In this document: positions 1 through 64,000 of the stretch, piece after piece | Layout of the letters: every line of letters starts with the position of its first letter | How positions within the stretch are numbered: the stretch's first letter is position 1 | NCBI GenBank assembly: GCA_949288805.1 | Contig: CASELL010000001.1 | Span: 89,027-153,026 of the forward strand | Direction: 5' to 3' | DNA length: 64,000 bases | Origin: an uncultured Alphaproteobacteria bacterium | GTDB lineage: Bacteria > Pseudomonadota > Alphaproteobacteria > Rickettsiales > UBA1997 | The notes under the pieces: generated by a model | The model's database searches: none | What the model was told of the DNA's origin: nothing | Seen by the model: the letters and a program-made list of their open reading frames with translations, nothing else | Made by a program: the position numbers and the translations under genes

Positions 1-141
1 ACTATATTCGGTTATTTAAATAAAGATGGATTGTTTGTAATACTAGGTATTATATTTTTTATAATAAACTTTGCTATGCAATTAACATTTTTAATTGTTG
101 GAAAAGCTCTTTTTTTAAAAATATTAAATAATATATTTTAA
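1..141 (+). CDS. 3' end of an ORF cut by the window edge; hydrophobic C-terminus (membrane protein?)
   Basis: Frame 1 is open from base 1 to TAA at 139-141 (...GLFVILGIIFFIINFAMQLTFLIVGKALFLKILNNIF*). No family recognisable. Confidence 0.25.
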   Translation, partial: TIFGYLNKDGLFVILGIIFFIINFAMQLTFLIVGKALFLKILNNIF

Positions 142-212
142 TAAATTTTTCTATTGAAAATAATATTTATCATAATATAATCTTATTGATTTATTAATTA
201 AATGAGGTTTTT

Positions 213-995
213 ATGAGTGAAAACAAAAAATCTTGCCATTTGGGTGGTTTTTTAAAAAAGATTCCTTGTGAATTAAAGTTAGTTTATTTACTAATAATAA
301 TATTGTTTTTATGTAATATTTTTACTTTATTCAAATTATGTAGTGGAAAAACATTTGCAAAATGGATAGATAACAATCCAAAGGCAATTTTAGATTCTGT
401 TCAAAAATATGCTGAAGCAGAACAAGCAAAAGCTCAACAACAACAGCAACAACAAACAGCTGAAGCTGTAAAAAATAATAAAGAAGCTATCTTTAACGAG
501 AAAAACTCTGGTGTAGCTAATAAAAAAGGAACTCAAGTAATAGTTGAATTTTTTGATTATAACTGTGGTTATTGTAAAATGGCTTCAAAAGTTGTTGATA
601 AAATGGCAAGAGAAGATAAAAATATTAAAGTTATTTTCAGAGAATTACCAATTTTTGGTGGAACATCTGATCTAGCTGCTAGATATTCTACAGCTGTTGC
701 TATTGAATATCCAGATAAATATTTAGATTTCCATTCAACTTTAATGGAAAGTGGAGCAAGAAGTGAAAAAGATATTGAAAATGCTCTAAAAACAGCTGAT
801 ATAAGTCTTTTTAAAATTAAAAAAGTTATGGAAAATAAAAAATCTCTTATAGATTCTGTTTTACAAGAAAATAGAGATTTAGCTTTCAATAAATTAGGTC
901 TTCAAGGAACTCCTGCTTTCGTTATTGGAGAAACTTTAGTACCTGGTTTTATAGAAGAAGCTACAATAAGATCATTGTTAGAATCTGCTAAATAA
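213..995 (+). CDS. DsbA-family thiol:disulfide oxidoreductase, membrane-anchored/periplasmic
   Basis: Thioredoxin-fold CxxC motif in FFDYNCGYCKM. C-terminal GTPAFVIG is typical of the DsbA family. N-terminal hydrophobic anchor. GAGG Shine-Dalgarno upstream of the ATG. Confidence 0.85.
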   Translation: MSENKKSCHLGGFLKKIPCELKLVYLLIIILFLCNIFTLFKLCSGKTFAKWIDNNPKAILDSVQKYAEAEQAKAQQQQQQQTAEAVKNNKEAIFNEKNSGVANKKGTQVIVEFFDYNCGYCKMASKVVDKMAREDKNIKVIFRELPIFGGTSDLAARYSTAVAIEYPDKYLDFHSTLMESGARSEKDIENALKTADISLFKIKKVMENKKSLIDSVLQENRDLAFNKLGLQGTPAFVIGETLVPGFIEEATIRSLLESAK

Positions 996-996
996 T

Positions 997-1881
997 ATGA
1001 AAAGAATATCGTTAATATTTTTGTTATTACTTCTTGTTTCTTGTACAAGATTAAGTAGGCTAAATAGACTTGAAAAAGACTTAATTAATAGCAATAATTT
1101 TGACGATATTCTTGCTTTAAAATATCTAAGATATGCTGATATATTAAAAAGAAACTACGACTATGAAAGTTCTAGTTATTTTGCTGGATTAGGTTTAGAT
1201 GCCTATAAAAGAAAAAAAGATTTTTCTTTAACGCTAGACGATACAATGAAAGATCTAGATCCTGAAACATTGGCTGATCTTTATTTTTTATTTAATTGTT
1301 GGATATATTTTGAAACTAACAATAAAAATCTTGGAGAGGCTACAATATGTAAGGATTCTTTTGTAAAACTAACCAGTTTAATTGAAAAAAATAAAAATAT
1401 TGCTCTACAAAATAAAATAGTTTCTCTCGAAGAAGAAAATACAAAATTTTTAACTGGTGAAGAAGAATTATATTTTGTTGATTTTGCTAAAAATAAATCA
1501 ATAGATATATTTTTTGACTATGACAATTATAAATTAAACCCAGAAGCCCTTGTAAAAATTAGTGGTATATTAAAATATATAAACACTCTAAAAGGAGATT
1601 ATAAAATCACAGTCATTGGTCATGCTGATAGAATAGGAAAAGCAATTTATAATAATACAATAGCTAGAAGAAGGGCAAATACTGTATATAATATTTTATT
1701 GAAAAATGGAGTTCCAAGAGATTTTATCGAAGTTGAAAGCGTTAGCTCTAGCTCCCCGAATGTAATTACCAGACAAACAGATAAAAATCAACTAAACAGA
1801 AGGGTTGAGGTTGTAATAGACACAAATTATAAAAATCTTGATGTTACTCCACAACCATTTAGAAAAACAGTCAAAGAATAA
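997..1881 (+). CDS. OmpA-family lipoprotein (C-terminal OmpA/peptidoglycan-binding domain)
   Basis: Lipobox LLLLVSC. C-terminal ITVIGHADRIG...NNTIARRRANTVYNILLKNGV...NRRVEVVI matches the OmpA_C-like motif. Starts 1 nt after the dsbA-like stop. Confidence 0.8.
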   Translation: MKRISLIFLLLLLVSCTRLSRLNRLEKDLINSNNFDDILALKYLRYADILKRNYDYESSSYFAGLGLDAYKRKKDFSLTLDDTMKDLDPETLADLYFLFNCWIYFETNNKNLGEATICKDSFVKLTSLIEKNKNIALQNKIVSLEEENTKFLTGEEELYFVDFAKNKSIDIFFDYDNYKLNPEALVKISGILKYINTLKGDYKITVIGHADRIGKAIYNNTIARRRANTVYNILLKNGVPRDFIEVESVSSSSPNVITRQTDKNQLNRRVEVVIDTNYKNLDVTPQPFRKTVKE

Positions 1882-2699
1882 TGCTAAATAAATTATTTGT
1901 TTACGATATAGAAACAATACCAGATACCGATGTTTTATATAACTTAACCGGTAGCGAAACAGTAGATGTTATCGAAAAAAGAAAAGAATTAGAAGAATAT
2001 AGTTCCTTAATATCAAATGGAAATCCTTTTCCTAGACAGCTTTTCCATAAAGTAATATCGGTTAGTATTTTGATTGCAGATATTAAACATGTTGATGGTT
2101 ATGAATATTATAATATTGAAAAAATAGGAACGATATCTTCGATAAATAATACAGAAAAAGAAATAGTTGATAAGTTTTTTAAATATATATCGAATCATAT
2201 ACCAAGACTTGTTGATTATAATGGCAAAACATTTGACTTGCCAGTTATGAAATATAGAGCTATGAAATACAATATTAGCATTGAAAATCTTTTTAAGTCT
2301 GGCGATAAGTGGAATAATTATAATCAAAAATATTCTCTTGATTGGCATTGTGATTTATTGGATGCCCTCTCTGATTTTGGTTCTTCTGCTAGATGTAAAA
2401 TGAATGAAGTTTGTGCTATTTTGGGAATACCAGGGAAAATTGGGATAGATGGTTCAAAAGTTGCTACTATGTATGATAATGGATTGTTAAAAGATATTGA
2501 TAATTATTGTGAAACTGATGTCTTAAATACATATTTAATTTATTTAAATTATGCGCTTTTAACTGGAAAAATAAATAATGATGGCTTCTTGTCAATGAAT
2601 AACGATCTAATAAACTATATGAAAGAGGAAAACTTGCCTCATTTTCTTGAATTCTTGGAGGAGTGGAAAAATGTTGATTCTCGTGGTTTGGGGTTTTAG
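1881..2699 (+). CDS. Predicted 3'-5' exonuclease, PolB-exonuclease-like (RNase H-like superfamily)
   Basis: N-terminal FVYDIETIPD (Exo I DxE), later YNGKTFDLPV and NYCETDVLNTY (Exo III-like YxxxD). ATG overlaps the upstream TAA (TAATG). Confidence 0.7.
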   Translation: MLNKLFVYDIETIPDTDVLYNLTGSETVDVIEKRKELEEYSSLISNGNPFPRQLFHKVISVSILIADIKHVDGYEYYNIEKIGTISSINNTEKEIVDKFFKYISNHIPRLVDYNGKTFDLPVMKYRAMKYNISIENLFKSGDKWNNYNQKYSLDWHCDLLDALSDFGSSARCKMNEVCAILGIPGKIGIDGSKVATMYDNGLLKDIDNYCETDVLNTYLIYLNYALLTGKINNDGFLSMNNDLINYMKEENLPHFLEFLEEWKNVDSRGLGF

Positions 2700-2709
2700 A
2701 AAAAATATT

Positions 2710-3339
2710 TTATTTTATTAACAAATATCTAAATAGGTTGTTTTTAGATTTACTATTAACACTAGCAAAATCTTTCCATTCTAGATTATAATTTTTTTCA
2801 ATGTGTAAATTATAAAAATTTTTGCCATATTTTTTCTCAATATCACTTATTATATCATCAAATACAATATCGCCACTAACTATTTTCTCTTGCCACAATG
2901 GAATTATCGACAAAATTGTATTTCTTCTATGGTTACATTTCCAATATTTATAATCATTGGTAATAAATAAAACATAAGCCTTACAATTTAATTTATTAGA
3001 TAATCTTTCCATTCTTTCTATATTAGAATATATTTTATGGCAAGTAATAATTTCTGCTCCATGATTTTTAAATATACATTGTTTAGTTTCTAATTCTGCT
3101 GTTTTGTATTCAAATTCAATAAAATATTTATCTGTATTGTATTCAAAATATAAATCTATATAATTTTTACCGTTTAGAAAATCATATTTTGGATATCTTG
3201 CTATTATTTTAGAAATACCATTAATGTTTAATAATTCTTCTTTAATTCTATATTCTAGGTCTTTTTTATTTTTTATAATATTGTTATTAAAAGATTCTTT
3301 TAATTTCTCTATTAATATATTTATTATATCCTTTTCCAT
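2710..3339 (-). CDS. Hypothetical protein, last gene of the RM-like operon; possible PD-(D/E)xK nuclease fold
   Basis: 209-aa ORF 58 nt downstream of res on the same strand. The segment NYIDLYFEYNTDKYFIEFEYK can be read as D...ExK. No family recognised, so the function is inference only. Confidence 0.45.
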   Translation of the reverse strand: MEKDIINILIEKLKESFNNNIIKNKKDLEYRIKEELLNINGISKIIARYPKYDFLNGKNYIDLYFEYNTDKYFIEFEYKTAELETKQCIFKNHGAEIITCHKIYSNIERMERLSNKLNCKAYVLFITNDYKYWKCNHRRNTILSIIPLWQEKIVSGDIVFDDIISDIEKKYGKNFYNLHIEKNYNLEWKDFASVNSKSKNNLFRYLLIK

Positions 3340-3397
3340 AAATTATTTTTTATTTTTGATATAAATATAATATAATTTATTATAAAAATCAACCAAG

Positions 3398-6300
3398 CTA
3401 TTTCAAAATCTCATTTAACAACCCTTGATAATCTTTAACTACCTCAAATTTAATTTGATTATCACTTACTACTGCAAAATGTTTTTTGGCACAAGATATT
3501 TTGTTATACTCAATATTACGAAGATCAAGACTAGAAATACTACCCTTAGTTTCAGCTATAAAATATATATGTTTTACCTTATCTTTATCAAAAGCAATAG
3601 CCCAATCAGGATTATAATTACCAATAGGAGTTTTTATATAAAAACCACTAGGCAATTTTGTATAAACAACAACATTATCAGCCTCTTCAAGTTCTTTAGC
3701 AAATTCTCTCTCAATATTAGAATCATATAGTAAATAATCATAAATATTTTTTTTAGTTTCTATCATGTTATTATTTACTACACCTTTTAGATTATGATTA
3801 GTAAAGATTTCATTAGTATATTCTCCTTCTTCACCCTCAATTTTTTTATATTTAATATAATCAACTATTAAAGTTGCCTTTTGTTCATTTATAATTTTAG
3901 AAAGTTTATTTATAAAGCTTTCAGGATTAATTTTAAACATATTAAAGACTTCAGGCTTCAATTTTTTTAAAATATCAATAATATCTTTTCTTGTCAAACT
4001 AGTTTTATCAACTAATTCTCCAATTAAATCATATGTGTTTTTATTTTCTATATTAGTAGTTTTATGATATGTTTTTTTCACATTATTACTTTGTTCTTCT
4101 ATATTATCAATAACACCATCAGCAATTTGAATAATAGTATGTTGTATATTTATTGATCCATTTGCCACATTTACCACATTTCTTACCAATTCTTCACTAT
4201 CAAAATCAACAATATAAAAAGTTTTTTTATTTATTTTATTCCATAATTCTTTAAATTCTTTTTTTTCAAAATTTATTTTATTTAATGAAATTTCAGTAGC
4301 TTTTATATTATCATTAACAACTTCAATATTTCCATTTTTACATACTTTATCTAAAACATCAATAATTACATCTTTTACATCATCCAATTCTTCATCCAAA
4401 ACAAGTTTATTTTCCCTTAAATCTTCATAATATTTATCAGTTAATTTACCTTTTTCTATATAATCATTTCTAATTAAAGTTTCATAAATACATATAGCTT
4501 TATTTTGATCAATTACTTCTTCATTTCCATCTTTATTTGTAAATACTCTATTTAAAAATAAATTACTATCAATAGTCGTCAATCTATTTCTAATATCTTC
4601 TTTAAACTCTTCTTGTAATTGTTGACTAAAACTTTCATAACTTTCACTAGCAATAATTGTCAATTTATTAATTTTATGAACTTCATTTTCAGTAACAAAA
4701 GAAGAATCTATTCTATCACCATTTTGATTTACACAAAGCCTCAAACCTCTTCCTATTTCCTGCTTTTTCTTAATTGTCGCATCACTTTCTTTCAAAGTAC
4801 ATATTTGAAAAACATTAGGATTATCCCAACCTTCCTTTAAAGCAGAATGTGAAAAAATAAATCTAACATCATTAGAAAAACTCAACAACAACTCTTTATT
4901 TTTCATTATCAAATCATAACCACTTACATCTTCTTTACTATTAACTCCATCAATAAAATGTTTATTTTTTTTATCCTGCGAGAAATAACCTTCATGAGTT
5001 CTTTTTACATCAATTTTTGTTAAATAATCAAAATATTCTTTTTCACCAAACCTGGGTTGTAAGGACTCAACAATTTTATTATATTCTTCTTCAAACATTT
5101 TAGCATATTCACCATTACTACTTTCTTCATTATCATAAACTCTATATTTTGCTACTTCATCAATAAAAAATAAAGATAAAACTTTTATACCATATTTATA
5201 CAATTCTCTTTCTTTCTCAATATGACTAATAATAGTTTCCCTAATTTGTATTCTTCTTAATTCTTTAATACTATTTTCATTACCTATAATTTGTCCTATT
5301 CTTAATTCAATACCATTTAAAAACTCAATCTTATTTTCCCTAGCATCAATAGTTTTAACAATAAAATTATTTTTATATTCTTGTAAATTATTAGATATAA
5401 AAAAAATATCATCGCCTTCCTCTATTTTTTTAAAAACTTTTCTAACTCCATTACTACCAAAAAAGTTTATTTGAAGTCTTGCCATAGGGGGCACATCTTT
5501 TGACAATATAATATTTTCAAAATAAATATAACCATTAGTATTTGCTTGATTCAAAAAAGTAATACCTTTAACACCTATCTTTTTTACAAGTTTTTTATTA
5601 TAAGCATCAACCGAGTCCAAAGAATAAACAAGATTAAAATTTTCTTTCAATGTCGCAGAATATCTCAAAGTAAACAAAGGATTAAATTCTTTTAATTTTT
5701 GTTTTGTAGAATTACCTTCAACACTCTGTGGTTCGTCAATTATCAATATAGGCCTTGTAGCAGATATAACATCAATAGGTGCTCTTGATCTAAACTCATC
5801 TAATTTAGAATATATTCTTCTTCCATTTTCTCCTTTAGAATTAAAAGCCTGCATATTTATAATCATTACACTAATATCTACACTACTAGCAAAATCATCT
5901 ATTTTACTTAAATTAGCAGAATCATAAATAAAATATTTTATTCTTTTTCCATATTCTTCCAAAAAATGATCTTCTGTAATTTTAAACGTTTTATAAACTC
6001 CTTCTCTAATAGCAACACTAGGCACAACAACAATAAACTTAACCCACCCATACCTTTTATTTAATTCATACATTGTTTTAATATATGTATATGTTTTACC
6101 TGTTCCTGTTTCCATTTCAACACTAAAATTATAGCTACTAGTTTCATTTTTATTTTTAGTAATATAAAGATCTCTAGACACTTCCAGATATTGTTTATTT
6201 TGTATTTTTTGTATATTAGCAAGAATAGTATTTTCTTCTAAATTAATATCACCATTTCTATAAGCATCATTTTCAAGATCAAGATTACCTTCTATAAAAC

Positions 6301-6412
6301 CATTATCTTTTAAATATCTTAAAGTCCCAGATTTATTATTACCTTCAAATATATCACAAATAGCATTACTAGCATCTTCTTGAAACTTTTGATGTTTAAA
6401 TTTTAATTTCAT
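3398..6412 (-). CDS. res: Type III restriction enzyme Res subunit (SF2 helicase/ATPase plus C-terminal PD-(D/E)xK endonuclease)
   Basis: Motif I METGTGKTYTY, motif II LIIDEPQS, late helicase motifs SALKEGWDNPNVF and QEIGRGLRL. C-terminal nuclease motif NPDWAIAF...IYFIAETKG. Confidence 0.9.
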   Translation of the reverse strand: MKLKFKHQKFQEDASNAICDIFEGNNKSGTLRYLKDNGFIEGNLDLENDAYRNGDINLEENTILANIQKIQNKQYLEVSRDLYITKNKNETSSYNFSVEMETGTGKTYTYIKTMYELNKRYGWVKFIVVVPSVAIREGVYKTFKITEDHFLEEYGKRIKYFIYDSANLSKIDDFASSVDISVMIINMQAFNSKGENGRRIYSKLDEFRSRAPIDVISATRPILIIDEPQSVEGNSTKQKLKEFNPLFTLRYSATLKENFNLVYSLDSVDAYNKKLVKKIGVKGITFLNQANTNGYIYFENIILSKDVPPMARLQINFFGSNGVRKVFKKIEEGDDIFFISNNLQEYKNNFIVKTIDARENKIEFLNGIELRIGQIIGNENSIKELRRIQIRETIISHIEKERELYKYGIKVLSLFFIDEVAKYRVYDNEESSNGEYAKMFEEEYNKIVESLQPRFGEKEYFDYLTKIDVKRTHEGYFSQDKKNKHFIDGVNSKEDVSGYDLIMKNKELLLSFSNDVRFIFSHSALKEGWDNPNVFQICTLKESDATIKKKQEIGRGLRLCVNQNGDRIDSSFVTENEVHKINKLTIIASESYESFSQQLQEEFKEDIRNRLTTIDSNLFLNRVFTNKDGNEEVIDQNKAICIYETLIRNDYIEKGKLTDKYYEDLRENKLVLDEELDDVKDVIIDVLDKVCKNGNIEVVNDNIKATEISLNKINFEKKEFKELWNKINKKTFYIVDFDSEELVRNVVNVANGSINIQHTIIQIADGVIDNIEEQSNNVKKTYHKTTNIENKNTYDLIGELVDKTSLTRKDIIDILKKLKPEVFNMFKINPESFINKLSKIINEQKATLIVDYIKYKKIEGEEGEYTNEIFTNHNLKGVVNNNMIETKKNIYDYLLYDSNIEREFAKELEEADNVVVYTKLPSGFYIKTPIGNYNPDWAIAFDKDKVKHIYFIAETKGSISSLDLRNIEYNKISCAKKHFAVVSDNQIKFEVVKDYQGLLNEILK

Positions 6413-6422
6413 TCAATCCTCC

Positions 6423-8459
6423 TTACAATACCTTTATAGTGCAATTATTCATTTTAGATTTAATAATTTCATCGGCTGTAATTTTTTCAGCAGAATCAAC
6501 AAAACAACCATCCCTAAAAAATACTATTTCAGGCTTCAAATCTGCTATATATCTAATAACATTTTCATTTATATTTTTTTCAAAACAAGCAACCAAATTA
6601 TCAATTATATATATTTTACGATTATCAACAACTTCAATTTTATGTTCTATAGTCAATGGAAAACCATTTTCCAACAAACAAGAAAACAACAAATCTTCAT
6701 CTGTTCTATCTTGTTTAATATTAGAAACTAACCCATCTAACATTTCTTGAGTATAATTATTAGGTTCATAATAAACATCTTCCATATTGCTAGAATCAAC
6801 CCTAAATACTCTAAAACCAATATCTAGATCATTTTTACCTGTTGTTTCAACAATTTTATTGCCTGCTCTTCTAATTCTTTCTTTGCCTATTTCACAAATA
6901 TTTTTATAACCAGCTTTGAAAGCTTCACTATCTTCTTTACATTCTTCTTGTAATTGTACCATTATAAATTGTCTATTGCCACCATCTTCTGCATTTAAGT
7001 CCATCACTGCATGTGCTGTTGTGGCAGAGCCGGAGAAAAAGTCTAGGATTATGTCGTCGGGGGTGGTTGAAAGTTTGAGTAAATCATTTATTAAATAAGT
7101 AGATTTTGGATTATCAAAAACTTTTTTATTATTAAATAATAAATTTAATTCATTTGTTGCATTTGCATATTCAGTTTTATACAATATAGACTTACATGTT
7201 GTAGAAGCATATTCTAATAATAATTCATCCATTTCAGGTCTTTTTTTTTGTTTAATTCCATTATTATAAAAAATATCATTATTTTTTAATAGCTTATTAA
7301 AAGTTTCAAAACCGCTAGTCCATCTAACCTTTTCATTAAAAGAATTTATAGGTAAAATAAATTTAAATCCTTGTTTTTCATAAAAAGTTTTTAAATTTTC
7401 AATGTATGTATCATTAAATTGTTTTAAATTTTTATCATAAATTTTTTCAAATTCTTCTTTTGTTATTGAGTATAATTGATTATCTTTTAGTAAAATTGGA
7501 AAATACATATAAGGTCTTTTTTCTCTTTCTTTATCTTGTCCACTTTTTTGAAAAGTTATTTCATTGTAAAACCCAATATCATCTAAATATTTAAATTTAT
7601 TTTCAGTTTTTTTACCAAAAATATTTTCAGTTTTATTAAAACCATATTCTTTTATTTTTTCTTTATTTTTTGAATATATTAAAATTTTATGTCCGACTTC
7701 TGCTATAAAATTATCATTTTCTTTTCCTTTTAAATTATCTAAAATAAATAAAGAACTTATAAAATTTCTCTCTCCAAAAACTTCATCACATATTTTTTTT
7801 AAGTTTGCTTGTTCTCTATCGTCTATTGATATAAAAATTACACCATCATCTGTTAATAAATTTTTTGCTAATTTTAATCTAGAATATATCATTGAACACC
7901 AATCACTATGAAATCTAGGGTTAGTCTCTTTATTTTCTTTAAATTGTTTATTATCTTCTTCATCTCTATAATCAATTTCTTCTTTATATTCTTCATCATC
8001 AATAGTAAAATTATCATTATATGTAAAACTATCTTTACCGGTATTATAAGGCGGATCTATGTATATCATTTTTACTTTATTAAAATATGACTTTTGTAAT
8101 ATTTTTAACACATCGAGATTATCACCTTCAATATATAAATTTTTTGTACTATCCCAATTTTTACTTTCTTCTATACAAGGCCTTAAAGTTTTTGTAATTT
8201 TTTTATTTGCTTCTAATAAAGCCTCTTTTTTACCAACCCAAGTAAATTCATAACTTTCTACTTTATTATCTATAAGTTCATTTGATAATTCTTGTTTTAA
8301 TTTATTAAAATCAATTTTTCTAACTAGGTTGTTGTTTTCGTCAATGCTTTCTGTAAATACTTGAGGAAATAATTGTTCCATGATTTTAATATTATTATTA
8401 ACTATATCAATAGTTGTATTTTCTAATTTTTCAACTTTGAATAAATCATTTATTTTCAT
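6423..8459 (-). CDS. mod: Type III Mod-like N6-adenine (beta-class) DNA methyltransferase
   Basis: Motif IV MIYIDPPYNTG lies N-terminal to AdoMet motif I ILDFFSGSATTAHAV, which is the beta-class order typical of type III Mod. Ends 10 nt upstream of the res start. Confidence 0.9.
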   Translation of the reverse strand: MKINDLFKVEKLENTTIDIVNNNIKIMEQLFPQVFTESIDENNNLVRKIDFNKLKQELSNELIDNKVESYEFTWVGKKEALLEANKKITKTLRPCIEESKNWDSTKNLYIEGDNLDVLKILQKSYFNKVKMIYIDPPYNTGKDSFTYNDNFTIDDEEYKEEIDYRDEEDNKQFKENKETNPRFHSDWCSMIYSRLKLAKNLLTDDGVIFISIDDREQANLKKICDEVFGERNFISSLFILDNLKGKENDNFIAEVGHKILIYSKNKEKIKEYGFNKTENIFGKKTENKFKYLDDIGFYNEITFQKSGQDKEREKRPYMYFPILLKDNQLYSITKEEFEKIYDKNLKQFNDTYIENLKTFYEKQGFKFILPINSFNEKVRWTSGFETFNKLLKNNDIFYNNGIKQKKRPEMDELLLEYASTTCKSILYKTEYANATNELNLLFNNKKVFDNPKSTYLINDLLKLSTTPDDIILDFFSGSATTAHAVMDLNAEDGGNRQFIMVQLQEECKEDSEAFKAGYKNICEIGKERIRRAGNKIVETTGKNDLDIGFRVFRVDSSNMEDVYYEPNNYTQEMLDGLVSNIKQDRTDEDLLFSCLLENGFPLTIEHKIEVVDNRKIYIIDNLVACFEKNINENVIRYIADLKPEIVFFRDGCFVDSAEKITADEIIKSKMNNCTIKVL

Positions 8460-8468
8460 ATATTACCC

Positions 8469-9073
8469 TTATTTTAAAAGGCTTTTCAACCTTTTAATCT
8501 CTTGAGTTATTTCAAATTTTTTGTCTAGTTGTTTTTCATTTTTAGTCTTGTTTTCTAATACTTTTATTTGTTTAATAATTTTCTCTTGTTCTATATTGTT
8601 GATAATTTCTTCTGACAACTGTTTTTCTCCATTAAAATTATCAAGAGATATTTGATTAATAAAATTTCTAAAAATATTTTCAATTTTGTTGCCATCTATT
8701 GTTAATTTTATATCAGATAGCCAACAAGTATTAAATGTTTTTATTATAACATTATTTTCTTTGTAGGAAATATATAATTTATATCTCCCTTCATATTCTA
8801 ATATAAAAACTATAAAATATGGTATAGCTTTATCTATTGCTTCTAAAACTTTATTATCAAGATTAATATTTTTTAATTTTATGTTGAAAAATTGTATTTC
8901 TTGTTCTTCTTCTTTGATGTTTAAAGTTTTTGAACTTATAGAATTAGTCCATATTATTTTTTCTATATTATTAACAAACTCTTTTTTTAGTTGTGAGTTT
9001 TATTTGCTTTTTGATAAAATTTTTCTTTTGGTATAATTTTGTTTATTTCGGTTGATTCGGGTAAACTTAACAT
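8469..9073 (-). pseudogene. DUF4391-family gene interrupted by a -1/+2 frameshift near A-runs (not in the supplied ORF track)
   Basis: The minus-strand ATG at 9071-9073 overlaps the SNF2 stop (ATGTTAA). It reads MLSLPESTEINKIIPKEKFYQKANKTHN* with the stop at 8987-8989. A second frame is open from about 8997 to TAA at 8469-8471: NSQLKKEFVNNIEKIIWTNSISSKTLNIKEEEQEIQFFNIKLKNINLDNKVLEAIDKAIPYFIVFILEYEGRYKLYISYKENNVIIKTFNTCWLSDIKLTIDGNKIENIFRNFINQISL... That frame has no in-frame ATG/GTG/TTG near its 5' end. Both halves fit my recollection of DUF4391 (N-terminal LPxST..NK.IPK.KFY, central IPY.I.F.LE..G.Y). Confidence 0.7.
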
Positions 9074-12000
9074 AAATCCTCCTCAATTACAAAAAAACAA
9101 ATTAATTCAAAATCATTTAAACTTTTTAATTTATTTATAGTAGTACCACCAGAAGAAAACAAACTATCAACATCTTTTTTATCTTTTATTTCTACTATTG
9201 ATTCTATTGATTTTTCAAGTAGTTTACTATAAAAATCCATTTTCTTGCCATCATTAGTTTTTTCATTAAAAACTTTACATAATTTTTTATTTACATCTTT
9301 TCCACTACAATATAATCTTAATTTATCTAATAAATCTTTTGTTTTTAGATAATCATAAAATATTTCTCCATTGTTTTTTATGTAAATTAAATAATAAGGG
9401 TCTAAAATATTTTGATTGTTGCTTTCATTTTCACTTTTTAATAAATAAATAACTCCTGCGGGCATTTCTTCGTTTGCCTCTATTACTGTATTCATTCCAT
9501 TAGGAGTTTTTTCTATACTAGGATGTTTTTTAATATAATCTATTAATTCAAGTCTAAAATCATTAAAACCAAGATCCATTATTGATATATTATTATCTAT
9601 TTCTTCTAGATCTACAACTTCGTTTTTGATTTTTTCTAATTGTTTTTTTCTATATTCTAATTCAATTTCTTCTTCGTTTATATTATCGTCATTACTAACA
9701 CTAATTACACCGGCCATTTTATTTGTTAATTTATCTTTTAATTTTATATAATCGTCCAATTCTACTGGAGGCCAGAAATTAACCATTTGTATTACTTCAT
9801 TTTTACTGCCTATTCTGTCAATTCTACCAAATCGTTGTATTAATCGAACAGGGTTCCAATGTATATCATAATTTATTAAATAATCACAATCTTGTAAGTT
9901 TTGACCTTCACTAATACAATCAGTTGCTATTAAAATATCTATGTCTTCATTATCTTGTTGTAATAAATCTCTTTCTTTTGATATAGGAGAAAATTCAGTT
10001 AAAATTGAATTGATATCGTTATTAACTTTATTAGCATTAGTTTTTATAGTATTACCAGTTATTAGGGCAGTATTTAAATTAAAATTATCTTTTATGTAAT
10101 TTACTAAATTGTCATAAAGATATATAGCAGTATCACTAAATGCAGTAAAAATTATTATCTTTTTATTGTTTTTGTTTATTGGATTGTTTATTTTATTATT
10201 TATTGTTTCTTTTAATTTATGTAATTTATAATCTTTATCTTTATTTATTAAACTTGTGCTATTATATAAACTTTCTAAGATTTGTTTATCTTTTTCAAGA
10301 TTTGCTTGCCAACTATAACAATCTATATCAGCTAAATCTATTTCCATTTTATTATTAATAATAGTCATATTGTTTGAATCTTCATAATCAAGATCATTAA
10401 AATCTTCATTATTTAAACTATAATTATTAAATTGACTACTAAAAACATCTTTTGTTATACTAAAAGCATCTAGTTCTTCTTTTTTATTTAAAAAATCGTT
10501 TATTGTTTTTAATGTATAATCAATTTTCTTTATTATTGTTTGTAAAGTTTGATTAAAAGAAAAAACAGAACTTTCCATTCTTTTTAATAGATTAATTGAC
10601 ATTAATTTTACAAGGCCTTTCTCTCTATCGCTTTGTTTAATTTTGTCGTTTTCGTTTTTGTTGTATTTTTCAACTCTACTTGGTAATAAAAAACTTGTAG
10701 GATTATAAACGCATAAAGTTAAATCCATTAAATCTTGTATTATTTCGTTATAATTAATATCGTCTTGATTTATTGTTAAAGTTGGGCTTTCATTTATTGG
10801 TTTTAGCCTTTTTGGAAATCTACCTATATCGTCAATATTATAAAACTTTTCAATATTTTTTCTTGATCTTGATATAGTTACATCATCTAATAATTTAAAA
10901 AAATCTTCATCAAGGCTATTTATTAAATCTTGAGTAGTTCCATTTTTCTTTTTACTCCATTCATTAAATCTTTGTTGCGCTTGTTTTAAAACTTTATCTA
11001 TTCTATCGTTTCCTTCTTCGTCTTCGTAAGCTAATTTTAATTGGTTCTTTAAGTCAGTAAATCTATTATTTACTGGAGTAGCAGATAACATCAAAACTTT
11101 TGTTTTTACTCCTTCTTTTATTACTTTATTTAATAATATATTATATCTATTATATTTTAATTCGTTTTCTTCAGTTAAATAAGAAGAACCACCATTTCTA
11201 AAATTATGTGATTCATCAATTACTACTAGATCAAAATTGCTCCAATTTATTCTTGATAAATCTACTCCACTTTCAGATATTCCCTTTTTTCTCGTTAAAT
11301 CACTATGAAATAATACAGTATAATTAAATCTATCTCCCAAAAGTGGGTTGTTTTTGTAATTATGTTTGTAACTGTCCCAATTGTTATATAATTTTTTAGG
11401 GCATAAAACTAAAACATCTTTATTTCTATTTTCATAATATTTTATTACAGAAAGTGCTGTAAAAGTTTTACCAAGTCCAACACTATCAGCTAGAATACAA
11501 GCATTATACTTTTCTAATTTATTAATTATCGATAAAGAAGCAGTTTTTTGAAAATCATATAATTTATTCCATATTTTACTTTTTTTAAAACCTACTGCTT
11601 CATTTGGTAAAGTATCCTCATCAAGATTTTCTATATAATCTTTAAATAAATTATACAAAGTAAAAAAATATATAAATTCAGGAGAGTTTTCATTATATAT
11701 AGTTTCTATATTGTTTATTACTTCTTCTGTTACATCTTGTAATTTATCTTTATCATTCCAATTTTCATCAAATCTTTTTAATACCCTATCATTTTCAATT
11801 TTGCTAATACAATAATCAATATTACTATTTTCAACCCCTAGGCTCGTAGTTGTAAAATCAATAATTTGATTATATAGTATAGGCATTTTATCTTGATTTT
11901 GTATTATCATATAGGTAGACATATAATCTGGGTGTTTATTTGATTTAAAACGTGCCTTTGTTCTTATCCATTCTATACATTCTTTTGCTATTGCCTTTTG

Positions 12001-12294
12001 TTTTAATTCATTTCTTAATTTTACTTCGTACTTTGTCCCATAAATATTTCTTTCTCTTTCTAATCTAGGTATAAAAAATTCTCTTTTTTCTTTTGGAGTT
12101 TTTTCATTTAAAAAGGTAGGTGATGTAAAAATAAATCTAAAACTTTTAACTTTGTTTAACTCTTTTCTTAACTCTTGGTAGGCATATATTGAAAAACAAT
12201 TTGCACTCACAGAAATATTAGCTTTTTCCTTTATTTCTGAAGATAAATCGTCTTTTAATATTTTTGTTATATTATCAAAAGTTTCGTTTGACAT
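9067..12294 (-). CDS. SNF2/Rad54-family helicase-related protein, first gene of the RM-like operon
   Basis: Motif I ILADSVGLGKTFTA, motif II LVVIDESHNFRN, motif III MLSATPVNN, C-terminal lobe ATDCISEGQNLQDCDYLINYDIHWNPVRLIQRFGRIDRIGS. The roughly 240-aa N-terminal domain is unassigned. Confidence 0.9.
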   Translation of the reverse strand: MSNETFDNITKILKDDLSSEIKEKANISVSANCFSIYAYQELRKELNKVKSFRFIFTSPTFLNEKTPKEKREFFIPRLERERNIYGTKYEVKLRNELKQKAIAKECIEWIRTKARFKSNKHPDYMSTYMIIQNQDKMPILYNQIIDFTTTSLGVENSNIDYCISKIENDRVLKRFDENWNDKDKLQDVTEEVINNIETIYNENSPEFIYFFTLYNLFKDYIENLDEDTLPNEAVGFKKSKIWNKLYDFQKTASLSIINKLEKYNACILADSVGLGKTFTALSVIKYYENRNKDVLVLCPKKLYNNWDSYKHNYKNNPLLGDRFNYTVLFHSDLTRKKGISESGVDLSRINWSNFDLVVIDESHNFRNGGSSYLTEENELKYNRYNILLNKVIKEGVKTKVLMLSATPVNNRFTDLKNQLKLAYEDEEGNDRIDKVLKQAQQRFNEWSKKKNGTTQDLINSLDEDFFKLLDDVTISRSRKNIEKFYNIDDIGRFPKRLKPINESPTLTINQDDINYNEIIQDLMDLTLCVYNPTSFLLPSRVEKYNKNENDKIKQSDREKGLVKLMSINLLKRMESSVFSFNQTLQTIIKKIDYTLKTINDFLNKKEELDAFSITKDVFSSQFNNYSLNNEDFNDLDYEDSNNMTIINNKMEIDLADIDCYSWQANLEKDKQILESLYNSTSLINKDKDYKLHKLKETINNKINNPINKNNKKIIIFTAFSDTAIYLYDNLVNYIKDNFNLNTALITGNTIKTNANKVNNDINSILTEFSPISKERDLLQQDNEDIDILIATDCISEGQNLQDCDYLINYDIHWNPVRLIQRFGRIDRIGSKNEVIQMVNFWPPVELDDYIKLKDKLTNKMAGVISVSNDDNINEEEIELEYRKKQLEKIKNEVVDLEEIDNNISIMDLGFNDFRLELIDYIKKHPSIEKTPNGMNTVIEANEEMPAGVIYLLKSENESNNQNILDPYYLIYIKNNGEIFYDYLKTKDLLDKLRLYCSGKDVNKKLCKVFNEKTNDGKKMDFYSKLLEKSIESIVEIKDKKDVDSLFSSGGTTINKLKSLNDFELICFFVIEEDLC

Positions 12295-12321
12295 TTTTAT
12301 AAAAATAATAACTGATTAGAT

Positions 12322-12366
12322 TTTATAATTAAACTAATAATTGTCAATTAATAGTTTAATTATAAA
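12322..12366. repeat. 45-bp near-perfect AT-only palindrome centred on TTGTCAA/TTGACAA
   Basis: tttataattaaactaataattg t caattaatagtttaattataaa has 22-nt arms with one mismatch. It lies between the stop of the 1234-aa gene (12420) and the SNF2 start (12294). Confidence 0.6.
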
Positions 12367-12419
12367 TCTTTGGTTTATTAATAAACACCCCAGAACAAGC
12401 AAATTTTAATTAAGTAAAT

Positions 12420-15400
12420 TTATATTATTGGCTCTAAATCATAAGATTTATAAGAATCGATTTGATTTTCAATAAATTCTTTAACATTTTTATAAAAAAT
12501 TTCTTGATCCATATTTTTAATTATCGATTTATTCTCTAAAAATTTTTCAATTTCATTTTTTTTATTAATTAAATCATCTATTTTATTTTCAAAGCCCATA
12601 TAATCTAATAACATTTTATATAAATATCCACATTCAATAAGATTAGTAATTTTATTGCATTCTAAATTTTTATGATTTTTATATTTAATATTTTTATTGG
12701 CTTCTTTATAGTATTTTTTAATAACCATTAAAATAGTAACATCTGTAATGTCAAAATTATATAAAATAATGCCAATATATCTATATATTTCTTTTGTATC
12801 TTTATTATTTCTAACTAATTCAAATAAACCCTGAAACCATTCAAAATTTGGCTTAATATCTATTTTATTTAATATATCAAAATTTAATTTATCGTTGTTT
12901 TTTAAATATTCAATTACAAAATCATAATAAAATTTATAATCTTCTTGAAATTTCTTTTTTAACATTTCTGGAATAGTATTATCTTTTTTTATAAAAGAAT
13001 ACATAGATTTTTCTATATCTATAATATCATTAATATTTTCTTCACAAAATTTTTCATTACTATATAATTTTTCAAAAAGACTTTCTAAATAATAACTAAA
13101 CATATCATCTCTAAATATTTTATCATTATTGAAATTTGTACATTCTTTTAATACTTTAAAAATTAAATCTATATTATTTACATGTTCATGATTTATTAAA
13201 CAAAGTTCAACATATTTTTTTTTATTATATTTTTCTGTATTATTTAAATATATATTAAAAATTTTATAATCTTCAATATAAAAAAATGAACAATTTTCCC
13301 AATAATACTTTTCATTATTTTTAATAATTTTTTTTACTTCATCATCAAATGTTTTATATGATAAAACTTTTTCAATAAACAATACATTTTTATCTAAAAT
13401 ATCAAAAGCTTTATTAAATATATTTTCTTTATCTAAATAATTTAAAAAAATAAATAATTCATGATATTTTTCTTTTCCAAATAATTGTTTAATTGTGTTT
13501 GTTTTATTAATTTTTGTTTTAGCTAATATTTTAAATAAATATTTTTCATTTATTTTTTCATATAATTCTAAAAATTTATTTATATCGTTATCATAATCTC
13601 TTAAAAATTTATCTAATTCATTAATTGTCTTTAATTCTAGATCTTTATCTTTATAAAACTTATAATGATTAATATTACTAAAATATATTACATATTTTTC
13701 AAATTTATCTATATTTATTTTATTACAAATTTTTTCTAATTTTTTTATATTATCATTATCTTTTCTATATTCTAAATATTTTATATTTTCTTTAAATATT
13801 TTTGTTAATTTATTTTTAGATTCGTTATCAAATTTATTAAAATCAATATCGTTTAATAAAGATATATATTTTTCAATAATATCTTTATCTTCCAATAAAT
13901 TAATATTATTACAAAATTTAACAGGTTCTTTTTTTAGGAAATTAAAATATTTTTCTAAAAAATATTGTTTAATACTATTATTTAAAGTTAGTTTTTTAGG
14001 ATATAATTCATTATTTGCTCTCCTTATAAAAATGACAACATTTTTTGCATTTAAAACTTCAAATATAATATTTTTAAACAACTCTTTATCTTTATATTCT
14101 TCTAAAATTTCTCGTAATTCAAAACTATTTAGTATATTTTTATTATCAATCATAAATATTGTTTTTATAAGGTATTCAAAATATTCATATATATTTTTAT
14201 TATAAAATAAATATAATAATTCTTCCAATACACGATCATCATAATTTTTATATTTATACAATATGTATTCAAATATCTCTATAATATCTTTTATATTATT
14301 AATTTCATTTTCTTTGATCATACAATCAATTTTTGTCAAAAACTGCGGAATATCAATCAAAGCTAAGTTAATTAATAATTCAAAATTATTTTTATTAATA
14401 AATTTCTCTATTAATTTATTAAATAATTGCTCAAACCAAACATATTTATAATTATATTTTTTATATAACATATTAAATATATTAAAAACACCAGTAATTA
14501 AATAGTTTGAATATTTATTGTCCTCTTGTTGTAATACTTCATTTAATAAAAAACTTTCTATTTTATCTAAAATAGATTCTATTTCTTTTTCATCAAAATT
14601 ATAGCATTGTATAAAATTAGAAACATAATAAACTTTACAATAATTATTTTCTCTTTCTAATATTAAATTATTTTCTTTTAACTCTTTTATAGTTTTATTA
14701 AATTTATCTTTTATAAATTGTTGTTCATAATTACCATTACCCCATCTATAAAAAGGTAAAATATTTAAAAACAAATCTTTTTGATCTATTTTAAAATTAT
14801 TTATTTTTAATAAACTTTGATGTAAATATTTTAAATTTGTATCACAATCATTAATTAAATCAATATAATTAATAATATTAAATTTGTTTTTAAAATAATA
14901 TAAAACACCTTCTTGTGTTATATTTTCTAGATATATAGTATTATAACTATTAAGAAAATTATTTTTAAAGTCATTACCAATAGGAATTATAATTTTTGTT
15001 TTTTTAGATAAAATAGACATAATTTCATAATTGGGATTTTTATCTATAATATATGGTACTATAATACTATTAATATAAGAATATTTAGATATTTCTAATA
15101 GTGTTTCATTTGTAGTAATTATTTGACTTTTAAAATAAATATTATAGTTATTATATTTTTTTAGATATGATATCAAAAACAACAAAGATTCTTCTTGAGA
15201 ATTTGATTTTATATATAAAATATCGCATTCTTTAAGTTTTTTATCAATATCTTCTTTTTCATATTTTCTTGATAATATTAATTCTTCATTCAAAGGTATT
15301 TTTGTTGAATTTTTCCAAGTTTCAAAAAATTTATCAAACTCATCATAACCATCAATTTTTTGATTACATAAATTTATTTTTAACCAGTTTTCAGTAGACT

Positions 15401-16124
15401 TTGACATTATTAATAAACTATTTAAATCTTGTTTATCAATAATTTTAACATCATAAAAAAAATTCTTTTTTTTATATAAGTCAATTAATTTATTTTTTTT
15501 AGTTTCTTCTGTGTTTTGTTTAGTAATAAAGCAAAAAGTTTTATTTTTGTTTTCTTCATTTTTTAATCTTTTGTTTATATCTAATTCAAATTTTTTGCCC
15601 CAATCTTCTTCTATACCAAATTCAAAAATTATTTCTTTATTACCTATACCAAATTTTGTATCAAAATTAAATTTAGCATAACCATCTGAACCTGACAAAT
15701 AAACTCCATCTTTAATAGGTATTCTAATTGAATCATTATTTCCATATATATCAACAATTAATCTGAGAATAAATTCAGCGAAAGTTTCTCCATTAGAAAT
15801 AATAGAAATATAATCTTTTTTTACAATCATAAGATTTTCATTTTTTAAAAAATTTTTTAATTCTGTTTTTGTAAGATTAAAATCTTTACAAGTATCTTCA
15901 ATTCCAAAATTATTGTATGAATTAATAATATTCCATTTTTCTTCATTACTTCTATCTTCAATTTTTACTTTAAAATTATTTTCTTTAGAAATTTTAATTA
16001 AAGTTTTTTGAGATATATTAAAATACTCTGCTGTTTCTTTTAAAGAATGTGTTTTTCTATATTCTTTAATTAAATTAATAGTTTTTAAATCTTTAATTAC
16101 AACTCTTTTTTTTCTTTCTACCAT
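12420..16124 (-). CDS. Giant orphan protein (1234 aa): N-terminal helix-turn-helix module(s), possible Mrr-like nuclease-type segment, long helical-repeat body
   Basis: Uninterrupted 3.7-kb ORF with a GAGGT SD 7 nt upstream. HTH-like SLKETAEYFNISQKTLIKISKEN and a second GIEDTCKDFNLTKTELKNFLKN. The segment FAEFILRLIVDIYG...LSGSDGYAKF...EIIFEFGIEEDWGKK resembles restriction-endonuclease-like N-domains only loosely. No Walker A found. Confidence 0.55.
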   Translation of the reverse strand: MVERKKRVVIKDLKTINLIKEYRKTHSLKETAEYFNISQKTLIKISKENNFKVKIEDRSNEEKWNIINSYNNFGIEDTCKDFNLTKTELKNFLKNENLMIVKKDYISIISNGETFAEFILRLIVDIYGNNDSIRIPIKDGVYLSGSDGYAKFNFDTKFGIGNKEIIFEFGIEEDWGKKFELDINKRLKNEENKNKTFCFITKQNTEETKKNKLIDLYKKKNFFYDVKIIDKQDLNSLLIMSKSTENWLKINLCNQKIDGYDEFDKFFETWKNSTKIPLNEELILSRKYEKEDIDKKLKECDILYIKSNSQEESLLFLISYLKKYNNYNIYFKSQIITTNETLLEISKYSYINSIIVPYIIDKNPNYEIMSILSKKTKIIIPIGNDFKNNFLNSYNTIYLENITQEGVLYYFKNKFNIINYIDLINDCDTNLKYLHQSLLKINNFKIDQKDLFLNILPFYRWGNGNYEQQFIKDKFNKTIKELKENNLILERENNYCKVYYVSNFIQCYNFDEKEIESILDKIESFLLNEVLQQEDNKYSNYLITGVFNIFNMLYKKYNYKYVWFEQLFNKLIEKFINKNNFELLINLALIDIPQFLTKIDCMIKENEINNIKDIIEIFEYILYKYKNYDDRVLEELLYLFYNKNIYEYFEYLIKTIFMIDNKNILNSFELREILEEYKDKELFKNIIFEVLNAKNVVIFIRRANNELYPKKLTLNNSIKQYFLEKYFNFLKKEPVKFCNNINLLEDKDIIEKYISLLNDIDFNKFDNESKNKLTKIFKENIKYLEYRKDNDNIKKLEKICNKINIDKFEKYVIYFSNINHYKFYKDKDLELKTINELDKFLRDYDNDINKFLELYEKINEKYLFKILAKTKINKTNTIKQLFGKEKYHELFIFLNYLDKENIFNKAFDILDKNVLFIEKVLSYKTFDDEVKKIIKNNEKYYWENCSFFYIEDYKIFNIYLNNTEKYNKKKYVELCLINHEHVNNIDLIFKVLKECTNFNNDKIFRDDMFSYYLESLFEKLYSNEKFCEENINDIIDIEKSMYSFIKKDNTIPEMLKKKFQEDYKFYYDFVIEYLKNNDKLNFDILNKIDIKPNFEWFQGLFELVRNNKDTKEIYRYIGIILYNFDITDVTILMVIKKYYKEANKNIKYKNHKNLECNKITNLIECGYLYKMLLDYMGFENKIDDLINKKNEIEKFLENKSIIKNMDQEIFYKNVKEFIENQIDSYKSYDLEPII

Positions 16125-16303
16125 AATTTACCTCGTTTAAAAATATTGAATAATTTAAATAATTCACTAAAAATACCTTTATTATTTTTTTTATTTACAT
16201 TACTATATATATTACAATTATTACAATTATAATTATTATATGTATTATATATATTATTAATTTTGTTTTTTTTATGTTTAAAATGTTGATATTTATTAAC
16301 CAT
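16118..16303 (-). CDS. Questionable 61-aa Asn/Lys-rich upstream ORF overlapping the start of the giant gene
   Basis: The stop overlaps the giant gene's ATG (ATGGTAG). Contains a CNNC motif. Its low-complexity composition is what a random ORF in AT-rich DNA would look like. Confidence 0.15.
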   Translation of the reverse strand: MVNKYQHFKHKKNKINNIYNTYNNYNCNNCNIYSNVNKKNNKGIFSELFKLFNIFKRGKLW

Positions 16304-16422
16304 ATATTAAATATTTATTTATTATTGTAAATATAATAATAATTTTTTTATTTGTCAAGTATTTTTTATTAAATTAGTAAACTTTTTAAACAAAATTATA
16401 AAATAAATACAATTTTTAACAA

Positions 16423-17730
16423 TTACTTATCAAACAACCAATCTAAAACATTTAATCTTTTAATTCCTTTTATATTGCCATCATCTTCGTCCATAGTAAG
16501 TAAGTATTTTGGATAATTATCATCTATACTATTTAAAGATCTCAATTCTCTTTCTAATGTTTCTTTAGAATTATATGTATAAAAAGCGACCTGATAATAT
16601 TCAGTTAATCCTTCTTTTTGTGCTACAAAATCTACTTCTATATTGCTTCTATTATTTATTCTGCCAACATATACCTTATAACCTCTTCTTAATAATTCTA
16701 GATAAACTATATTTTCTAATATTCTACCATGATCTCCTTCTTTATAACCCAATAAAGCAGATCTTAAACCTAAATCTACCATATAATATTTTGAATTAGT
16801 ATTTGTTAATATTTGTTTACCTTTAATATCAAATCTATCACATTTATATAATAAATAACTATCCAAAAGTCCATTTAAATAATTAGCAATAGTCATAGCA
16901 GATAAATTTTGAGGAGTATTTTTTAAACTTTTTTCTATTCCTCTAATTGAAGTTTCGTTTCCTATATTGTCAAATAAGAATCTTGTTAAAGCATCAAGTT
17001 TATCAACATTTGATATATTGTATCTTTTAATTATATCTTTTTGTAAAGTACTTGTATATATAGTATCATTTAAGTAATCATTTATTAATTGTCTATTGCC
17101 TAAAAAACTAACTGTTTGTGGGAAACTACTTTCTGTTATATATTTTTTATATAAACTAAAGGAATCATTTCTATTTAAATAATCTTCTTTATTAAGTGAA
17201 ATAAATTTTGTAGTTTCATTATAAGCTATATAATATTCTTTAAAAGAATATGGTAACATTTTAATTTCTATATATCTACCACCCAAGGCATTTGCTATAT
17301 CACTAGAAAACATATAGGCATTAGATCCAGTTAAATATATGTCTATATTTCCTTGTAATCTTAAAGTATTAACTATTTTTTCCCAACCTTCTAATAATTG
17401 TACTTCATCTATAATTAAATAATTTATTTTATTTTTATTTATTTTTTTTAAAATGAAATCTAACATTTTATTATAATCAACTAAAAAATTTTTATCATTA
17501 TAAATAAGACCAATTTCTCTTACTTGTAATAAATCTTCTAAATTAATACTTATGATATTATTAGTTTTAGTTTCTAAACTAGATTTAAAATAAGATAATA
17601 AACTAGATTTTCCACATCTTCTAACGCCAGTAATAATTTTTATAATATCAGTTTTTCCAGATAAAGATTCTAATTTATCAGAATAAACTTCTCTTCTAAA
17701 AAATATTTGTCTACTTGATTTATTAGTCAT
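16423..17730 (-). CDS. AAA+ ATPase of the COG1373 type (AAA domain plus C-terminal DUF4143)
   Basis: Walker A GVRRCGKSSLL, Walker B YLIIDEVQLLEGW. The C-terminal part (LENIVYLELLRRGYKVYVGR...EVDFV) is typical of DUF4143 proteins. The track ORF starts at 17787, but the Met at 17730 (MTNKSSRQIF) is the more likely start. Confidence 0.8.
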   Translation of the reverse strand: MTNKSSRQIFFRREVYSDKLESLSGKTDIIKIITGVRRCGKSSLLSYFKSSLETKTNNIISINLEDLLQVREIGLIYNDKNFLVDYNKMLDFILKKINKNKINYLIIDEVQLLEGWEKIVNTLRLQGNIDIYLTGSNAYMFSSDIANALGGRYIEIKMLPYSFKEYYIAYNETTKFISLNKEDYLNRNDSFSLYKKYITESSFPQTVSFLGNRQLINDYLNDTIYTSTLQKDIIKRYNISNVDKLDALTRFLFDNIGNETSIRGIEKSLKNTPQNLSAMTIANYLNGLLDSYLLYKCDRFDIKGKQILTNTNSKYYMVDLGLRSALLGYKEGDHGRILENIVYLELLRRGYKVYVGRINNRSNIEVDFVAQKEGLTEYYQVAFYTYNSKETLERELRSLNSIDDNYPKYLLTMDEDDGNIKGIKRLNVLDWLFDK

Positions 17731-17838
17731 TATTCTAATTTTATTAATATAATTAAGTATAATATACAAAATTACAAAAATCAACAATTTTGTCTAATAT
17801 ATTAAAAAAATAAACAAAATTTTAATTATTTATTATAA

Positions 17839-19237
17839 TTAAGAATCAATAAATACAATACTATTTAAACATTTATCAATGTTATCTTTTGTTTTTTCTA
17901 GCTTTATATTATCAGTATCGCCGTATTTGTTTTTGAAGTCGGTGGCTTGTTGTTCTAGTTTGTTGAGAAATTGTGAAACTTCTTTATAATTACCATTTTC
18001 AAAGTGATAGCTTAGATTACTACTGTTATTATTTTTATAATCATTTAATATTTTATTACATTCTTTTATACCTTTAAAAAAATCAACAAAATTACCAAAT
18101 TTTATTGTAAAATCTGTTTGACGAAAACAATAATTTATGTCAATAAAATTTGTAGAAAGTGTTACTCTATAACAAAATTTTTTATTAAAACATTTAAGTA
18201 TATTTTCTTTCTCCTTTTCATATTTATTAATATCATACAAAATACAATCTTTATTATATTTAAAGCCCTTTCTAGCAAATATTTCATTAACAATATAATC
18301 CCAATAAAATTCACTTTTATATTTATTATAAAATTCAAAAAGATAATCAAAAATTAAGTTAAATTGCCTACAAGTTATATTATTTGATGATGCCAGTTTA
18401 TTTAAAGATAAATAAATACTCACTATTATAAACATCTTTTTCTTCTTTAATATCAAAACTAAACTTTTCTTTTAGTTTTGTTTTTATATAACTTAAATAG
18501 TCAATTTTAGATAATTTAATTTCTTCTACAAAAAATCTTACAAAATAATTTTCACCATCTGACTCTTCTTTAAAATTATACATTGCTTGTAAAGAATGAT
18601 TTAAGGCCCTTCTATTAGCAAAATAAAAAATAATTATTCCATCGATATCAAAAAAATGTTTTGTTGTTTCAAGTATTTTCATGGCATAGTCAGGCCTACA
18701 TCTGTCTAATTCATCAATAATTAGAACAAGTTTTTTTGAATCTGTTTTTTTAATTAAAGTTGTTAAAGATTTTTTAAATTCTGTTATTGGGTCTTGTGGT
18801 TTTTTCTCAAAATATTCAATAAATTCTTTAGCAGAAGGGCAAAAAACATTCGAAGCAACTTTAACAAGTTCATACATAACACAAGCACTTTTTTGAATAA
18901 AATCTTTAATTTTTTCTAATCCAATTTTACTTCTATAATATTCTAATATTTTATTACAAATTAAATTTAGTGGTTGTTCGTAGTAATCGTTTTCCCAAGC
19001 ACTAAAATAAACGGCATCAATATTTTTGTCTAATAAAGTTTTTGTTAATGCTCTGGCAAAGTATGTTTTTCCGGTTCCAAAATCGCTTTCAATTAAAAAT
19101 ACGTTTCTTAATTCTTCAAAGTATTTTTGTTTGCCAATTTCTAGTTCGGGGTGTTCTGTTTTTGTGAAGTTGAATTCTTCTGTTTTTGTGATTATTTTGT
19201 CTAGTAGTTTTTGTCTTTCGGGAAATAGGTCTGGCAT
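17839..19237 (-). pseudogene. KAP-family P-loop NTPase split into two overlapping ORFs (279 aa + 205 aa) by a frameshift
   Basis: The upstream ORF has Walker A SDFGTGKTYFARAL and the KAP signature LVLIIDELDRCRPDYAMKILETTKHFF. The ORFs overlap at 18398-18456 in different frames. ...VYNSEYLFIFK* and ...SIYLSLNKLASSNNITCRQFNLIFDYLFEFY align in succession with IYNSIYIKIAF...NLREINYAFRFIEYYF of the intact paralog. Confidence 0.65.
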
Positions 19238-19259
19238 TTTAGTTTATGGTTATTAATAA

Positions 19260-20783
19260 TTAATATAACATTTCAAAACATTGTCTTAAAATTGATTTTT
19301 CTTTAAAATAATTTATATTATGAAGTAAATTCATAATTTTAGGATATTCATTAGATTTTTCATTATTTTCATCTTTTACCATCATAAAATCAAAAAACTC
19401 TTTATCAAAAATATATTTATAATTTTCATAATTTAAAGATTTAATTTTATTATATATTTCGTCATTATATTCTTTATTAAGCGATCCATTAGCGCAACTA
19501 ATATTATTAAAAATACATAAACCAATAAAATTTTTAATATTATATTCCTTATCTAATCTACAAGAAAAATTAATATTTTTTAAAAAATTACCTAAAATAT
19601 TAATATTTATATCTACAATATCATTTGTCTGATTATCAAATAATTTTTTATAAATTTCATTATTCTTTGTTTTTAAACAAATTAAAAACATTAAAGATAA
19701 AACATATAAGAAATCTAATTCTTCATTAAAATAATACTCAATAAATCTAAAAGCATAATTAATTTCTCTTAAATTTAATTTAAATAAATCAATAAATAAA
19801 TACGATATGTAATTTATAAACTCTTTTTCACCAAATGTAGGATAACTACCAAAAGCTATTTTAATATAGATACTATTATATATTTTATTTGTAATATCAG
19901 CCTCTTTAATTTTATTCTTTATATACTTTTTTAAATCAATATTATTATCAACATTTCTCAAATCAAAATGATAATCAAAAAATTTCTTAATATAACTATC
20001 AAAATCCATACTCAAACCATAAACAACTTTCATTGAAGATTTTAAATTATTGTCATCAACTGCTATTAAAAATACCATATTTTCAACATCATATATATGA
20101 TTTATTGCTTCTAAAAATTCAACAGCATAGTCAGGCCTACATCTGTCTAATTCATCAACTATAATTAATAATTTTGTGTTTTTTTGATTTTTATTTAAAG
20201 ATTCAATATATTGACCTAATACATTTTGTATATTTTGTATATATTTTTTGTAATTTTTATATTCTTCATCAATATTGTTTTGTTGTAATTGTTCTAGAAA
20301 ATCTTTATTTAAACAAGCATCTTTAATTTCTTTTATTATTTCTTTACTTTCTTCTTTTATATATAATTTATCTAACAATAAATTAAAAAATGATTTCCCA
20401 ATTACAGGTAACGAATTTTTGCCAACTTTTGTTGCTATTGTGGTAAATTTAGATAAAGTATCTTTAAAACTTTTTTTAATATTCTTTTCGTCTATAGAAT
20501 CTAAAATAGACAAACCAATACTTAATATAGGATTGTTTAAAACATCATCTTGCCAAGCATTAATTTTTAAGATTTTAAAATTATTTTTAAAATCAAAATC
20601 TTCATGTTCTCCTTCTATAAAATTTTGTAAAGAATTTAAAAAATATGTTTTGCCAGTTCCATATTTGCCATATAAAGCTAAAGTATATGTTTTGTGCTCT
20701 TTGTTTGTTTCTGAAAATATTTCAATATTTCTGATAATACTTTTTATTAATTCTTTTCTTGCTTCTAATAAATCTTCAAACAT
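19260..20783 (-). CDS. KAP-family P-loop NTPase (intact paralog, 507 aa)
   Basis: Walker A LYGKYGTGKTYFLNSL and KAP Walker B region LLIIVDELDRCRPDYAVEFLEAINHIY. Confidence 0.8.
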   Translation of the reverse strand: MFEDLLEARKELIKSIIRNIEIFSETNKEHKTYTLALYGKYGTGKTYFLNSLQNFIEGEHEDFDFKNNFKILKINAWQDDVLNNPILSIGLSILDSIDEKNIKKSFKDTLSKFTTIATKVGKNSLPVIGKSFFNLLLDKLYIKEESKEIIKEIKDACLNKDFLEQLQQNNIDEEYKNYKKYIQNIQNVLGQYIESLNKNQKNTKLLIIVDELDRCRPDYAVEFLEAINHIYDVENMVFLIAVDDNNLKSSMKVVYGLSMDFDSYIKKFFDYHFDLRNVDNNIDLKKYIKNKIKEADITNKIYNSIYIKIAFGSYPTFGEKEFINYISYLFIDLFKLNLREINYAFRFIEYYFNEELDFLYVLSLMFLICLKTKNNEIYKKLFDNQTNDIVDININILGNFLKNINFSCRLDKEYNIKNFIGLCIFNNISCANGSLNKEYNDEIYNKIKSLNYENYKYIFDKEFFDFMMVKDENNEKSNEYPKIMNLLHNINYFKEKSILRQCFEMLY

Positions 20784-21032
20784 GATATATTTTTTTATTA
20801 ATAATAATTTCTAGTTTAAAAAATATATATTTTAAAGCAACTATAAAAATATAAAAAAAATCTAAAAAATATATTGACATTGTTCTATGTTGATAATTTT
20901 CATTTTAATAATGTATAATCTATTATATATTATTAACGTTATTTAAAAAACGCATATTTTGTTGTTAAAGTTTTTTGTATCTTTAAACATATTACTTCCA
21001 CACACAAATAAATATTTTTTTCAAATTCAACC

Positions 21033-21060
21033 TTGACAAACAAAACAAAAAATATATATT
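21033..21060 (+). promoter_or_regulatory. Sigma70-like promoter candidate for bamE-like/rdgB
   Basis: TTGACA (21033-21038), 16-nt spacer, TATATT (21055-21060), 25 nt upstream of the ATG at 21086. Confidence 0.4.
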
Positions 21061-21085
21061 TTAATTACAAGAAAAAGAAAAGAAC

Positions 21086-21493
21086 ATGAAAAAAATATTT
21101 TTAATACTATTCATACTACTTGGTGCCTGCACCATAAAACAAAACAGAGGCTTTTACTTCACCGACAAAGACAAGGTTGAAAACTTCGACGTCTACAACT
21201 TCACAAAACAAGATGTAATAGACAACATAGGCTACCCATCCGTAGAATTAAACGACAATACTTGGTTATATTATTCATACACAACAGAAAATTACAATTT
21301 TTTAAGACCAAAAATAAAAAGTGAAGATATTTTAATTGTGTACTTTGACGAGAAAGACAATGTAAGTAAATATTCTTACACTACAAAAGAAGACACAAAA
21401 AATCTAAAAAGTATAAAAAAAGAAGATACGGGCGAGAAAAAGAATATATTTAAAAGTATTTTTGATGGATTAATGTTCACTCCAACAATGTAG
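21086..21493 (+). CDS. BamE (SmpA/OmlA)-like outer-membrane lipoprotein
   Basis: Lipobox LLGAC. FTKQDVIDNIGYPSVELNDNTWLYYSY fits the SmpA_OmlA pattern. Size 135 aa. Confidence 0.6.
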   Translation: MKKIFLILFILLGACTIKQNRGFYFTDKDKVENFDVYNFTKQDVIDNIGYPSVELNDNTWLYYSYTTENYNFLRPKIKSEDILIVYFDEKDNVSKYSYTTKEDTKNLKSIKKEDTGEKKNIFKSIFDGLMFTPTM

Positions 21494-21499
21494 GTTTTT

Positions 21500-22099
21500 A
21501 TGATTAAAAAAATATTATTAGCAACAAAAAATAATGGCAAAATTGAAGAGTTTAAAAAATTATTAAGTAATTTTGACATTGAAGTTTTATCTTTAAGAGA
21601 TTTTGATATTGAAGAACCAGAAGAGAATGGCAAAACTTTTCAAGAAAATTCAATTATAAAAGCAAAATATTATGCCGAAAAATTAAAAATATCTTCAATA
21701 GCCGATGATTCTGGTTTATGTATTAATGCTTTAAATGGTTTTCCATCAATATATTCTGCTAGAATAAATGGAGATAATAAAGATTACAAAAATACATTTA
21801 ATTTTTTAGAATTGTTATTTAAACATAACAATATAAAAGATCTTTCTGCTTTTTTTGTTTGTAATGTTAGTTTTTATGATTATGATAAAAAGGAAACTTT
21901 TTCTTTCGAAGGTAAAGTTAATGGAAATATTGATTTTACAATAAAAGGAGAAAGTGGTTTTGGTTATGATCCAATTTTTGTTCCTAATGGTTATAATCAA
22001 ACTTTCGCAGAATTAGGCATGGAAGAGAAAAACAAAATTAGTCATAGAGCACTTGCTTTTAATAATTTTATAAATTGGTTTAAAGAATATAACAAATAA
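21500..22099 (+). CDS. rdgB: RdgB/HAM1-family non-canonical purine NTP pyrophosphatase
   Basis: LATKNNGKIEEF at the N-terminus, SGFGYDPIFVP and KNKISHRALAF near the C-terminus. Confidence 0.9.
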   Translation: MIKKILLATKNNGKIEEFKKLLSNFDIEVLSLRDFDIEEPEENGKTFQENSIIKAKYYAEKLKISSIADDSGLCINALNGFPSIYSARINGDNKDYKNTFNFLELLFKHNNIKDLSAFFVCNVSFYDYDKKETFSFEGKVNGNIDFTIKGESGFGYDPIFVPNGYNQTFAELGMEEKNKISHRALAFNNFINWFKEYNK

Positions 22100-22102
22100 T
22101 AG

Positions 22103-23227
22103 CTAGATAATATTTCTAGCTATTTTATCAAAACTATTACTATTTTCTGTAATTAGATTGATTATATCTTTACAACGTTCTTCATCAATATCAAACATAC
22201 TACCTATATTAATTAGATCATTATTACTTATATCTTTACCTTTACCATTTATTGTTGTTGTATGTTCTCCATTTATTCCATTGGATTTTGTTAAATCATA
22301 TGCTGGGCTTAATTTCCAATTTTCTTTGCTATCCATTAAAAAAGAAAAGTTTTTTGAGTGGTCATCTTTGTTTTCTATTATAACATTAAAACACATTAAT
22401 CTATACATTTTTATAACTTCATTAAAATCTTTTGTAATTAATTTTGTTAATTTTAATAAATCTATATAGTCAATAAAAGTTGTTCTAAAATCAATATTTA
22501 ACAATCCAGCAACTGAATGTAAATGTAATTTTTTATTGTCATCAATTCTATCAAATCTTTGAGTAGCAAAATAACCAACACAATTTTTTGAAGGCAATAA
22601 AACTGTTTTAGACATTTCTATATTTGATTTTTTAGCAATAATAGAATAAACATATTCTTTTAATCCTATATCATAATCATCCATATTTGATCGAAACTTA
22701 ATTATGTAATCTGTGCCTTTTTTAGATATAATATTTTTATTGTTTAATTTCACTGTAATTTTAGGTCTAGCACCACAAGATGAACCATTTAGTTTTAGTA
22801 AATCATCTACAAAATAATTTGAATTATTTAATACTTCAATAGATTCGTTTGCTAATTTATCAAGTTCTATATTGTTTATGTTATTTTCTAAAATATTATT
22901 TGCTGGTTCATATTCTAATGCTCCAAACCCATTGTCTCCAACAAAACTTAAATAATCAAATTCATTTACATTTTTAATATTATTTTTTTTAAAATATCTA
23001 TTTATTAATAATCTACCCCAACCATCAGCAATGTTATCTTTAAAAACCCCATGTAAATCAAAATTATTTGTATATATTTGATTATTAAATGGCAAGGTTA
23101 TTGGACTTATATTAATATTTTTACTTAAAAAATCATTATCATATTGAAAATATATTTTTTTATTAGAAATTGCTAATTCTCCAACTTTAACTCTATTATT
23201 CTCAATATTTATAAAAACATTCATCAT
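22103..23227 (-). CDS. hipA: HipA-family toxin kinase (type II TA)
   Basis: N-terminal coupling region VKVGELAISNKKIYFQYDNDF. Catalytic-loop-like ENKDDHSKNFSFLM. 4-nt ATGA overlap with the upstream XRE gene. Confidence 0.85.
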   Translation of the reverse strand: MMNVFINIENNRVKVGELAISNKKIYFQYDNDFLSKNINISPITLPFNNQIYTNNFDLHGVFKDNIADGWGRLLINRYFKKNNIKNVNEFDYLSFVGDNGFGALEYEPANNILENNINNIELDKLANESIEVLNNSNYFVDDLLKLNGSSCGARPKITVKLNNKNIISKKGTDYIIKFRSNMDDYDIGLKEYVYSIIAKKSNIEMSKTVLLPSKNCVGYFATQRFDRIDDNKKLHLHSVAGLLNIDFRTTFIDYIDLLKLTKLITKDFNEVIKMYRLMCFNVIIENKDDHSKNFSFLMDSKENWKLSPAYDLTKSNGINGEHTTTINGKGKDISNNDLINIGSMFDIDEERCKDIINLITENSNSFDKIARNII

Positions 23228-23514
23228 ATCATTTTATCTTCGTTTTTTAATAAATCTTTTAAATTTTTAAAATTATTTGTAGATATTTTAAATAAATTAT
23301 CAAAATCATTTTGACTATCCAATATAAAAGCTATTTTAAGCAAACTTTTAAAAGATATTTCCCCAGTTCTTTCAAATCTTTTTAAAGACCCTAAACTCAC
23401 ACCACTTTTATTTGACAATTGTTGTTGAGTTAATTTATATAATTTTCTTTTATTTCTAACTCTTAAAGAAATATCTTTTATTATTTCTTGTTCTGTTTTT
23501 AAATTAGATAACAT
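23224..23514 (-). CDS. XRE-family HTH antitoxin (HipB-like)
   Basis: LTQQQLSNKSGVSLGSLKRFERTGEISFKSLLKIAFIL is a Cro/C1-type HTH. The gene is translationally coupled to hipA. Confidence 0.75.
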   Translation of the reverse strand: MLSNLKTEQEIIKDISLRVRNKRKLYKLTQQQLSNKSGVSLGSLKRFERTGEISFKSLLKIAFILDSQNDFDNLFKISTNNFKNLKDLLKNEDKMI

Positions 23515-23580
23515 ATTAGTTATATTATATAATTTTTTAATAAAATAGATAATATATTAACTAAAATAAAAATCAACAAA

Positions 23581-24272
23581 TTATTTTTTCTTATACTTTA
23601 AACACTTAACAGGACAGTTTGATATACATTCAAAACAACCTATACAGTTTGGATGATTAACAAATTCAGTACTTTCAACTTTAATATTCATAGGACAAAC
23701 TTTATCACATTTATGACAATGAACACAGATATTATTGTCTCTTTTAATACTAAACAATCTAAAAGAACTTAACAAACCATAAAAAGCACCTTTCTCACAA
23801 AAATAATTACACCAAGGCCTATCAATAAAAATTGAAGTAATTAAAAATATACCAATGATAGAATATAAAAGTGTAGATAATTCAATACCTCTCAATATAT
23901 CACCAAAAGAACCCTTGGATTCCAACCACTCATAGATATTAACTTTACAAATACCAAAGAATATAAAAAGTATCTTGTATAAACTAGATATTTTTGAATT
24001 TTATCTGGAACTCTATATCTTTTTATTTTTAATTTTTTAGATATTTTATTTATAAAATCTCGAATTGCTCCAAATGGACATATCCAACCACAATAAAATA
24101 CACCGAAAAATATTATAAATAGTACTAAATAAGTGCCTATTTTTGTATATTTGAATGTTATAGTAATAGTTAATATAATTATAAGTAATTGAATTGTAGT
24201 TCTTATTTTTGCATATAGATTAAAAAGATTTATATAAATTAATAATAAAATTATTTCTTTAATTGTAAACAT
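23581..24272 (-). pseudogene. Membrane 4Fe-4S-binding protein (NapH/YccM-like) split into two overlapping ORFs
   Basis: The upstream ORF has CGWICPFGAIRDF. The downstream ORF has RPWCNYFCEKGAFYG plus two ferredoxin motifs, CVHCHKCDKVCP and CIGCFECISNCP. The frames overlap at 23892-23925. Confidence 0.6.
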
Positions 24273-24304
24273 TGTAAATTAATTAATTCTATTTAAAATA
24301 CATT

Positions 24305-25195
24305 TTGATTATAAAAAAATGTTTATTTATGATTAATAATAATGTCATTTTACTAACAATAGCTTTAAAAGTTCCAATATTTTTTACAATAGCTTTAATA
24401 ATTGTAAAATTTTTAGTATATAAAATAACTGGTTCTTTGGCTATATTTTCATCATTTACAGATTCTTCATTAGATTTTGTAAGTTCATTAATAACATTTG
24501 TTGCTTTAAAATACTCATTAAAAAAAGAAAATCATAAATATAATTATGGCTATCATGGTGTAATTGACATAGCAACTGTAATAATAGCAGGTTTTATTAT
24601 AGCTACTTCAATAACAGTATTTTATAAATCAATAATTAATCTAATTAACAAAACTGTAATTGAATATTCCGATGCTTCTGTTTATGCTATGTCTTTTTCC
24701 ACATTATCATCAATAGTAATATCTCTATTCTTGTATTATGTTTATAGAAAAACTCAATCAATTTTAGTTAGAAGTGAAATAGCACATTATTCTTCTGATA
24801 TTTTTACTAATGCTGGTGTATTAATATCTTTATTAGTAGGCAAATTTTATACTAGTTATTTAATAGATCCAATTATAGCTATTATTATGGCCTTAATATC
24901 GTTAAAACCAGCAACAGATATACTTATAAATGCTATAAATAATATCATGTCAAAAGAAGTTGATGAAGATATAAGACAAAAAATAATAGAAATAGCAACT
25001 AGAGACAAAACTGTTATGGGTTACCATAAATTTAAAACAAGAAAATCTGGTGAAAGAATATTTATTCAAATGGATATTGAATTGCCTAGTGATATAACTT
25101 TTAAATTAGCTCATGATATAGTAGATAAAATACAATATGATGTTGAAAACGAAATTGAGAATAGTGAAATAATTTTACATGCAGATCCAAGATAA
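24305..25195 (+). CDS. Cation diffusion facilitator (CDF) transporter, FieF-like, with C-terminal cytoplasmic domain
   Basis: TGSLAIFSSFTDSSLDFVSS (TM2 metal site) and HYSSDIFTN (TM5 site). C-terminal ...GYHKFKTRKSGERIFIQMDIEL... The TTG start at 24305 may really be the ATG at 24329. Confidence 0.8.
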   Translation: MIIKKCLFMINNNVILLTIALKVPIFFTIALIIVKFLVYKITGSLAIFSSFTDSSLDFVSSLITFVALKYSLKKENHKYNYGYHGVIDIATVIIAGFIIATSITVFYKSIINLINKTVIEYSDASVYAMSFSTLSSIVISLFLYYVYRKTQSILVRSEIAHYSSDIFTNAGVLISLLVGKFYTSYLIDPIIAIIMALISLKPATDILINAINNIMSKEVDEDIRQKIIEIATRDKTVMGYHKFKTRKSGERIFIQMDIELPSDITFKLAHDIVDKIQYDVENEIENSEIILHADPR

Positions 25196-25196
25196 A

Positions 25197-26156
25197 TTAA
25201 AAATGTTCACATATAAAATTAAACTTTTCTTCATTGGACATTTTTGATATTAGATTGATATTATTATCAACAGTATCTAATCTATGTTTTAATCCAATTC
25301 TGTTTGCTATTTGTATAGCTAATCCAGGTCTGGCATTTATTTCAAGTAATAAAGCACCTCTTGTTTTGTCTAAAACAATATCAACTCCAACATAATTTAA
25401 GTTAGTTATTTCACAAGCTTTATAAGCAATGGCTAAATGTTCTTCCCAATTAGGAATAATAAGTTTTGATAAATCGGCTTTTGTATCTGGATGAATTGAT
25501 ATTGGTTTACCTTTCATAACAGCATATGAAGCTTTACCATTTTTTAAATCAATACCAACTCCAACAGCACCTTGATGTAAATTAGCTTTACCATTAGACA
25601 TAGAAGTTGATAATCGCATCATAGATAAAACTGGCATTCCTTTATATATTATAATTCTAGCATCAGGAACACCTTGATAGCTGTATTCTTTAAAAATATC
25701 AGTAAATTGAATCATTTCTTCAATAATAATAACATCATTTTTTCCACCTAAACTATAAAGCCCACTTAAAATATTAAAACAATGTTCGTTTATTTCTTTT
25801 AATGTCAAAACATGATTCGAAGCAGTTGTAAAAGTATTATTATTAAAACTTTTAATTACAACTATACCTTTACCTCCACTGCCCTGTGCTGGTTTAATAA
25901 CAAATTCTTTATAGTCTTTTACTATATTTAAAAGATTTTTTACTTCATAACTAAAATTAATTACTCCTATAACTTTTGTAGTATTAATACCATTACTTAA
26001 AGCTATTTTCTTAGTTTCTAATTTATTATCTACAAGTGGAAAATATTTTCTATTATTTTGTGATAAGACATAGTTATGATTTCTAGCATTTATACCTAAA
26101 ATACCATTCTTTTTTAATTCTTTATAAGTTTTAAATAAATTAATCATTTTTTTCAA
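25197..26156 (-). CDS. Alpha-L-glutamate ligase-related ATP-grasp enzyme (RimK-like)
   Basis: ATP-grasp features VIKPAQGSGGKGIVV, ...VGVDIVLDKTRGALLLEINARPGL. Its stop is 1 nt from the convergent CDF stop. Confidence 0.8.
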   Translation of the reverse strand: MKKMINLFKTYKELKKNGILGINARNHNYVLSQNNRKYFPLVDNKLETKKIALSNGINTTKVIGVINFSYEVKNLLNIVKDYKEFVIKPAQGSGGKGIVVIKSFNNNTFTTASNHVLTLKEINEHCFNILSGLYSLGGKNDVIIIEEMIQFTDIFKEYSYQGVPDARIIIYKGMPVLSMMRLSTSMSNGKANLHQGAVGVGIDLKNGKASYAVMKGKPISIHPDTKADLSKLIIPNWEEHLAIAYKACEITNLNYVGVDIVLDKTRGALLLEINARPGLAIQIANRIGLKHRLDTVDNNINLISKMSNEEKFNFICEHF

Positions 26157-27684
26157 TTAAAGTTTTAAATCTTGTAAGTTCAGTTAATCTATAACCTGTA
26201 TAAGTTCCAATTAACATAACTAAAAATAAAATACATACATTTAATTCATTAAATACATACATCATATATCTTATTTGTTCACTACTAATAACTAAATAAG
26301 TTAAGGAAGCAACAAGTAAAGTATGAATATTTTGATTTAATGCTTCTTTTTCTCCACTTTCTTCTATTAAAATTGTAGATCTTTCTATAATCCAAGCTGT
26401 AATAATTAATGGGAAAAATAATAAAGACAAACCAATTCTTATATTTAAGTTATAACTCAATACAGTTAAAATTTGTATTAAAAATATAACAAATATAACA
26501 ACAGACGATATTCTTGGAACTAATAATAGGTTCATTTTTGAAAATAACTTTCTAATGAATAATCCAATAGATATCAAAAATATAAAAGCAATCAACCCTC
26601 TAATTAAACCTGTTTCAATAAATGACATAGCTATTAATATTGGAGTAAAAGTTCCTAATGTTTTTATACCAACCATATTTCTTAATATAACTATAACCAA
26701 TATAGCTAATGGAAATGTAGCAATAATTTTAAGAATATTTTGCTCTCTAATCGGTAAATTATACATAGAATATTTAAAAGATCCTTCTGCAGAATTTAAC
26801 TCTGCTTTATATTTAGATAAAAATAAAGTATTGTATTTATTTTTTAAAACAGAAAACAATATTGTTGAATCTTTACCACCCTCAATATCAAGTAAAGAAT
26901 CTCCACCATGCTGAAAAATAATAAAATTATTAGGTAATCCAATAGATCCAGTATTTAAATCATAAACTTTCCATTCGTTATTATAATAAGCCTCTAATAA
27001 TAAATCTGCTTTTTGAAAAGTTTTACCTTCAACAAGTTTAACTCCTCTAATCATTCTAACAGGAATATTTTCAAAAGAAAGAAGAGATTTTGCTATATTA
27101 AATATATCTTTTTGATCTATTTTTAAAGGTAAAAATGTTTGTACTTCTGGAATTGCTGGTTTCTCATTTAAAATTGATATCAAATTAGAGATAAAATCTT
27201 TATCATTATTTGTATTTTTAGCTATATCAACTATTTTTTTAGCAGATTTTAATTGATTATCATCAAAATATGGTTTTTCAACTTTACCATTAAATCTTTC
27301 ATTTTTATGATTAGGTCTAAAACCATTATCTAAAACTAAAACTTTGTAGTATAATTTTTCTATATCTCCTTGTTTTAAATTATCTTTTGTAAAATTAATG
27401 ATATTTCTATAATTTGAATGTGTTTCAGTAATTTTATAATTATCGGCAGTGGTTGTATCTGCCAAAATGTTTTTGTTATTAGGGGTTGTTAAAGATAACT
27501 TAACAGGACCACCAAGCGCTTCATAAGTTATTTTTGCTTCTACTAACCAAACATTAATTTTATCATTAGGATTTATTGAAAAACCATAATATCTTGTTTT
27601 ATAATATATAGAATATAAAGCATATATAAAAGATAAACTAAAACATATAAACAATATTAAACTAAGAGATATTTTTTTCTTCAT
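26140..27684 (-). CDS. N-terminal transglutaminase-like (probably inactive) domain fused to a multi-TM (7TM-type) module
   Basis: Signal/anchor helix, a soluble region of about 300 aa, then about 7 hydrophobic helices (ILKIIATFPLAILVIVILRN ... VCILFLVMLIGTYTGY). The family call rests mainly on its position between the ATP-grasp and DUF785-like genes. Confidence 0.55.
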   Translation of the reverse strand: MKKKISLSLILFICFSLSFIYALYSIYYKTRYYGFSINPNDKINVWLVEAKITYEALGGPVKLSLTTPNNKNILADTTTADNYKITETHSNYRNIINFTKDNLKQGDIEKLYYKVLVLDNGFRPNHKNERFNGKVEKPYFDDNQLKSAKKIVDIAKNTNNDKDFISNLISILNEKPAIPEVQTFLPLKIDQKDIFNIAKSLLSFENIPVRMIRGVKLVEGKTFQKADLLLEAYYNNEWKVYDLNTGSIGLPNNFIIFQHGGDSLLDIEGGKDSTILFSVLKNKYNTLFLSKYKAELNSAEGSFKYSMYNLPIREQNILKIIATFPLAILVIVILRNMVGIKTLGTFTPILIAMSFIETGLIRGLIAFIFLISIGLFIRKLFSKMNLLLVPRISSVVIFVIFLIQILTVLSYNLNIRIGLSLLFFPLIITAWIIERSTILIEESGEKEALNQNIHTLLVASLTYLVISSEQIRYMMYVFNELNVCILFLVMLIGTYTGYRLTELTRFKTLIEKND

Positions 27685-27696
27685 ATATTAACCAAA

Positions 27697-28272
27697 TTAA
27701 TTTAAACTATTCTTAATACTAACATCAACAACAGCTAGGCCACTTAAAATATTTCTACCAATTAAAACTTGATAGTTAAACTTTTCTCTATTACCAAGAT
27801 TAAACTCTTTTGTAAATAATTGATTTCCAATTTTAATCTCCATATTTACAACTATTCTTTTTTCATTTTCTCCTTGTTGTCTCTTTATAAATGTTTTTCT
27901 AACAATTTTTTTCTCAAATGTCCTTTTTTCTTTCGTTTTTCTATTTTTTACATCAAAAGATACCCATGGTTCACCATCCCTCTCGAACTCTTTTATATTA
28001 AACGCATCTATTGAAGATGTTTCAGCTCCAGTATCTATTCTAGCATAAAACACAGAATCTATATCTTTTAAATAAACAGGTTCAACCTCACCAATAATAC
28101 CAAGTGGATAATATACATCAGCTTTAATATCTTTTCTTGCTATTTTTTCACAAAAAGACTCTTGATCAACAATTGTATTTTTTGTAGCAGTATTTACATT
28201 TTTAACATTATTACAGCAAGCACTTAAGAATAAAAAAATTAATACTCTTTTCATATATTTTTTTAAAAACAA
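27697..28272 (-). CDS. Retropepsin-like aspartic peptidase domain protein (DUF785, annotated 'ATP-dependent zinc protease' family), lipoprotein-like
   Basis: ARIDTGAETSSIDA contains the D-T-G-A aspartic protease signature. C-terminal VLIGRNILSG. N-terminal signal with Cys (LFLSACC). Confidence 0.7.
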   Translation of the reverse strand: MFLKKYMKRVLIFLFLSACCNNVKNVNTATKNTIVDQESFCEKIARKDIKADVYYPLGIIGEVEPVYLKDIDSVFYARIDTGAETSSIDAFNIKEFERDGEPWVSFDVKNRKTKEKRTFEKKIVRKTFIKRQQGENEKRIVVNMEIKIGNQLFTKEFNLGNREKFNYQVLIGRNILSGLAVVDVSIKNSLN

Positions 28273-28336
28273 CTAGATAAAATATAATATAAGCTTCAAA
28301 AAAGTCAATAACTTTTAATTGAAATGAAATAGAACG

Positions 28337-28408
28337 TTGGGCTGGCAGGATTCGAACCTGCGCATGATAGGATCAAAACCTATTGCCTTACCGCTTGGCT
28401 ACAGCCCA
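28337..28408 (-). tRNA. tRNA-Gln (anticodon UUG)
   Basis: Hand-folded cloverleaf: TGGGCTG TA GCC AAGCGGTAA GGC A ATAGG TTTTGAT CCTAT CATGC GCAGG TTCGAAT CCTGC CAGCCCA A. It parallels E. coli tRNA-Gln arm by arm. CCA is not encoded. Confidence 0.9.
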
Positions 28409-28441
28409 TACAGCATTATTATAAAATATTTTTTTTAAAAA

Positions 28442-29326
28442 TCAAGAAAAATTAGTATATCTTGGATGTTTATCCTTATATATTGATAAAACTTTATTTA
28501 TATCTACATTAGTATATATTTGAGTAGTCTTTAAACTACTATGTCCTAACAATTCTTGTATTATTCTCAAATCTACACCATTCATTAATAAATCACTAGC
28601 AAAAGTATGTCTTAAAGAATGCGGAGTTATATTGTTTGGAAGGTTTAACCCTATTCTTATATTTTGTATCAACTTCTCAAAGGCTGTAGCAGAATATTTT
28701 TTACCTCTTTTGCTTAAAAATAAATAATTTTCAATATTGTAAGGGCAAGATGTTTTATATTTTTCAATTAAATCAACAACAAGTGGCAAAATATAAACAA
28801 TTCTTTCTTTATTACCTTTACCTAATATTTTTACTGTATCTTTTGTTATAAAATCATTTAATTTAATATTTAAACATTCATTAATTCTCAAACCACAACC
28901 ATATAATAACAAAAAAATGGCCACATCTCTATCAATTTCCCATTCTTCATTATTAAAATCTTTGATACATTGTAGCATTTTATATAAATTATTATCACTT
29001 ATATTTCTTGGAAGACTTTTATTAAACTTTGGGCCTTTTATTTTAAAAACAATTTCATTAAATATAGAATATTTTTTTTCTAAAAATTTAAAAAAACTTT
29101 TTATAGATGATAAAGCTCTTGAATTAGTTCTGTTTGATAGCCCTGCCATGCTTCTATATGACAACCACGCTCTAAAATCATCATAATCTAGTTTATCTAA
29201 ATCTGTTTTATTTAATATATTTTTAATAAAATAAAAAAAATTATCAATATCATTCTTATATGCTAAAATTGTTTTTTTTGAATAATTTTTTTCATATAAA
29301 AGATATTGATAAAAATTTTTATCCAT
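28442..29326 (-). CDS. Tyrosine recombinase XerC/XerD type
   Basis: N-terminal SAM-like domain (RALSSIKSFFKFL). Catalytic region GLRINECLNI...HSLRHTFASDLLMNGVDLRIIQELLGHSSLKTTQIYTNV. 294 aa. Confidence 0.85.
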   Translation of the reverse strand: MDKNFYQYLLYEKNYSKKTILAYKNDIDNFFYFIKNILNKTDLDKLDYDDFRAWLSYRSMAGLSNRTNSRALSSIKSFFKFLEKKYSIFNEIVFKIKGPKFNKSLPRNISDNNLYKMLQCIKDFNNEEWEIDRDVAIFLLLYGCGLRINECLNIKLNDFITKDTVKILGKGNKERIVYILPLVVDLIEKYKTSCPYNIENYLFLSKRGKKYSATAFEKLIQNIRIGLNLPNNITPHSLRHTFASDLLMNGVDLRIIQELLGHSSLKTTQIYTNVDINKVLSIYKDKHPRYTNFS

Positions 29327-31365
29327 TATTTAAAAATTCTTTTAATTTTATCAAAAAAGCCTTTCTTTTTCCTTGATACAACATTATTTTTTCTATTATT
29401 ACTATATCTTCTATTATTATTTTTGTTTTGATTATTAGCTTTTTCATAATAACAATTATCAGCAAAAGAAACATTCAATTCATTATTATATAAATCACAA
29501 TCATCAAATAATTCATTTACTTTACCTATATGTTGAATTGGACATAAATCTTCTTTTTCTTCATTAGTTAAAGAATCTCTTTTTGTTATATCAAATTCAT
29601 TATTAAACTTATTTTCATCAATAGAAAATATTACATGTATATCATAACTTTTTTCTATATCAATAATTTCCTGTCTCTTATAATTAAATATAAAATTAAT
29701 CATATTAGAATTTGTTATAACATTAACAACTTTTACAAATTTTTCCTTTGTAGCATATTTTATTGCTCTTAAAATAGCATTTGCTGTAATATATCTAGAT
29801 TTAACAGTTCCTCTACCTTCACAATGTGGGCATTTTTCACTAACTTTCTCTCCAAAACTAGCATTTAATCTTTGTCTTGACATTTCTAAAAGTCCAAACA
29901 TTGATATTCTATCAATTTGTATTTTTGCTTTATCAATAGAAGTTTCATCTCTCATCAATCTTTCAATAGCTCTTCTATTTCTATTTTCAAACATATCAAT
30001 AAAATCTATTACTATAAGTCCACCAATATCTCTTAATCTCAATTGTCTAGCAATTTCTTTTCCTGCTTCAATATTTGTACTTAAAGCCATTTCCTCAACG
30101 GATTTTTCTTTCGTAGCTTTTCCAGAGTTAACATCTATTGTAACAAGAGCTTCAGTTTGATCTATTACTATTGAACCACCAGAAGGTAATTCAACTCTAT
30201 TACTATAAAGCTGTGCTATTTGATCTTCTACTTTATATTTATAAAATAATGGTATTTTATCAGTATGCTCTTTTATAATAGCTTTTTGTTCGGGCATTAT
30301 TAAATTAACTAATGTTTTTACTGTTTTAAAAGCATTACCACCCTCAACAACTATTTCTTTAACTTTATCATTGCATAAATCTCTAACAGCTCTCTTTAAA
30401 ATATCATCTTCAGAATGTATAAAAGTAGGAGCAATAGATTCCAAAGCTGTTTGTTTAATAGCTCCCCATAATCTCAATAAATAAACATAGTCTCTTAATA
30501 TTTCTTCTGGCTTTCTACCAACACCTGCTGTTCTAATAATTACAGATTTAGTATTATCAGGATTTAAAGTGTTTAGTATATTTTTTAAAATCTTTCTATC
30601 TCTTAAATTAGTAATTTTTTTAGATATACCACCTTTACCTTCTACATTAGCCATTAAAACAGAATACTTACCAGCTATTGATAGATAAGTAGTTAAAGCA
30701 ACCCCTTTATTACCTCTTTCTTCTTTTAAGACTTGAACTAATAAGTATTGACCTTCTTTTAAAACATCTTCTATTTTGTATTTTCTAAAATCATTATATT
30801 TTATATCATTTTTTTCTTCTTCATCCTCTTTTTCTTCCACAATATTTTCTTCAATATTTGCTTCTTCTAATATATCAATATTGTCATTATTATTGTCAAC
30901 TATTTCTAATGATAAATCCTGTTCTACAATAGGTTCATTATTTTCATTTAAAACAGGCTCGTTATTTTCATCAAGTTTTACAAGATTTTCAACTTCAAAA
31001 TCTTCAGCAGTAGCTTCAACTGCTTCTTCGTCATCATCTAGATCTAAAGTATATTTTTTATCCTCTATATTAAGAAATTTTACAGCGGTTAAATCAGTTT
31101 TTCTTTCTTCTGGAATATTATAATAATCTGGGTGAATATCAGACATAGGAAGAAATCCATGTCTATCTCCACCATAATTTATAAAAGCAGATTGTAAAGA
31201 GGGTTCAATTCTAATTATTTTAGCAAGATATATATTACCTTTTAATTGTTTTATAGAACTAATTTCTCTATCGATACTACTTAAAACATTATTATCATCC
31301 AAAAGAGCAACTCTCGTTTCTTCTGGAAAAACTGCATCAATTAATAATTTATTTGTCATAATCAC
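29326..31365 (-). CDS. rne: Ribonuclease E/G family endoribonuclease (RNase E-like) with acidic insertion after the S1 region
   Basis: S1 region GNIYLAKIIRIEPSLQSAFINYGGDRHGFL. Catalytic core VIDQTEALVTIDVNSGK, GGLIVIDFIDM and the CPHCEGRG zinc link. D/E/N-rich insert at about residues 100-190. Confidence 0.85.
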   Translation of the reverse strand: MIMTNKLLIDAVFPEETRVALLDDNNVLSSIDREISSIKQLKGNIYLAKIIRIEPSLQSAFINYGGDRHGFLPMSDIHPDYYNIPEERKTDLTAVKFLNIEDKKYTLDLDDDEEAVEATAEDFEVENLVKLDENNEPVLNENNEPIVEQDLSLEIVDNNNDNIDILEEANIEENIVEEKEDEEEKNDIKYNDFRKYKIEDVLKEGQYLLVQVLKEERGNKGVALTTYLSIAGKYSVLMANVEGKGGISKKITNLRDRKILKNILNTLNPDNTKSVIIRTAGVGRKPEEILRDYVYLLRLWGAIKQTALESIAPTFIHSEDDILKRAVRDLCNDKVKEIVVEGGNAFKTVKTLVNLIMPEQKAIIKEHTDKIPLFYKYKVEDQIAQLYSNRVELPSGGSIVIDQTEALVTIDVNSGKATKEKSVEEMALSTNIEAGKEIARQLRLRDIGGLIVIDFIDMFENRNRRAIERLMRDETSIDKAKIQIDRISMFGLLEMSRQRLNASFGEKVSEKCPHCEGRGTVKSRYITANAILRAIKYATKEKFVKVVNVITNSNMINFIFNYKRQEIIDIEKSYDIHVIFSIDENKFNNEFDITKRDSLTNEEKEDLCPIQHIGKVNELFDDCDLYNNELNVSFADNCYYEKANNQNKNNNRRYSNNRKNNVVSRKKKGFFDKIKRIFK

Positions 31366-31467
31366 CTTTTTTATTTTTAAATATTTAAAAAATTATTGAA
31401 AATTTTTTATAAAAATATAACTTATTAATTAAAGTATATTTTTATTAATTTAAAAAACAATAAAAAC

Positions 31468-32634
31468 TTGATAAAAAATAAGATAAAAATTTTATTAGAA
31501 AACTGGTTCTTAACAATAGATAAAACAATATTATTGATTTATTTTGTTTTTTTATTTTTAAGTTCAATTTTTATATTTACATCCAGCTCTTCTGTTGCAA
31601 CAAGAATAAATATGGGTGAATTTTATTTTTTTAAACATCAAATATTTTTTATAGGAATATCCTCTTCTATTTTTCTTTTTTTAACTTTTTTAGACGAAAA
31701 AACATTTAAAAAAACTACAAAAATATTTTTTTTAATATCTTTTTTTCTATTAATATTGGTTCCATTTTTGGGTTTTCAAGCAAAAGGAGCTAAAAGATGG
31801 TTATATATTTTTGGTTTTTCAATACAACCGACAGAAATATTAAAACCAGCTTTAATTGTTTTAAACGCTTATCTTCTAGAAAAATTTAATAATACAAAAA
31901 ATATTAAATTTTTTTTAATTACTATATTTATATATTTATTTTGTGTTTTTCTAATATATAAACAGCCAGATATAGGAACATTAGTTTTAATAACGCTGGT
32001 TTTTTTTGCTCAAATGTTTTTATTAAATTTTATAAAAATAAAAGATTCTATTTTTATTATTTTATTTATAATGCTTTTATTTTTTATATCATATCTAACT
32101 TTACCACATGTAAATAATAGAATAAACAATTTTATATTAAGTCTAAAAGATCCATCTAATGTAAATTATCAAGTAAAAACATCTATTAGTAGTTATAAAC
32201 ATAGTGGTTTTTTAGGGCAGGGTTTTCTAGAAGGAGAAGTTAAAAATTATATTCCAGACGCCCATACAGATTTTATTTTTCCAGCAATAACAGAAGAATT
32301 TGGTTTTCTAATATCTTTTTTAATAATAACTTTATATTTTTATTTATTTTTTAGAATTATATTAAAAGCTAATATGGACAAAGAAAATCTGTTTAGACTG
32401 CTATCTCTTTATGGGCTATCTTTTCTTATATTATTTCAAGCTACAATAAATATAGGAGTTTCTTTAAATATTTTACCAACAAAAGGAATGACTCTTCCAT
32501 TATTAAGTTATGGTGGTTCATCACTATTAGGAACATCTATAAATATAGCAATAATAATAATACTGACTAAAAAAACTTTCAACACAACAATGAATGCTGA
32601 AAGTTCCCTAGATATAACCTCTTTTAAAAGCTAA
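31468..32634 (+). CDS. SEDS-family (FtsW/RodA/SpoVE) peptidoglycan glycosyltransferase
   Basis: About 10 TM helices. Motifs IQPTEILKP, PDAHTDFIFPAITEEFG and TKGMTLPLLSYGGSS. TTG start. Confidence 0.85.
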   Translation: MIKNKIKILLENWFLTIDKTILLIYFVFLFLSSIFIFTSSSSVATRINMGEFYFFKHQIFFIGISSSIFLFLTFLDEKTFKKTTKIFFLISFFLLILVPFLGFQAKGAKRWLYIFGFSIQPTEILKPALIVLNAYLLEKFNNTKNIKFFLITIFIYLFCVFLIYKQPDIGTLVLITLVFFAQMFLLNFIKIKDSIFIILFIMLLFFISYLTLPHVNNRINNFILSLKDPSNVNYQVKTSISSYKHSGFLGQGFLEGEVKNYIPDAHTDFIFPAITEEFGFLISFLIITLYFYLFFRIILKANMDKENLFRLLSLYGLSFLILFQATINIGVSLNILPTKGMTLPLLSYGGSSLLGTSINIAIIIILTKKTFNTTMNAESSLDITSFKS

Positions 32635-34205
32635 TTTTTAAGACTGCTCAATTTATTATAATAATATTTTATATAATGGTGATCATACTTATAAATATTT
32701 TTAGCAATGTAAAGAGCTTGTTCGGCATAAAAAACAGCTAATTCACTATTATTATTGTTTTTATAATAGTCTGACATATAACCATAAAGTGTAGCCAAAG
32801 AAGAATAATTATATTGATTATCTTTTTCTGCTTGTATATAAATTTTTTCGGCATCTTTTTTCTTACCCATTCTCTCTTCTATTAAACCCTTAATAACATT
32901 ATTACAACAACCTCTATTAATACCATAAAAATCATACATTTCATCTAGATCTATTAAGCTTTTTAAAGCATCTGGTTTCATTCTATAAGACTTAATGGCA
33001 GATATTTTTTCTAATAAAGATGTCTTTAATAATATGTTTTTATCAATCATATTCATTGCTTTTGTGTAATATTCTATAGCTAAATCCTCATCTCTTATAT
33101 AAGAAACAAAACTCAACATATCGGCAAGATGAATATAAGATTCAAAATCGTTATTGTTTTCTACTAATTTTTTAGCAATATTACAAGCAGTTTTTGCTTT
33201 TTCGTTTTCGTTTAAATACTCATAATTTAAACACATTAAATAGTATGTTTTTGAACACAGTAGATTATTTTTTAAAATCTTAGCCTTTTTTGAAGCTGTT
33301 TTAGCAAACTTTAATCCATTGTAATAATTTCCATATGAATAATAAGCACTAGAAAGCTTTAATAATAAAGAAATATTTTCTTCTCTAGATATTTTTCTGT
33401 TGTTTAAACTTAAAGCATATTTATAATAATCTATAGCCTCAACAATATTTCCCCTAATTAACATTATATCACCCATTTTAATTAGAACATGATATTTTTC
33501 TTCATCTATATTTTTAATATCAAGATTTATTAAAGCGTTGGCATAATTTGATAAAGAGTTATAATAATCTCTTAAATCAAAATATAAATCACCCAATTCA
33601 GAGTATAATACATTCAATTCTCCTCTTAAATTGTTGTTATTTAATATTGAAGATAAACTTAATAATACATTTATTGATTCTTTGTACTTACAGTTTTTTT
33701 TGTATAGTTTAGCCAAATGAAAATAGGCTTTATAATTAAATTTATTATTTTCTATTGATATTTTGTAAAACTTTTCTGCATTATTATCATTAAAAGTCAT
33801 ATCGTTTATTAAAGCCTGTAATAAAAATCTATTAGATAAAGATGTATTGTTTAGTTTTGTCAAAGTAATGTTATCCAATTTTACCAATAATTCATATATC
33901 TTTCCATTTTTTAACAAAGAAAAAAGCTCATTTTTAAACTTATTATTTATAAAACCATTTCTTTCTAAATCAAGAACAATATCAATAAAATCATTATATA
34001 AACTATTATAGTATTTTATAGTTTCTATTTCTCCTAAACATGAATTATTAAAATCTCTATTTTTTACTAAGAATTCCTTATATTTTATATTTGTTATAAC
34101 TGGTTTTTTACTATATATTGTTTTATAGTCTTTACTAAATATTATCAATAATATTAAAAATAAAAATATTGGTGTTATTATAAATATTTTCTTCTTTTTA
34201 TTCAT
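32631..34205 (-). CDS. TPR-repeat protein with N-terminal membrane anchor
   Basis: Repeated 34-aa-type units (for example YNGLKFAKTASKKAKILKNNL, AIEYYTKAMNM, AVFYAEQALYIAKN). Its 3' end overlaps the SEDS gene by 4 nt (convergent). Confidence 0.65.
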   Translation of the reverse strand: MNKKKKIFIITPIFLFLILLIIFSKDYKTIYSKKPVITNIKYKEFLVKNRDFNNSCLGEIETIKYYNSLYNDFIDIVLDLERNGFINNKFKNELFSLLKNGKIYELLVKLDNITLTKLNNTSLSNRFLLQALINDMTFNDNNAEKFYKISIENNKFNYKAYFHLAKLYKKNCKYKESINVLLSLSSILNNNNLRGELNVLYSELGDLYFDLRDYYNSLSNYANALINLDIKNIDEEKYHVLIKMGDIMLIRGNIVEAIDYYKYALSLNNRKISREENISLLLKLSSAYYSYGNYYNGLKFAKTASKKAKILKNNLLCSKTYYLMCLNYEYLNENEKAKTACNIAKKLVENNNDFESYIHLADMLSFVSYIRDEDLAIEYYTKAMNMIDKNILLKTSLLEKISAIKSYRMKPDALKSLIDLDEMYDFYGINRGCCNNVIKGLIEERMGKKKDAEKIYIQAEKDNQYNYSSLATLYGYMSDYYKNNNNSELAVFYAEQALYIAKNIYKYDHHYIKYYYNKLSSLKN

Positions 34206-34390
34206 ATATAAAAATATTATTGTTTTTTTTTCATTTTATAATAACTTTTTAAAAAAACAAATAAAAAATTCTTGCTTTTTTTTAAAAAATAATTAGAAAA
34301 TATAAAATATTTAACAAAATAAACAAAAGTTCAAAAATATTTTTTATTAAAAAAATATTTAAAATAGTATAAAATTATATATAAAATAAC

Positions 34391-34418
34391 TTGACTTTTA
34401 AAAAAAATTATTTATACT
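34391..34418 (+). promoter_or_regulatory. Near-consensus sigma70 promoter of the initiator tRNA
   Basis: TTGACT (34391-34396), 16-nt spacer, TATACT (34413-34418). The tRNA 5' end at 34427 is 9 nt downstream. Confidence 0.5.
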
Positions 34419-34426
34419 ATAAGAAG

Positions 34427-34503
34427 CGCGGAGTAGAGCAGCTTGGTAGCTTGTCAGGCTCATAACCTGAAGGTCGATGGTTCAAATCCATCCTCCGCAA
34501 CCA
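34427..34503 (+). tRNA. Initiator tRNA-Met (anticodon CAU), CCA encoded
   Basis: CGCGGAG TA GAGC AGCTTGGTA GCTT G TCAGG CTCATAA CCTGA AGGTC GATGG TTCAAAT CCATC CTCCGCA ACCA. The C1xA72 mismatch and A11:U24 are initiator identity features. Confidence 0.9.
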
Positions 34504-34591
34504 AACAATCTAATTTTTATCGATTTAAATCAATTAAAATAAAAACTAACCATTTGTGTGTGTATGTAAATTTTTTTTATTATTTTATAAT

Positions 34592-34641
34592 AAAAAAAAT
34601 TTGTCTGTTATATACAATATTTAAACAACATTGTATATAAC
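34592..34641 (-). terminator. Intrinsic terminator candidate downstream of the T4SS operon
   Basis: Perfect 12-bp stem gttatatacaat/attgtatataac (34607-34618 and 34630-34641) with an 11-nt loop. On the minus strand a T8 run follows after 7 nt (plus-strand A-run 34592-34599). Lies 20 nt past the virB6-like stop. Confidence 0.5.
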
Positions 34642-34660
34642 AAACTATATATAACAAAGA

Positions 34661-37600
34661 TTAACTGTTTTTTGACTCAGCACCATCAAGTTCTTCTAGT
34701 TCTTTTTCTCTTTCTTTTATTTTTCTATCAGTTTCTTCTTGTTTTTTTCTTTCTTCTGCTGCTTCTTCAATTTTTGATTTCTTCGGTGCTTTTTGAATTT
34801 CTTCATAACTTTCGTTTTGAATAATATCTTTAATAGTTTTTATCTTTTTCAAATCAGACTTTAATTCTTTCATGTCAAAATAAGCATCAACAATTTCATT
34901 TTTCTTTTTATCTATCATAGCCTCAATAGCATCTAATTTTGTTTTATTTAATAATCCATATTTACTCTCTTCTAGTGAATTTATTTCATTTTCTAATCTA
35001 GATATCTTTTTTGATAATGTTTCTATTTTTGATAACCTTTCTTTCTCAGATGGATAGTTAAAAGTAATAGAAACTCTATCAGCTACTAATTTAATTTTTG
35101 ACATTGTTCGTCCCAATAGAGAATGGTGTCCAGCAGTATATTCAGACAATGTTAAAAGTCCTTTTCTGATACCATTAGCAACATAAGAATTACTAATCTT
35201 ATCTCCCAAAATATTAAGTCCGTTTTTAATACTTATAGAATCAACCACAGATAACGCTTTAAGTCTTTCTGTATCAATCTTTGATAAATCTTTTTTATCT
35301 TTTTCTATTTTTTTAGACATTTCAGATATATTTGAGTCTAATTCCATAATAGTATTATTATTTTGCTCTTTATTTTCTTTCAAGGAATTAATTTCACTTA
35401 ATAATCTTGTTTGGTCTTCCTTAGATGCTGATAATAATTCTTTATTTTTTTGCCTAATTTTTTTGTCTATTTCTAAATTATCATTTATTAAAGATCCTTT
35501 TTTAGTTAAAAATCCAAGCTGTGCTAATTTATCATTTTCATAATCTGTTCTAGCTTTATTATATGTTCTTGACATTTTATCATAGTATGTATTAACTGCT
35601 CCCTTAGCAATATTATCTACAGTTGAACCAAGAGCATAAGCTGAACCTTGAACATATGTGCTTCTAAATTCTTCTAATTTTTTACCAGTATCCATAGCTT
35701 TATTTAAAGTACCATATGTATCTAATGCTCCGTTAGCTCCACCAATTCCAGTCATTTTGGAAGAACCGGTCATCATATCACTAAATATTTTAGAAACAAG
35801 GTTCTCTAATTCACTTAAGAATGTATCGGCTAATTTAAAGAATAAAAATGCTATAAGTACATTAAATAAAAATGTTGTTATATAACCATCAAATAATTTA
35901 AGTAAAGTTTCAAACATTTCAAAAATATTTCTATTTACCAAACAAAAGAAAGAGAATGAATTTTGATCACAAATAACATTTGGATCTCTTCCATATTCAC
36001 TATGTTTTGTAAAAGTAATTCCATCCATTAATAATATATCCATAATATTTATATATAAAGTCAAAAAGGCTATATTAAACATTGGTTTAAATATTAAACC
36101 AACAATTTCCTTAAACCATGAATCAAATATACTTTTTGTTTTGTTGAAAAACATCAATGGTAAAATTATTGGTGATATAAATATTAAAATAGATAAAATA
36201 AAAAAAGATGAAACAAAAGTATAAGCTGCTTTTATAACAAAATTAAACATTATAAATATAAAAGCTAATATTAAACCAGAAAGAACACTACCGACAGTAG
36301 ATACAACCTTATTAAATCCAGGAACATTTGGAAAGAAATATTGTGGAACTAAAAATAAAACACTATATAAAACCAAATTTGGTGCTATATTTTGGACAGA
36401 ATATCCTAAATACCTAGTTATTTTACAATCTATAGTATCAAAAAATGCTAAATATGTTTTTCCAGTTTTATATTCAGATGTATCAAAATAACAACCATCA
36501 TATTCACTATTCCAAGCGGCAGAATTAGCTAAACTATCTCCCCAAGAACTTCCTGTTTTATATTTAATTTTTATCTTTGAACCATAATTGGTATCATTAT
36601 ATTTGTCAATAACATAAAGTAATTGCTGTATCTCTTGATTTTTCGATATTATTAAATTATTTTCTAACTGTTCTGGGAAATTTTTATTTGTTTTAATATA
36701 TATCTCTGGACTATTTGTTTTAGATTTAAAACCGCCAGATCCACAGCCACCATCTTCAATGTTTCTAATTTTGTATTCTGCATTGTTATATAAATTATAC
36801 TTATAACATAAATAGACATTTTTCTCTTCTTTCGTAATATTGTCTTCTTCAACTAATTTTATAACAGCATTAGAATTAAGATTTAAAACTTGATTTTTTG
36901 GAGAATTAATAACTCCAATAAATAAAGAATTAACAAAATCATAACCGGCTGTAGCAAAATTAAGTATATAATTATAAATACCCTTCTGCCAACCGTTATT
37001 AAATATTAAGAAAGATACTATTGAAAACTTAAATATAAATAACATTAAAGCATTTCCACTTTCTCCTTTGACTATAGAGTCCATCTTACCTGAAAATAAA
37101 GCAGAATAAGCAAATAAAACTAAGAATATAGTTAAAGCTATTTTAATTATATCTTTAAAATTATTTTGTATTTTTAAGAATGGATTAAATTTTTCTGGTA
37201 ATCTTTCTCCTTTTATTATGTAAGATACAGAACCATCAGCATTTACTATAGAATTATATTTTGATTCAAAAAACGCCATATTTCCATTTTTTAAATTTTC
37301 TTTTACAATTTCTTCTGTATCTGAACCACAATATCCGTAACTGTTAAGTTCTGAATTTTTACAGGAACTCATACCAGAAATACCGTTAATTAAATTATTT
37401 AAACTTTCATATACACACTCCACAACTGGAACAGACAATTGTCTTAAAATTGTTCCATCTGAACTTCTTTGTATATTTCTAGAGTTTGTACTTGAAGAGT
37501 TACATGAAGAGTCTAAAAAGGTTGATGTAATAATGTCACTTGTATCTCTAACTTCTTCTTTTTCAACTTCAACACAATGAGCTCTATATTGACAAAAATT

Positions 37601-40288
37601 CTTTGTTTGACCATAAGCACTTGTTTTTATTTTATTAATAGTTTCATCATTCAAAACTAAAGGATAAACAAGTTCTACTCCATCATCAAAAGAAGAAATT
37701 GTATAAAAACCAGCATCTGATAAATTTGTTCTGTTATTACTTCCACCATAATATTTATCCAAATCTTCATCGGTTAATTTACTAAAATCATATATAGTTT
37801 TAAAATCGTTATCGTTAAAATTACCAATATCCTTTTTTACCATGTCAAAAATAAAAGCAGCAGTTGCTCTAAAAGAATAAAGATCCTTATATTTTTCTCT
37901 CATATTAACAGAAAATAATCCTTCTTTACAAGAAGCAGCGTTTAAGTGTGTTGATTCTCTCTTAAGATCCGCACTAGCATCAAAATCGCCACTATCTAAA
38001 AAGTTATTTGAATCACAGTAACTAGCCCTATAATTCAATCCAACATTTAATTTAAAATCATATGGGCATAAAGCATCAGAAAAAACACAAACATAATTAG
38101 TATTTGTTTTTTTTGTTCCCTCAAAATAATATGTTTCTCCAGATTCATCGTTTATAGAGCATGTTATTTTTCCCAAATCTGTATCTAATGACTTAATATA
38201 ATCTACAAGTGTAGTTTTTAATGTTTCTGAAGTTGCATAACTATTTATAACATTTGAAAAACAAAAACTATTATTTACTACACTAATATCAGTTAGTGCC
38301 TTACCCCCAGTAATATCGGTTTCTGTACCTTTTATACTCTCTAAACAAAACATATGTTGACTTCTATATTTACAACATTGTCTTGCTTCTAAAAAGGCAT
38401 TGCTACATTTTTCATTAAAAATATTAAATATAATTTCATTTTGATTTTTATCTACAATATAAAAGGTATTTTCATTATCATCCTTAATAATACCATTATA
38501 AGATATAAAAATATTTTCTATATTATTTACTACCGAAACTCTTTCATCATTATTTGGTATAATTCCATTAGCAATATCATTTTTCAAAGCAGTTATAACA
38601 CTGTCAATATCTTTTTTTGGTAAAACACAACCATTCTTACCATCATAAAAAAATCTACTACAAGCAAAATTAGCTTTATCGTTCCCTTTCATATAATATC
38701 TTTGCATTAAAGAATAATATCCTTTAACTCTTGGAAGTCTTGGATCTATACAATAATCAATATCATATGTTATAGCTCTATTTCTATTATCATTTACATC
38801 AAGACTTATATCTTTCTCTACTATTTTTGATTCGTATTCTCTTCCGGAATATAAAAATTCTCTATATATTTTATTTCTTATATCTTTTGAAGTTTTAGTT
38901 ATACCATTACAGAAAGTTTTGTCGGAATCTTCACTACAAACAACATCCGTTATCTTATCACATTCATTATTATAATTTGGATCTGTGCTTGTATTTATAC
39001 AATCATTAACAGCCTTAAACCTAGAATTTGTATAAGGTCCTTTAACATAATATTTGCCATCTCTTGTTTTTTCATAACTAAACCAATCTTGACCACAAAA
39101 TCTTATATGTTGTAAACCCTTCTTTGCTTTTTCATAATTACTCTTAATATTAACTCCACCAACTCCTAAAAGTGCAGTTTTTGTAGCAGTTAAAACAGCA
39201 TACCTAGATGAAAAACAAAGTATTGCAGCAGGCCACGGTTGAGAAAGATAATCTCTAAAACCAAAAACAAGACTAAAAGCGTATTCAAAATCCAAAACAT
39301 ATTTCAAAGATATTGGATCATAAACCATTTTTGGATCTACAAACATAGAAGCTACTTCGGTACCCAAAGAAAGAGCATCCGATCCAACTTTAGAAATAAC
39401 CTTCATAATTGCTTTAAATTTCTTTAATTTCGTTTGAGCTTGTGCTATCTTTTGTTTTGCTTTTGCAATCTTTTTTGGATTACAAACAATACAATTTGAC
39501 TCGGCTGCAATTGATGCTGAAGCATATGTAGAAAATATAGGAATATCTAAACTTAAACAATGAGCTCTTGTTGGAGAATAAGAATATGAACATTTTGTTG
39601 AATTTGTATCTGTTAAAAATGTACTTTTCCATAAACTGCTATCATGACTAGGTAGCAAAAAAGTTTTATTAATTGTATCATAATAGTTACATTGATTATT
39701 TACTACTGAAATATTTTGTGGATATATAGGATAAACAGGATAACCACCAACAGAAGAAGATTCTTGTCTTGTTATATATTTTGTTTCTTCTTTATAAAAA
39801 GCTTGTACCTGACAATACTGATTCGTATTATAAACTTGGCTAAAAGCTAAAAAACCAGCAGCATCAACATTTGTAGTTTCAAAAATACTAAGAAAATTAG
39901 TTAAAAATGTAATAGCGCCCATAAGAGCATCTAAATCTGATTTACTTACAGCATTAGCAGATAAATCTGCAACACGTCCAGCAAATACAAAAGGCATAAC
40001 CATCTCAGAAATATTTATTATCTGTCCTATAATTGGAATACTGGATATAGTATTTATAGCCTTGGTAACTTGAGAACCAAAATAAGGAAGATCCGTATCT
40101 TTACACATAATTCTAGTTCTTGAATTGGAATCATATATATATCCAACACCAGAACAACTTTTTCCATCACTACCTTTTGTACATTCAAGGCTTTCATTAC
40201 TACCACAATTCATCAAATAATTAAATCCATGGGAGCTTTTTGTTGTAAAAATAAAAAATATTAATAAAAAATAATGTATAAATTTCAT
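34661..40288 (-). CDS. Giant VirB6/TrbL-like T4SS inner-membrane protein (rvhB6-type paralog, 1875 aa)
   Basis: Follows virB3-virB4-virB6-like in one operon (AGGAG SD, 9-nt gap). Signal peptide, a Cys-rich extracytoplasmic region of about 1000 aa, and a polytopic TM block with YLAFFDTIDCKITRY and KSIFDSWFKEIVGLIFKPMF. These motifs are shared with the upstream paralog. Long charged coiled-coil tail. Confidence 0.7.
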   Translation of the reverse strand: MKFIHYFLLIFFIFTTKSSHGFNYLMNCGSNESLECTKGSDGKSCSGVGYIYDSNSRTRIMCKDTDLPYFGSQVTKAINTISSIPIIGQIINISEMVMPFVFAGRVADLSANAVSKSDLDALMGAITFLTNFLSIFETTNVDAAGFLAFSQVYNTNQYCQVQAFYKEETKYITRQESSSVGGYPVYPIYPQNISVVNNQCNYYDTINKTFLLPSHDSSLWKSTFLTDTNSTKCSYSYSPTRAHCLSLDIPIFSTYASASIAAESNCIVCNPKKIAKAKQKIAQAQTKLKKFKAIMKVISKVGSDALSLGTEVASMFVDPKMVYDPISLKYVLDFEYAFSLVFGFRDYLSQPWPAAILCFSSRYAVLTATKTALLGVGGVNIKSNYEKAKKGLQHIRFCGQDWFSYEKTRDGKYYVKGPYTNSRFKAVNDCINTSTDPNYNNECDKITDVVCSEDSDKTFCNGITKTSKDIRNKIYREFLYSGREYESKIVEKDISLDVNDNRNRAITYDIDYCIDPRLPRVKGYYSLMQRYYMKGNDKANFACSRFFYDGKNGCVLPKKDIDSVITALKNDIANGIIPNNDERVSVVNNIENIFISYNGIIKDDNENTFYIVDKNQNEIIFNIFNEKCSNAFLEARQCCKYRSQHMFCLESIKGTETDITGGKALTDISVVNNSFCFSNVINSYATSETLKTTLVDYIKSLDTDLGKITCSINDESGETYYFEGTKKTNTNYVCVFSDALCPYDFKLNVGLNYRASYCDSNNFLDSGDFDASADLKRESTHLNAASCKEGLFSVNMREKYKDLYSFRATAAFIFDMVKKDIGNFNDNDFKTIYDFSKLTDEDLDKYYGGSNNRTNLSDAGFYTISSFDDGVELVYPLVLNDETINKIKTSAYGQTKNFCQYRAHCVEVEKEEVRDTSDIITSTFLDSSCNSSSTNSRNIQRSSDGTILRQLSVPVVECVYESLNNLINGISGMSSCKNSELNSYGYCGSDTEEIVKENLKNGNMAFFESKYNSIVNADGSVSYIIKGERLPEKFNPFLKIQNNFKDIIKIALTIFLVLFAYSALFSGKMDSIVKGESGNALMLFIFKFSIVSFLIFNNGWQKGIYNYILNFATAGYDFVNSLFIGVINSPKNQVLNLNSNAVIKLVEEDNITKEEKNVYLCYKYNLYNNAEYKIRNIEDGGCGSGGFKSKTNSPEIYIKTNKNFPEQLENNLIISKNQEIQQLLYVIDKYNDTNYGSKIKIKYKTGSSWGDSLANSAAWNSEYDGCYFDTSEYKTGKTYLAFFDTIDCKITRYLGYSVQNIAPNLVLYSVLFLVPQYFFPNVPGFNKVVSTVGSVLSGLILAFIFIMFNFVIKAAYTFVSSFFILSILIFISPIILPLMFFNKTKSIFDSWFKEIVGLIFKPMFNIAFLTLYINIMDILLMDGITFTKHSEYGRDPNVICDQNSFSFFCLVNRNIFEMFETLLKLFDGYITTFLFNVLIAFLFFKLADTFLSELENLVSKIFSDMMTGSSKMTGIGGANGALDTYGTLNKAMDTGKKLEEFRSTYVQGSAYALGSTVDNIAKGAVNTYYDKMSRTYNKARTDYENDKLAQLGFLTKKGSLINDNLEIDKKIRQKNKELLSASKEDQTRLLSEINSLKENKEQNNNTIMELDSNISEMSKKIEKDKKDLSKIDTERLKALSVVDSISIKNGLNILGDKISNSYVANGIRKGLLTLSEYTAGHHSLLGRTMSKIKLVADRVSITFNYPSEKERLSKIETLSKKISRLENEINSLEESKYGLLNKTKLDAIEAMIDKKKNEIVDAYFDMKELKSDLKKIKTIKDIIQNESYEEIQKAPKKSKIEEAAEERKKQEETDRKIKEREKELEELDGAESKNS

Positions 40289-40297
40289 AACTAACTC

Positions 40298-43200
40298 CTA
40301 TTCTTCTTTTGATTTTTTTAAAGATTCATTCCTTATGGTTTCTTTGTTTTTATTGTAATAATCAGCCCCCATTCTTCTTTTAATTTTATTATCGGTACGA
40401 TTTGAATTAGATTCTATTATTTTAGACGTAAGTCCCTTAATAGCCTTTTTAGGAAGAGCGTTTGTTACATTAGCTATTTTTATCATAGCAGTAGAAGCTT
40501 TAGATAAAATACCAGAAACTGTAAAATTACTCTCTCCCAATTTACCAAATATTTCACCACCAACATCACCAATAAACTTATCAAAAATTCCAAGCAAAAG
40601 CAATAAAAATATCATATCAGAAAATATTTTAAAAAAGTCCATAGAATTTTTAATTACACTAGGAAATCCAGCAAAACCACTAATAAAAATATCAATTAAA
40701 GTAGAACCAGAATTTCCAATGACTTCTTGTGAAGAAACTATACATATAGGAGATTCATTTCCTAAATCAATAACTTTTCCTTTACTTTTTTCTTCGCATT
40801 CCTGAACCATAGAAACAAATTCATCACCAGAACTAGATGGATTATCATATATATAATAGAAATTATTGTTATCTATTTTACATATTTTACCACAATAAAT
40901 ATCCCTAACCGGTTCTCTAACTCCATAAAATTTTGCATCTCCTATATAATATTTATCAAATATTAATAAGAATAACATGGTTGATAATATTGTAAACATT
41001 GGTCTAAATATAAGTTTTAATATACTATTTATCCAAGAATCAAATATTTTTCTTGTTTTTTCTATCAAATATAGAGGTATCACCAATGGAGCCATAAATA
41101 ACAATATAGTTAATTCCAAAGAATATGTTATAAATTGAAGAGCTATTTTTATAGCTATTGCTATTATTCCTATTGTTAATAAAATAAATGGCATAATTGT
41201 CATTATAGCAAAACCAAAAGAAAAAACTCCAGCTATGAAAAAGCTAATTATTGGAATATTTGTTACATTATCTGTTGTAATACCAAAATATCTAGATATT
41301 TTACAATCCAAAGTATCAAATAAAGCTAAATACGATTTTCCAAGTCCATAATCTTCATAATTATTTGGTATTTCATCATGTTTAAAAAAGTAACATCCTT
41401 GATAGTTTGGATTCTTATATATAGAATCATACATTGTGGACGACACTCTATCAAATCTTATTATCTTAGATGATAAATTTACTATATAATTAGATGTACC
41501 ATAAACAGCATTAAATACAGGCTCTTTCCAAGATGTTGTCATAGTAAAATATATAACAAAAATAGATGTTAAAATAAAATGTGTTATATCTTCAACATTT
41601 ATACCTGAATTATTTTTTATTATAATTTTGAAACCATAGAGAACAATAGCTATTGCAAGTATAATTTTAACTATTTCCATTAAACTTTCTTGTAGTTTTT
41701 TAAATGGACCGTCAATATTATATTTTTCTAAGTTTTCTCCTTCTTTATACTCTTCACCACTTAAACAATTATTATTTAAATCAGGTTTTTCTCCAGTTAT
41801 TAAACACTTTGTATGTCCAGCTTTATTGAACAACATATTTTTGAAGGTTTCAACAAAACACTCAACAAAAGGAGCTGTAAACACCCTAGTTGTAGCACCA
41901 CCATAATTTCTGGAATAATTTGTAAAGTTATGAGATGAACCAACACCATTAATGCAGGCTGTTGAAACATAAGGAGAATTAATATTTACTTCAGATGGTT
42001 CAAATTTCTTTATATAAACACAATGTCTATCTATTTGACAAAAATTTGATGGTTTATTATAACAAGGTAATATTTTAATTTCGTATTCACCAACCCTATC
42101 GCCCTGAATCTTTTCAATACAATTACCACCACATTCTTTTATAAAACCAGAAGTTTCATCACCCCTCACTTCACAATTTAATTCATTATCCATAGTAGAT
42201 AACTTTGAAATAACATTTGTATTATTTGAACCATAATCTTCCACATAAACTCCATCCTTATAAGAAATTGGTATATCGTTTTGTGTTGTTGACATAAAAT
42301 CTTGACCAACTTCTTCTGTTCCACCTAATATTGGGAAATTATAAGGGCATAAATTATATGTTTCAACACAATATTTCTCATATTCTCCAGTTATTGATTG
42401 ATCTGATCTTTTTATTTTAAAAGAAACAGTATCTGTGTTCTTTGGTTTATAGTCACATATACTTGAATAATCGATTTTGGCAACATTTTTATCAAATTCT
42501 TCCTGATCTTCGGGTGGTATTGAAAAAGCATTTTCAGAATATTCTGATTCTGGTATACTTAAACAATTAAAAAATCCATTATCTGGACCATATCCAGATG
42601 GACATTTATAATAAAGCCCATATTCTGTTTTATAATAAGAATAAGAACCAACCTCCGAACTATTAGTTGTAACTCCATTTTTTGTATCTTCTATTACATT
42701 TTTTACCTGCTCACATGCTATATTAATGTTAGAATTTTCATTTTCGGTAAAAATACCTGTAGACAAAGAACAATCACCATCCTCATCATATATTGAACAA
42801 AAAACATATACATCTCCATCATAATTAAATTTATTACCTATATTTTCCTTTCTATTTCTAATACATATAGTTTTTTGACTTGCTTCTATACAACATTTAT
42901 AGGCATTTAAATATTCATCTGTGTTTTTTTCTAAAAATCTATCACAAGCAAAATTAGCACTTTCAGTACCTCTAAAATAATATAACTGTGATTTTGTATC
43001 TCCTTTTTTTACGCCTTCATACCTTCTTCTTTCTGGCCTTGGATCTATACAATTGGAATCAAAGTTGTTAGCGTACTCAACGCCGCCATATAAAAATTCT
43101 CTATATTGTTTATATTTTACATCAAGATAAGTATCTATATTAGCAACTGTTATATTTCCATTTTCTTTTTGAAAAATTAAATTACAAAAATCTACTGATT

Positions 43201-44122
43201 TATCCCTAAAACATTTATCTAAAGCATATTTATATGAACCAAAAAAACTCCCTTTTGTAGGAAAAGACTTATCTTGATTGGATGAATTGGTTAGAGAAGA
43301 ATTTATCATATCTAGAGTTATATCTATTGATGTATTTGTTTTAGTTCTAAGATAAGACTCTAAATCTAGTGAAGCATATGTTAACCATTCATCTCCACAC
43401 AAAGCTAAAGTATCAAAATCTTTATCTGCTTTTTTATATTGAAAATAAGAAAGAGTTTCTTTTATTACATAAAAAACAGCAGATAAACCAAGTATCATAC
43501 CTAATTTAACTACAGTTTTTACTCTTTTTGGCAATTTTAGAATAAGAAACATAGCTATACAAACAGCAAAATTTCCCCAATAAATACCTTGACATATTGG
43601 AGTTTTGTTTGTTGGGTCAAGAGAAAAATCATCTTCTCCAGCTATTATCTCTGTTAATTTATCTATACCAGAAGAAGCCAATAATATTAATAAAGGAGCC
43701 AAAAGGGAACTAAAAGCACTTTTACTATTTATAAAATTTGCAACAGTATAAAAAGTCGATATACATAAAACAGGAGCCAATAAAACATCAACTACAATAT
43801 CCCATGCCCAAGCTCCAACTTGAGGACCAATTTCATTAAGACAATTTATACCAGCCAATATTCCGCCACCTTTTGAAGATTGACATTTATTAAAGTCTCC
43901 TTTTTTACTTTCACCATAAAATAAAACACCACCTGGTTTACATGTAAAACCAGTATCAACGGAATATGTATATTTTATACCTTTTTTACCAGTATTAATT
44001 AATGATCTAAGTCTATCTTTTGCTCCAATAGAATCTTCTGCAAAAGATTCAACACTAATAGAAAAAAATAAACAATTAAAAAACAATATAAAAACTAAAA
44101 ATATTCTAAAAAACTTTTTCAT
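40298..44122 (-). CDS. Giant VirB6/TrbL-like T4SS inner-membrane protein (rvhB6-type paralog, about 1274 aa)
   Basis: The track ORF begins at 44155, inside virB4. The Met at 44122 (MKKFFRIFLVF) has an AAGGAG SD and lies 10 nt after the virB4 stop. Signal peptide, Cys-rich domain, TM block with YLALFDTLDCKISRY and RKIFDSWINSILKLIFRPMF. Confidence 0.7.
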   Translation of the reverse strand: MKKFFRIFLVFILFFNCLFFSISVESFAEDSIGAKDRLRSLINTGKKGIKYTYSVDTGFTCKPGGVLFYGESKKGDFNKCQSSKGGGILAGINCLNEIGPQVGAWAWDIVVDVLLAPVLCISTFYTVANFINSKSAFSSLLAPLLILLASSGIDKLTEIIAGEDDFSLDPTNKTPICQGIYWGNFAVCIAMFLILKLPKRVKTVVKLGMILGLSAVFYVIKETLSYFQYKKADKDFDTLALCGDEWLTYASLDLESYLRTKTNTSIDITLDMINSSLTNSSNQDKSFPTKGSFFGSYKYALDKCFRDKSVDFCNLIFQKENGNITVANIDTYLDVKYKQYREFLYGGVEYANNFDSNCIDPRPERRRYEGVKKGDTKSQLYYFRGTESANFACDRFLEKNTDEYLNAYKCCIEASQKTICIRNRKENIGNKFNYDGDVYVFCSIYDEDGDCSLSTGIFTENENSNINIACEQVKNVIEDTKNGVTTNSSEVGSYSYYKTEYGLYYKCPSGYGPDNGFFNCLSIPESEYSENAFSIPPEDQEEFDKNVAKIDYSSICDYKPKNTDTVSFKIKRSDQSITGEYEKYCVETYNLCPYNFPILGGTEEVGQDFMSTTQNDIPISYKDGVYVEDYGSNNTNVISKLSTMDNELNCEVRGDETSGFIKECGGNCIEKIQGDRVGEYEIKILPCYNKPSNFCQIDRHCVYIKKFEPSEVNINSPYVSTACINGVGSSHNFTNYSRNYGGATTRVFTAPFVECFVETFKNMLFNKAGHTKCLITGEKPDLNNNCLSGEEYKEGENLEKYNIDGPFKKLQESLMEIVKIILAIAIVLYGFKIIIKNNSGINVEDITHFILTSIFVIYFTMTTSWKEPVFNAVYGTSNYIVNLSSKIIRFDRVSSTMYDSIYKNPNYQGCYFFKHDEIPNNYEDYGLGKSYLALFDTLDCKISRYFGITTDNVTNIPIISFFIAGVFSFGFAIMTIMPFILLTIGIIAIAIKIALQFITYSLELTILLFMAPLVIPLYLIEKTRKIFDSWINSILKLIFRPMFTILSTMLFLLIFDKYYIGDAKFYGVREPVRDIYCGKICKIDNNNFYYIYDNPSSSGDEFVSMVQECEEKSKGKVIDLGNESPICIVSSQEVIGNSGSTLIDIFISGFAGFPSVIKNSMDFFKIFSDMIFLLLLLGIFDKFIGDVGGEIFGKLGESNFTVSGILSKASTAMIKIANVTNALPKKAIKGLTSKIIESNSNRTDNKIKRRMGADYYNKNKETIRNESLKKSKEE

Positions 44123-44132
44123 ATCGTCTCCT

Positions 44133-46538
44133 TTATAATTTTTTAGATCTTTCATAATATATATCTAACCAATCTTCCGGTTTATCACTCCCAATTTCTT
44201 TTATTATTTCGTTTAATAAAATAACCGTTTCAGCTCTACCAGACAAAACCCTAATTACATCACCCATACCACCTAAATCAACCCTAGCTATAACACCACC
44301 TTGATCTTGTTTGACTAAAAAATATCTTGAACCAGGATCGGTTGTTTTAATTAATTGAAATTCTCTTTCACTTAACATAAAAGCAGTTTTATAAACATCT
44401 GTTGCTTTTAAATTTGGCAAATATATTTGTGTTGCTGTTTGTTGAACAAGAGTATCTGATATACTACTTTTAGTAGCGTCTTCTACTGACTGTGTAGCAA
44501 ATACAACAAATGCATTTAATTTTCTGAATACCTTTAACCAGTCTTTAATCTTAGGAGCAAAAACTGGATTATCAATCAAGGCCCAAGCCTCATCAAGAAT
44601 AATCATAGTTGGAGTTCCATCTAATGAACTTTGTATTCTATGAAATAAATATAATAATACAGGACTAATACTCTTTTTATCCTTTAATATCTCACCCATT
44701 TCAAAACCAAAAGCATAAGCAGAGAAAAAATCAATTATATCTTCATCATTATCAAACAATTTAGCATGAGATCCATCGCTATGCCACATTTCTAATCTAC
44801 CAGCCAAAGATCCAGGACCCCCCATTCCTAAAAATGGAGCAATATTTCTCAATCTTCTTTTTTCAAATGGCAATCTATAATTACCATTTATAGCTTCGGT
44901 AATTCTAGCCATATCCTCCGCTGTTATACTTTCACCATTAACAGTCAGTAAAACTGTTAACCATTCTATTAAGAAAGCTTTATTTTCAGCAGTCTCTGGC
45001 AATCTTAATGGATTAAAACCAGAATATCTACTAGCTTCTAATACAGAATATTTTCCACCAAGCGCTCTAATAAATATTTCCGCACCTCTATCTTTATCAA
45101 AAAAGAACATTCTACAATTAAATTTTTGAGCTTGTGCACATAAGAAATTCATCATAACAGTTTTACCAGCACCAGTAGGTCCAATAATCATAGTATGTCC
45201 AACATCTCTAACATGAAAACTAAAAAAATACGGTGTTCCCGAAACAGTATTTAATACAGTACAAGCATCTCCCCAATGATTACCGGTCCTTTTACCAGAA
45301 GGATAATTATGGAAAGAAGCAAAACTAGCAAGATTTAATGTATTAATTGTAGATTTTCTAACTATATATTTAATATTTCCAGGAAGTTGCGACCAAAAAC
45401 AAGCTTCCATATTCATTCTTTCTCTAATAGCAGTAATACCAACATTTGAAAACTCAACTATAGCCATAGAAACGGCACTTTCAACAGTTTTAGGACTGTC
45501 TTCGAAACATGTAATACTCAAATGATGACTACCAAAAGCAAACTTACCACTCATAGCAGCATCAAGAGCTTGGTCAATCTCTCTAATTTGTGATACAGCC
45601 ACGTCATCTGACTGAATCATTCTTCTTTGTTGTAATTGCATACTACTAATAGCAATCATTCTATTAATATAAACATAAGATTGACATATAATAAATTCAA
45701 ATGGCATTTGTAAAAAACCATCTAAAATACCAGCATTAGTAGATGGTCTATATTCCTTAACAGAAGCTATAGCTCCATATTTTTTTATTGTAGGAGTCAT
45801 TATTTCAAATACTTTTGGTCCAAAATATAATCTATTTGTATGTATATAATGATCTAGAGGAATAGGAGATAATCTATAATTCTGTATATCTCCACAATTT
45901 ACTATAACACCTAGAAACTTTAATATTTCAGAATAAACACCATCAGGAGTTTCTCTTAACGATAATAATTCTGGTTTATAATTCATAAAACCATTTAAAA
46001 CTCTGTCTGTAATTTCGTCCAATTCAGACATGGCATCTCTCATAGCTTTTTGTTTAGCGCTTTTATCTGCTTTATTTCTCAATTTACTAATAAAATTACC
46101 AATTTTAGCTATACCAGCTGTATCATCTTTTCTAACTATGCTAATATAATGTTCGTTTACAAAACATTTATCACCTGAATGTCTATCTTTCCATTCTTTA
46201 TTTAATTTTTTAGTAAAAATATTTGTATAAGTACCACCTGGATAAGCCTCCTCTCTTCTTCTAATAGTATGAAACCATAAGGCAAAATTACCAGAAGCCA
46301 TGCCTTTTAATAAGTTATTTCTAGCATTCTTTTTAATATCTATGTCATCATCGTCTGCAGTTTCAAAAGCAAAACCAGAAATCTTGATGACTTTTAACAA
46401 ACTACCATCTTTTAATAATATTGTATCATCTTTACAATGCAAATAATATGGAATATAATCCGAAGAACTTCTTTCTTTTGATAAATATCTCTGCCTTTCC
46501 ACCAAATTATTTGCTATATCAAACATACTAAACCTCAA
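44133..46538 (-). CDS. virB4: Type IV secretion ATPase VirB4
   Basis: Walker A IIGPTGAGKTVMMNF, Walker B region TMIILDEAWALID, VFATQSVEDA. About 800 aa. The start may be the ATG at 46526 (MFDIANN) rather than the TTG at 46538. Confidence 0.95.
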   Translation of the reverse strand: MRFSMFDIANNLVERQRYLSKERSSSDYIPYYLHCKDDTILLKDGSLLKVIKISGFAFETADDDDIDIKKNARNNLLKGMASGNFALWFHTIRRREEAYPGGTYTNIFTKKLNKEWKDRHSGDKCFVNEHYISIVRKDDTAGIAKIGNFISKLRNKADKSAKQKAMRDAMSELDEITDRVLNGFMNYKPELLSLRETPDGVYSEILKFLGVIVNCGDIQNYRLSPIPLDHYIHTNRLYFGPKVFEIMTPTIKKYGAIASVKEYRPSTNAGILDGFLQMPFEFIICQSYVYINRMIAISSMQLQQRRMIQSDDVAVSQIREIDQALDAAMSGKFAFGSHHLSITCFEDSPKTVESAVSMAIVEFSNVGITAIRERMNMEACFWSQLPGNIKYIVRKSTINTLNLASFASFHNYPSGKRTGNHWGDACTVLNTVSGTPYFFSFHVRDVGHTMIIGPTGAGKTVMMNFLCAQAQKFNCRMFFFDKDRGAEIFIRALGGKYSVLEASRYSGFNPLRLPETAENKAFLIEWLTVLLTVNGESITAEDMARITEAINGNYRLPFEKRRLRNIAPFLGMGGPGSLAGRLEMWHSDGSHAKLFDNDEDIIDFFSAYAFGFEMGEILKDKKSISPVLLYLFHRIQSSLDGTPTMIILDEAWALIDNPVFAPKIKDWLKVFRKLNAFVVFATQSVEDATKSSISDTLVQQTATQIYLPNLKATDVYKTAFMLSEREFQLIKTTDPGSRYFLVKQDQGGVIARVDLGGMGDVIRVLSGRAETVILLNEIIKEIGSDKPEDWLDIYYERSKKL

Positions 46539-46834
46539 TAAATATCATAAGAGTTAACCCCACCATGAAAAGTTTTATTAGCACATAAATTAAAGTTACT
46601 AGTTTTCATTAACAATAATTCAATCATAAGAGGTTCTTTTAAACATATAAAATATGCAATACAATGAAGTGTAGGCATCATAACCAATAAATAAACAAAA
46701 TTACTAGTCATAATAAAAGCCATAACAGAACCTATAGCATTAAGCGCTGCATAAACATAAGTAACGCCCAATATCATACTTGGTCTTGTTAAACCCAAAA
46801 ACAATGGATCAGCTTCTATTCTTCCGTTGGCCAT
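46535..46834 (-). CDS. virB3: Type IV secretion protein VirB3
   Basis: 99 aa, DPLFLGLTRPSMILGVTY followed by a hydrophobic helix. Sits immediately upstream of virB4 and ends in TGA. Confidence 0.85.
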   Translation of the reverse strand: MANGRIEADPLFLGLTRPSMILGVTYVYAALNAIGSVMAFIMTSNFVYLLVMMPTLHCIAYFICLKEPLMIELLLMKTSNFNLCANKTFHGGVNSYDIY

Positions 46835-46860
46835 TATAAAAAAGTATATACCTTGCTAGA

Positions 46861-46888
46861 ATTATATAAGCTTAAAAAAGAAAATCAA
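46861..46888 (-). promoter_or_regulatory. Sigma70-like promoter candidate for the virB3-virB4-virB6 operon
   Basis: Minus strand: TTGATT (46883-46888), 16-nt spacer, TATAAT (46861-46866), 26 nt upstream of the virB3 ATG. Confidence 0.45.
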
Positions 46889-46900
46889 GTAAAATTTTTT

Positions 46901-49900
46901 TTAATTGATGTATATTATATTTTCCAGACCAAAACCATATAAATCGTTAACTTGACATATTTTTAACTTATCTGGGTATTTATCAAAATAATAATCATAT
47001 TCTCTTTTATTTTCAATATATATACTATCAATAATTTCTTCATTTTTCAAAAATTCCAAATAATATTTTTCAGTTTTCTCAACAGATATATGATCTCTAT
47101 TATTCAACCAATTTACATACCCCCTACTCTTTTCTTTCCATTCTACATGTAAATAATTATCATATTTTTTATATTTTAAAAAACAAACTTTCATAGGTTT
47201 TAGATTTATACCTTTTATGTAATAAGTATAACTCTTTTCATTATCACCATCAATACTATTAATTTTATAATAATATTGATAATCTATTTTATCGTAATCG
47301 TAAGTTTGTTTATTTGTATATTCATTTAACAAAACAAAAATTTCATTTTCTTTATGATTATTAATTTCATCTTCAGTATCAAACAAACCTCTTAATAATT
47401 CGCTTATAGTATAAGTACCATCTTCATTTAAAACAATTTTATTAAATTGTATAATCTCCTTTCCATATAAAGCAATATTTTCGCCACTTAATATTGTATC
47501 TATATTTTTAAACATATCATCATCAATATTATGATTAAAATTAACAATTATTTTAGTATGTTTATCAAAATAATACGGTCTAATATTGATATCTTGTTCT
47601 AATTTCAAAACACTACCTATGCCACTACTAACTCTACTTTCAAATAAAAAATTATAACTATTATTATTTTTTGATTCATAAATATAAGCGCCTCTCCAAG
47701 TTTTTAACTCACCACTAACAACAAAAAATACATTAATTTTATCTATCATATCATTATTTAAAGCAGGAACTTCAACAATATTCAAATTACTATCACCAAC
47801 TCCCTGTAATATATCAATATTATCATTAATTTCATTATCTTCTTTTACATTATATATAGTATTATCAAATATTTTTGCTTGTACTTTTATTGTATAATTT
47901 TCTATACTTATATTAGTTATTTTTAATATATATTTATAATCATTAACAATTAAACTAACAATATCACTAGTTTCAAGATATATATAATTCAAAGGTAATA
48001 TAAAATCAAAAGTAATTCTTTCTAACCAAGTAGAATATAATATAGTTTCAGCAATAGTTTTTGCTCTGCTTTCTTCTAATATTATAGGTATTGTTTCAAC
48101 ATAAACATTATTATTATTTATAGAGGTTCTTTCAACATAAACAGAATTAGTATCATAATCTCTATTTTTGTCTAAAAATATTAAATTAACTCTTTGAGGT
48201 AAATCTTTATCACTAACTAATTCAATATTAATGTATTTGTTATTACTTATCTCTATTAAATCTTTATTACTAATTTCTATAATATTGTTATTGTTTTTAT
48301 TTGATATAAAGGCAATTTTACCATTTTTTTCTACACAATCAAAAAAATATACCTTTTGTAAAATATAAAAAACATCCCTAACAGTCATTGTATTATTAAT
48401 AACAAAACCGTTTATGAATTCATCAAGATTTATATTATCAAGTAAAGATAAATCTATATCTGCATCTTTAAATATTTGGGTTATTGAAACTTTAGCATTA
48501 GATAACCCAACTTTACCATTCAAAGAATAATCATATTTCCAATTCTCACCATCTTTCCATATATCAACTTTATTAGGATAATAAGGATAAGGCCTTATGT
48601 CCCAATAATACACAAACTTATTTTCTATATATTCAACATTTTTAAAAACTTCTTCTGTCGCCTCTATTGCTATTCTTTGAGCATAAAAATTACTATCTCC
48701 CATAGAATAAACTGGCAATTCAACAACTTTATATGGTTCATTTGTAGCTCCATCTATTGATCTAAAACCATATTCCGTAAACCATATTTTTTTCAATCTT
48801 TCACTCCAAGGACTAAAACTACCATCTTTATTAGTGTGTTTATTATTCCACCAATATTCAATATTTTTATAACCATCTTTATCTTCTATGTTTATTTTCT
48901 CATCATCCACAATTATATAATCATAACCCTCACCACTAAACCAAGATTGTTTTATTAAATCTTTATTTATACTATCTTGTGGACAATTAGTTAAAGGAAA
49001 GAAAGCTTTTATCCCTACAAAATCTATATATTCACTAGCCCACAATTTATCTAAATTATAATAACCATCTAAACTATGATATTCTTTAAAACCAGCACTA
49101 TAACTAACTTTTACATTTTCTCCAACTATTTCTTTTACTTGTTTTGCTAATTCAATTAAATTATTAACTCCAACAAAATTATAATTTTCATCATGAATAC
49201 TTGTAATTGAAGTAAGTTCATTTCCTATTAAAAAAACATCAATATAATCTTTTAATAAATTAGCATAATGTAAAATAAATTCATTATAACCATTATTTTT
49301 TTTAAAAAAATTATCAATATCTTCTATACTACCATTTAATAATTTATAAGAAGGAGTATTTTCAATATCAACTAATATTTCAGGACAAAATACAGTTTTT
49401 TTATTTCTATTTTTTAATTCTTTGAAAAAACTTAAAACATCATTATCACCAAAACTTGCTCCATTAAATCTAAAAGTTCCATCGCTATTTTTACCAAGAA
49501 GTGGTGTATTATATCTATTCCATTTTGTCCCAACTTTAAAAGAATCTGGTTTTGTGTAAATAGGATAACCAATTGTATTTGGATAAGAAGTAAAAACATT
49601 AAAATCAACTCTTGGCTTTAATTCACAATCTTTAATATTTAAACTATCAGCAAACATTGCAATATGAGGTACAACCCATTCACAATTAACAAATCTATCT
49701 AATAATTGATTTAAAGATAATAGTCCATCAGCAATATTTTCACTATTATTTTGATTTAATACAGTCCACGATCCAACACCAGATGGTATATAGTCAGGAT
49801 TTATTTGATCTTCAGCTCTATATTGTATTTTAGTATTTAATCTTGAATAACCATTACAAGGCATTAAATTAATGCCTTTTACACAAAAATCTAAACTATT

Positions 49901-50539
49901 TTCATCAATAGTATAATCATTTTTTCTTGTTATTTCAAATAAAAAATTAGGTATTCTATTGTTAAACTCTGTTAAAGGAAAGTTTTCAAAAACAATATAA
50001 CACATATCTCTATAAGCAGGAGTTTTTCCAATTCCATTTATAGCTTCCATCAAAGAATCAGGCTCTTGATTACTTGTTCCATTATAAAATCTATATTTAT
50101 ATTTTTTTAAATCTAACAATGTAGAATCAGCCCATATATTTTTAATATCTTCAACTTCACCTTTACATATTGATATAGCAAAACTTAAATAATAAAAATA
50201 TTCTATACTTGTTTGTTTTATTTTTTGGCCCTTACCTATTTTTATAGAGGTTGTATTAGTATTATAAACTTCTTTAATATCTCCTAACCATATTATATTA
50301 CCAGCAATTCTGTTTGTTCCATATATTAAAGGTATTACTTTATTATAGCTTGAAGCCTGTATTGATATTTCAGATAATTTACCGGTTATTTTATCTTTTT
50401 TCCATGTAGTTGTTCCAAAACTATCTTTTACATCGTCAACTAAATTAATAATTTGATTTTTTTTGCTATTTATAGAACTTAAGGCTTGCGAAAAAATAAA
50501 AGTGGTCATTTGAATTATTGTTTTTTCTTTATTTTTCAA
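46901..50539 (-). CDS. Gene-transfer-agent g15-like baseplate/host-specificity protein (phage-tail N-domain plus TIM-barrel-like glycoside hydrolase-type domain)
   Basis: The N-terminal block LSEISIQASSYNKVIPLIYGTNRIAGNIIWLGDIKE...YFYYLSFAISICKGEVEDIKNIWADSTLLDL...YRFYNGTSNQEPDSLMEAINGIGKTPAYRDMCYIVFENFPLTEFNNRIPNFLFEI follows the conserved N-terminus of alphaproteobacterial GTA ORFg15 homologs as I remember it. The central IDVFLIGNELTSIT resembles the GTA TIM-barrel-like motif. Confidence 0.75.
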   Translation of the reverse strand: MKNKEKTIIQMTTFIFSQALSSINSKKNQIINLVDDVKDSFGTTTWKKDKITGKLSEISIQASSYNKVIPLIYGTNRIAGNIIWLGDIKEVYNTNTTSIKIGKGQKIKQTSIEYFYYLSFAISICKGEVEDIKNIWADSTLLDLKKYKYRFYNGTSNQEPDSLMEAINGIGKTPAYRDMCYIVFENFPLTEFNNRIPNFLFEITRKNDYTIDENSLDFCVKGINLMPCNGYSRLNTKIQYRAEDQINPDYIPSGVGSWTVLNQNNSENIADGLLSLNQLLDRFVNCEWVVPHIAMFADSLNIKDCELKPRVDFNVFTSYPNTIGYPIYTKPDSFKVGTKWNRYNTPLLGKNSDGTFRFNGASFGDNDVLSFFKELKNRNKKTVFCPEILVDIENTPSYKLLNGSIEDIDNFFKKNNGYNEFILHYANLLKDYIDVFLIGNELTSITSIHDENYNFVGVNNLIELAKQVKEIVGENVKVSYSAGFKEYHSLDGYYNLDKLWASEYIDFVGIKAFFPLTNCPQDSINKDLIKQSWFSGEGYDYIIVDDEKINIEDKDGYKNIEYWWNNKHTNKDGSFSPWSERLKKIWFTEYGFRSIDGATNEPYKVVELPVYSMGDSNFYAQRIAIEATEEVFKNVEYIENKFVYYWDIRPYPYYPNKVDIWKDGENWKYDYSLNGKVGLSNAKVSITQIFKDADIDLSLLDNINLDEFINGFVINNTMTVRDVFYILQKVYFFDCVEKNGKIAFISNKNNNNIIEISNKDLIEISNNKYINIELVSDKDLPQRVNLIFLDKNRDYDTNSVYVERTSINNNNVYVETIPIILEESRAKTIAETILYSTWLERITFDFILPLNYIYLETSDIVSLIVNDYKYILKITNISIENYTIKVQAKIFDNTIYNVKEDNEINDNIDILQGVGDSNLNIVEVPALNNDMIDKINVFFVVSGELKTWRGAYIYESKNNNSYNFLFESRVSSGIGSVLKLEQDINIRPYYFDKHTKIIVNFNHNIDDDMFKNIDTILSGENIALYGKEIIQFNKIVLNEDGTYTISELLRGLFDTEDEINNHKENEIFVLLNEYTNKQTYDYDKIDYQYYYKINSIDGDNEKSYTYYIKGINLKPMKVCFLKYKKYDNYLHVEWKEKSRGYVNWLNNRDHISVEKTEKYYLEFLKNEEIIDSIYIENKREYDYYFDKYPDKLKICQVNDLYGFGLENIIYIN

Positions 50540-50657
50540 TACATTTTTTTTATACGGCAGTATATAAAATTCTTTATTAAAAAAAATTAACTAAATATTT
50601 TTTAATCAACATTAAACATTTTTATATAAAAAATGTTCTTTTTTTAAACATTTTTTC

Positions 50658-50686
50658 TTGACATTTAAAAAATTATGTTTTACAAT
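50658..50686 (+). promoter_or_regulatory. Near-consensus sigma70 promoter with no downstream CDS
   Basis: TTGACA (50658-50663), 17-nt spacer, TACAAT (50681-50686). Confidence 0.5.
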
Positions 50687-50692
50687 GTATTC

Positions 50693-50781
50693 GAAACAGA
50701 GTTTTGTTTTTTATTTTTTTCCTTTATTTTTTAATCAGGGTTGGTATTTAGAATACCAACCTTGCTTTTTAGTACAAACAA
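50693..50781 (+). ncRNA. Candidate small U-rich RNA of about 90 nt, defined by promoter plus intrinsic terminator
   Basis: Predicted TSS is about 7 nt after the -10 box. The transcript would end at the 50746-50780 terminator. No ORF. The identity is unknown, and the ends are inferred, not measured. Confidence 0.35.
50746..50780 (+). terminator. Intrinsic terminator
   Basis: 12-bp stem cagggttggtat/ataccaaccttg (one G-U pair), 5-nt loop ttaga, followed by cTTTTT. Confidence 0.6.
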
Positions 50782-50823
50782 TAAAAAAGTAATATAGTCT
50801 AAATGCTATAAAAACATAAAATT

Positions 50824-50995
50824 AAAAAAACATTATTATGGTAATAGTACCACTAAAAGGGATGAATAGTTGTCACTAAGACCTTGTATGTAAAGTGGGT
50901 ATCACATACCGCAACCACGATTGCGACAGAGGCGACTCCCGAAAGTATTAAAAGAGTCTCTGGGATTCATACAAATTCTGTCCCTTAAAGTAGTA
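50824..50995 (-). ncRNA. Candidate structured RNA of about 170 nt, family unknown, with its own near-consensus promoter
   Basis: The 140-nt core 50852-50991 has 58 G+C by hand count, against extremely AT-rich flanks. Its 5' and 3' ends pair (ACUUUAAGGGA with UCCCUUUUAGU). Internal helices: CAGAG-ACUC/GAGU-CUCUG, CGCAA/UUGCG, UAUGUGA/UUACAUA. A weak hairpin plus U7 at 50824-50853 is a possible 3' end. Confidence 0.5.
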
Positions 50996-51000
50996 ATAAT

Positions 51001-51029
51001 ATTGTATAAATTAATTATTAAATAGTCAA
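51001..51029 (-). promoter_or_regulatory. Near-consensus sigma70 promoter driving the structured RNA candidate
   Basis: Minus strand: TTGACT (51024-51029), 17-nt spacer, TACAAT (51001-51006). The predicted TSS near 50994 is immediately 5' of the closing stem. Confidence 0.55.
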
Positions 51030-51115
51030 GTACTATTTATATTTATTTTTTTTAATATTGATTTATTATTATTAAATACTATTATCTATATTGTATAAAA
51101 ATAATTTTATAGTAT

Positions 51116-51445
51116 ATGTTTTACGTAAGAAAAACCATGGAAATATCCGCTTCACACCAAGTAGAATTTCCTACAGAACATAAATGTGAAAAATTACATG
51201 GTCATAACTGGACTATTGATGTTTTTTGTAAAAATGAAACTTTAAATGAAAATGGTGTAGTTGTTGATTTTACAGAAATTAAGAAAATAGTTCATGGAAA
51301 ATTAGATCATCAAAACTTAAATGAAGTTTTAGATTTTAATCCTACTTCTGAAAATATTGCTAAATGGATAGTTGATAACGTCCCTTTTTGTTATAAGGCT
51401 ATCGTTAGAGAAAGTCAAAACAATGAGGCTACTTATGAGCTTTAA
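51116..51445 (+). CDS. 6-carboxytetrahydropterin synthase QueD / 6-pyruvoyl-tetrahydropterin synthase (PTPS) family
   Basis: ISASHQ at the N-terminus and the CEKLHGHNW zinc/catalytic motif. 109 aa. Confidence 0.8.
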   Translation: MFYVRKTMEISASHQVEFPTEHKCEKLHGHNWTIDVFCKNETLNENGVVVDFTEIKKIVHGKLDHQNLNEVLDFNPTSENIAKWIVDNVPFCYKAIVRESQNNEATYEL

Positions 51446-51977
51446 TCTTGAAGAATTAGAAAAATCAACTAATATTTTTTTAAAAGCAATAGGTGAAGAT
51501 ATAAAAAGAGAAGGGTTAATTGAAACACCAAAAAGAGTTGCTAAAAGTTGGGCTGAATTATTGAATGGTTATAATCAAAACGACAAACAATTTTATAAAA
51601 CATTTAATTGTGATAATAGCAATCTTATAATTATTAAAAATATTGAATTTACATCATTTTGCGAACATCATATTTTACCATTTCAAGGACTAATTACAAT
51701 AGGCTATGAACCAAATGGTAAAGTTTTAGGATTAAGTAAATTTGGAAGAATTGTTGACTGTTTTGCTAAAAGATTACAATTACAAGAAAAACTAGTTAAT
51801 GATATAGGTAAGTCAATACTTGAAAATTTAAAGCCTAAATCATTATTTGTAATATCAAAAGCAACTCATTCCTGTATGGCTTGTAGGGGAATTAAAAAAC
51901 AAAAATCTAATACATTAACATTTTTTACATATGGAAAAAAATATAATGAATTAGATTTAATTAAATTAATTGATTAA
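51435..51977 (+). CDS. folE: GTP cyclohydrolase I (type 1)
   Basis: TPKRVAKSW, FTSFCEHHILPF and ATHSCMACRGIKK. The track ORF starts at 51372, but the ATG at 51435 (MSFNLEE) is more likely. It overlaps the queD-like end by 11 nt. Confidence 0.9.
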   Translation: MSFNLEELEKSTNIFLKAIGEDIKREGLIETPKRVAKSWAELLNGYNQNDKQFYKTFNCDNSNLIIIKNIEFTSFCEHHILPFQGLITIGYEPNGKVLGLSKFGRIVDCFAKRLQLQEKLVNDIGKSILENLKPKSLFVISKATHSCMACRGIKKQKSNTLTFFTYGKKYNELDLIKLID

Positions 51978-52586
51978 TATTTTTAAAGATTCTTTTATTA
52001 AATTAATCGACCATTTTAATATTATTATTGCCCCCAAAATACCAATTAAAGGATCAAAAAATATTAAATTAAAATATTTACCTAATAATAGAGCAATTAT
52101 TGCTATAATTGATGTTAAAGCATCTGTTAATATATGTAAATATGCAGACTTAAAATTTAAATTTTCCTCGATATGATGCTCATGGTGATGATGTGAATGA
52201 TTATCTTTCATTAATAATATAGACACCAAATTAACAATTAAACCTATAATAGCAACTAAAATAGCTTCGTTAAAATAAATGTTTTCTCTTTTTATAAGTT
52301 TTTCTACTGATTCATAAAAAATAAAAAAAGACGTTAAAAGAAGTAAAATTGCGCTAGTATAACCACCAATTGCATTTAATGTTTTTTCTTTTTCTTTATA
52401 TTTTGTAATAAATATACATATAATATAAGTTATAGATAAAGCAAAAACATGTGTACCCATATGAAAACCATCAGCAGTTAAAGCCATAGAATTAGTTATT
52501 ATACCAAAAAATATTTCAGCAAACATTGTTATTAAATCTACAATTATAACTAATTTTGTTTTTCTTTTTAATTCGTTATTATTCAT
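51966..52586 (-). CDS. Short cation diffusion facilitator (CzcD/ZitB-like TM domain with His-rich loop; no obvious C-terminal cytoplasmic domain)
   Basis: NSMALTADGFHMGTH (TM2 site), HILTDALTS (TM5 site), loop DNHSHHHHEHHIEEN. Only 206 aa. Its 3' end overlaps the folE 3' end by 12 nt (convergent). Confidence 0.75.
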   Translation of the reverse strand: MNNNELKRKTKLVIIVDLITMFAEIFFGIITNSMALTADGFHMGTHVFALSITYIICIFITKYKEKEKTLNAIGGYTSAILLLLTSFFIFYESVEKLIKRENIYFNEAILVAIIGLIVNLVSILLMKDNHSHHHHEHHIEENLNFKSAYLHILTDALTSIIAIIALLLGKYFNLIFFDPLIGILGAIIILKWSINLIKESLKILIN

Positions 52587-52594
52587 AATTAATC

Positions 52595-52867
52595 CTAATC
52601 AACTTTACTAATATTATTAACTAATTCTTCTATTAATTCTCTATAATCGTTATTATTTTTTATTGAATTAGTAATATGATTGTTAAGGTGATCTTTTATT
52701 ATTTCTTTACTAACACCTTTTAAAGCAGATCTAATAGAAGATATTTGATTTAATATTTCAATACACTCTCTACCTTCTTCTATCATCTTTGATATAGCTT
52801 TAACTTGTCCCTCTATTCTGTTAAGACGAACCTTTAAATTTTTTTCATTTTCATAATAACATTTCAT
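52595..52867 (-). CDS. CsoR/RcnR/FrmR-family metal-sensing transcriptional repressor (DUF156)
   Basis: LNRIEGQVKAISKMIEEGRECIEILNQISSIRSALKGVSKEIIKDHL is the characteristic RIEGQ core. 90 aa. Lies 8 nt upstream of the CDF gene. Confidence 0.85.
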   Translation of the reverse strand: MKCYYENEKNLKVRLNRIEGQVKAISKMIEEGRECIEILNQISSIRSALKGVSKEIIKDHLNNHITNSIKNNNDYRELIEELVNNISKVD

Positions 52868-52873
52868 AAAATA

Positions 52874-52901
52874 ATATACATTATAGCCCTATAATGTATA
52901 T
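52874..52901. promoter_or_regulatory. 28-bp palindrome: operator candidate for the CsoR-family repressor, overlapping a TATAAT box
   Basis: ATATACATTATAG CC CTATAATGTATAT has perfect 13-nt arms. It lies 7-34 nt upstream of the repressor ATG. On the minus strand the arm contains TATAAT. Confidence 0.4.
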
Positions 52902-52986
52902 ATAAAAAATAAATTTTAAAAGTCAATATATTACTATATAAAATAAAAAAGACTTGATTTTTATTTTTTAAAATAATACAATATTT

Positions 52987-54063
52987 TTGTTAATTAATTT
53001 TATTATTGTGCTTAAAAAAATTAGTAATATATTTAAAACAAAAAGAATAATAGTAGTGTCTGATGGAAGTATTAAAACCACAGAGATCAATAATTGGAAT
53101 AGGTGTTTTAGATTTTTAATCTTTTTATGGTGTATTTTTACAAGTGTATTTTTCTTATTTAATTATAGAATCCAACTTGTAAAAGATAAAAAAATTATAG
53201 AACTAAAAAATATAAATGCCAGTTTAAATAATAGTATTACAGATCTAAATTCAATTGTTAATAATGTAGAAGAATATTTGACTACTTTAAATTTTTATGA
53301 TAGATTTAGTGATATAGACGTATCAAAAGTCAATAATGTTAAAAATAAACTTAAAAATGATAGTTATATAACAGTTGAGGAATATAAACAAATAATACCA
53401 ATTTTAGATAAAATAGAACATACTATAAATAATATTGATATTTTGGTTAGTTCTAGAGTAAATGGTATAAATAAATTGTTACAAGAGGTTTCTTTGGATA
53501 CAAAAGCTAGAGAAATGTATAATGTTAGTTATAAAAATAATGATACAACTGTTGAAAATAGTTTATTTAAAAATAGTGCGCTTGTTAGAACAAGTGATTT
53601 CTTGGATTTAAAATATAACATAGATTACTTAAACTTTTTAGAATCTTTTTTAGATTCTATACCTATGGGAAAACCAATGAAAAATTACTATTTATCTAGT
53701 AGGTTTGGTTCTAGAATAGATCCATTTACAAAACAAGTTAAAACACATAATGGTTTAGATTTTGCTGGACCATACAATTCAGTTGTCTATGCTCCAGCCG
53801 ATGGTGTTGTTATGTTTACTGGAATTAGAGGTGGTTTTGGAAATAGTTTGAATATAAAACATAAAAACAATATAACAACAGATTATGCTCATTTGGGAAA
53901 AATACTCGTTAAAGAAGGTGATGTTATAAAAAGAGGAGATAAAATAGGAATTCAGGGTTCAACTGGTAGAAGTACCGGTCAACATCTTCATTGGGAAGTT
54001 AGAGTTGATAATAAAAGGGTTGATCCATTGAAGTTTATAAAAGTTGGAGAAAAGGTATTTTAA
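52987..54063 (+). CDS. M23-family peptidoglycan metalloendopeptidase with N-terminal anchor and coiled-coil region
   Basis: HNGLDFAGP, DYAHL and GRSTGQHLHWEVRV (HxxxD / HxH M23 motifs). TTG start is uncertain. Confidence 0.85.
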   Translation: MLINFIIVLKKISNIFKTKRIIVVSDGSIKTTEINNWNRCFRFLIFLWCIFTSVFFLFNYRIQLVKDKKIIELKNINASLNNSITDLNSIVNNVEEYLTTLNFYDRFSDIDVSKVNNVKNKLKNDSYITVEEYKQIIPILDKIEHTINNIDILVSSRVNGINKLLQEVSLDTKAREMYNVSYKNNDTTVENSLFKNSALVRTSDFLDLKYNIDYLNFLESFLDSIPMGKPMKNYYLSSRFGSRIDPFTKQVKTHNGLDFAGPYNSVVYAPADGVVMFTGIRGGFGNSLNIKHKNNITTDYAHLGKILVKEGDVIKRGDKIGIQGSTGRSTGQHLHWEVRVDNKRVDPLKFIKVGEKVF

Positions 54064-54070
54064 TAAATAA

Positions 54071-54487
54071 GTGGAGAACAATATGGTTTTAATAAATTCA
54101 AAAGATATTCCTTCCGTTATTTCAAAGTCCGTAAATATAAATGGAGATATTACTAACGGTGGTATTATAGAAATAGAAGGAAATATAGAAGGTAACATTA
54201 CGGCAGATACTGTCACAATAAGAGAAGGTGGTTTTATAAAAGGTAATATAAATTGTAAAACATTTAATATAAAAGGTAATTTTAATGGAAATGCTAGATC
54301 TGATAAAATAAATATAGCAGATACAGCAATTATAAATGGATTATTAGAGTATAACTTTTTATCTGCTGATTATGGTGCTAATATTAATTGCGAATTAAAA
54401 AGATTAACAGACCAAAAAAATGCTGTAAAATTATCTGATATTTTAAAAAAAGATGAAAAGAAAGAAGAAAATAAAAAAAATAATTAA
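54071..54487 (+). CDS. Bactofilin (polymer-forming cytoskeletal protein, CcmA-like)
   Basis: Beta-helical repeat pattern INGDITNGGIIEIEGNIEGNITADTVTIREGGFIKGNINCKTFNIKGNFNGNARSDKINIADTAIINGLLEY with a K/E-rich tail. The start could be the ATG at 54083. Confidence 0.8.
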   Translation: MENNMVLINSKDIPSVISKSVNINGDITNGGIIEIEGNIEGNITADTVTIREGGFIKGNINCKTFNIKGNFNGNARSDKINIADTAIINGLLEYNFLSADYGANINCELKRLTDQKNAVKLSDILKKDEKKEENKKNN

Positions 54488-54530
54488 TTAATAATTTATT
54501 AACAAACTTAATAAAGGTGGTAAATATATA

Positions 54531-54716
54531 ATGGTTCAAGTAGTAATAGGAGATCAAAATAAACTGGAAATGGGTATTAGGATTTTTAGAAAAAAGACCC
54601 AAAAAGAAGGAATAATTAAAGAATCTAGAAGAAGAGTTGAATATGAAAAACCTTCCGAAAAAAGAAAAAGAAAAATTAAAGAAAGTATTTCTAGATCGAA
54701 AAAAAAGAAAAAATAA
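54531..54716 (+). CDS. rpsU: 30S ribosomal protein S21
   Basis: MVQVVIGDQNKLEMGIRIFRKKTQKEGIIKESRRRVEYEKPSEKRKRK. AAAGGTGG SD. Confidence 0.9.
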   Translation: MVQVVIGDQNKLEMGIRIFRKKTQKEGIIKESRRRVEYEKPSEKRKRKIKESISRSKKKKK

Positions 54717-54758
54717 TAATGTTTATGTTTTTTAATATTAATAAAATGAGTAAAAACA

Positions 54759-54962
54759 ATGGCAGTACCAAAAAAGAAAACTTCTCCCTGTAAAAGAGGT
54801 TTGAGAAGAGGAGGAAACGGAACATATAAGCTAAATATGCCAAATGTTGTCGTTAATAAAGAAACAGGAGAATATCAATTACCTCATCATATATCTGTAG
54901 ATGGATATTATAAAGGTAAAAAGGTTATTCAAGAAAAAAACAAAGATAAAACAGAACAATAG
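54759..54962 (+). CDS. rpmF: 50S ribosomal protein L32
   Basis: MAVPKKKTSPCKRGLRR N-terminus. Canonical rpmF-plsX-fabH order. Confidence 0.9.
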   Translation: MAVPKKKTSPCKRGLRRGGNGTYKLNMPNVVVNKETGEYQLPHHISVDGYYKGKKVIQEKNKDKTEQ

Positions 54963-54964
54963 TT

Positions 54965-56017
54965 ATGTTAAATAAAAAAATTACCATATCTCTCGACTGT
55001 GCTGGTGGAGATAACTATCCAAAAGCAATGGTTGGAGGTATGGCAAAGTTTTTTGAAAAAAATAAAGATAAAGATAATATTAATTTTCTATTATTTGGTG
55101 ATGAAAATAGTATAAAAAAAGAAATAAACAAATATAATTTAAAAAAAGAATTCTATAAAATCATACATACAGATAAAAAAATAACTTCTGAAGATAAACC
55201 AACAAATGCCCTAAAAAAAGGAAAAGATTCTAGTATGTGGTTAGCGATAGAATCTGTTAAAAATAAAGAGTCTAATGCCTGCATATCAGCAGGCAATACA
55301 GGGGCTTTAATGGTTCTTTCTAAGTTTATATTAAGACCATTAGAGGGCGTTGATAGGCCAGCATTAATTCAATTATTACCATCAAAAAATAATAGCACAG
55401 TAGCCTTTTTAGACTTGGGAGCTAATGCAGAATGTAATTCTGAAAATCTTTATCAATTTGCCTTGATGGGAAGTGTTTTTTATACTTCTATAACAAAAAA
55501 ACAAAATCCAAAAATTGGTCTACTAAATATAGGTTCAGAAGATCTAAAAGGAAACGAATACGTAAGGAATGCAAGTCTAGAATTAAAAAACAGTATTTTA
55601 AAAGACAATTTTTATGGTTTTGTGGAAGGGAATGATATTTTTAATAACGTTGTTGATGTTATAGTTACAGATGGCTTTACTGGAAATATAACTTTAAAAA
55701 CTATAGAAGGAACTGTTAAATTTTTGTCTTTAAATCTAAAACAAATGTTTAAAAAGTCTTTGTTATCTATGATTGGACTTTTATTTTTATTTCTACCATT
55801 AAAAAAATTTAAGAAAAAACTAAGTCCAGAAACATATAATGGAGCTTTATTTATAGGTTTAAACGGAATATCTGTTAAGGCACATGGTAATTCTAACGAG
55901 AAATCCTTTTATTTTGCTATTGAAAACACTATAAAAATGGTAGAGGATAATATAAATACAAAAATTATGGATTTATTGTCTGAAGTAGAAAACGAGGAAG
56001 AAAATGAAGAAATCTAA
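54965..56017 (+). CDS. plsX: Phosphate acyltransferase PlsX
   Basis: ISLDCAGGDNYP, SAGNTGALM and VVTDGFTGNITLKTIEG. Confidence 0.9.
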   Translation: MLNKKITISLDCAGGDNYPKAMVGGMAKFFEKNKDKDNINFLLFGDENSIKKEINKYNLKKEFYKIIHTDKKITSEDKPTNALKKGKDSSMWLAIESVKNKESNACISAGNTGALMVLSKFILRPLEGVDRPALIQLLPSKNNSTVAFLDLGANAECNSENLYQFALMGSVFYTSITKKQNPKIGLLNIGSEDLKGNEYVRNASLELKNSILKDNFYGFVEGNDIFNNVVDVIVTDGFTGNITLKTIEGTVKFLSLNLKQMFKKSLLSMIGLLFLFLPLKKFKKKLSPETYNGALFIGLNGISVKAHGNSNEKSFYFAIENTIKMVEDNINTKIMDLLSEVENEEENEEI

Positions 56018-56963
56018 AATAATTATGACCGGTTCATATTTACCAGAAAAAATATATGATAATAAGTATATGGAGTCTATAGTTGATACTAGTGACGAAT
56101 GGATTACAGAAAGAACTGGAATTAAGAATAGACATATAGCTAAAGAGGATGAACTAACTACAGATTTAGCTTATAAGGCTTGCTTAAATATGTTTGAAAA
56201 CAATAATTTTGATAAAAATAATATTGATGCTATTGTTTTTGCTACTACAACACCAGATAGAATATTCCCATCTTGTGCTACAATCTTACAAAACAAATTA
56301 GAATTAAATGAAAAATGTTTTGCTTTTGATATTCAAGCAGTTTGCTGTGGTTTTATATACGCATTAGATATGGCTGATTCATTAATTAAAAGCGAAAAAG
56401 CAAAAAATGTTTTAGTTGTTGGTGCTGAAACAATGTCCAAAATAGTTAATTGGGAAGATAGAGGAACTTGTATATTATTTGGAGATGGGGCCGGTGTTAC
56501 TTTATTACAATCAACAGAAGAAAATAAAGGTATATTATCAACATCTCTACATTCTGATGGTTCTTACTTTGATATTTTAAAAATGAGTGGTGGACCGTCA
56601 TATAATCAACAAGTTGGTTATATTGAAATGCAAGGAAGAGAGGTTTTTAAACTTGCTGTAAACAAAATGTCATCGTGTGTTTTAGAAACATTGGAAAAGG
56701 CTGGTTTAACAATTAATGATATAGATCTACTTGTTCCACACCAAGCAAATCAAAGAATTATAAGCGGTGTTGGTAAAAAACTTGAATTACCAGACGAAAA
56801 AGTTATAACAACTGTTGCAGAACATGCAAACACTTCAAGTGCTTCTGTACCATTAGCATTAGATTATGCTATAAAAAACAATAAAATAAAAGATGGAGAT
56901 ATAATTGTATTGGAGGCTCTTGGTGGTGGCTTAACTTGGGGTAGTATAGTTATAAAATGGTAG
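56004..56963 (+). CDS. fabH: 3-oxoacyl-ACP synthase III (FabH)
   Basis: TSDEWITERTGIKNRH, active-site Cys context AFDIQAVCCGFIYAL, VPHQANQRI, GGGLTWGS. Confidence 0.9.
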   Translation: MKKSKIIMTGSYLPEKIYDNKYMESIVDTSDEWITERTGIKNRHIAKEDELTTDLAYKACLNMFENNNFDKNNIDAIVFATTTPDRIFPSCATILQNKLELNEKCFAFDIQAVCCGFIYALDMADSLIKSEKAKNVLVVGAETMSKIVNWEDRGTCILFGDGAGVTLLQSTEENKGILSTSLHSDGSYFDILKMSGGPSYNQQVGYIEMQGREVFKLAVNKMSSCVLETLEKAGLTINDIDLLVPHQANQRIISGVGKKLELPDEKVITTVAEHANTSSASVPLALDYAIKNNKIKDGDIIVLEALGGGLTWGSIVIKW

Positions 56964-57439
56964 AAGTAGATTATTCTATAGAAGACGATAGATGGAAACC
57001 ATATATAAAAAGTTTAAAAAAATACATTAATAATATATTTAACAATGTTGTTAGTGTGTTAAATTGCAATAGTTTTTTTAAAGATAAAACAATAGAAATA
57101 TCTATAACTTTTACAAATGATAATAATATAAAAAAAATAAATAAAGAATACAGAAATTGCGATAAAGCAACTAATGTTTTATCTTTTCCATTATATGAAA
57201 AAGAATTATTTAATTTAAAAGATGATTATATTTTAATTGGTGATATAATTTTATCTTATGATACTATAAAAAATGAAAGCATTAATATTACTTTTGAAGA
57301 TCATTTAACACATTTAATTATTCATAGTATTTTACATCTTTTTGGTTTTGATCATATGGAAGATAAAGAAGCAGAAGAAATGGAAAAGATTGAAATTGAT
57401 ATATTAAAAAAAATGAATATAGCTAATCCTTATGAATGA
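56957..57439 (+). CDS. ybeY: rRNA maturation endoribonuclease YbeY
   Basis: ATNVLSFP and the zinc motif HLIIHSILHLFGFDH. Confidence 0.9.
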   Translation: MVEVDYSIEDDRWKPYIKSLKKYINNIFNNVVSVLNCNSFFKDKTIEISITFTNDNNIKKINKEYRNCDKATNVLSFPLYEKELFNLKDDYILIGDIILSYDTIKNESINITFEDHLTHLIIHSILHLFGFDHMEDKEAEEMEKIEIDILKKMNIANPYE

Positions 57440-58305
57440 CACTTTCCACAATTACTACAACCATTACACAACATTTTAAAAGAACATTGATTGCACCTTT
57501 CTTTAAAATATTTTTTGTATACCTCTGTTCCAAATGTTTCTAAAAATAAATCATCCTTTTTACTTAATTTAAAATCAATTTTTTTACCAACAAAGTTTAA
57601 ATTACATTTTAAAGCAAATCTAGATTGATCAAATTTATTGTTAAACATATACAACTTACCATCTTTTCTAAACTTATTACCAGTTTCAGTAAAACAAAAA
57701 GTTATATTATTATTTTTACATTCATTAGATAATTTTAAAACCCAGTTATAATCTAAAACTCTCGATCCATCATAATTTTCGCCACCACAACAAACTTGTT
57801 CTATTTGATTCTCTTTTAGATATTTATTTATTGTAATTTCTTCTAAAAATGGAGCAACCATTAACCCTTTATGTTTAAAAGGCAAATCAAGTAATATAGG
57901 TATTCTTTCATCAACTCTTTTTTGATTTTCAGTTGTTATATTTAAAAAAACATTTTCCAAACCATCATCCCAATCTTCTGGTAAACATTTTAAAATTCTT
58001 TCTGGTCTTTTTGTTATTAAAAAAAATACAACATCACTTCTTTCTTTGATTATATTCCATGCTTCTTTTCTCCAATCATCAGCCTCTTCCAGAAAAAAAT
58101 CACTAGTCATACAAACACTGACAGTTTCACCACTTTTTACTTTATAATTACCATTTTTATCTTTTTTTATTGGGCTATTATCAAATGTCTTAAAAATTAA
58201 AGAACCATCTTTATTTCTTTGTTTATCAAGAAAGTACATGTAGCAGTGTTCACAACCTTCACTTTTTTTTATACAACCATGCCACGGATTCCAAGAGTTT
58301 AACAT
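57430..58305 (-). CDS. Phage Gp37/Gp68-family protein (DUF5131) with extra C-terminal Cys cluster
   Basis: N-terminal SWNPWHGCIKKSEGCEHCYMY is the family signature (WNPW.GC...S.GC..CY). C-terminal CNQCSFKMLCNGCSNCGKCH. Its 3' end overlaps the ybeY 3' end by 10 nt. Confidence 0.7.
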   Translation of the reverse strand: MLNSWNPWHGCIKKSEGCEHCYMYFLDKQRNKDGSLIFKTFDNSPIKKDKNGNYKVKSGETVSVCMTSDFFLEEADDWRKEAWNIIKERSDVVFFLITKRPERILKCLPEDWDDGLENVFLNITTENQKRVDERIPILLDLPFKHKGLMVAPFLEEITINKYLKENQIEQVCCGGENYDGSRVLDYNWVLKLSNECKNNNITFCFTETGNKFRKDGKLYMFNNKFDQSRFALKCNLNFVGKKIDFKLSKKDDLFLETFGTEVYKKYFKERCNQCSFKMLCNGCSNCGKCHS

Positions 58306-58321
58306 ATATTTAATTAGAATT

Positions 58322-58354
58322 AAAACTACATAATAAATAGTATTATGTAGTTTT
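58322..58354 (-). terminator. Hairpin (terminator candidate) between gmk and the DUF5131 gene
   Basis: Perfect 14-bp stem aaaactacataata/tattatgtagtttt with a 5-nt loop. The 3' arm ends in a U-run on either strand. Confidence 0.45.
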
Positions 58355-58359
58355 TAAAG

Positions 58360-58980
58360 TTATAACTTAGCAACAAAATCTTCCAATTGTTGTTGTTCAA
58401 TATTTTGAAGTCTTTTTGCATATATTATAGACTTAACTTGTTCAAAAGCTTCTTCTATATTGTCGTTGACAACTATATAATCATACTCATTAAAATGACT
58501 AATTTCATCTCTTGCTTTTTCCATTCTTTTTGTAATAACTTCTTCGCTATCTGTTCCTCTAGATCTTAGTCTATTTTCCAATTCTTTTATAGATGGTGGC
58601 AAAATAAATATTCTTAATAATCTTTTTACATCTAATTGATCGGAAACTTGTCTTGCCCCCTGCCAATCAATATCTAATATTATATCTTTATTATCAGCAA
58701 ATTTACTTTCTACTTCTCTTTTTAGTGTTCCATAATAATTACCAAAAACCTCAGCATATTCCACAAAATTATCTTTTTCTATTTCTTCTTTAAAAGTATC
58801 TTTACTTAAAAAATAATAATGTTTTCCATCCTCTTCTCCATCTCTTGGTTCTCTTGTTGTCGCAGAAACAGAAAGTTTTATATTTTCGTCGGTTTCTAAT
58901 AACTTTTTTGTAATAGTAGACTTTCCGGCACCAGAAGGAGAAGATAGTATTATTATGAAATTACTATAAGGTATCATCAT
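58360..58980 (-). CDS. gmk: Guanylate kinase
   Basis: P-loop LSSPSGAGKSTI, SATTREPRDGE and IDWQGA. Confidence 0.9.
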   Translation of the reverse strand: MMIPYSNFIIILSSPSGAGKSTITKKLLETDENIKLSVSATTREPRDGEEDGKHYYFLSKDTFKEEIEKDNFVEYAEVFGNYYGTLKREVESKFADNKDIILDIDWQGARQVSDQLDVKRLLRIFILPPSIKELENRLRSRGTDSEEVITKRMEKARDEISHFNEYDYIVVNDNIEEAFEQVKSIIYAKRLQNIEQQQLEDFVAKL

Positions 58981-59056
58981 AAATATTTGTATAATGTTTA
59001 CATTAAGTAGTATAATAATTTACTAAAAAATAAATTCAATATATATTTAAAAAATA

Positions 59057-59896
59057 TTATAAACTATTAGTTATAAACTTAATAACCCTATCATTATTTG
59101 AAAGATCTTTTTTACAACCAATAAATAAAAATCCATTACTAGAAAATATATCTACAACATCTTTTTTTTGATCAAAGCCTATTTCAAGATAAATTATTGT
59201 TTTTTTATTACAGTTTTTTGATATATTTTTAGCAATATATTTATAACAATCTAAACCATCTACTCCTCCATCAAGAGCAATTAATGGATCGTATTTTTTA
59301 ACTTCAATGTCTAAATTATCAATATCGTTAGTCTTTATATATGGAGGATTTGATACTATTACATCAAAATCACTATTTATTTTATCGTTCCAGTTTGAAT
59401 TAATAAAGTCAATATTTTGTATATTTAATAATTCAGCGTTTTTTCTTGCCACATTTAAAGATCTTTCATTTATATCTACGGCAACACCAGATGCATTTTT
59501 AAATAATTTTAATAAAGTTAATATTAGACAACCACTACCAGTCCCAAGATCCAATATTCTTATTTTACTATTAATATCAAAATCTTCTAAAACAGCTCTT
59601 ATCATACTTTCAGAATCAGATCTAGGATCTAATACATCAACATTAGTTAAAAAATCATAATCCCAAAAGGGTTTTTTACCTATTATTTTATATATAGGTT
59701 TACCTTTTATTCTTTCTTTTATTAGATTACTTAAAGATTCTTCTTCATAAAAAACATCATCTAAATGAAAAAATAATTCATTAACGTTTATATTTAATAA
59801 ATGTGATATAAAAATTTTACACTCCATTTCTGGAGTGTTTATATTATTTTTTCTTAATATATTTGTATATTTGATATAAATATTACTTACATTCAT
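59057..59896 (-). CDS. prmC: Peptide chain release factor N5-glutamine methyltransferase (PrmC/HemK)
   Basis: AdoMet motif ILDLGTGSGCL and catalytic VSNPPYI. Confidence 0.85.
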   Translation of the reverse strand: MNVSNIYIKYTNILRKNNINTPEMECKIFISHLLNINVNELFFHLDDVFYEEESLSNLIKERIKGKPIYKIIGKKPFWDYDFLTNVDVLDPRSDSESMIRAVLEDFDINSKIRILDLGTGSGCLILTLLKLFKNASGVAVDINERSLNVARKNAELLNIQNIDFINSNWNDKINSDFDVIVSNPPYIKTNDIDNLDIEVKKYDPLIALDGGVDGLDCYKYIAKNISKNCNKKTIIYLEIGFDQKKDVVDIFSSNGFLFIGCKKDLSNNDRVIKFITNSL

Positions 59897-60897
59897 TTAT
59901 AAAAAAGAATTTTTTGTATTAAATTAACAGCATCCATATTATTAATATATGTTTTTTTTGTTATTAAATCCATTGACAAATTGTAATATTTATTATTAAC
60001 TGTATCTTTATTATTCTTTGGTATTATTGTCATAAATTGTACAAAATTTGATATGTCGTCTTTCTTAAAAAGAAAAACAGAATTTGGATTGTTTATGCTT
60101 CTTATTAAAGAATTATAATTATTTATAGATAATTCAATATTAAGAGGGGATTGTTTTGTAAGTATACTAATATTATTGTCAAGTTTAGCACTAATATTAT
60201 AGTTATTTGTTATATCATTAAAAGAAAATACATCAACTATATTTTTTATAGAAACAAGCTGATTATTATTTTTTTCTAATATGTTTGAATATATAAATTC
60301 AAAATTAGCCTCTCCTTTATTATCGTATTTTATTTGATCAATATTAAGTCTTATGGTTCTGTTTTTATAATCATAGTCTTGTGTTGTAATTAATTTTATT
60401 GTAGTATTATTAAGATCTATTTTTCTATCAACATTTACAAAAACTAAATTATTTATAAAACCATCTAAACTCTCTAAACTCCATTTTTTATCAAAAGAAA
60501 CATCAATATTATCATTATTAACAAGTACATACTTATTAGAATCTTTACCGTATAAATATATCTTACCATCAACTGATATATTAGCTTTTTTTGTAAAAAT
60601 AACATTTTTAACAATAAGATTCTCAAAAATAATAGATGATGAACCAATGCTTGTTTTTATACCAATATTAAAATTTTTTATTTTTGTTTTTATTATAAAA
60701 GGAAAGCCACTAACACTTATTGAATCATAAGTAAAAGAAAATCTTGGGCTATAAAAACTATCTATATAATTAATTATTGTATTTTTAATCTTAAACCATA
60801 TAGTAATATAAGATACTAAAACAAACAAAATTATAACTATAGGAATAATAAAAACATTTTTACTATTAATTTCCTTAAAACTAGCTCTCATACACAC
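59893..60897 (-). CDS. Hypothetical membrane-anchored protein
   Basis: A single N-terminal TM helix (VFIIPIVIILFVLVSYITIWF), then an Asn/Ile-rich beta-type region. 4-nt overlap with the prmC start. Family not recognised; possibly the alphaproteobacterial DUF2125 type, unverified. Confidence 0.45.
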   Translation of the reverse strand: MCMRASFKEINSKNVFIIPIVIILFVLVSYITIWFKIKNTIINYIDSFYSPRFSFTYDSISVSGFPFIIKTKIKNFNIGIKTSIGSSSIIFENLIVKNVIFTKKANISVDGKIYLYGKDSNKYVLVNNDNIDVSFDKKWSLESLDGFINNLVFVNVDRKIDLNNTTIKLITTQDYDYKNRTIRLNIDQIKYDNKGEANFEFIYSNILEKNNNQLVSIKNIVDVFSFNDITNNYNISAKLDNNISILTKQSPLNIELSINNYNSLIRSINNPNSVFLFKKDDISNFVQFMTIIPKNNKDTVNNKYYNLSMDLITKKTYINNMDAVNLIQKILFYK

Positions 60898-60901
60898 CTT
60901 T

Positions 60902-62185
60902 TTAGTTATTACTTAAATATTTTAAAGGATCCATTGTAACTCTACCTTTTCTAACAGAAAAATAGAGTTGCGCCTCATTTACATTGCCGGTTCTACCAAT
61001 AGTAGCTATAACTTGCCCTTTTGTAACCTTATCTTTAACTTTAACGTTTATTTTATCACAATAACCATATATAGATAACCAACCAGAGTCGTGTTTAATT
61101 ATTATTATATTACCATAACCTTTCAACTCATTACCAGCATAAGCAACTTCTCCATCCATAGCTGCCAAAATTGGTGTTCCAAGATTTGCTCTAATATTTA
61201 TAGCATCATAAAACTTTCCATCACTCTGTTTTCCATATTTTTTAATAACTTCTCCCTTAACTGGCCAAGAAAATAAAACATTTGAACTCTTAGAACTTTC
61301 TTTTTTTTCTTGTTGTATATCATTATTCTCTACATTAGCAATAACATTTTGTTCTTCTTTCTTTACTACTCCTTCTTTTTTATTTTCTGTCTTTTTATTA
61401 TATACAACTTTTTCTTCTTTATAGTTAGTTTTATAATTATCATTTCTTTTAGCTAAATAAAGTTTTTGTCCCGGATGTATATTGTTTGGACTTTTCAAAT
61501 TATTATTTTTTATCAATTGTCCAACAGAAACCCCAGTTTTCCTAGATATTCCATATAAATTATCACCAATTTCAACGGCATAAAATTCTGGTAATTCTGT
61601 TTTTGAATTTGGAATCTTTATTTTTTGACCAATATATACATTGTATGGTGGCTCTATATTATTAATAGTCGCAACCTCTCTTAAAGACATATCGTATTTC
61701 AAAGCTATTCTTAATAAAGTATCTCCTTTTTTTACTGTTATAGCTTTATACTCTTCTTTATCAGTATTATCAAAAACTTTTAATTTTTGACCTATATATA
61801 TATTATATGGTTTTTTTAAATTATTTAATTCAACAATATCGGAAAACTTCATATTATACTTTTTGGCTAATCTTATTATATTATCTCCTTTTTTTACTGT
61901 TATAAAAATATAATCTACATTTTCTTCCTCTTTTTTAGTCTCTTTTTTTTCTTCTAAATAATTATCTTCAATAGTATTATTAGCTCTAATATCTCTAACA
62001 ACTTTATTATCTTTTCCTACTACATAGGTACCACTCATATAGCTTGGTTGTAAATTATTGCTACTTTTTTCTTCAAAATGACCAGTAGCACCCTCTTTAA
62101 AAACTATATTTGCTGAATCTTGTACACAAGAGGATAATAAAAATGTTAAAAACAAATAATTTATCTTTTTCATACTAGTTACCAA
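60902..62185 (-). CDS. Lipoprotein with three LysM repeats and a C-terminal M23 peptidase domain (NlpD-like)
   Basis: Lipobox LLSSC. LysM units VKKGDNIIRLAKKYNM..., VKKGDTLLRIALKYDM..., VEIGDNLYGISRKTGV... M23 region YDAINIRANLGTPILAAMDGEV...GNIIIIKH. The second-site His motif looks degenerate. Confidence 0.8.
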   Translation of the reverse strand: MVTSMKKINYLFLTFLLSSCVQDSANIVFKEGATGHFEEKSSNNLQPSYMSGTYVVGKDNKVVRDIRANNTIEDNYLEEKKETKKEEENVDYIFITVKKGDNIIRLAKKYNMKFSDIVELNNLKKPYNIYIGQKLKVFDNTDKEEYKAITVKKGDTLLRIALKYDMSLREVATINNIEPPYNVYIGQKIKIPNSKTELPEFYAVEIGDNLYGISRKTGVSVGQLIKNNNLKSPNNIHPGQKLYLAKRNDNYKTNYKEEKVVYNKKTENKKEGVVKKEEQNVIANVENNDIQQEKKESSKSSNVLFSWPVKGEVIKKYGKQSDGKFYDAINIRANLGTPILAAMDGEVAYAGNELKGYGNIIIIKHDSGWLSIYGYCDKINVKVKDKVTKGQVIATIGRTGNVNEAQLYFSVRKGRVTMDPLKYLSNN

Positions 62186-62188
62186 TAA

Positions 62189-63478
62189 TTAATAATTTAA
62201 AAACTCTTGATTTGTATTTATAACAACTTTTTTCTTATTTTGTAGTTGTAATACATAAAAATTTCTTTCAACCAAACCATTTGGCAAAAATCTAAATCTA
62301 CCATCTATACCATCAAAACCATTTGGATCCAATAAAGCTTTTTTATTAAGAACATAAGAGTCGTCAAATCTATCATAGAACCCATCTATAATATTAATTA
62401 AATCATAAACCATAGATGTAATTTTAATTGGCTCTTTCTTATATGTTTTTAAATAACTATCATAAAACTGAGCATACTTATCTGGGTTGGAACCAACAAA
62501 AATGACACCATCAAGATATGGATTATTAGCAATATTAGTATCTCCATCAAGTTTTGATGTTCCAACTAACTGAATAAATTTGTCATTTCTTTGATTTATA
62601 AATAATAAATTAGCTATTTCCTCAGCCATGCTTCCACCATCTGGAATAAATAAGGCTTGTGGATATATTTTTTCGTTTTCCTGTATAATCAATTCTGGTT
62701 CTTCTAGTTCTAATAGTTTGTTCTCTAATTTTTTTTTCTCAAAATTCTCATATATAGTTTGTGGCACTTCGTAAAAATTAACTAATTCACTAATTTTTGT
62801 TAACATATTCTTTTCGTTTTCCTCATAATAATCTGTTTTTATTAGCAAACCGTCTTTATTTATAATTGTGTTTCTTAATATTTTATTCATCAAAGCACCA
62901 TGCGTAGTATTTGGCATAAGAGCTACATAATTATAGAAATCATTTTCCATTAAGTAAGATATTAAAACCTGTATTTCCTGTTCGGGAATAGATCCTGTAA
63001 CAAAAACGTTGTCTATATTTTTTAATTGTTCATCATTAGATAAAGAAAAAGACACCAAATTATTTTCTTTAATTATATTCTTAATGGCTTTAGTTTCTTC
63101 ACTAAATAAAGGTCCTAAAACAACATCTATTCCATCTTTTACGGCTCTATTTAAAGCTTCAACAGCCCCAAAAGTAGTTCCTTTTGTATCATAAATCTTT
63201 AATACTATATTTTTTTTATTATTTTCAAATAAAGATAATTGAGCAGAATTAACTATAGATTGTCCAACAGACTTAACTTTTCCACTCAAAGGGACCAATA
63301 AAGCAACTCTTAATCTATTTCCAGAAACATCTGTATACTCATTAACCAATTCATCAGTATAAAAAGAAGAGTCTCCATATTCAACGCCACTTCTACCAGT
63401 AAAATAACCTAAATTACCAACACAAGATGTTAAACAAAATAAAAATAAAAATAAAAATTTTTTCATATTAATAACCAT
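62189..63478 (-). CDS. Lipoprotein with type-1 periplasmic-binding fold (LpoA/LppC-like penicillin-binding-protein activator candidate)
   Basis: Lipobox CLTSC. RVALLVPLSGKVKSVGQSIVNSAQLSL and GIDVVLGPLFSEE resemble the LpoA C-domain / Leu-Ile-Val-binding fold. The functional call is inference. Confidence 0.5.
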   Translation of the reverse strand: MVINMKKFLFLFLFCLTSCVGNLGYFTGRSGVEYGDSSFYTDELVNEYTDVSGNRLRVALLVPLSGKVKSVGQSIVNSAQLSLFENNKKNIVLKIYDTKGTTFGAVEALNRAVKDGIDVVLGPLFSEETKAIKNIIKENNLVSFSLSNDEQLKNIDNVFVTGSIPEQEIQVLISYLMENDFYNYVALMPNTTHGALMNKILRNTIINKDGLLIKTDYYEENEKNMLTKISELVNFYEVPQTIYENFEKKKLENKLLELEEPELIIQENEKIYPQALFIPDGGSMAEEIANLLFINQRNDKFIQLVGTSKLDGDTNIANNPYLDGVIFVGSNPDKYAQFYDSYLKTYKKEPIKITSMVYDLINIIDGFYDRFDDSYVLNKKALLDPNGFDGIDGRFRFLPNGLVERNFYVLQLQNKKKVVINTNQEFLNY

Positions 63479-63526
63479 AATTCTATTTTAAAAATAATAT
63501 AATAAAAAATATAATACAAGAATTTT

Positions 63527-64000
63527 TTATTTATTTTTTAAAACTTTTACTTTTTTAAGATGTTCTACATAAGTTTCAGAAAAATCATGTCCACCATTAC
63601 CAGTAGCAACAAAAAATAAATATTTTGTATTGGCAGGATTTAATACTGCTTTTATTGATTCTTCTCCTGGATTACAAATAGGTGTTGGTGGTAGTTTTTT
63701 TACCTTATATGTATTATACTCACTATCCATTCTAAGTAATTTATGTATCTTAACATCTTTTTCTTTACTAACATCTCCAAAAGCATAACCATAAATTGAT
63801 GTTGGATCAGATTGTAAAGGCATATTAATTTTTAATCTATTAACAAAAACAGAGGCAACAAGCCCTCTTTCTTCGGGAATACCTGTTTCTTTTTCCACTA
63901 TTGAAGCAAGAATCAAAGCTTCTTTTTTTGTTCTAATGGGTAAATCATCAGCTCTAGATTCCCAATATTTATTTATAGTTTTAAACATATCATTTTGCAT
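63527..64000 (-). CDS. mltG: Endolytic murein transglycosylase MltG (YceG-like), C-terminal part; N-terminus lies beyond the window
   Basis: ILASIVEKETG, LQSDPTSIYG, YNTYKVKKLPPTPICNPGEESIKAVLNP and GGHDFSETYVEH. Confidence 0.85.
   Translation of the reverse strand: MQNDMFKTINKYWESRADDLPIRTKKEALILASIVEKETGIPEERGLVASVFVNRLKINMPLQSDPTSIYGYAFGDVSKEKDVKIHKLLRMDSEYNTYKVKKLPPTPICNPGEESIKAVLNPANTKYLFFVATGNGGHDFSETYVEHLKKVKVLKNK

Follow-up and report, generated by a model that had tools for sequence, protein, structure and literature searches.

A GTA-type megatron (g15) gene without neighbouring GTA genes in an uncultured, AT-rich Rickettsiales lineage

To judge from its sequence, the minus-strand gene that precedes virB3 in the stretch of DNA analysed here (the window, 64 kb in length) is a Rickettsiales ortholog of megatron (g15), the baseplate protein of gene transfer agents (GTAs) and siphophages. 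Probably (we put the probability at about 0.6) it has been inherited vertically and belongs to a reduced set of GTA genes dispersed over the genome, as is typical of Rickettsiales. This interpretation is supported by the match to the megatron family, the full length of the gene, the selection acting on it, its chromosomal relatives, its solitary state in six of six clade lineages, and the literature. As it stands, the result is a correct annotation and no discovery.

Family assignment, domains and the glycosidase-like barrel

The predicted protein matches the Pfam families GTA_TIM (3.5e-38; 132.1 bits, gathering cut-off 27), Phage-tail_3 (1.7e-28; 100 bits, cut-off 23) and Rcc01698_C (1.4e-11; 45 bits, cut-off 27), in that order, which places it in the GTA/siphophage megatron family. 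It also matches PHROG 4271, 'tail protein' (1.5e-193). The score against NCBIfam NF048004, GTA_megatron (697.9 bits), lies below the 800-bit equivalog cut-off, which fits the generic NCBI names carried by its relatives. RcGTA g15 in the PDB is matched in two stretches (phmmer, 3.6e-67); residues 51-311 align with RcGTA g15 54-304 (i-Evalue 5.6e-29) and residues 419-1140 with 448-1225. A profile of the clade aligns with RcGTA g15 (6TBA) from residue 1 at 7e-224, and the similarity is collinear over the full length, iris and adhesin-like part included. The sequence-only reading, which had recognized g15 homology in an N-terminal residue pattern and had pointed to GTA_TIM and Phage-tail_3 as the domains to be expected, is thereby confirmed. 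Its nearest homologs (35-71% identity) are chromosomal and come from Rickettsiales metagenome-assembled genomes (MAGs), Rickettsia endosymbionts and Jidaibacter.

The minus-strand frame 46901..50539 is open for 1212 codons when read from a TTG at 50539, and a protein of 1212 aa had been proposed on that basis; the open frame stands, and the start is moved. The ATG at 50509, giving 1202 aa, is almost certainly the real start, judged by comparison with homologs, because five clade relatives begin with MTTFIF, in alignment with the N-terminal iris helix of RcGTA, and gene callers give 1202 aa for sister contigs. The clade relative at 44% identity begins with MASFVF. The gene is intact, as had been stated: it is an uninterrupted frame encoding a full-length g15 megatron, it is unbroken in all strains and relatives, and every clade member has both the full length and the conserved N-terminus.

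All five domains of the RcGTA megatron, as defined in the RcGTA structure paper (Bardy et al., 2020; PMC7296036), are kept: the iris/penetration helix, the adhesin-like domain, the peripheral domain with its GH-A barrel, the gp27-like central domain, by which the RcGTA protein attaches to the hub and the distal tail protein, and the fibre-binding domain. Their positions are given in Table 1.

Table 1. Coordinates of the megatron gene, its domains, putative catalytic codons and flanking regions in the window
Feature	Position	Strand	Basis or remark
Megatron CDS (GTA g15-type baseplate multidomain protein)	46901..50509	-	1202 aa; ATG 50509, stop TAA 46901-46903
Iris/penetration segment, residues 1-40 (MTTFIFSQALSSINS...)	50390..50509	-	Homologous to RcGTA g15 1-46; N-terminus conserved in clade; profile alignment to 6TBA
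Adhesin-like domain, residues 41-200	49910..50389	-	Most constrained part (dN/dS 0.06-0.13)
Peripheral domain with GH113-like clan GH-A (beta/alpha)8 barrel (predicted), residues 201-645	48575..49909	-	GTA_TIM at 407-645; AF2; Foldseek
Codon for E431 (FLIGNEL), putative general acid/base	49217..49219	-	Aligned with Glu of GH113 'GCEM' segment
Codon for E579 (IWFTEYG), putative nucleophile, end of barrel strand	48773..48775	-	Homolog conservation; AF2 model
Central domain, residues 706-867	47909..48394	-	Pfam Phage-tail_3
Fibre-binding domain, residues 868-1202	46904..47908	-	Rcc01698_C at 1004-1059; least conserved domain
Spacer between megatron and virB3, 66 nt	46835..46900	-	Promoter-like TTGATT-16-TATAAT; no terminator-like hairpin
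Intergenic region between megatron and divergent queD-folE pair, 606 nt	50510..51115	.	Presumed megatron promoter and structured element

The AF2 model of the peripheral domain (pLDDT 93.2, pTM 0.91) has the (beta/alpha)8 barrel fold of clan GH-A. Its best structural match in Foldseek is 8GTC_M (4e-18, TM 0.77), followed by GH113 mannanases (2e-12, TM 0.75) and then by PslG, GH53, GH1, GH2 and GH10. The TIM-barrel-like region with a LIGNEL motif that had been noticed in the sequence is thus recovered, with the motif at residues 427-432 (1202-aa numbering) and a Pfam GTA_TIM match. Profile alignment places IGNEL on the GCEM segment of GH113 enzymes, and the putative acid/base, E431, is present in about 90% of homologs; the putative nucleophile, E579, is conserved in at least 95% of 110 homologs. 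Glycoside hydrolases of clan GH-A such as GH113 carry two catalytic glutamates, an acid/base and a nucleophile, at the ends of barrel strands 4 and 7. E476, a candidate acid/base obtained by counting strands in the model, was rejected in favour of E431 because of the profile alignment; being invariant, it is probably part of the active-site lining. Many other polar and aromatic residues of the barrel are invariant as well. For the model, the peripheral domain can confidently be described as a GH113-like barrel in which both putative catalytic Glu are conserved. This lends residue-level support to the view that the megatron peripheral domain may be a GH113-like retaining glycosidase, with E431 and E579 as candidate catalytic residues.

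Genomic surroundings and selection

A Pfam scan of 46 of the 56 listed ORFs, namely the non-nested main ones with 90 aa or more, revealed no further structural gene of a GTA or phage in the window, and custom HMMs for g12 and g13 found neither when run on every six-frame ORF of 60 aa or longer. The description of the gene as lone in the window therefore holds. The sequence-only reading had allowed that an ordinary GTA or prophage cluster might lie just outside; no GTA or phage structural gene occurs within 10 kb past the left end of the window or within about 3 kb past the right end, as read on sister contigs. An RcGTA-like arrangement (adjacent g12, g13 and g14 in a head-tail cluster of at least nine genes) is absent in and near the window.

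The same state is found throughout the clade: in six of six lineages (44-71% identity) megatron is solitary, and each time it lies in a different neighbourhood, among differing housekeeping genes. In the wider family, g12 and g13 directly precede megatron in 95 of 105 loci, all 10 exceptions having a GC content of 30-38%, and in viral contigs of IMG/VR they do so in all 61 loci. A scan of genome contigs with the single protein returned one distant locus alone; a metagenome scan with the clade alignment, which served the synteny survey, returned relatives at up to 39% identity and no clade members. The hub gene, g13, was sought with a chimeric g12+g13 query from a relative at 35% identity and with the most AT-rich g13 match, using an amino-acid composition filter. 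No g13 that could be linked to this lineage by source, member count and composition appeared among the best 120 of 896-1367 matches, a scope that says nothing on absence; the missing clade g13 is therefore uninformative.

Megatron ends exactly 66 nt upstream of virB3, as had been reported. The virB3 promoter candidate proposed for this gap is present in the sequence, but it is no evidence of a promoter because such matches occur in this AT-rich region (23% GC) at chance frequency (50 found vs 47.1 +/- 7.1 in shuffles). In the region upstream of megatron, no Rfam match was obtained at E <= 1.

Purifying selection acts on all domains of megatron. Between the window and a sister strain there are 21 synonymous and 12 nonsynonymous differences (dN/dS 0.13; binomial p = 1.2e-8), and dN/dS to the nearest relatives is about 0.2, a rough value because dS approaches saturation (about 1.0-1.5) once the comparison extends to the nearest other species. 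These ratios agree with the earlier suggestion that the copy is held under selection. Each domain has dN/dS below 0.55; constraint is tightest in the adhesin-like domain, which is non-enzymatic, and the fibre-binding domain carries 19 of the 33 substitutions between window and sister strain. The alleles of different strains are mosaics, and the patchy divergence between strains points to active recombination in the population, a process that a working GTA would feed.

Interpretation of the lone megatron

If megatron belongs to a scattered GTA gene set, it would form a trimer at the distal end of a GTA-like tail, whose hub and distal-tail proteins would be encoded elsewhere in the genome. The trimer would bind a polysaccharide on the surface of the recipient and may cleave a beta-linked glycan in it, and opening of the N-terminal helices, as proposed for RcGTA, could then allow DNA to exit. 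The adjacency to virB3 would have arisen by genome rearrangement within the species and would carry no functional meaning. Counted against this interpretation are the NF048004 score below the cut-off and the lack of the expected partners (g12-g14, capsid, portal, terminase) among the genes recovered for this lineage, no clade-linked g13 having appeared among the best 120 matches.

An alternative, possible though on balance unlikely, is that the other GTA genes have been lost and that the lone megatron has been co-opted as a trimeric factor that binds or cleaves glycans on host, prey or envelope polysaccharide and that might be released by lysis or a non-classical route. Its solitary state among different housekeeping genes in all six lineages would fit such a change of function, as would a barrel in which both putative catalytic Glu are retained and many polar and aromatic positions do not vary. 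That endosymbionts might repurpose parts of a GTA has been raised by George et al. (PMC9254644). The failure of each of the two hub searches to recover a clade g13 also points this way, but only among the best 120 matches, which makes it uninformative. The N-terminus, which does not resemble a signal peptide, and the retention of every particle-specific domain (iris helix, gp27-like central and fibre-binding) at full length and with dN/dS < 1 argue against co-option. Moreover, the C-terminus is not basic, and the tightest constraint falls on the non-enzymatic adhesin-like domain rather than on the barrel. A stricter form, in which megatron is the sole GTA gene remaining in the clade and acts as a stand-alone trimeric GH113-like glycosidase/adhesin selected for interaction with glycans of hosts or neighbours, is doubtful. 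If it were true, the allelic mosaicism would reflect selection on a surface-recognition protein, and a phage baseplate protein would have been domesticated on its own, the remainder of the particle having been left behind.

The position of the gene might also mean that megatron works with the rvh type IV secretion system (T4SS) or is exported by it as cargo, being co-transcribed with virB3-virB4-virB6, a link implied when the gene was first described; the genes share a strand, and the gap has no terminator-like hairpin. A singleton g12 lies less than 1 kb from virB genes in every Anaplasma/Ehrlichia genome analysed (Shakya et al., 2017; PMC5721377). However, no virB gene occurs within 10 kb of megatron in any of five related lineages or in any of 179 loci of other organisms, so that the adjacency is incidental and confined to this one species, and a promoter-like virB3 site lies in the gap. 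No T4SS is known to employ a megatron-like protein. Synteny with virB3-virB4-virB6 is not conserved, and a role in the T4SS, very improbable in our judgement, is largely refuted. Still less credible is that the gene was recently acquired from a prophage or phage as a tail gene, or that it is a relic in decay. Homologs do occur in roseophages and Rhodobacter phages, and at a distance of 18 kb there is a gene for a tyrosine recombinase (28442-29326), but this is the only one in the window and is XerC/D-like, no phage genes adjoin megatron, and the hallmarks of a prophage (adjacent integrase with morphogenesis or lysis genes, atypical composition) are lacking. The GC content of megatron equals that of the surrounding genome, and its best phage match reaches about 26.5% identity, against 35-71% for chromosomal copies of Rickettsiales. 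Decay is contradicted by the unbroken frame in all strains and relatives and by the strong purifying selection.

Comparison with known systems

RcGTA g15 (Rcc01698; PDB 6TBA, 6TEH; PMC7296036) has the same five domains in the same order over its full length, with an iris helix, adhesin-like motifs, a TIM barrel with both Glu, a Phage-tail_3 central domain and Rcc01698_C. The protein described here differs in its sequence, which is identical at roughly one quarter to one third of the aligned positions (an alignment estimate, not an exact value), in being about 100 aa shorter, in having GNE where RcGTA has GTE in the acid/base motif, and in being encoded without adjoining g12-g14 or a head-tail cluster. 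The megatrons of siphophages (Dinoroseobacter phage R4C, PDB 8GTC_M; RDJL-type roseophages; Rhodobacter phages) likewise share the fold and the domain order, but at 25-26.5% identity, and in the viral contigs of IMG/VR g12 and g13 directly precede the gene. With the GH113 beta-1,4-mannanases of clan GH-A (AaManA 3CIV/4CD6, AxMan113A 5YLH, BaMan113A 7DV7), the predicted barrel has in common the (beta/alpha)8 fold (TM 0.75 over the enzyme), the alignment of IGNEL on the GCEM segment, and a second conserved Glu in FTEYG on a later strand; it differs in its low identity (10-14%), in large insertions and in its location inside a baseplate protein. The singleton g12 of Anaplasma/Ehrlichia resembles the present case as a lone GTA tail gene near Rickettsiales vir genes, but the gene there is g12, not g15, and the adjacency spans two genera rather than one species.

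Complete GTA clusters had been expected in other orders of Alphaproteobacteria rather than in Rickettsiales-like lineages. The survey by Shakya et al. (2017; PMC5721377) bears this out for large clusters, and in it Rickettsiales have only small ones, most of them singletons. The lone copy is therefore not the unusual case that it had been taken for. Megatron, hub and distal tail genes are widely conserved in Rickettsiales, as are capsid and portal genes, and are transcribed in Sneabacter with dN/dS < 1 (George, 2022; PMC9254644); Orientia keeps six scattered GTA genes, megatron and hub among them (Giengkam, 2023; PMC10732058). With the present find, the Rickettsiales in which selection maintains a megatron from a scattered GTA set come to include an uncultured lineage of extreme AT content. 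The field asks why GTA parts persist in obligate symbionts whose genomes are tiny, and complete genomes with a partnerless megatron could help to answer this. Compared with the scattered sets of Wolbachia, Orientia, Rickettsia and 'Ca. Sneabacter', the present lineage stands out as uncultured and as far richer in AT (GC content about 23%), and adjacency to virB3 is unreported there for g15; the kinship with these sets is seen in the relatives of its megatron in Rickettsia endosymbionts and in Jidaibacter at 35% identity.

Gene model, domains and the TIM barrel

The megatron, a GTA g15-type baseplate/tail-tip protein, is encoded by an open frame running uninterrupted from 50539 to 46901 on the minus strand. 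Judged from the sequence, its start is placed at ATG 50509 (stop TAA 46901-46903), because the N-terminus is conserved in all six lineages of its clade (MTTFIF in five, MASFVF in the 44% relative) and because 1202 aa is the length called by gene callers on sister contigs. The protein matches Pfam GTA_TIM (3.5e-38) and Phage-tail_3 (1.7e-28), the two families that the sequence-only reading had named as a check, as well as Rcc01698_C (1.4e-11) and PHROG 4271 'tail protein' (1.5e-193); with the NCBIfam GTA_megatron equivalog model it scores 697.9 bits, under the 800-bit cut-off. The top PDB match is g15 of RcGTA, the reference gene transfer agent (6TBA/6TEH, 3.6e-67), and the second is the 'Megatron protein' of phage R4C (8GTC_M). 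Alignment of residues 51-311 to RcGTA g15 54-304 verifies the N-terminal ORFg15 pattern recognized earlier, and residues 419-1140 align to 448-1225. All five domains of the RcGTA scheme (PMC7296036) are present, namely iris/penetration, adhesin-like, peripheral (with the TIM barrel), central and fibre-binding, so that the description of an intact g15-type gene with a TIM-barrel region holds.

Conservation among 110 homologs is highest in the TIM barrel and the adhesin-like domain. The closest solved structures to a confident AlphaFold2 model of residues 201-700 (pLDDT 93.2, pTM 0.91) are the R4C megatron and then GH113 beta-mannanases (E 2e-12, TM 0.75), with PslG, GH53 galactanases and other clan GH-A enzymes further down. 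Profile alignment places IGNEL on the GCEM segment of GH113, the Glu of which we take to be the acid/base, and in the 110-homolog alignment E431 is retained in ~90% and E579 (IWFTEYG) in at least 95% of sequences. Because of the GH113-like model, the IGNEL alignment and the conservation of E431 and E579, the barrel looks like a competent retaining beta-glycosidase, as a prediction from sequence and model.

Neighbourhood and solitary state

On the 3′ side, the same strand continues with virB3, virB4 and a pair of giant virB6-like genes, the last two matching the typical layout of Rickettsiales rvh systems, of which enlarged, multiple VirB6 copies are a hallmark (PMC11077975). The gap of 66 nt to virB3 stands and contains TTGATT-16-TATAAT; promoter-like matches in this 23% GC DNA are no commoner than in shuffled sequence (50 observed vs 47.1 +/- 7.1). 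On the 5′ side, a 606-nt spacer precedes divergent queD and folE. It contains a GC-rich island of ~150 nt (43-47% GC vs ~12% in the flanks) with a multi-stem fold (-45.2 kcal/mol, z = -3.0 on the minus strand and -37.6, z = -1.8 on the plus strand), flanked by a promoter-like site ahead and a T-run after. This island is 100% identical in sister strains, matches nothing in Rfam at E <= 1, is not repeated at other loci, and is a candidate for an unknown small RNA or leader upstream of the megatron gene. Between it and the megatron start sits a perfect hairpin, the region's single terminator-like site against 0.4 expected, with a strong plus-strand promoter-like site ~50 nt before it.

Features of the window
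Feature	Position	Strand	Remarks
Strain-variable island	~3400-17800		~14.5 kb
Type III restriction enzyme	3398-6412		in island
Methylase	6423-8459		in island
SNF2-type helicase	9067-12294		in island
1234-aa ORF	12420-16124		in island; no Pfam match; 16% GC DNA
AAA_14/DUF4143 ATPase	16423-17787		in island
Region of raised strain divergence	17000-25300
HipBA-type toxin-antitoxin pair	22103-23514		hipA-like kinase gene and upstream HTH gene
Two VirB6/TrbL-domain proteins	34661-44155		1285 and 1875 aa; after virB3-virB4
Intergenic region	50510-51115
Promoter-like site	50658-50686	plus	11/12 matches
Hairpin	50736-50764	plus	13 bp, 5 GC pairs, then CTTTTT
GC-rich island	50830-50990	minus
Promoter-like site	51029..51001		TTGACT-17-TACAAT

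The earlier statement that the window holds no other GTA or phage structural gene is borne out: Pfam scans of the main ORFs, 46 of the 56 listed with 90 aa or more once nested antisense frames are set aside, detect neither capsid, portal nor terminase, and no tail tube, tape measure or g12-g14 gene. Purpose-built HMMs for g12 (distal tail) and g13 (hub), applied to every ORF of 60 aa or longer in the six frames, give no match either. Nor does an ordinary cluster begin just outside, no such gene occurring in the 10 kb past the left end, where the sister-strain scaffold carries surA, recJ, dnaG, rpoD and rimM, or in the ~3 kb past the right end. At the latter distance, a 536-aa glycine-rich protein (Pfam ALK_LTK_GRD) adjoins yceG, and contigs from three assemblies (L016, L017 and L018) all end right after it, which suggests a repeat or variable region there.

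Where related loci extend 5 kb or more upstream, g12 and g13 lie immediately upstream of the megatron in 34 of 44 metagenome contigs and all 61 IMG/VR contigs (median g13-megatron distance, 504 nt); the ten loci lacking them all have 30-38% GC. A solitary megatron is therefore unusual across the family at large. It is solitary in all six clade lineages examined (99%, 68%, 60%, 59%, 50% and 44% identity), with a different housekeeping neighbourhood in each, and a more distant Rickettsiales contig has g12, g13 and megatron side by side. The five related lineages all lack homologs of virB3, virB4 or virB6 within 10 kb of the megatron, and so do all 179 loci of other organisms. The adjacency to virB3, specific to the window's species, is best explained as an accident of rearrangement, and the T4SS link it had implied falls away.

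Selection, strain mosaic and origin

Between the window and its sister strain, 33 substitutions separate the megatron genes, of which 21 are synonymous (661 sites) and 12 nonsynonymous (2945 sites) (dN/dS 0.13; synonymous excess, binomial p = 1.2e-8), and the suggested check for purifying selection was thus positive. Ratios against the 68%, 60% and 59% relatives are ~0.2-0.34, rough values with dS near saturation (0.8-1.5). Every domain lies below 0.55, constraint being strongest in the adhesin-like domain (0.06-0.13) and weakest in the fibre-binding domain (0.2-0.47). Decay of the gene is excluded.

Comparison with scaffold_45 of the sister strain covered 12 flanking genes on the upstream side, 11 of them identical and one, prmC, with a single substitution; virB3 and virB4 are identical too. 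The megatron gene differs by 0.9% (codons 1069-1181 hold 19 of the 33 changes), virB6-1 by 0.4% (range 0.2-0.5%) and the 17-25 kb region by 1-3%, with 0-1 differences per 10 kb elsewhere, the contrast being that of 17000-25300 and 40000-50000 with 50000-60500; variant blocks are combined differently in other strain alleles. The strain divergence is a recombination mosaic extending beyond the megatron, and such patchiness is typical of homologous recombination between co-occurring strains. The strain-variable island, absent from scaffold_45, is probably a defence island; the HipBA-type pair occurs in the sister strain too.

Among 120 listed of 178 homologs, metagenome proteins are in the majority and the named ones are mostly from Rickettsiales MAGs, Rickettsia endosymbionts and 'Ca. 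Jidaibacter'; the 59% relative carries the NCBI name 'Rickettsiales bacterium', and so does a VirB4 fragment with 90% identity or more. Because of these Rickettsiales homologs, a best phage homolog at just 26.5% identity and a GC content equal to that of the surroundings, the gene fits vertical inheritance and not recent phage import.

A probable dispersed GTA and known Rickettsiales systems

On the best explanation, the megatron would be one piece of a dispersed GTA with partner genes elsewhere in the genome, to which we assign a probability of roughly 0.6. The particle-specific domains are retained and constrained, which we regard as indirect evidence that the protein still works in a baseplate. 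Co-option of a lone protein, the chief alternative, seems rather unlikely. The best 120 of the 896-1367 matches to two hub-protein queries include none that is attributable to the window's lineage. The observation of a lone intact g15 gene 66 nt from virB3 is confirmed, and its earlier interpretation is partly supported: the solitary state is shared by all six clade lineages examined, and its supposed unusualness does not survive the literature on scattered Rickettsiales GTA genes. Only small clusters, 'most singletons', are described in this order (Shakya et al. 2017, PMC5721377). Capsid/portal, distal tail/hub and megatron are broadly conserved over it, with several clusters per genome, 'Ca. 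Sneabacter' transcripts and dN/dS <1 (George et al. 2022, PMC9254644), and every Orientia genome has six scattered GTA genes, megatron among them (Giengkam et al. 2023, PMC10732058). To this already described pattern, the present gene adds modest new detail on selection, putative catalytic residues and an incidental T4SS adjacency.

In Anaplasma and Ehrlichia, a singleton g12 lies at most 1 kb from virB genes (Shakya et al. 2017, PMC5721377), a curiosity that does not carry over to the megatron. The largest Rickettsiales cluster reported in 2017, of five genes (Shakya et al., PMC5721377), is exceeded by a GTA-like cluster on contig L019 (1-20771; JGI 3300045996, 'Rickettsiaceae bacterium'), in which at least eight homologs within 21 kb (connector, head-closure, tail-completion, major tail, g12, g13, NlpC/P60 and megatron) are interspersed with unknown ORFs.

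Follow-up and report, generated by a model that had tools for sequence, protein, structure and literature searches.

The gap between a GTA-like tail protein gene and the queD-folE genes in the window (by which we mean the whole 64-kb stretch of DNA that was analysed) raises the question of what is encoded by the G+C-rich island within it. The window overall contains 23.6% G+C, while the core of the island (50852-50991) has 41.4%, and our recount of this 140-nt segment gave exactly the 58 G+C of the preliminary description. Its AT-rich flanks were also as described there, with 21% G+C on one side (50700-50851) and 9% on the other (50992-51115). The G+C level of the island is reached by 0.06% of the 140-nt windows in the 64 kb, the remaining equally G+C-rich ones being two tRNAs and coding sequence, and the island is single-copy and the sole non-tRNA intergenic G+C island in the window. 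Upstream of the tail protein gene are VirB4 and giant VirB6-like genes, whereas on the other side, beyond queD-folE, the minus strand encodes czcD and csoR. The VirB4 (801 aa) and VirB6/TrbL-like (1285 aa) genes are part of an rvh-type type IV secretion block with an additional 1875-aa ORF (34661-46538, minus strand), which directly adjoins the orphan GTA-like tail gene; in relatives, this tail gene is found in quite different neighbourhoods. The closest protein matches of the locus are from metagenome-assembled genomes (MAGs) labelled Rickettsiales, and contigs near-identical to it were found in several ENA and Logan metagenome assemblies.

Only one other lineage was found to contain the RNA (locus L070), and its QueD is 95% identical to that of the window. 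Between the two, the RNA (50843-50994) is 97.4% identical, versus 62% for its 3' flank, 76% for the promoter stretch, 78% for the spacer between RNA and queD and 79% for the third codon positions of queD, which indicates strong selection on the RNA. Four changes were observed where approximately 30 were expected neutrally, and all four either affect unpaired positions or preserve a wobble pair (Table 1). The edges of conservation are sharp, at 50848 and 50997, and judged by this comparison the conserved core (50848-50997) is a real and strongly conserved gene under purifying selection.

The preliminary description had proposed an RNA gene on the minus strand with its own TTGACT-17-TACAAT promoter, and both proposals were confirmed: the promoter is located on the minus strand (51029..51001), matches the consensus at 10/12 positions and is maintained in L070, as is the RNA of approximately 150 nt downstream of it. 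The −35 hexamer is unchanged in L070, as opposed to the 76% identity of the sequence around it, and the −10 hexamer there reads TAAAAT with a 16-nt spacer, which again puts the predicted +1 on the A of ACUACUUUAAGGG. Across the 128 kb of both strands, 54 promoter matches reach 10/12 or better, so that a start within a few bases of the RNA 5' end would be expected by chance in about 0.4% of cases. A second promoter of the TTGACT type (TTGACT-16-TATACT, 34391-34418, plus strand) ends 9 nt before a tRNA-Met gene (34427), and its position before a stable-RNA gene supports such motifs as being functional in this genome. Transcription is thus predicted to start at 50994. With regard to the 3' end, the scan reported no canonical terminator on the minus strand at the locus, while in L070 the 3' strand of the closing stem is directly followed by UUUUUU. 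We infer a length of 147–152 nt, and the original estimate of about 170 nt would apply only if transcription ran on to the U7 tract (50830-50824).

Table 1. Features of the RNA gene and its neighbours (positions in the window), and differences between the RNA sequences
Feature	Position	Strand	Basis and remarks
−35 hexamer TTGACT	51024..51029	minus	consensus scan
−10 hexamer TACAAT, 17-nt spacer	51001..51006	minus	consensus scan; predicted start is A 50994
6S/SsrS (RF00013) match	50999..50843	minus	model positions 1-187; 32.4 bits, E=2.3e-5 (181-nt island search)
Closing stem, 5' strand UACUACU..AAGGGA	50981..50995	minus	pairs with 50848-50862; pairing probability >0.99; in both folds
Closing stem, 3' strand UCCCUU..AGUGGUA	50848..50862	minus	folding and model threading
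Hinge	50980-50966 and 50872-50863	minus	6S-model threading
Rod helix, 5' strand UCCC-A-GAGACU	50955..50965	minus	pairs with 50873-50883; 9/10 pairs standard
Rod helix, 3' strand GGUCUU-A-GUGA	50873..50883	minus	between bubble and closing stem
Central bubble, 5' strand CUUUUAAUACUUUC, 14 nt	50941..50954	minus	aligned to unpaired 5' bubble of RF00013
Central bubble, 3' strand ACUUUACAUACAA, 13 nt	50884..50896	minus	with preceding CCC reads CCCACUU (consensus CCCACCU)
Terminal arm GGG-A-GUCGC...GUCGCAA[UCGUGG]UUGCGGU...GUGAU-A-CCC	50897..50940	minus	15 standard pairs in model alignment
U7 tract after weak hairpin GGUAcuauUACC	50824..50830	minus	read from sequence; possible termination or processing site
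GTA-like tail protein gene, 1212 aa	46901-50539	minus	Pfam GTA_TIM, Phage-tail_3, Rcc01698_C
queD	51116-51445	plus	followed by folE
RNA difference 1: C to U			5' bubble (loop of hairpin 1); in L070
RNA difference 2: A to G			at A-A mismatch (loop of hairpin 3)
RNA difference 3: one C inserted			3' bubble (loop of hairpin 3); in L070
RNA difference 4: C to U	50934		G-U wobble kept in either fold

In one relative (L012), an alphaproteobacterial two-piece tmRNA (RF01849, 210 bits; 5559-5908, minus strand) is located directly upstream of queD on the opposite strand, which is exactly the place and orientation of the RNA in the window, while other related lineages carry intergenic G+C-rich palindromic repeats. 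Both observations would fit with the island being the relic of some other stable RNA gene, such as tmRNA, or of a mobile palindromic repeat, but this is hardly credible, as there is no T-arm, CCACCA end, tag reading frame or tmRNA model match at E<=10, and the RNA is single-copy and has no similarity to the repeats. Purifying selection, the sharp boundaries and the maintained promoter also argue for a working gene. The silence of ARAGORN on a permuted tmRNA is uninformative, since the tmRNA of L012 was likewise unreported by this program.

Several specific candidates were rejected. A tmRNA (RF01849) was discarded since the RNA lacks the motifs of the L012 tmRNA and gave no match to the model at E<=10, and a dispersed repeat of the Rickettsia palindromic element kind since the RNA is single-copy in the 64 kb and unrelated to the repeats of L068 and L074. 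The narrow search of the island gave no match at E<=10 to SRP RNA or RNase P RNA either, in agreement with the preliminary description, which had set aside these two RNAs and tmRNA. A small protein encoded by the 22-codon frame starting at AUG 50970 was also rejected, as this frame is without a ribosome-binding site, both substitutions within it change the amino acid, and the three codon positions are conserved to the same degree.

We then turned to all 4227 Rfam families for an assignment. At gathering thresholds, the search of the whole window returned two tRNAs only, and a permissive search of 801 nt gave nothing relevant at the island. With the search confined to the 181 nt of the island, 6S/SsrS (RF00013) was the only one of the 4227 families with E<1, and aligned over its full length on the minus strand (Table 1), while the plus strand gave nothing with E<6. 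The match was missed in the two wider searches because of the speed filters, which are laxer at 181 nt. The L070 orthologue also aligned with RF00013 over its full length in the same narrow search (35.3 bits, E=4.6e-6). Both scores are under the curated cut-off of 46.4 bits for this family, and rescaled to the 64-kb window, the E-value of the match becomes approximately 0.008. The signatures flanking the bubble are present as GGGAG...ACCCACUU...AAGGUCUUAG (GGG...CCCACCU in the family, and GG.UC.AG on the 3' side), thus comprising GGG...CCCAC(C)U, CAG and AAGGUCUUAG, and the C inserted in L070 converts CCCACUU to the exact family consensus CCCACCU. By manual count, about 22 of the 40 highly conserved RF00013 consensus positions are matched. 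Both the predicted start at 50994 and the conservation limits at 50848-50997 agree with the ends of the match, and these are independent marks, since neither is used by the RF00013 model; the match is on the right strand and has the right ends.

The control for this narrow Rfam search was a long palindromic hairpin of a relative (L074, 4110-4290), which gave 72 sub-threshold matches on both strands. Most of them were to microRNA hairpin models, E-values were as low as 2e-9, and 6S RNA was not among the families matched. This shows that sub-threshold E-values need caution on non-random sequence, and also that a rod as such does not suffice to produce the 6S match. With a full-length, one-strand match in two lineages, we consider it probable, judging from 64 kb of the genome, that the RNA is the divergent 6S RNA (ssrS) of this organism, missed by standard annotation, although a better 6S candidate may exist outside these 64 kb. 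The RNA had been described as unassigned, which it probably is not; most likely it is a divergent member of an already known family and of low novelty.

The structure of RF00013 can be threaded on the RNA with 37 of 44 pairs standard and seven non-standard, giving a rod with the elements listed in Table 1, in which the terminal arm is capped by the hexaloop UCGUGG and a GGG/CCC helix lies on the terminal-arm side of the 14/13-nt bubble. The helices specific to the rod are 50955-50965/50873-50883 and 50932-50940/50897-50905, those specific to the alternative three-hairpin fold 50951-50961/50926-50939 and 50901-50908/50885-50892, and 17 out of the 20 rod-specific pairs are standard. Two alternative folds, one of them a rod reminiscent of 6S RNA, had been put forward in the preliminary description; both can be drawn, with all named helix strands at the places given, and the rod is the one supported by the RF00013 model. 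The minimum-energy fold of the minus strand (−45.2 kcal/mol, z = −3.45 versus dinucleotide shuffles) is the other one, consisting of the closing stem and three hairpins. The best structure constrained to the rod has −30.8 kcal/mol and is thus about 14 kcal/mol less stable, and the rod-specific pairs have an ensemble probability of <1%, compared with 0.96 for hairpin 3, 0.96 for hairpin 2 and 0.57 for hairpin 1. The two folds have the closing stem and the central hairpin (CGCAA/UUGCG, probability 0.96) in common, but UCCC-A-GAGACU (50955-50965) pairs with GGGAGUC in the minimum-energy fold. The bubble strands are open in the rod, whereas in the other fold each is locked into a hairpin formed with one strand of a neighbouring rod helix. 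Hairpin 1 would be the first to form during transcription. Three distinct RNA sequences were available, the only double change among them is outside the likely transcript, and the four differences fit the rod and the three-hairpin fold alike; with two lineages containing the RNA, covariation cannot choose between the folds.

Of the refuting conditions named in the preliminary description, a clear Rfam hit to an ordinary known RNA thus applies in part: Infernal against Rfam, including 6S, gave an RF00013 match at E of about 1e-5 to 1e-6 that is below the curated cut-off. The comparison with relatives revealed 97.4% identity in L070, with three distinct sequences leaving covariation uninformative. 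It is at this point that a lineage-specific small RNA other than 6S, with a four-way-junction fold and a protein or mRNA partner, has to be weighed, for which the 6S match would be accidental, favoured by the closing stem and central hairpin that the two folds share. The three-hairpin fold does dominate the ensemble and would form co-transcriptionally, the observed substitutions are all in its hairpin loops or keep a G-U pair, homologues were found in just two closely related lineages, and both the score under the cut-off and the spurious matches of the structured control hairpin are compatible with such a coincidence. We nevertheless regard it as unlikely, since 6S alone of 4227 families was matched, and this over the entire model, with its signatures and on a single strand in each of the two lineages, since 17 standard pairs out of the 20 rod-specific ones would be unlikely with selection only for the other fold, and since one ssrS gene with a strong promoter is to be anticipated in a Rickettsiales genome. 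It is doubtful, though slightly less so, that the ground state is a stable four-way junction, either of a self-inhibited 6S RNA that needs remodelling, by polymerase or in the course of transcription, to become a promoter mimic, or of a new class of small RNA in a narrow clade of host-associated Rickettsiales with a superficial likeness to 6S. If the three-hairpin fold is real, this would imply that 6S RNA can be kept inactive through its conformation.

Turning to known 6S RNAs, those of Bacillus subtilis (6S-1) and E. coli switch into alternative hairpins which collapse the bubble, induced by the product RNA, and the RNA described here resembles these in having two well-paired folds which exclude each other and in which the bubble strands take part. 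The known rearrangements take place after product-RNA synthesis, via a strand freed from the closing-stem side. In the present case, by contrast, the free RNA is predicted to have the alternative fold as its ground state, and the two strands of the terminal arm are both involved in it; the parallel may serve as a lead. With E. coli ssrS the RNA shares the full-length RF00013 alignment, the size class, its own promoter of the σ70 type and a closing stem, bubble and terminal arm which can be threaded, but it is shorter (about 150 nt versus 183 nt) and, unlike E. coli 6S RNA when folded for comparison, does not have the rod as minimum-energy fold. The E. coli gene order is zapA-ssrS-fau, while here there is neither zapA nor a 5-formyltetrahydrofolate cyclo-ligase gene as neighbour; linkage of 6S RNA to the latter is common in the Proteobacteria, but is not universal and does not define the family.

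The more relevant comparison may be with the Rickettsiales, which retain a very highly expressed 6S RNA (PMC4896933, PMC4683814, PMC12558409). In Rickettsia prowazekii and Wolbachia it counts among four or five housekeeping small RNAs, has its own transcription and is very abundant (PMC4896933, PMC12558409). It was shown by Northern blot and 5' RACE in R. prowazekii (PMC4896933, PMC4683814), while in Wolbachia no start site is more highly expressed than that of 6S RNA (PMC12558409). Judged by the rvh-type VirB4/VirB6 genes and the best protein matches, our organism belongs to the same order-level group as these two. Compared by description rather than by sequence, RNAfold is reported to give a rod for the R. 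prowazekii 6S RNA, and, likewise by description, the 6S RNAs of both bacteria are recognised by standard annotation, whereas the RNA described here was missed.

Searches for further orthologues covered several sets of sequences. No diverged orthologue was detected with nhmmer and our own covariance model (R1) around queD in six Rickettsiales MAG loci, and in relatives with a QueD of 61–79% identity the RNA is not beside queD; in the closest of these (L068/L069, 79% identity) exoD is directly upstream and there is no RNA. R1 did not find the RNA around the tail-like gene in L074-L077 (60–71% identity) either, and pattern scans found nothing related in viral contigs or in JGI metagenome contigs, the latter giving one unrelated G+C-rich chance match. 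The G+C islands in the related loci are tRNAs, coding sequence or palindromic repeats, and synteny is heavily rearranged within this clade.

The same searches bear on whether the island is a cis-acting leader, i.e. the 5' untranslated region of the GTA-like tail gene (start near 50509-50539), which is on the same strand with the RNA about 310 nt upstream, or a plus-strand riboswitch for queD/folE. The latter are queuosine-precursor genes adjoining the island, and such genes are often controlled by preQ1 riboswitches. We consider a leader very improbable, since the element is absent upstream in relatives which keep the tail-like gene (L067, L074, L075, L077) as well as in those which keep queD (L011-L015, L022, L067, L068), queD is transcribed away from it, and a predicted separate convergent transcription unit with its own terminator is situated between the RNA and the tail-like gene. 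A riboswitch for queD/folE on the plus strand was rejected, as there was no match to any riboswitch family, preQ1 included, on either strand even in the narrow search, and the fold of the plus strand has no exceptional stability (z = −1.3).

If the RNA is indeed 6S RNA, the strong σ70-type ssrS promoter would drive a transcript of about 150 nt on the minus strand, running from about 50994 to about 50848. The working form would presumably be the rod, with closing stem, hinge, 10-bp helix, 14/13-nt open bubble and 15-bp arm with hexaloop. By analogy with known 6S RNAs, this rod may mimic an open promoter and fill the active site of the σ70 RNA polymerase holoenzyme, and polymerase occupancy would damp housekeeping transcription when growth slows. 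The 5' bubble strand (50941-50954) is the putative template, which the polymerase would copy into a short product RNA, predicted as approximately 5'-(G)AAAGUAUUAAAAGAGUCUC, with release of the RNA. As it is, the Rfam gathering score together with the default filters would miss ssrS in a very AT-rich lineage of the Rickettsiales, and such genomes would wrongly appear to be without 6S RNA under standard Rfam annotation; the locus could be used as seed for finding ssrS in related MAGs.

A number of minor observations were made in the window and in related loci. At the start of the L005 contig (1-180), the 3' half of the RNA is inverted and is connected with the region upstream of queD by way of a shared TTTTTTTAAT, while the 5' half and the promoter are absent. 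This is probably an assembly artefact at the contig end, but could be a real inversion which disrupts the gene in one strain. QueD homologues of about 69% identity were found in phage-like contigs (L071-L073) together with queC, queE, folE, a ParB-like gene and a peptidase M15 gene, and many other homologues are in Bacteroidales genomes, which suggests that the queD/folE pair has moved horizontally. In the lineage with the 79%-identical QueD, stretches devoid of genes (L074 3660-4520 and 9000-9125, L068 5950-6400) contain numerous G+C-rich palindromic repeats (TGTCATTCCCGCGGAAGCGGGAATC and relatives), which are reminiscent of Rickettsia palindromic elements, and one repeat from this L068/L074 lineage was the source of the spurious microRNA matches (down to E=2e-9) in the narrow search.

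Finally, the spacer between the 6S-like gene and the tail-like gene contains what appears to be a second, separate small transcription unit (50658-50773, plus strand), with a TTGACA-17-TACAAT promoter (11/12) and a predicted transcript of about 80 nt, the corresponding stretches being L075 ~9700-9870 (minus strand) and L076 ~7900-8080 (minus strand). Its U/C-rich block TTTGTTTTTTATTTTTTTCCTTTATTTTTT is identical in a relative with a 60%-identical tail-like protein, while the stem of its terminator hairpin (50736-50764) is wholly different there (GGGTCCAC/GTGGGCCC) with pairing kept, and on these grounds the unit is a candidate for a conserved small RNA without an Rfam match.
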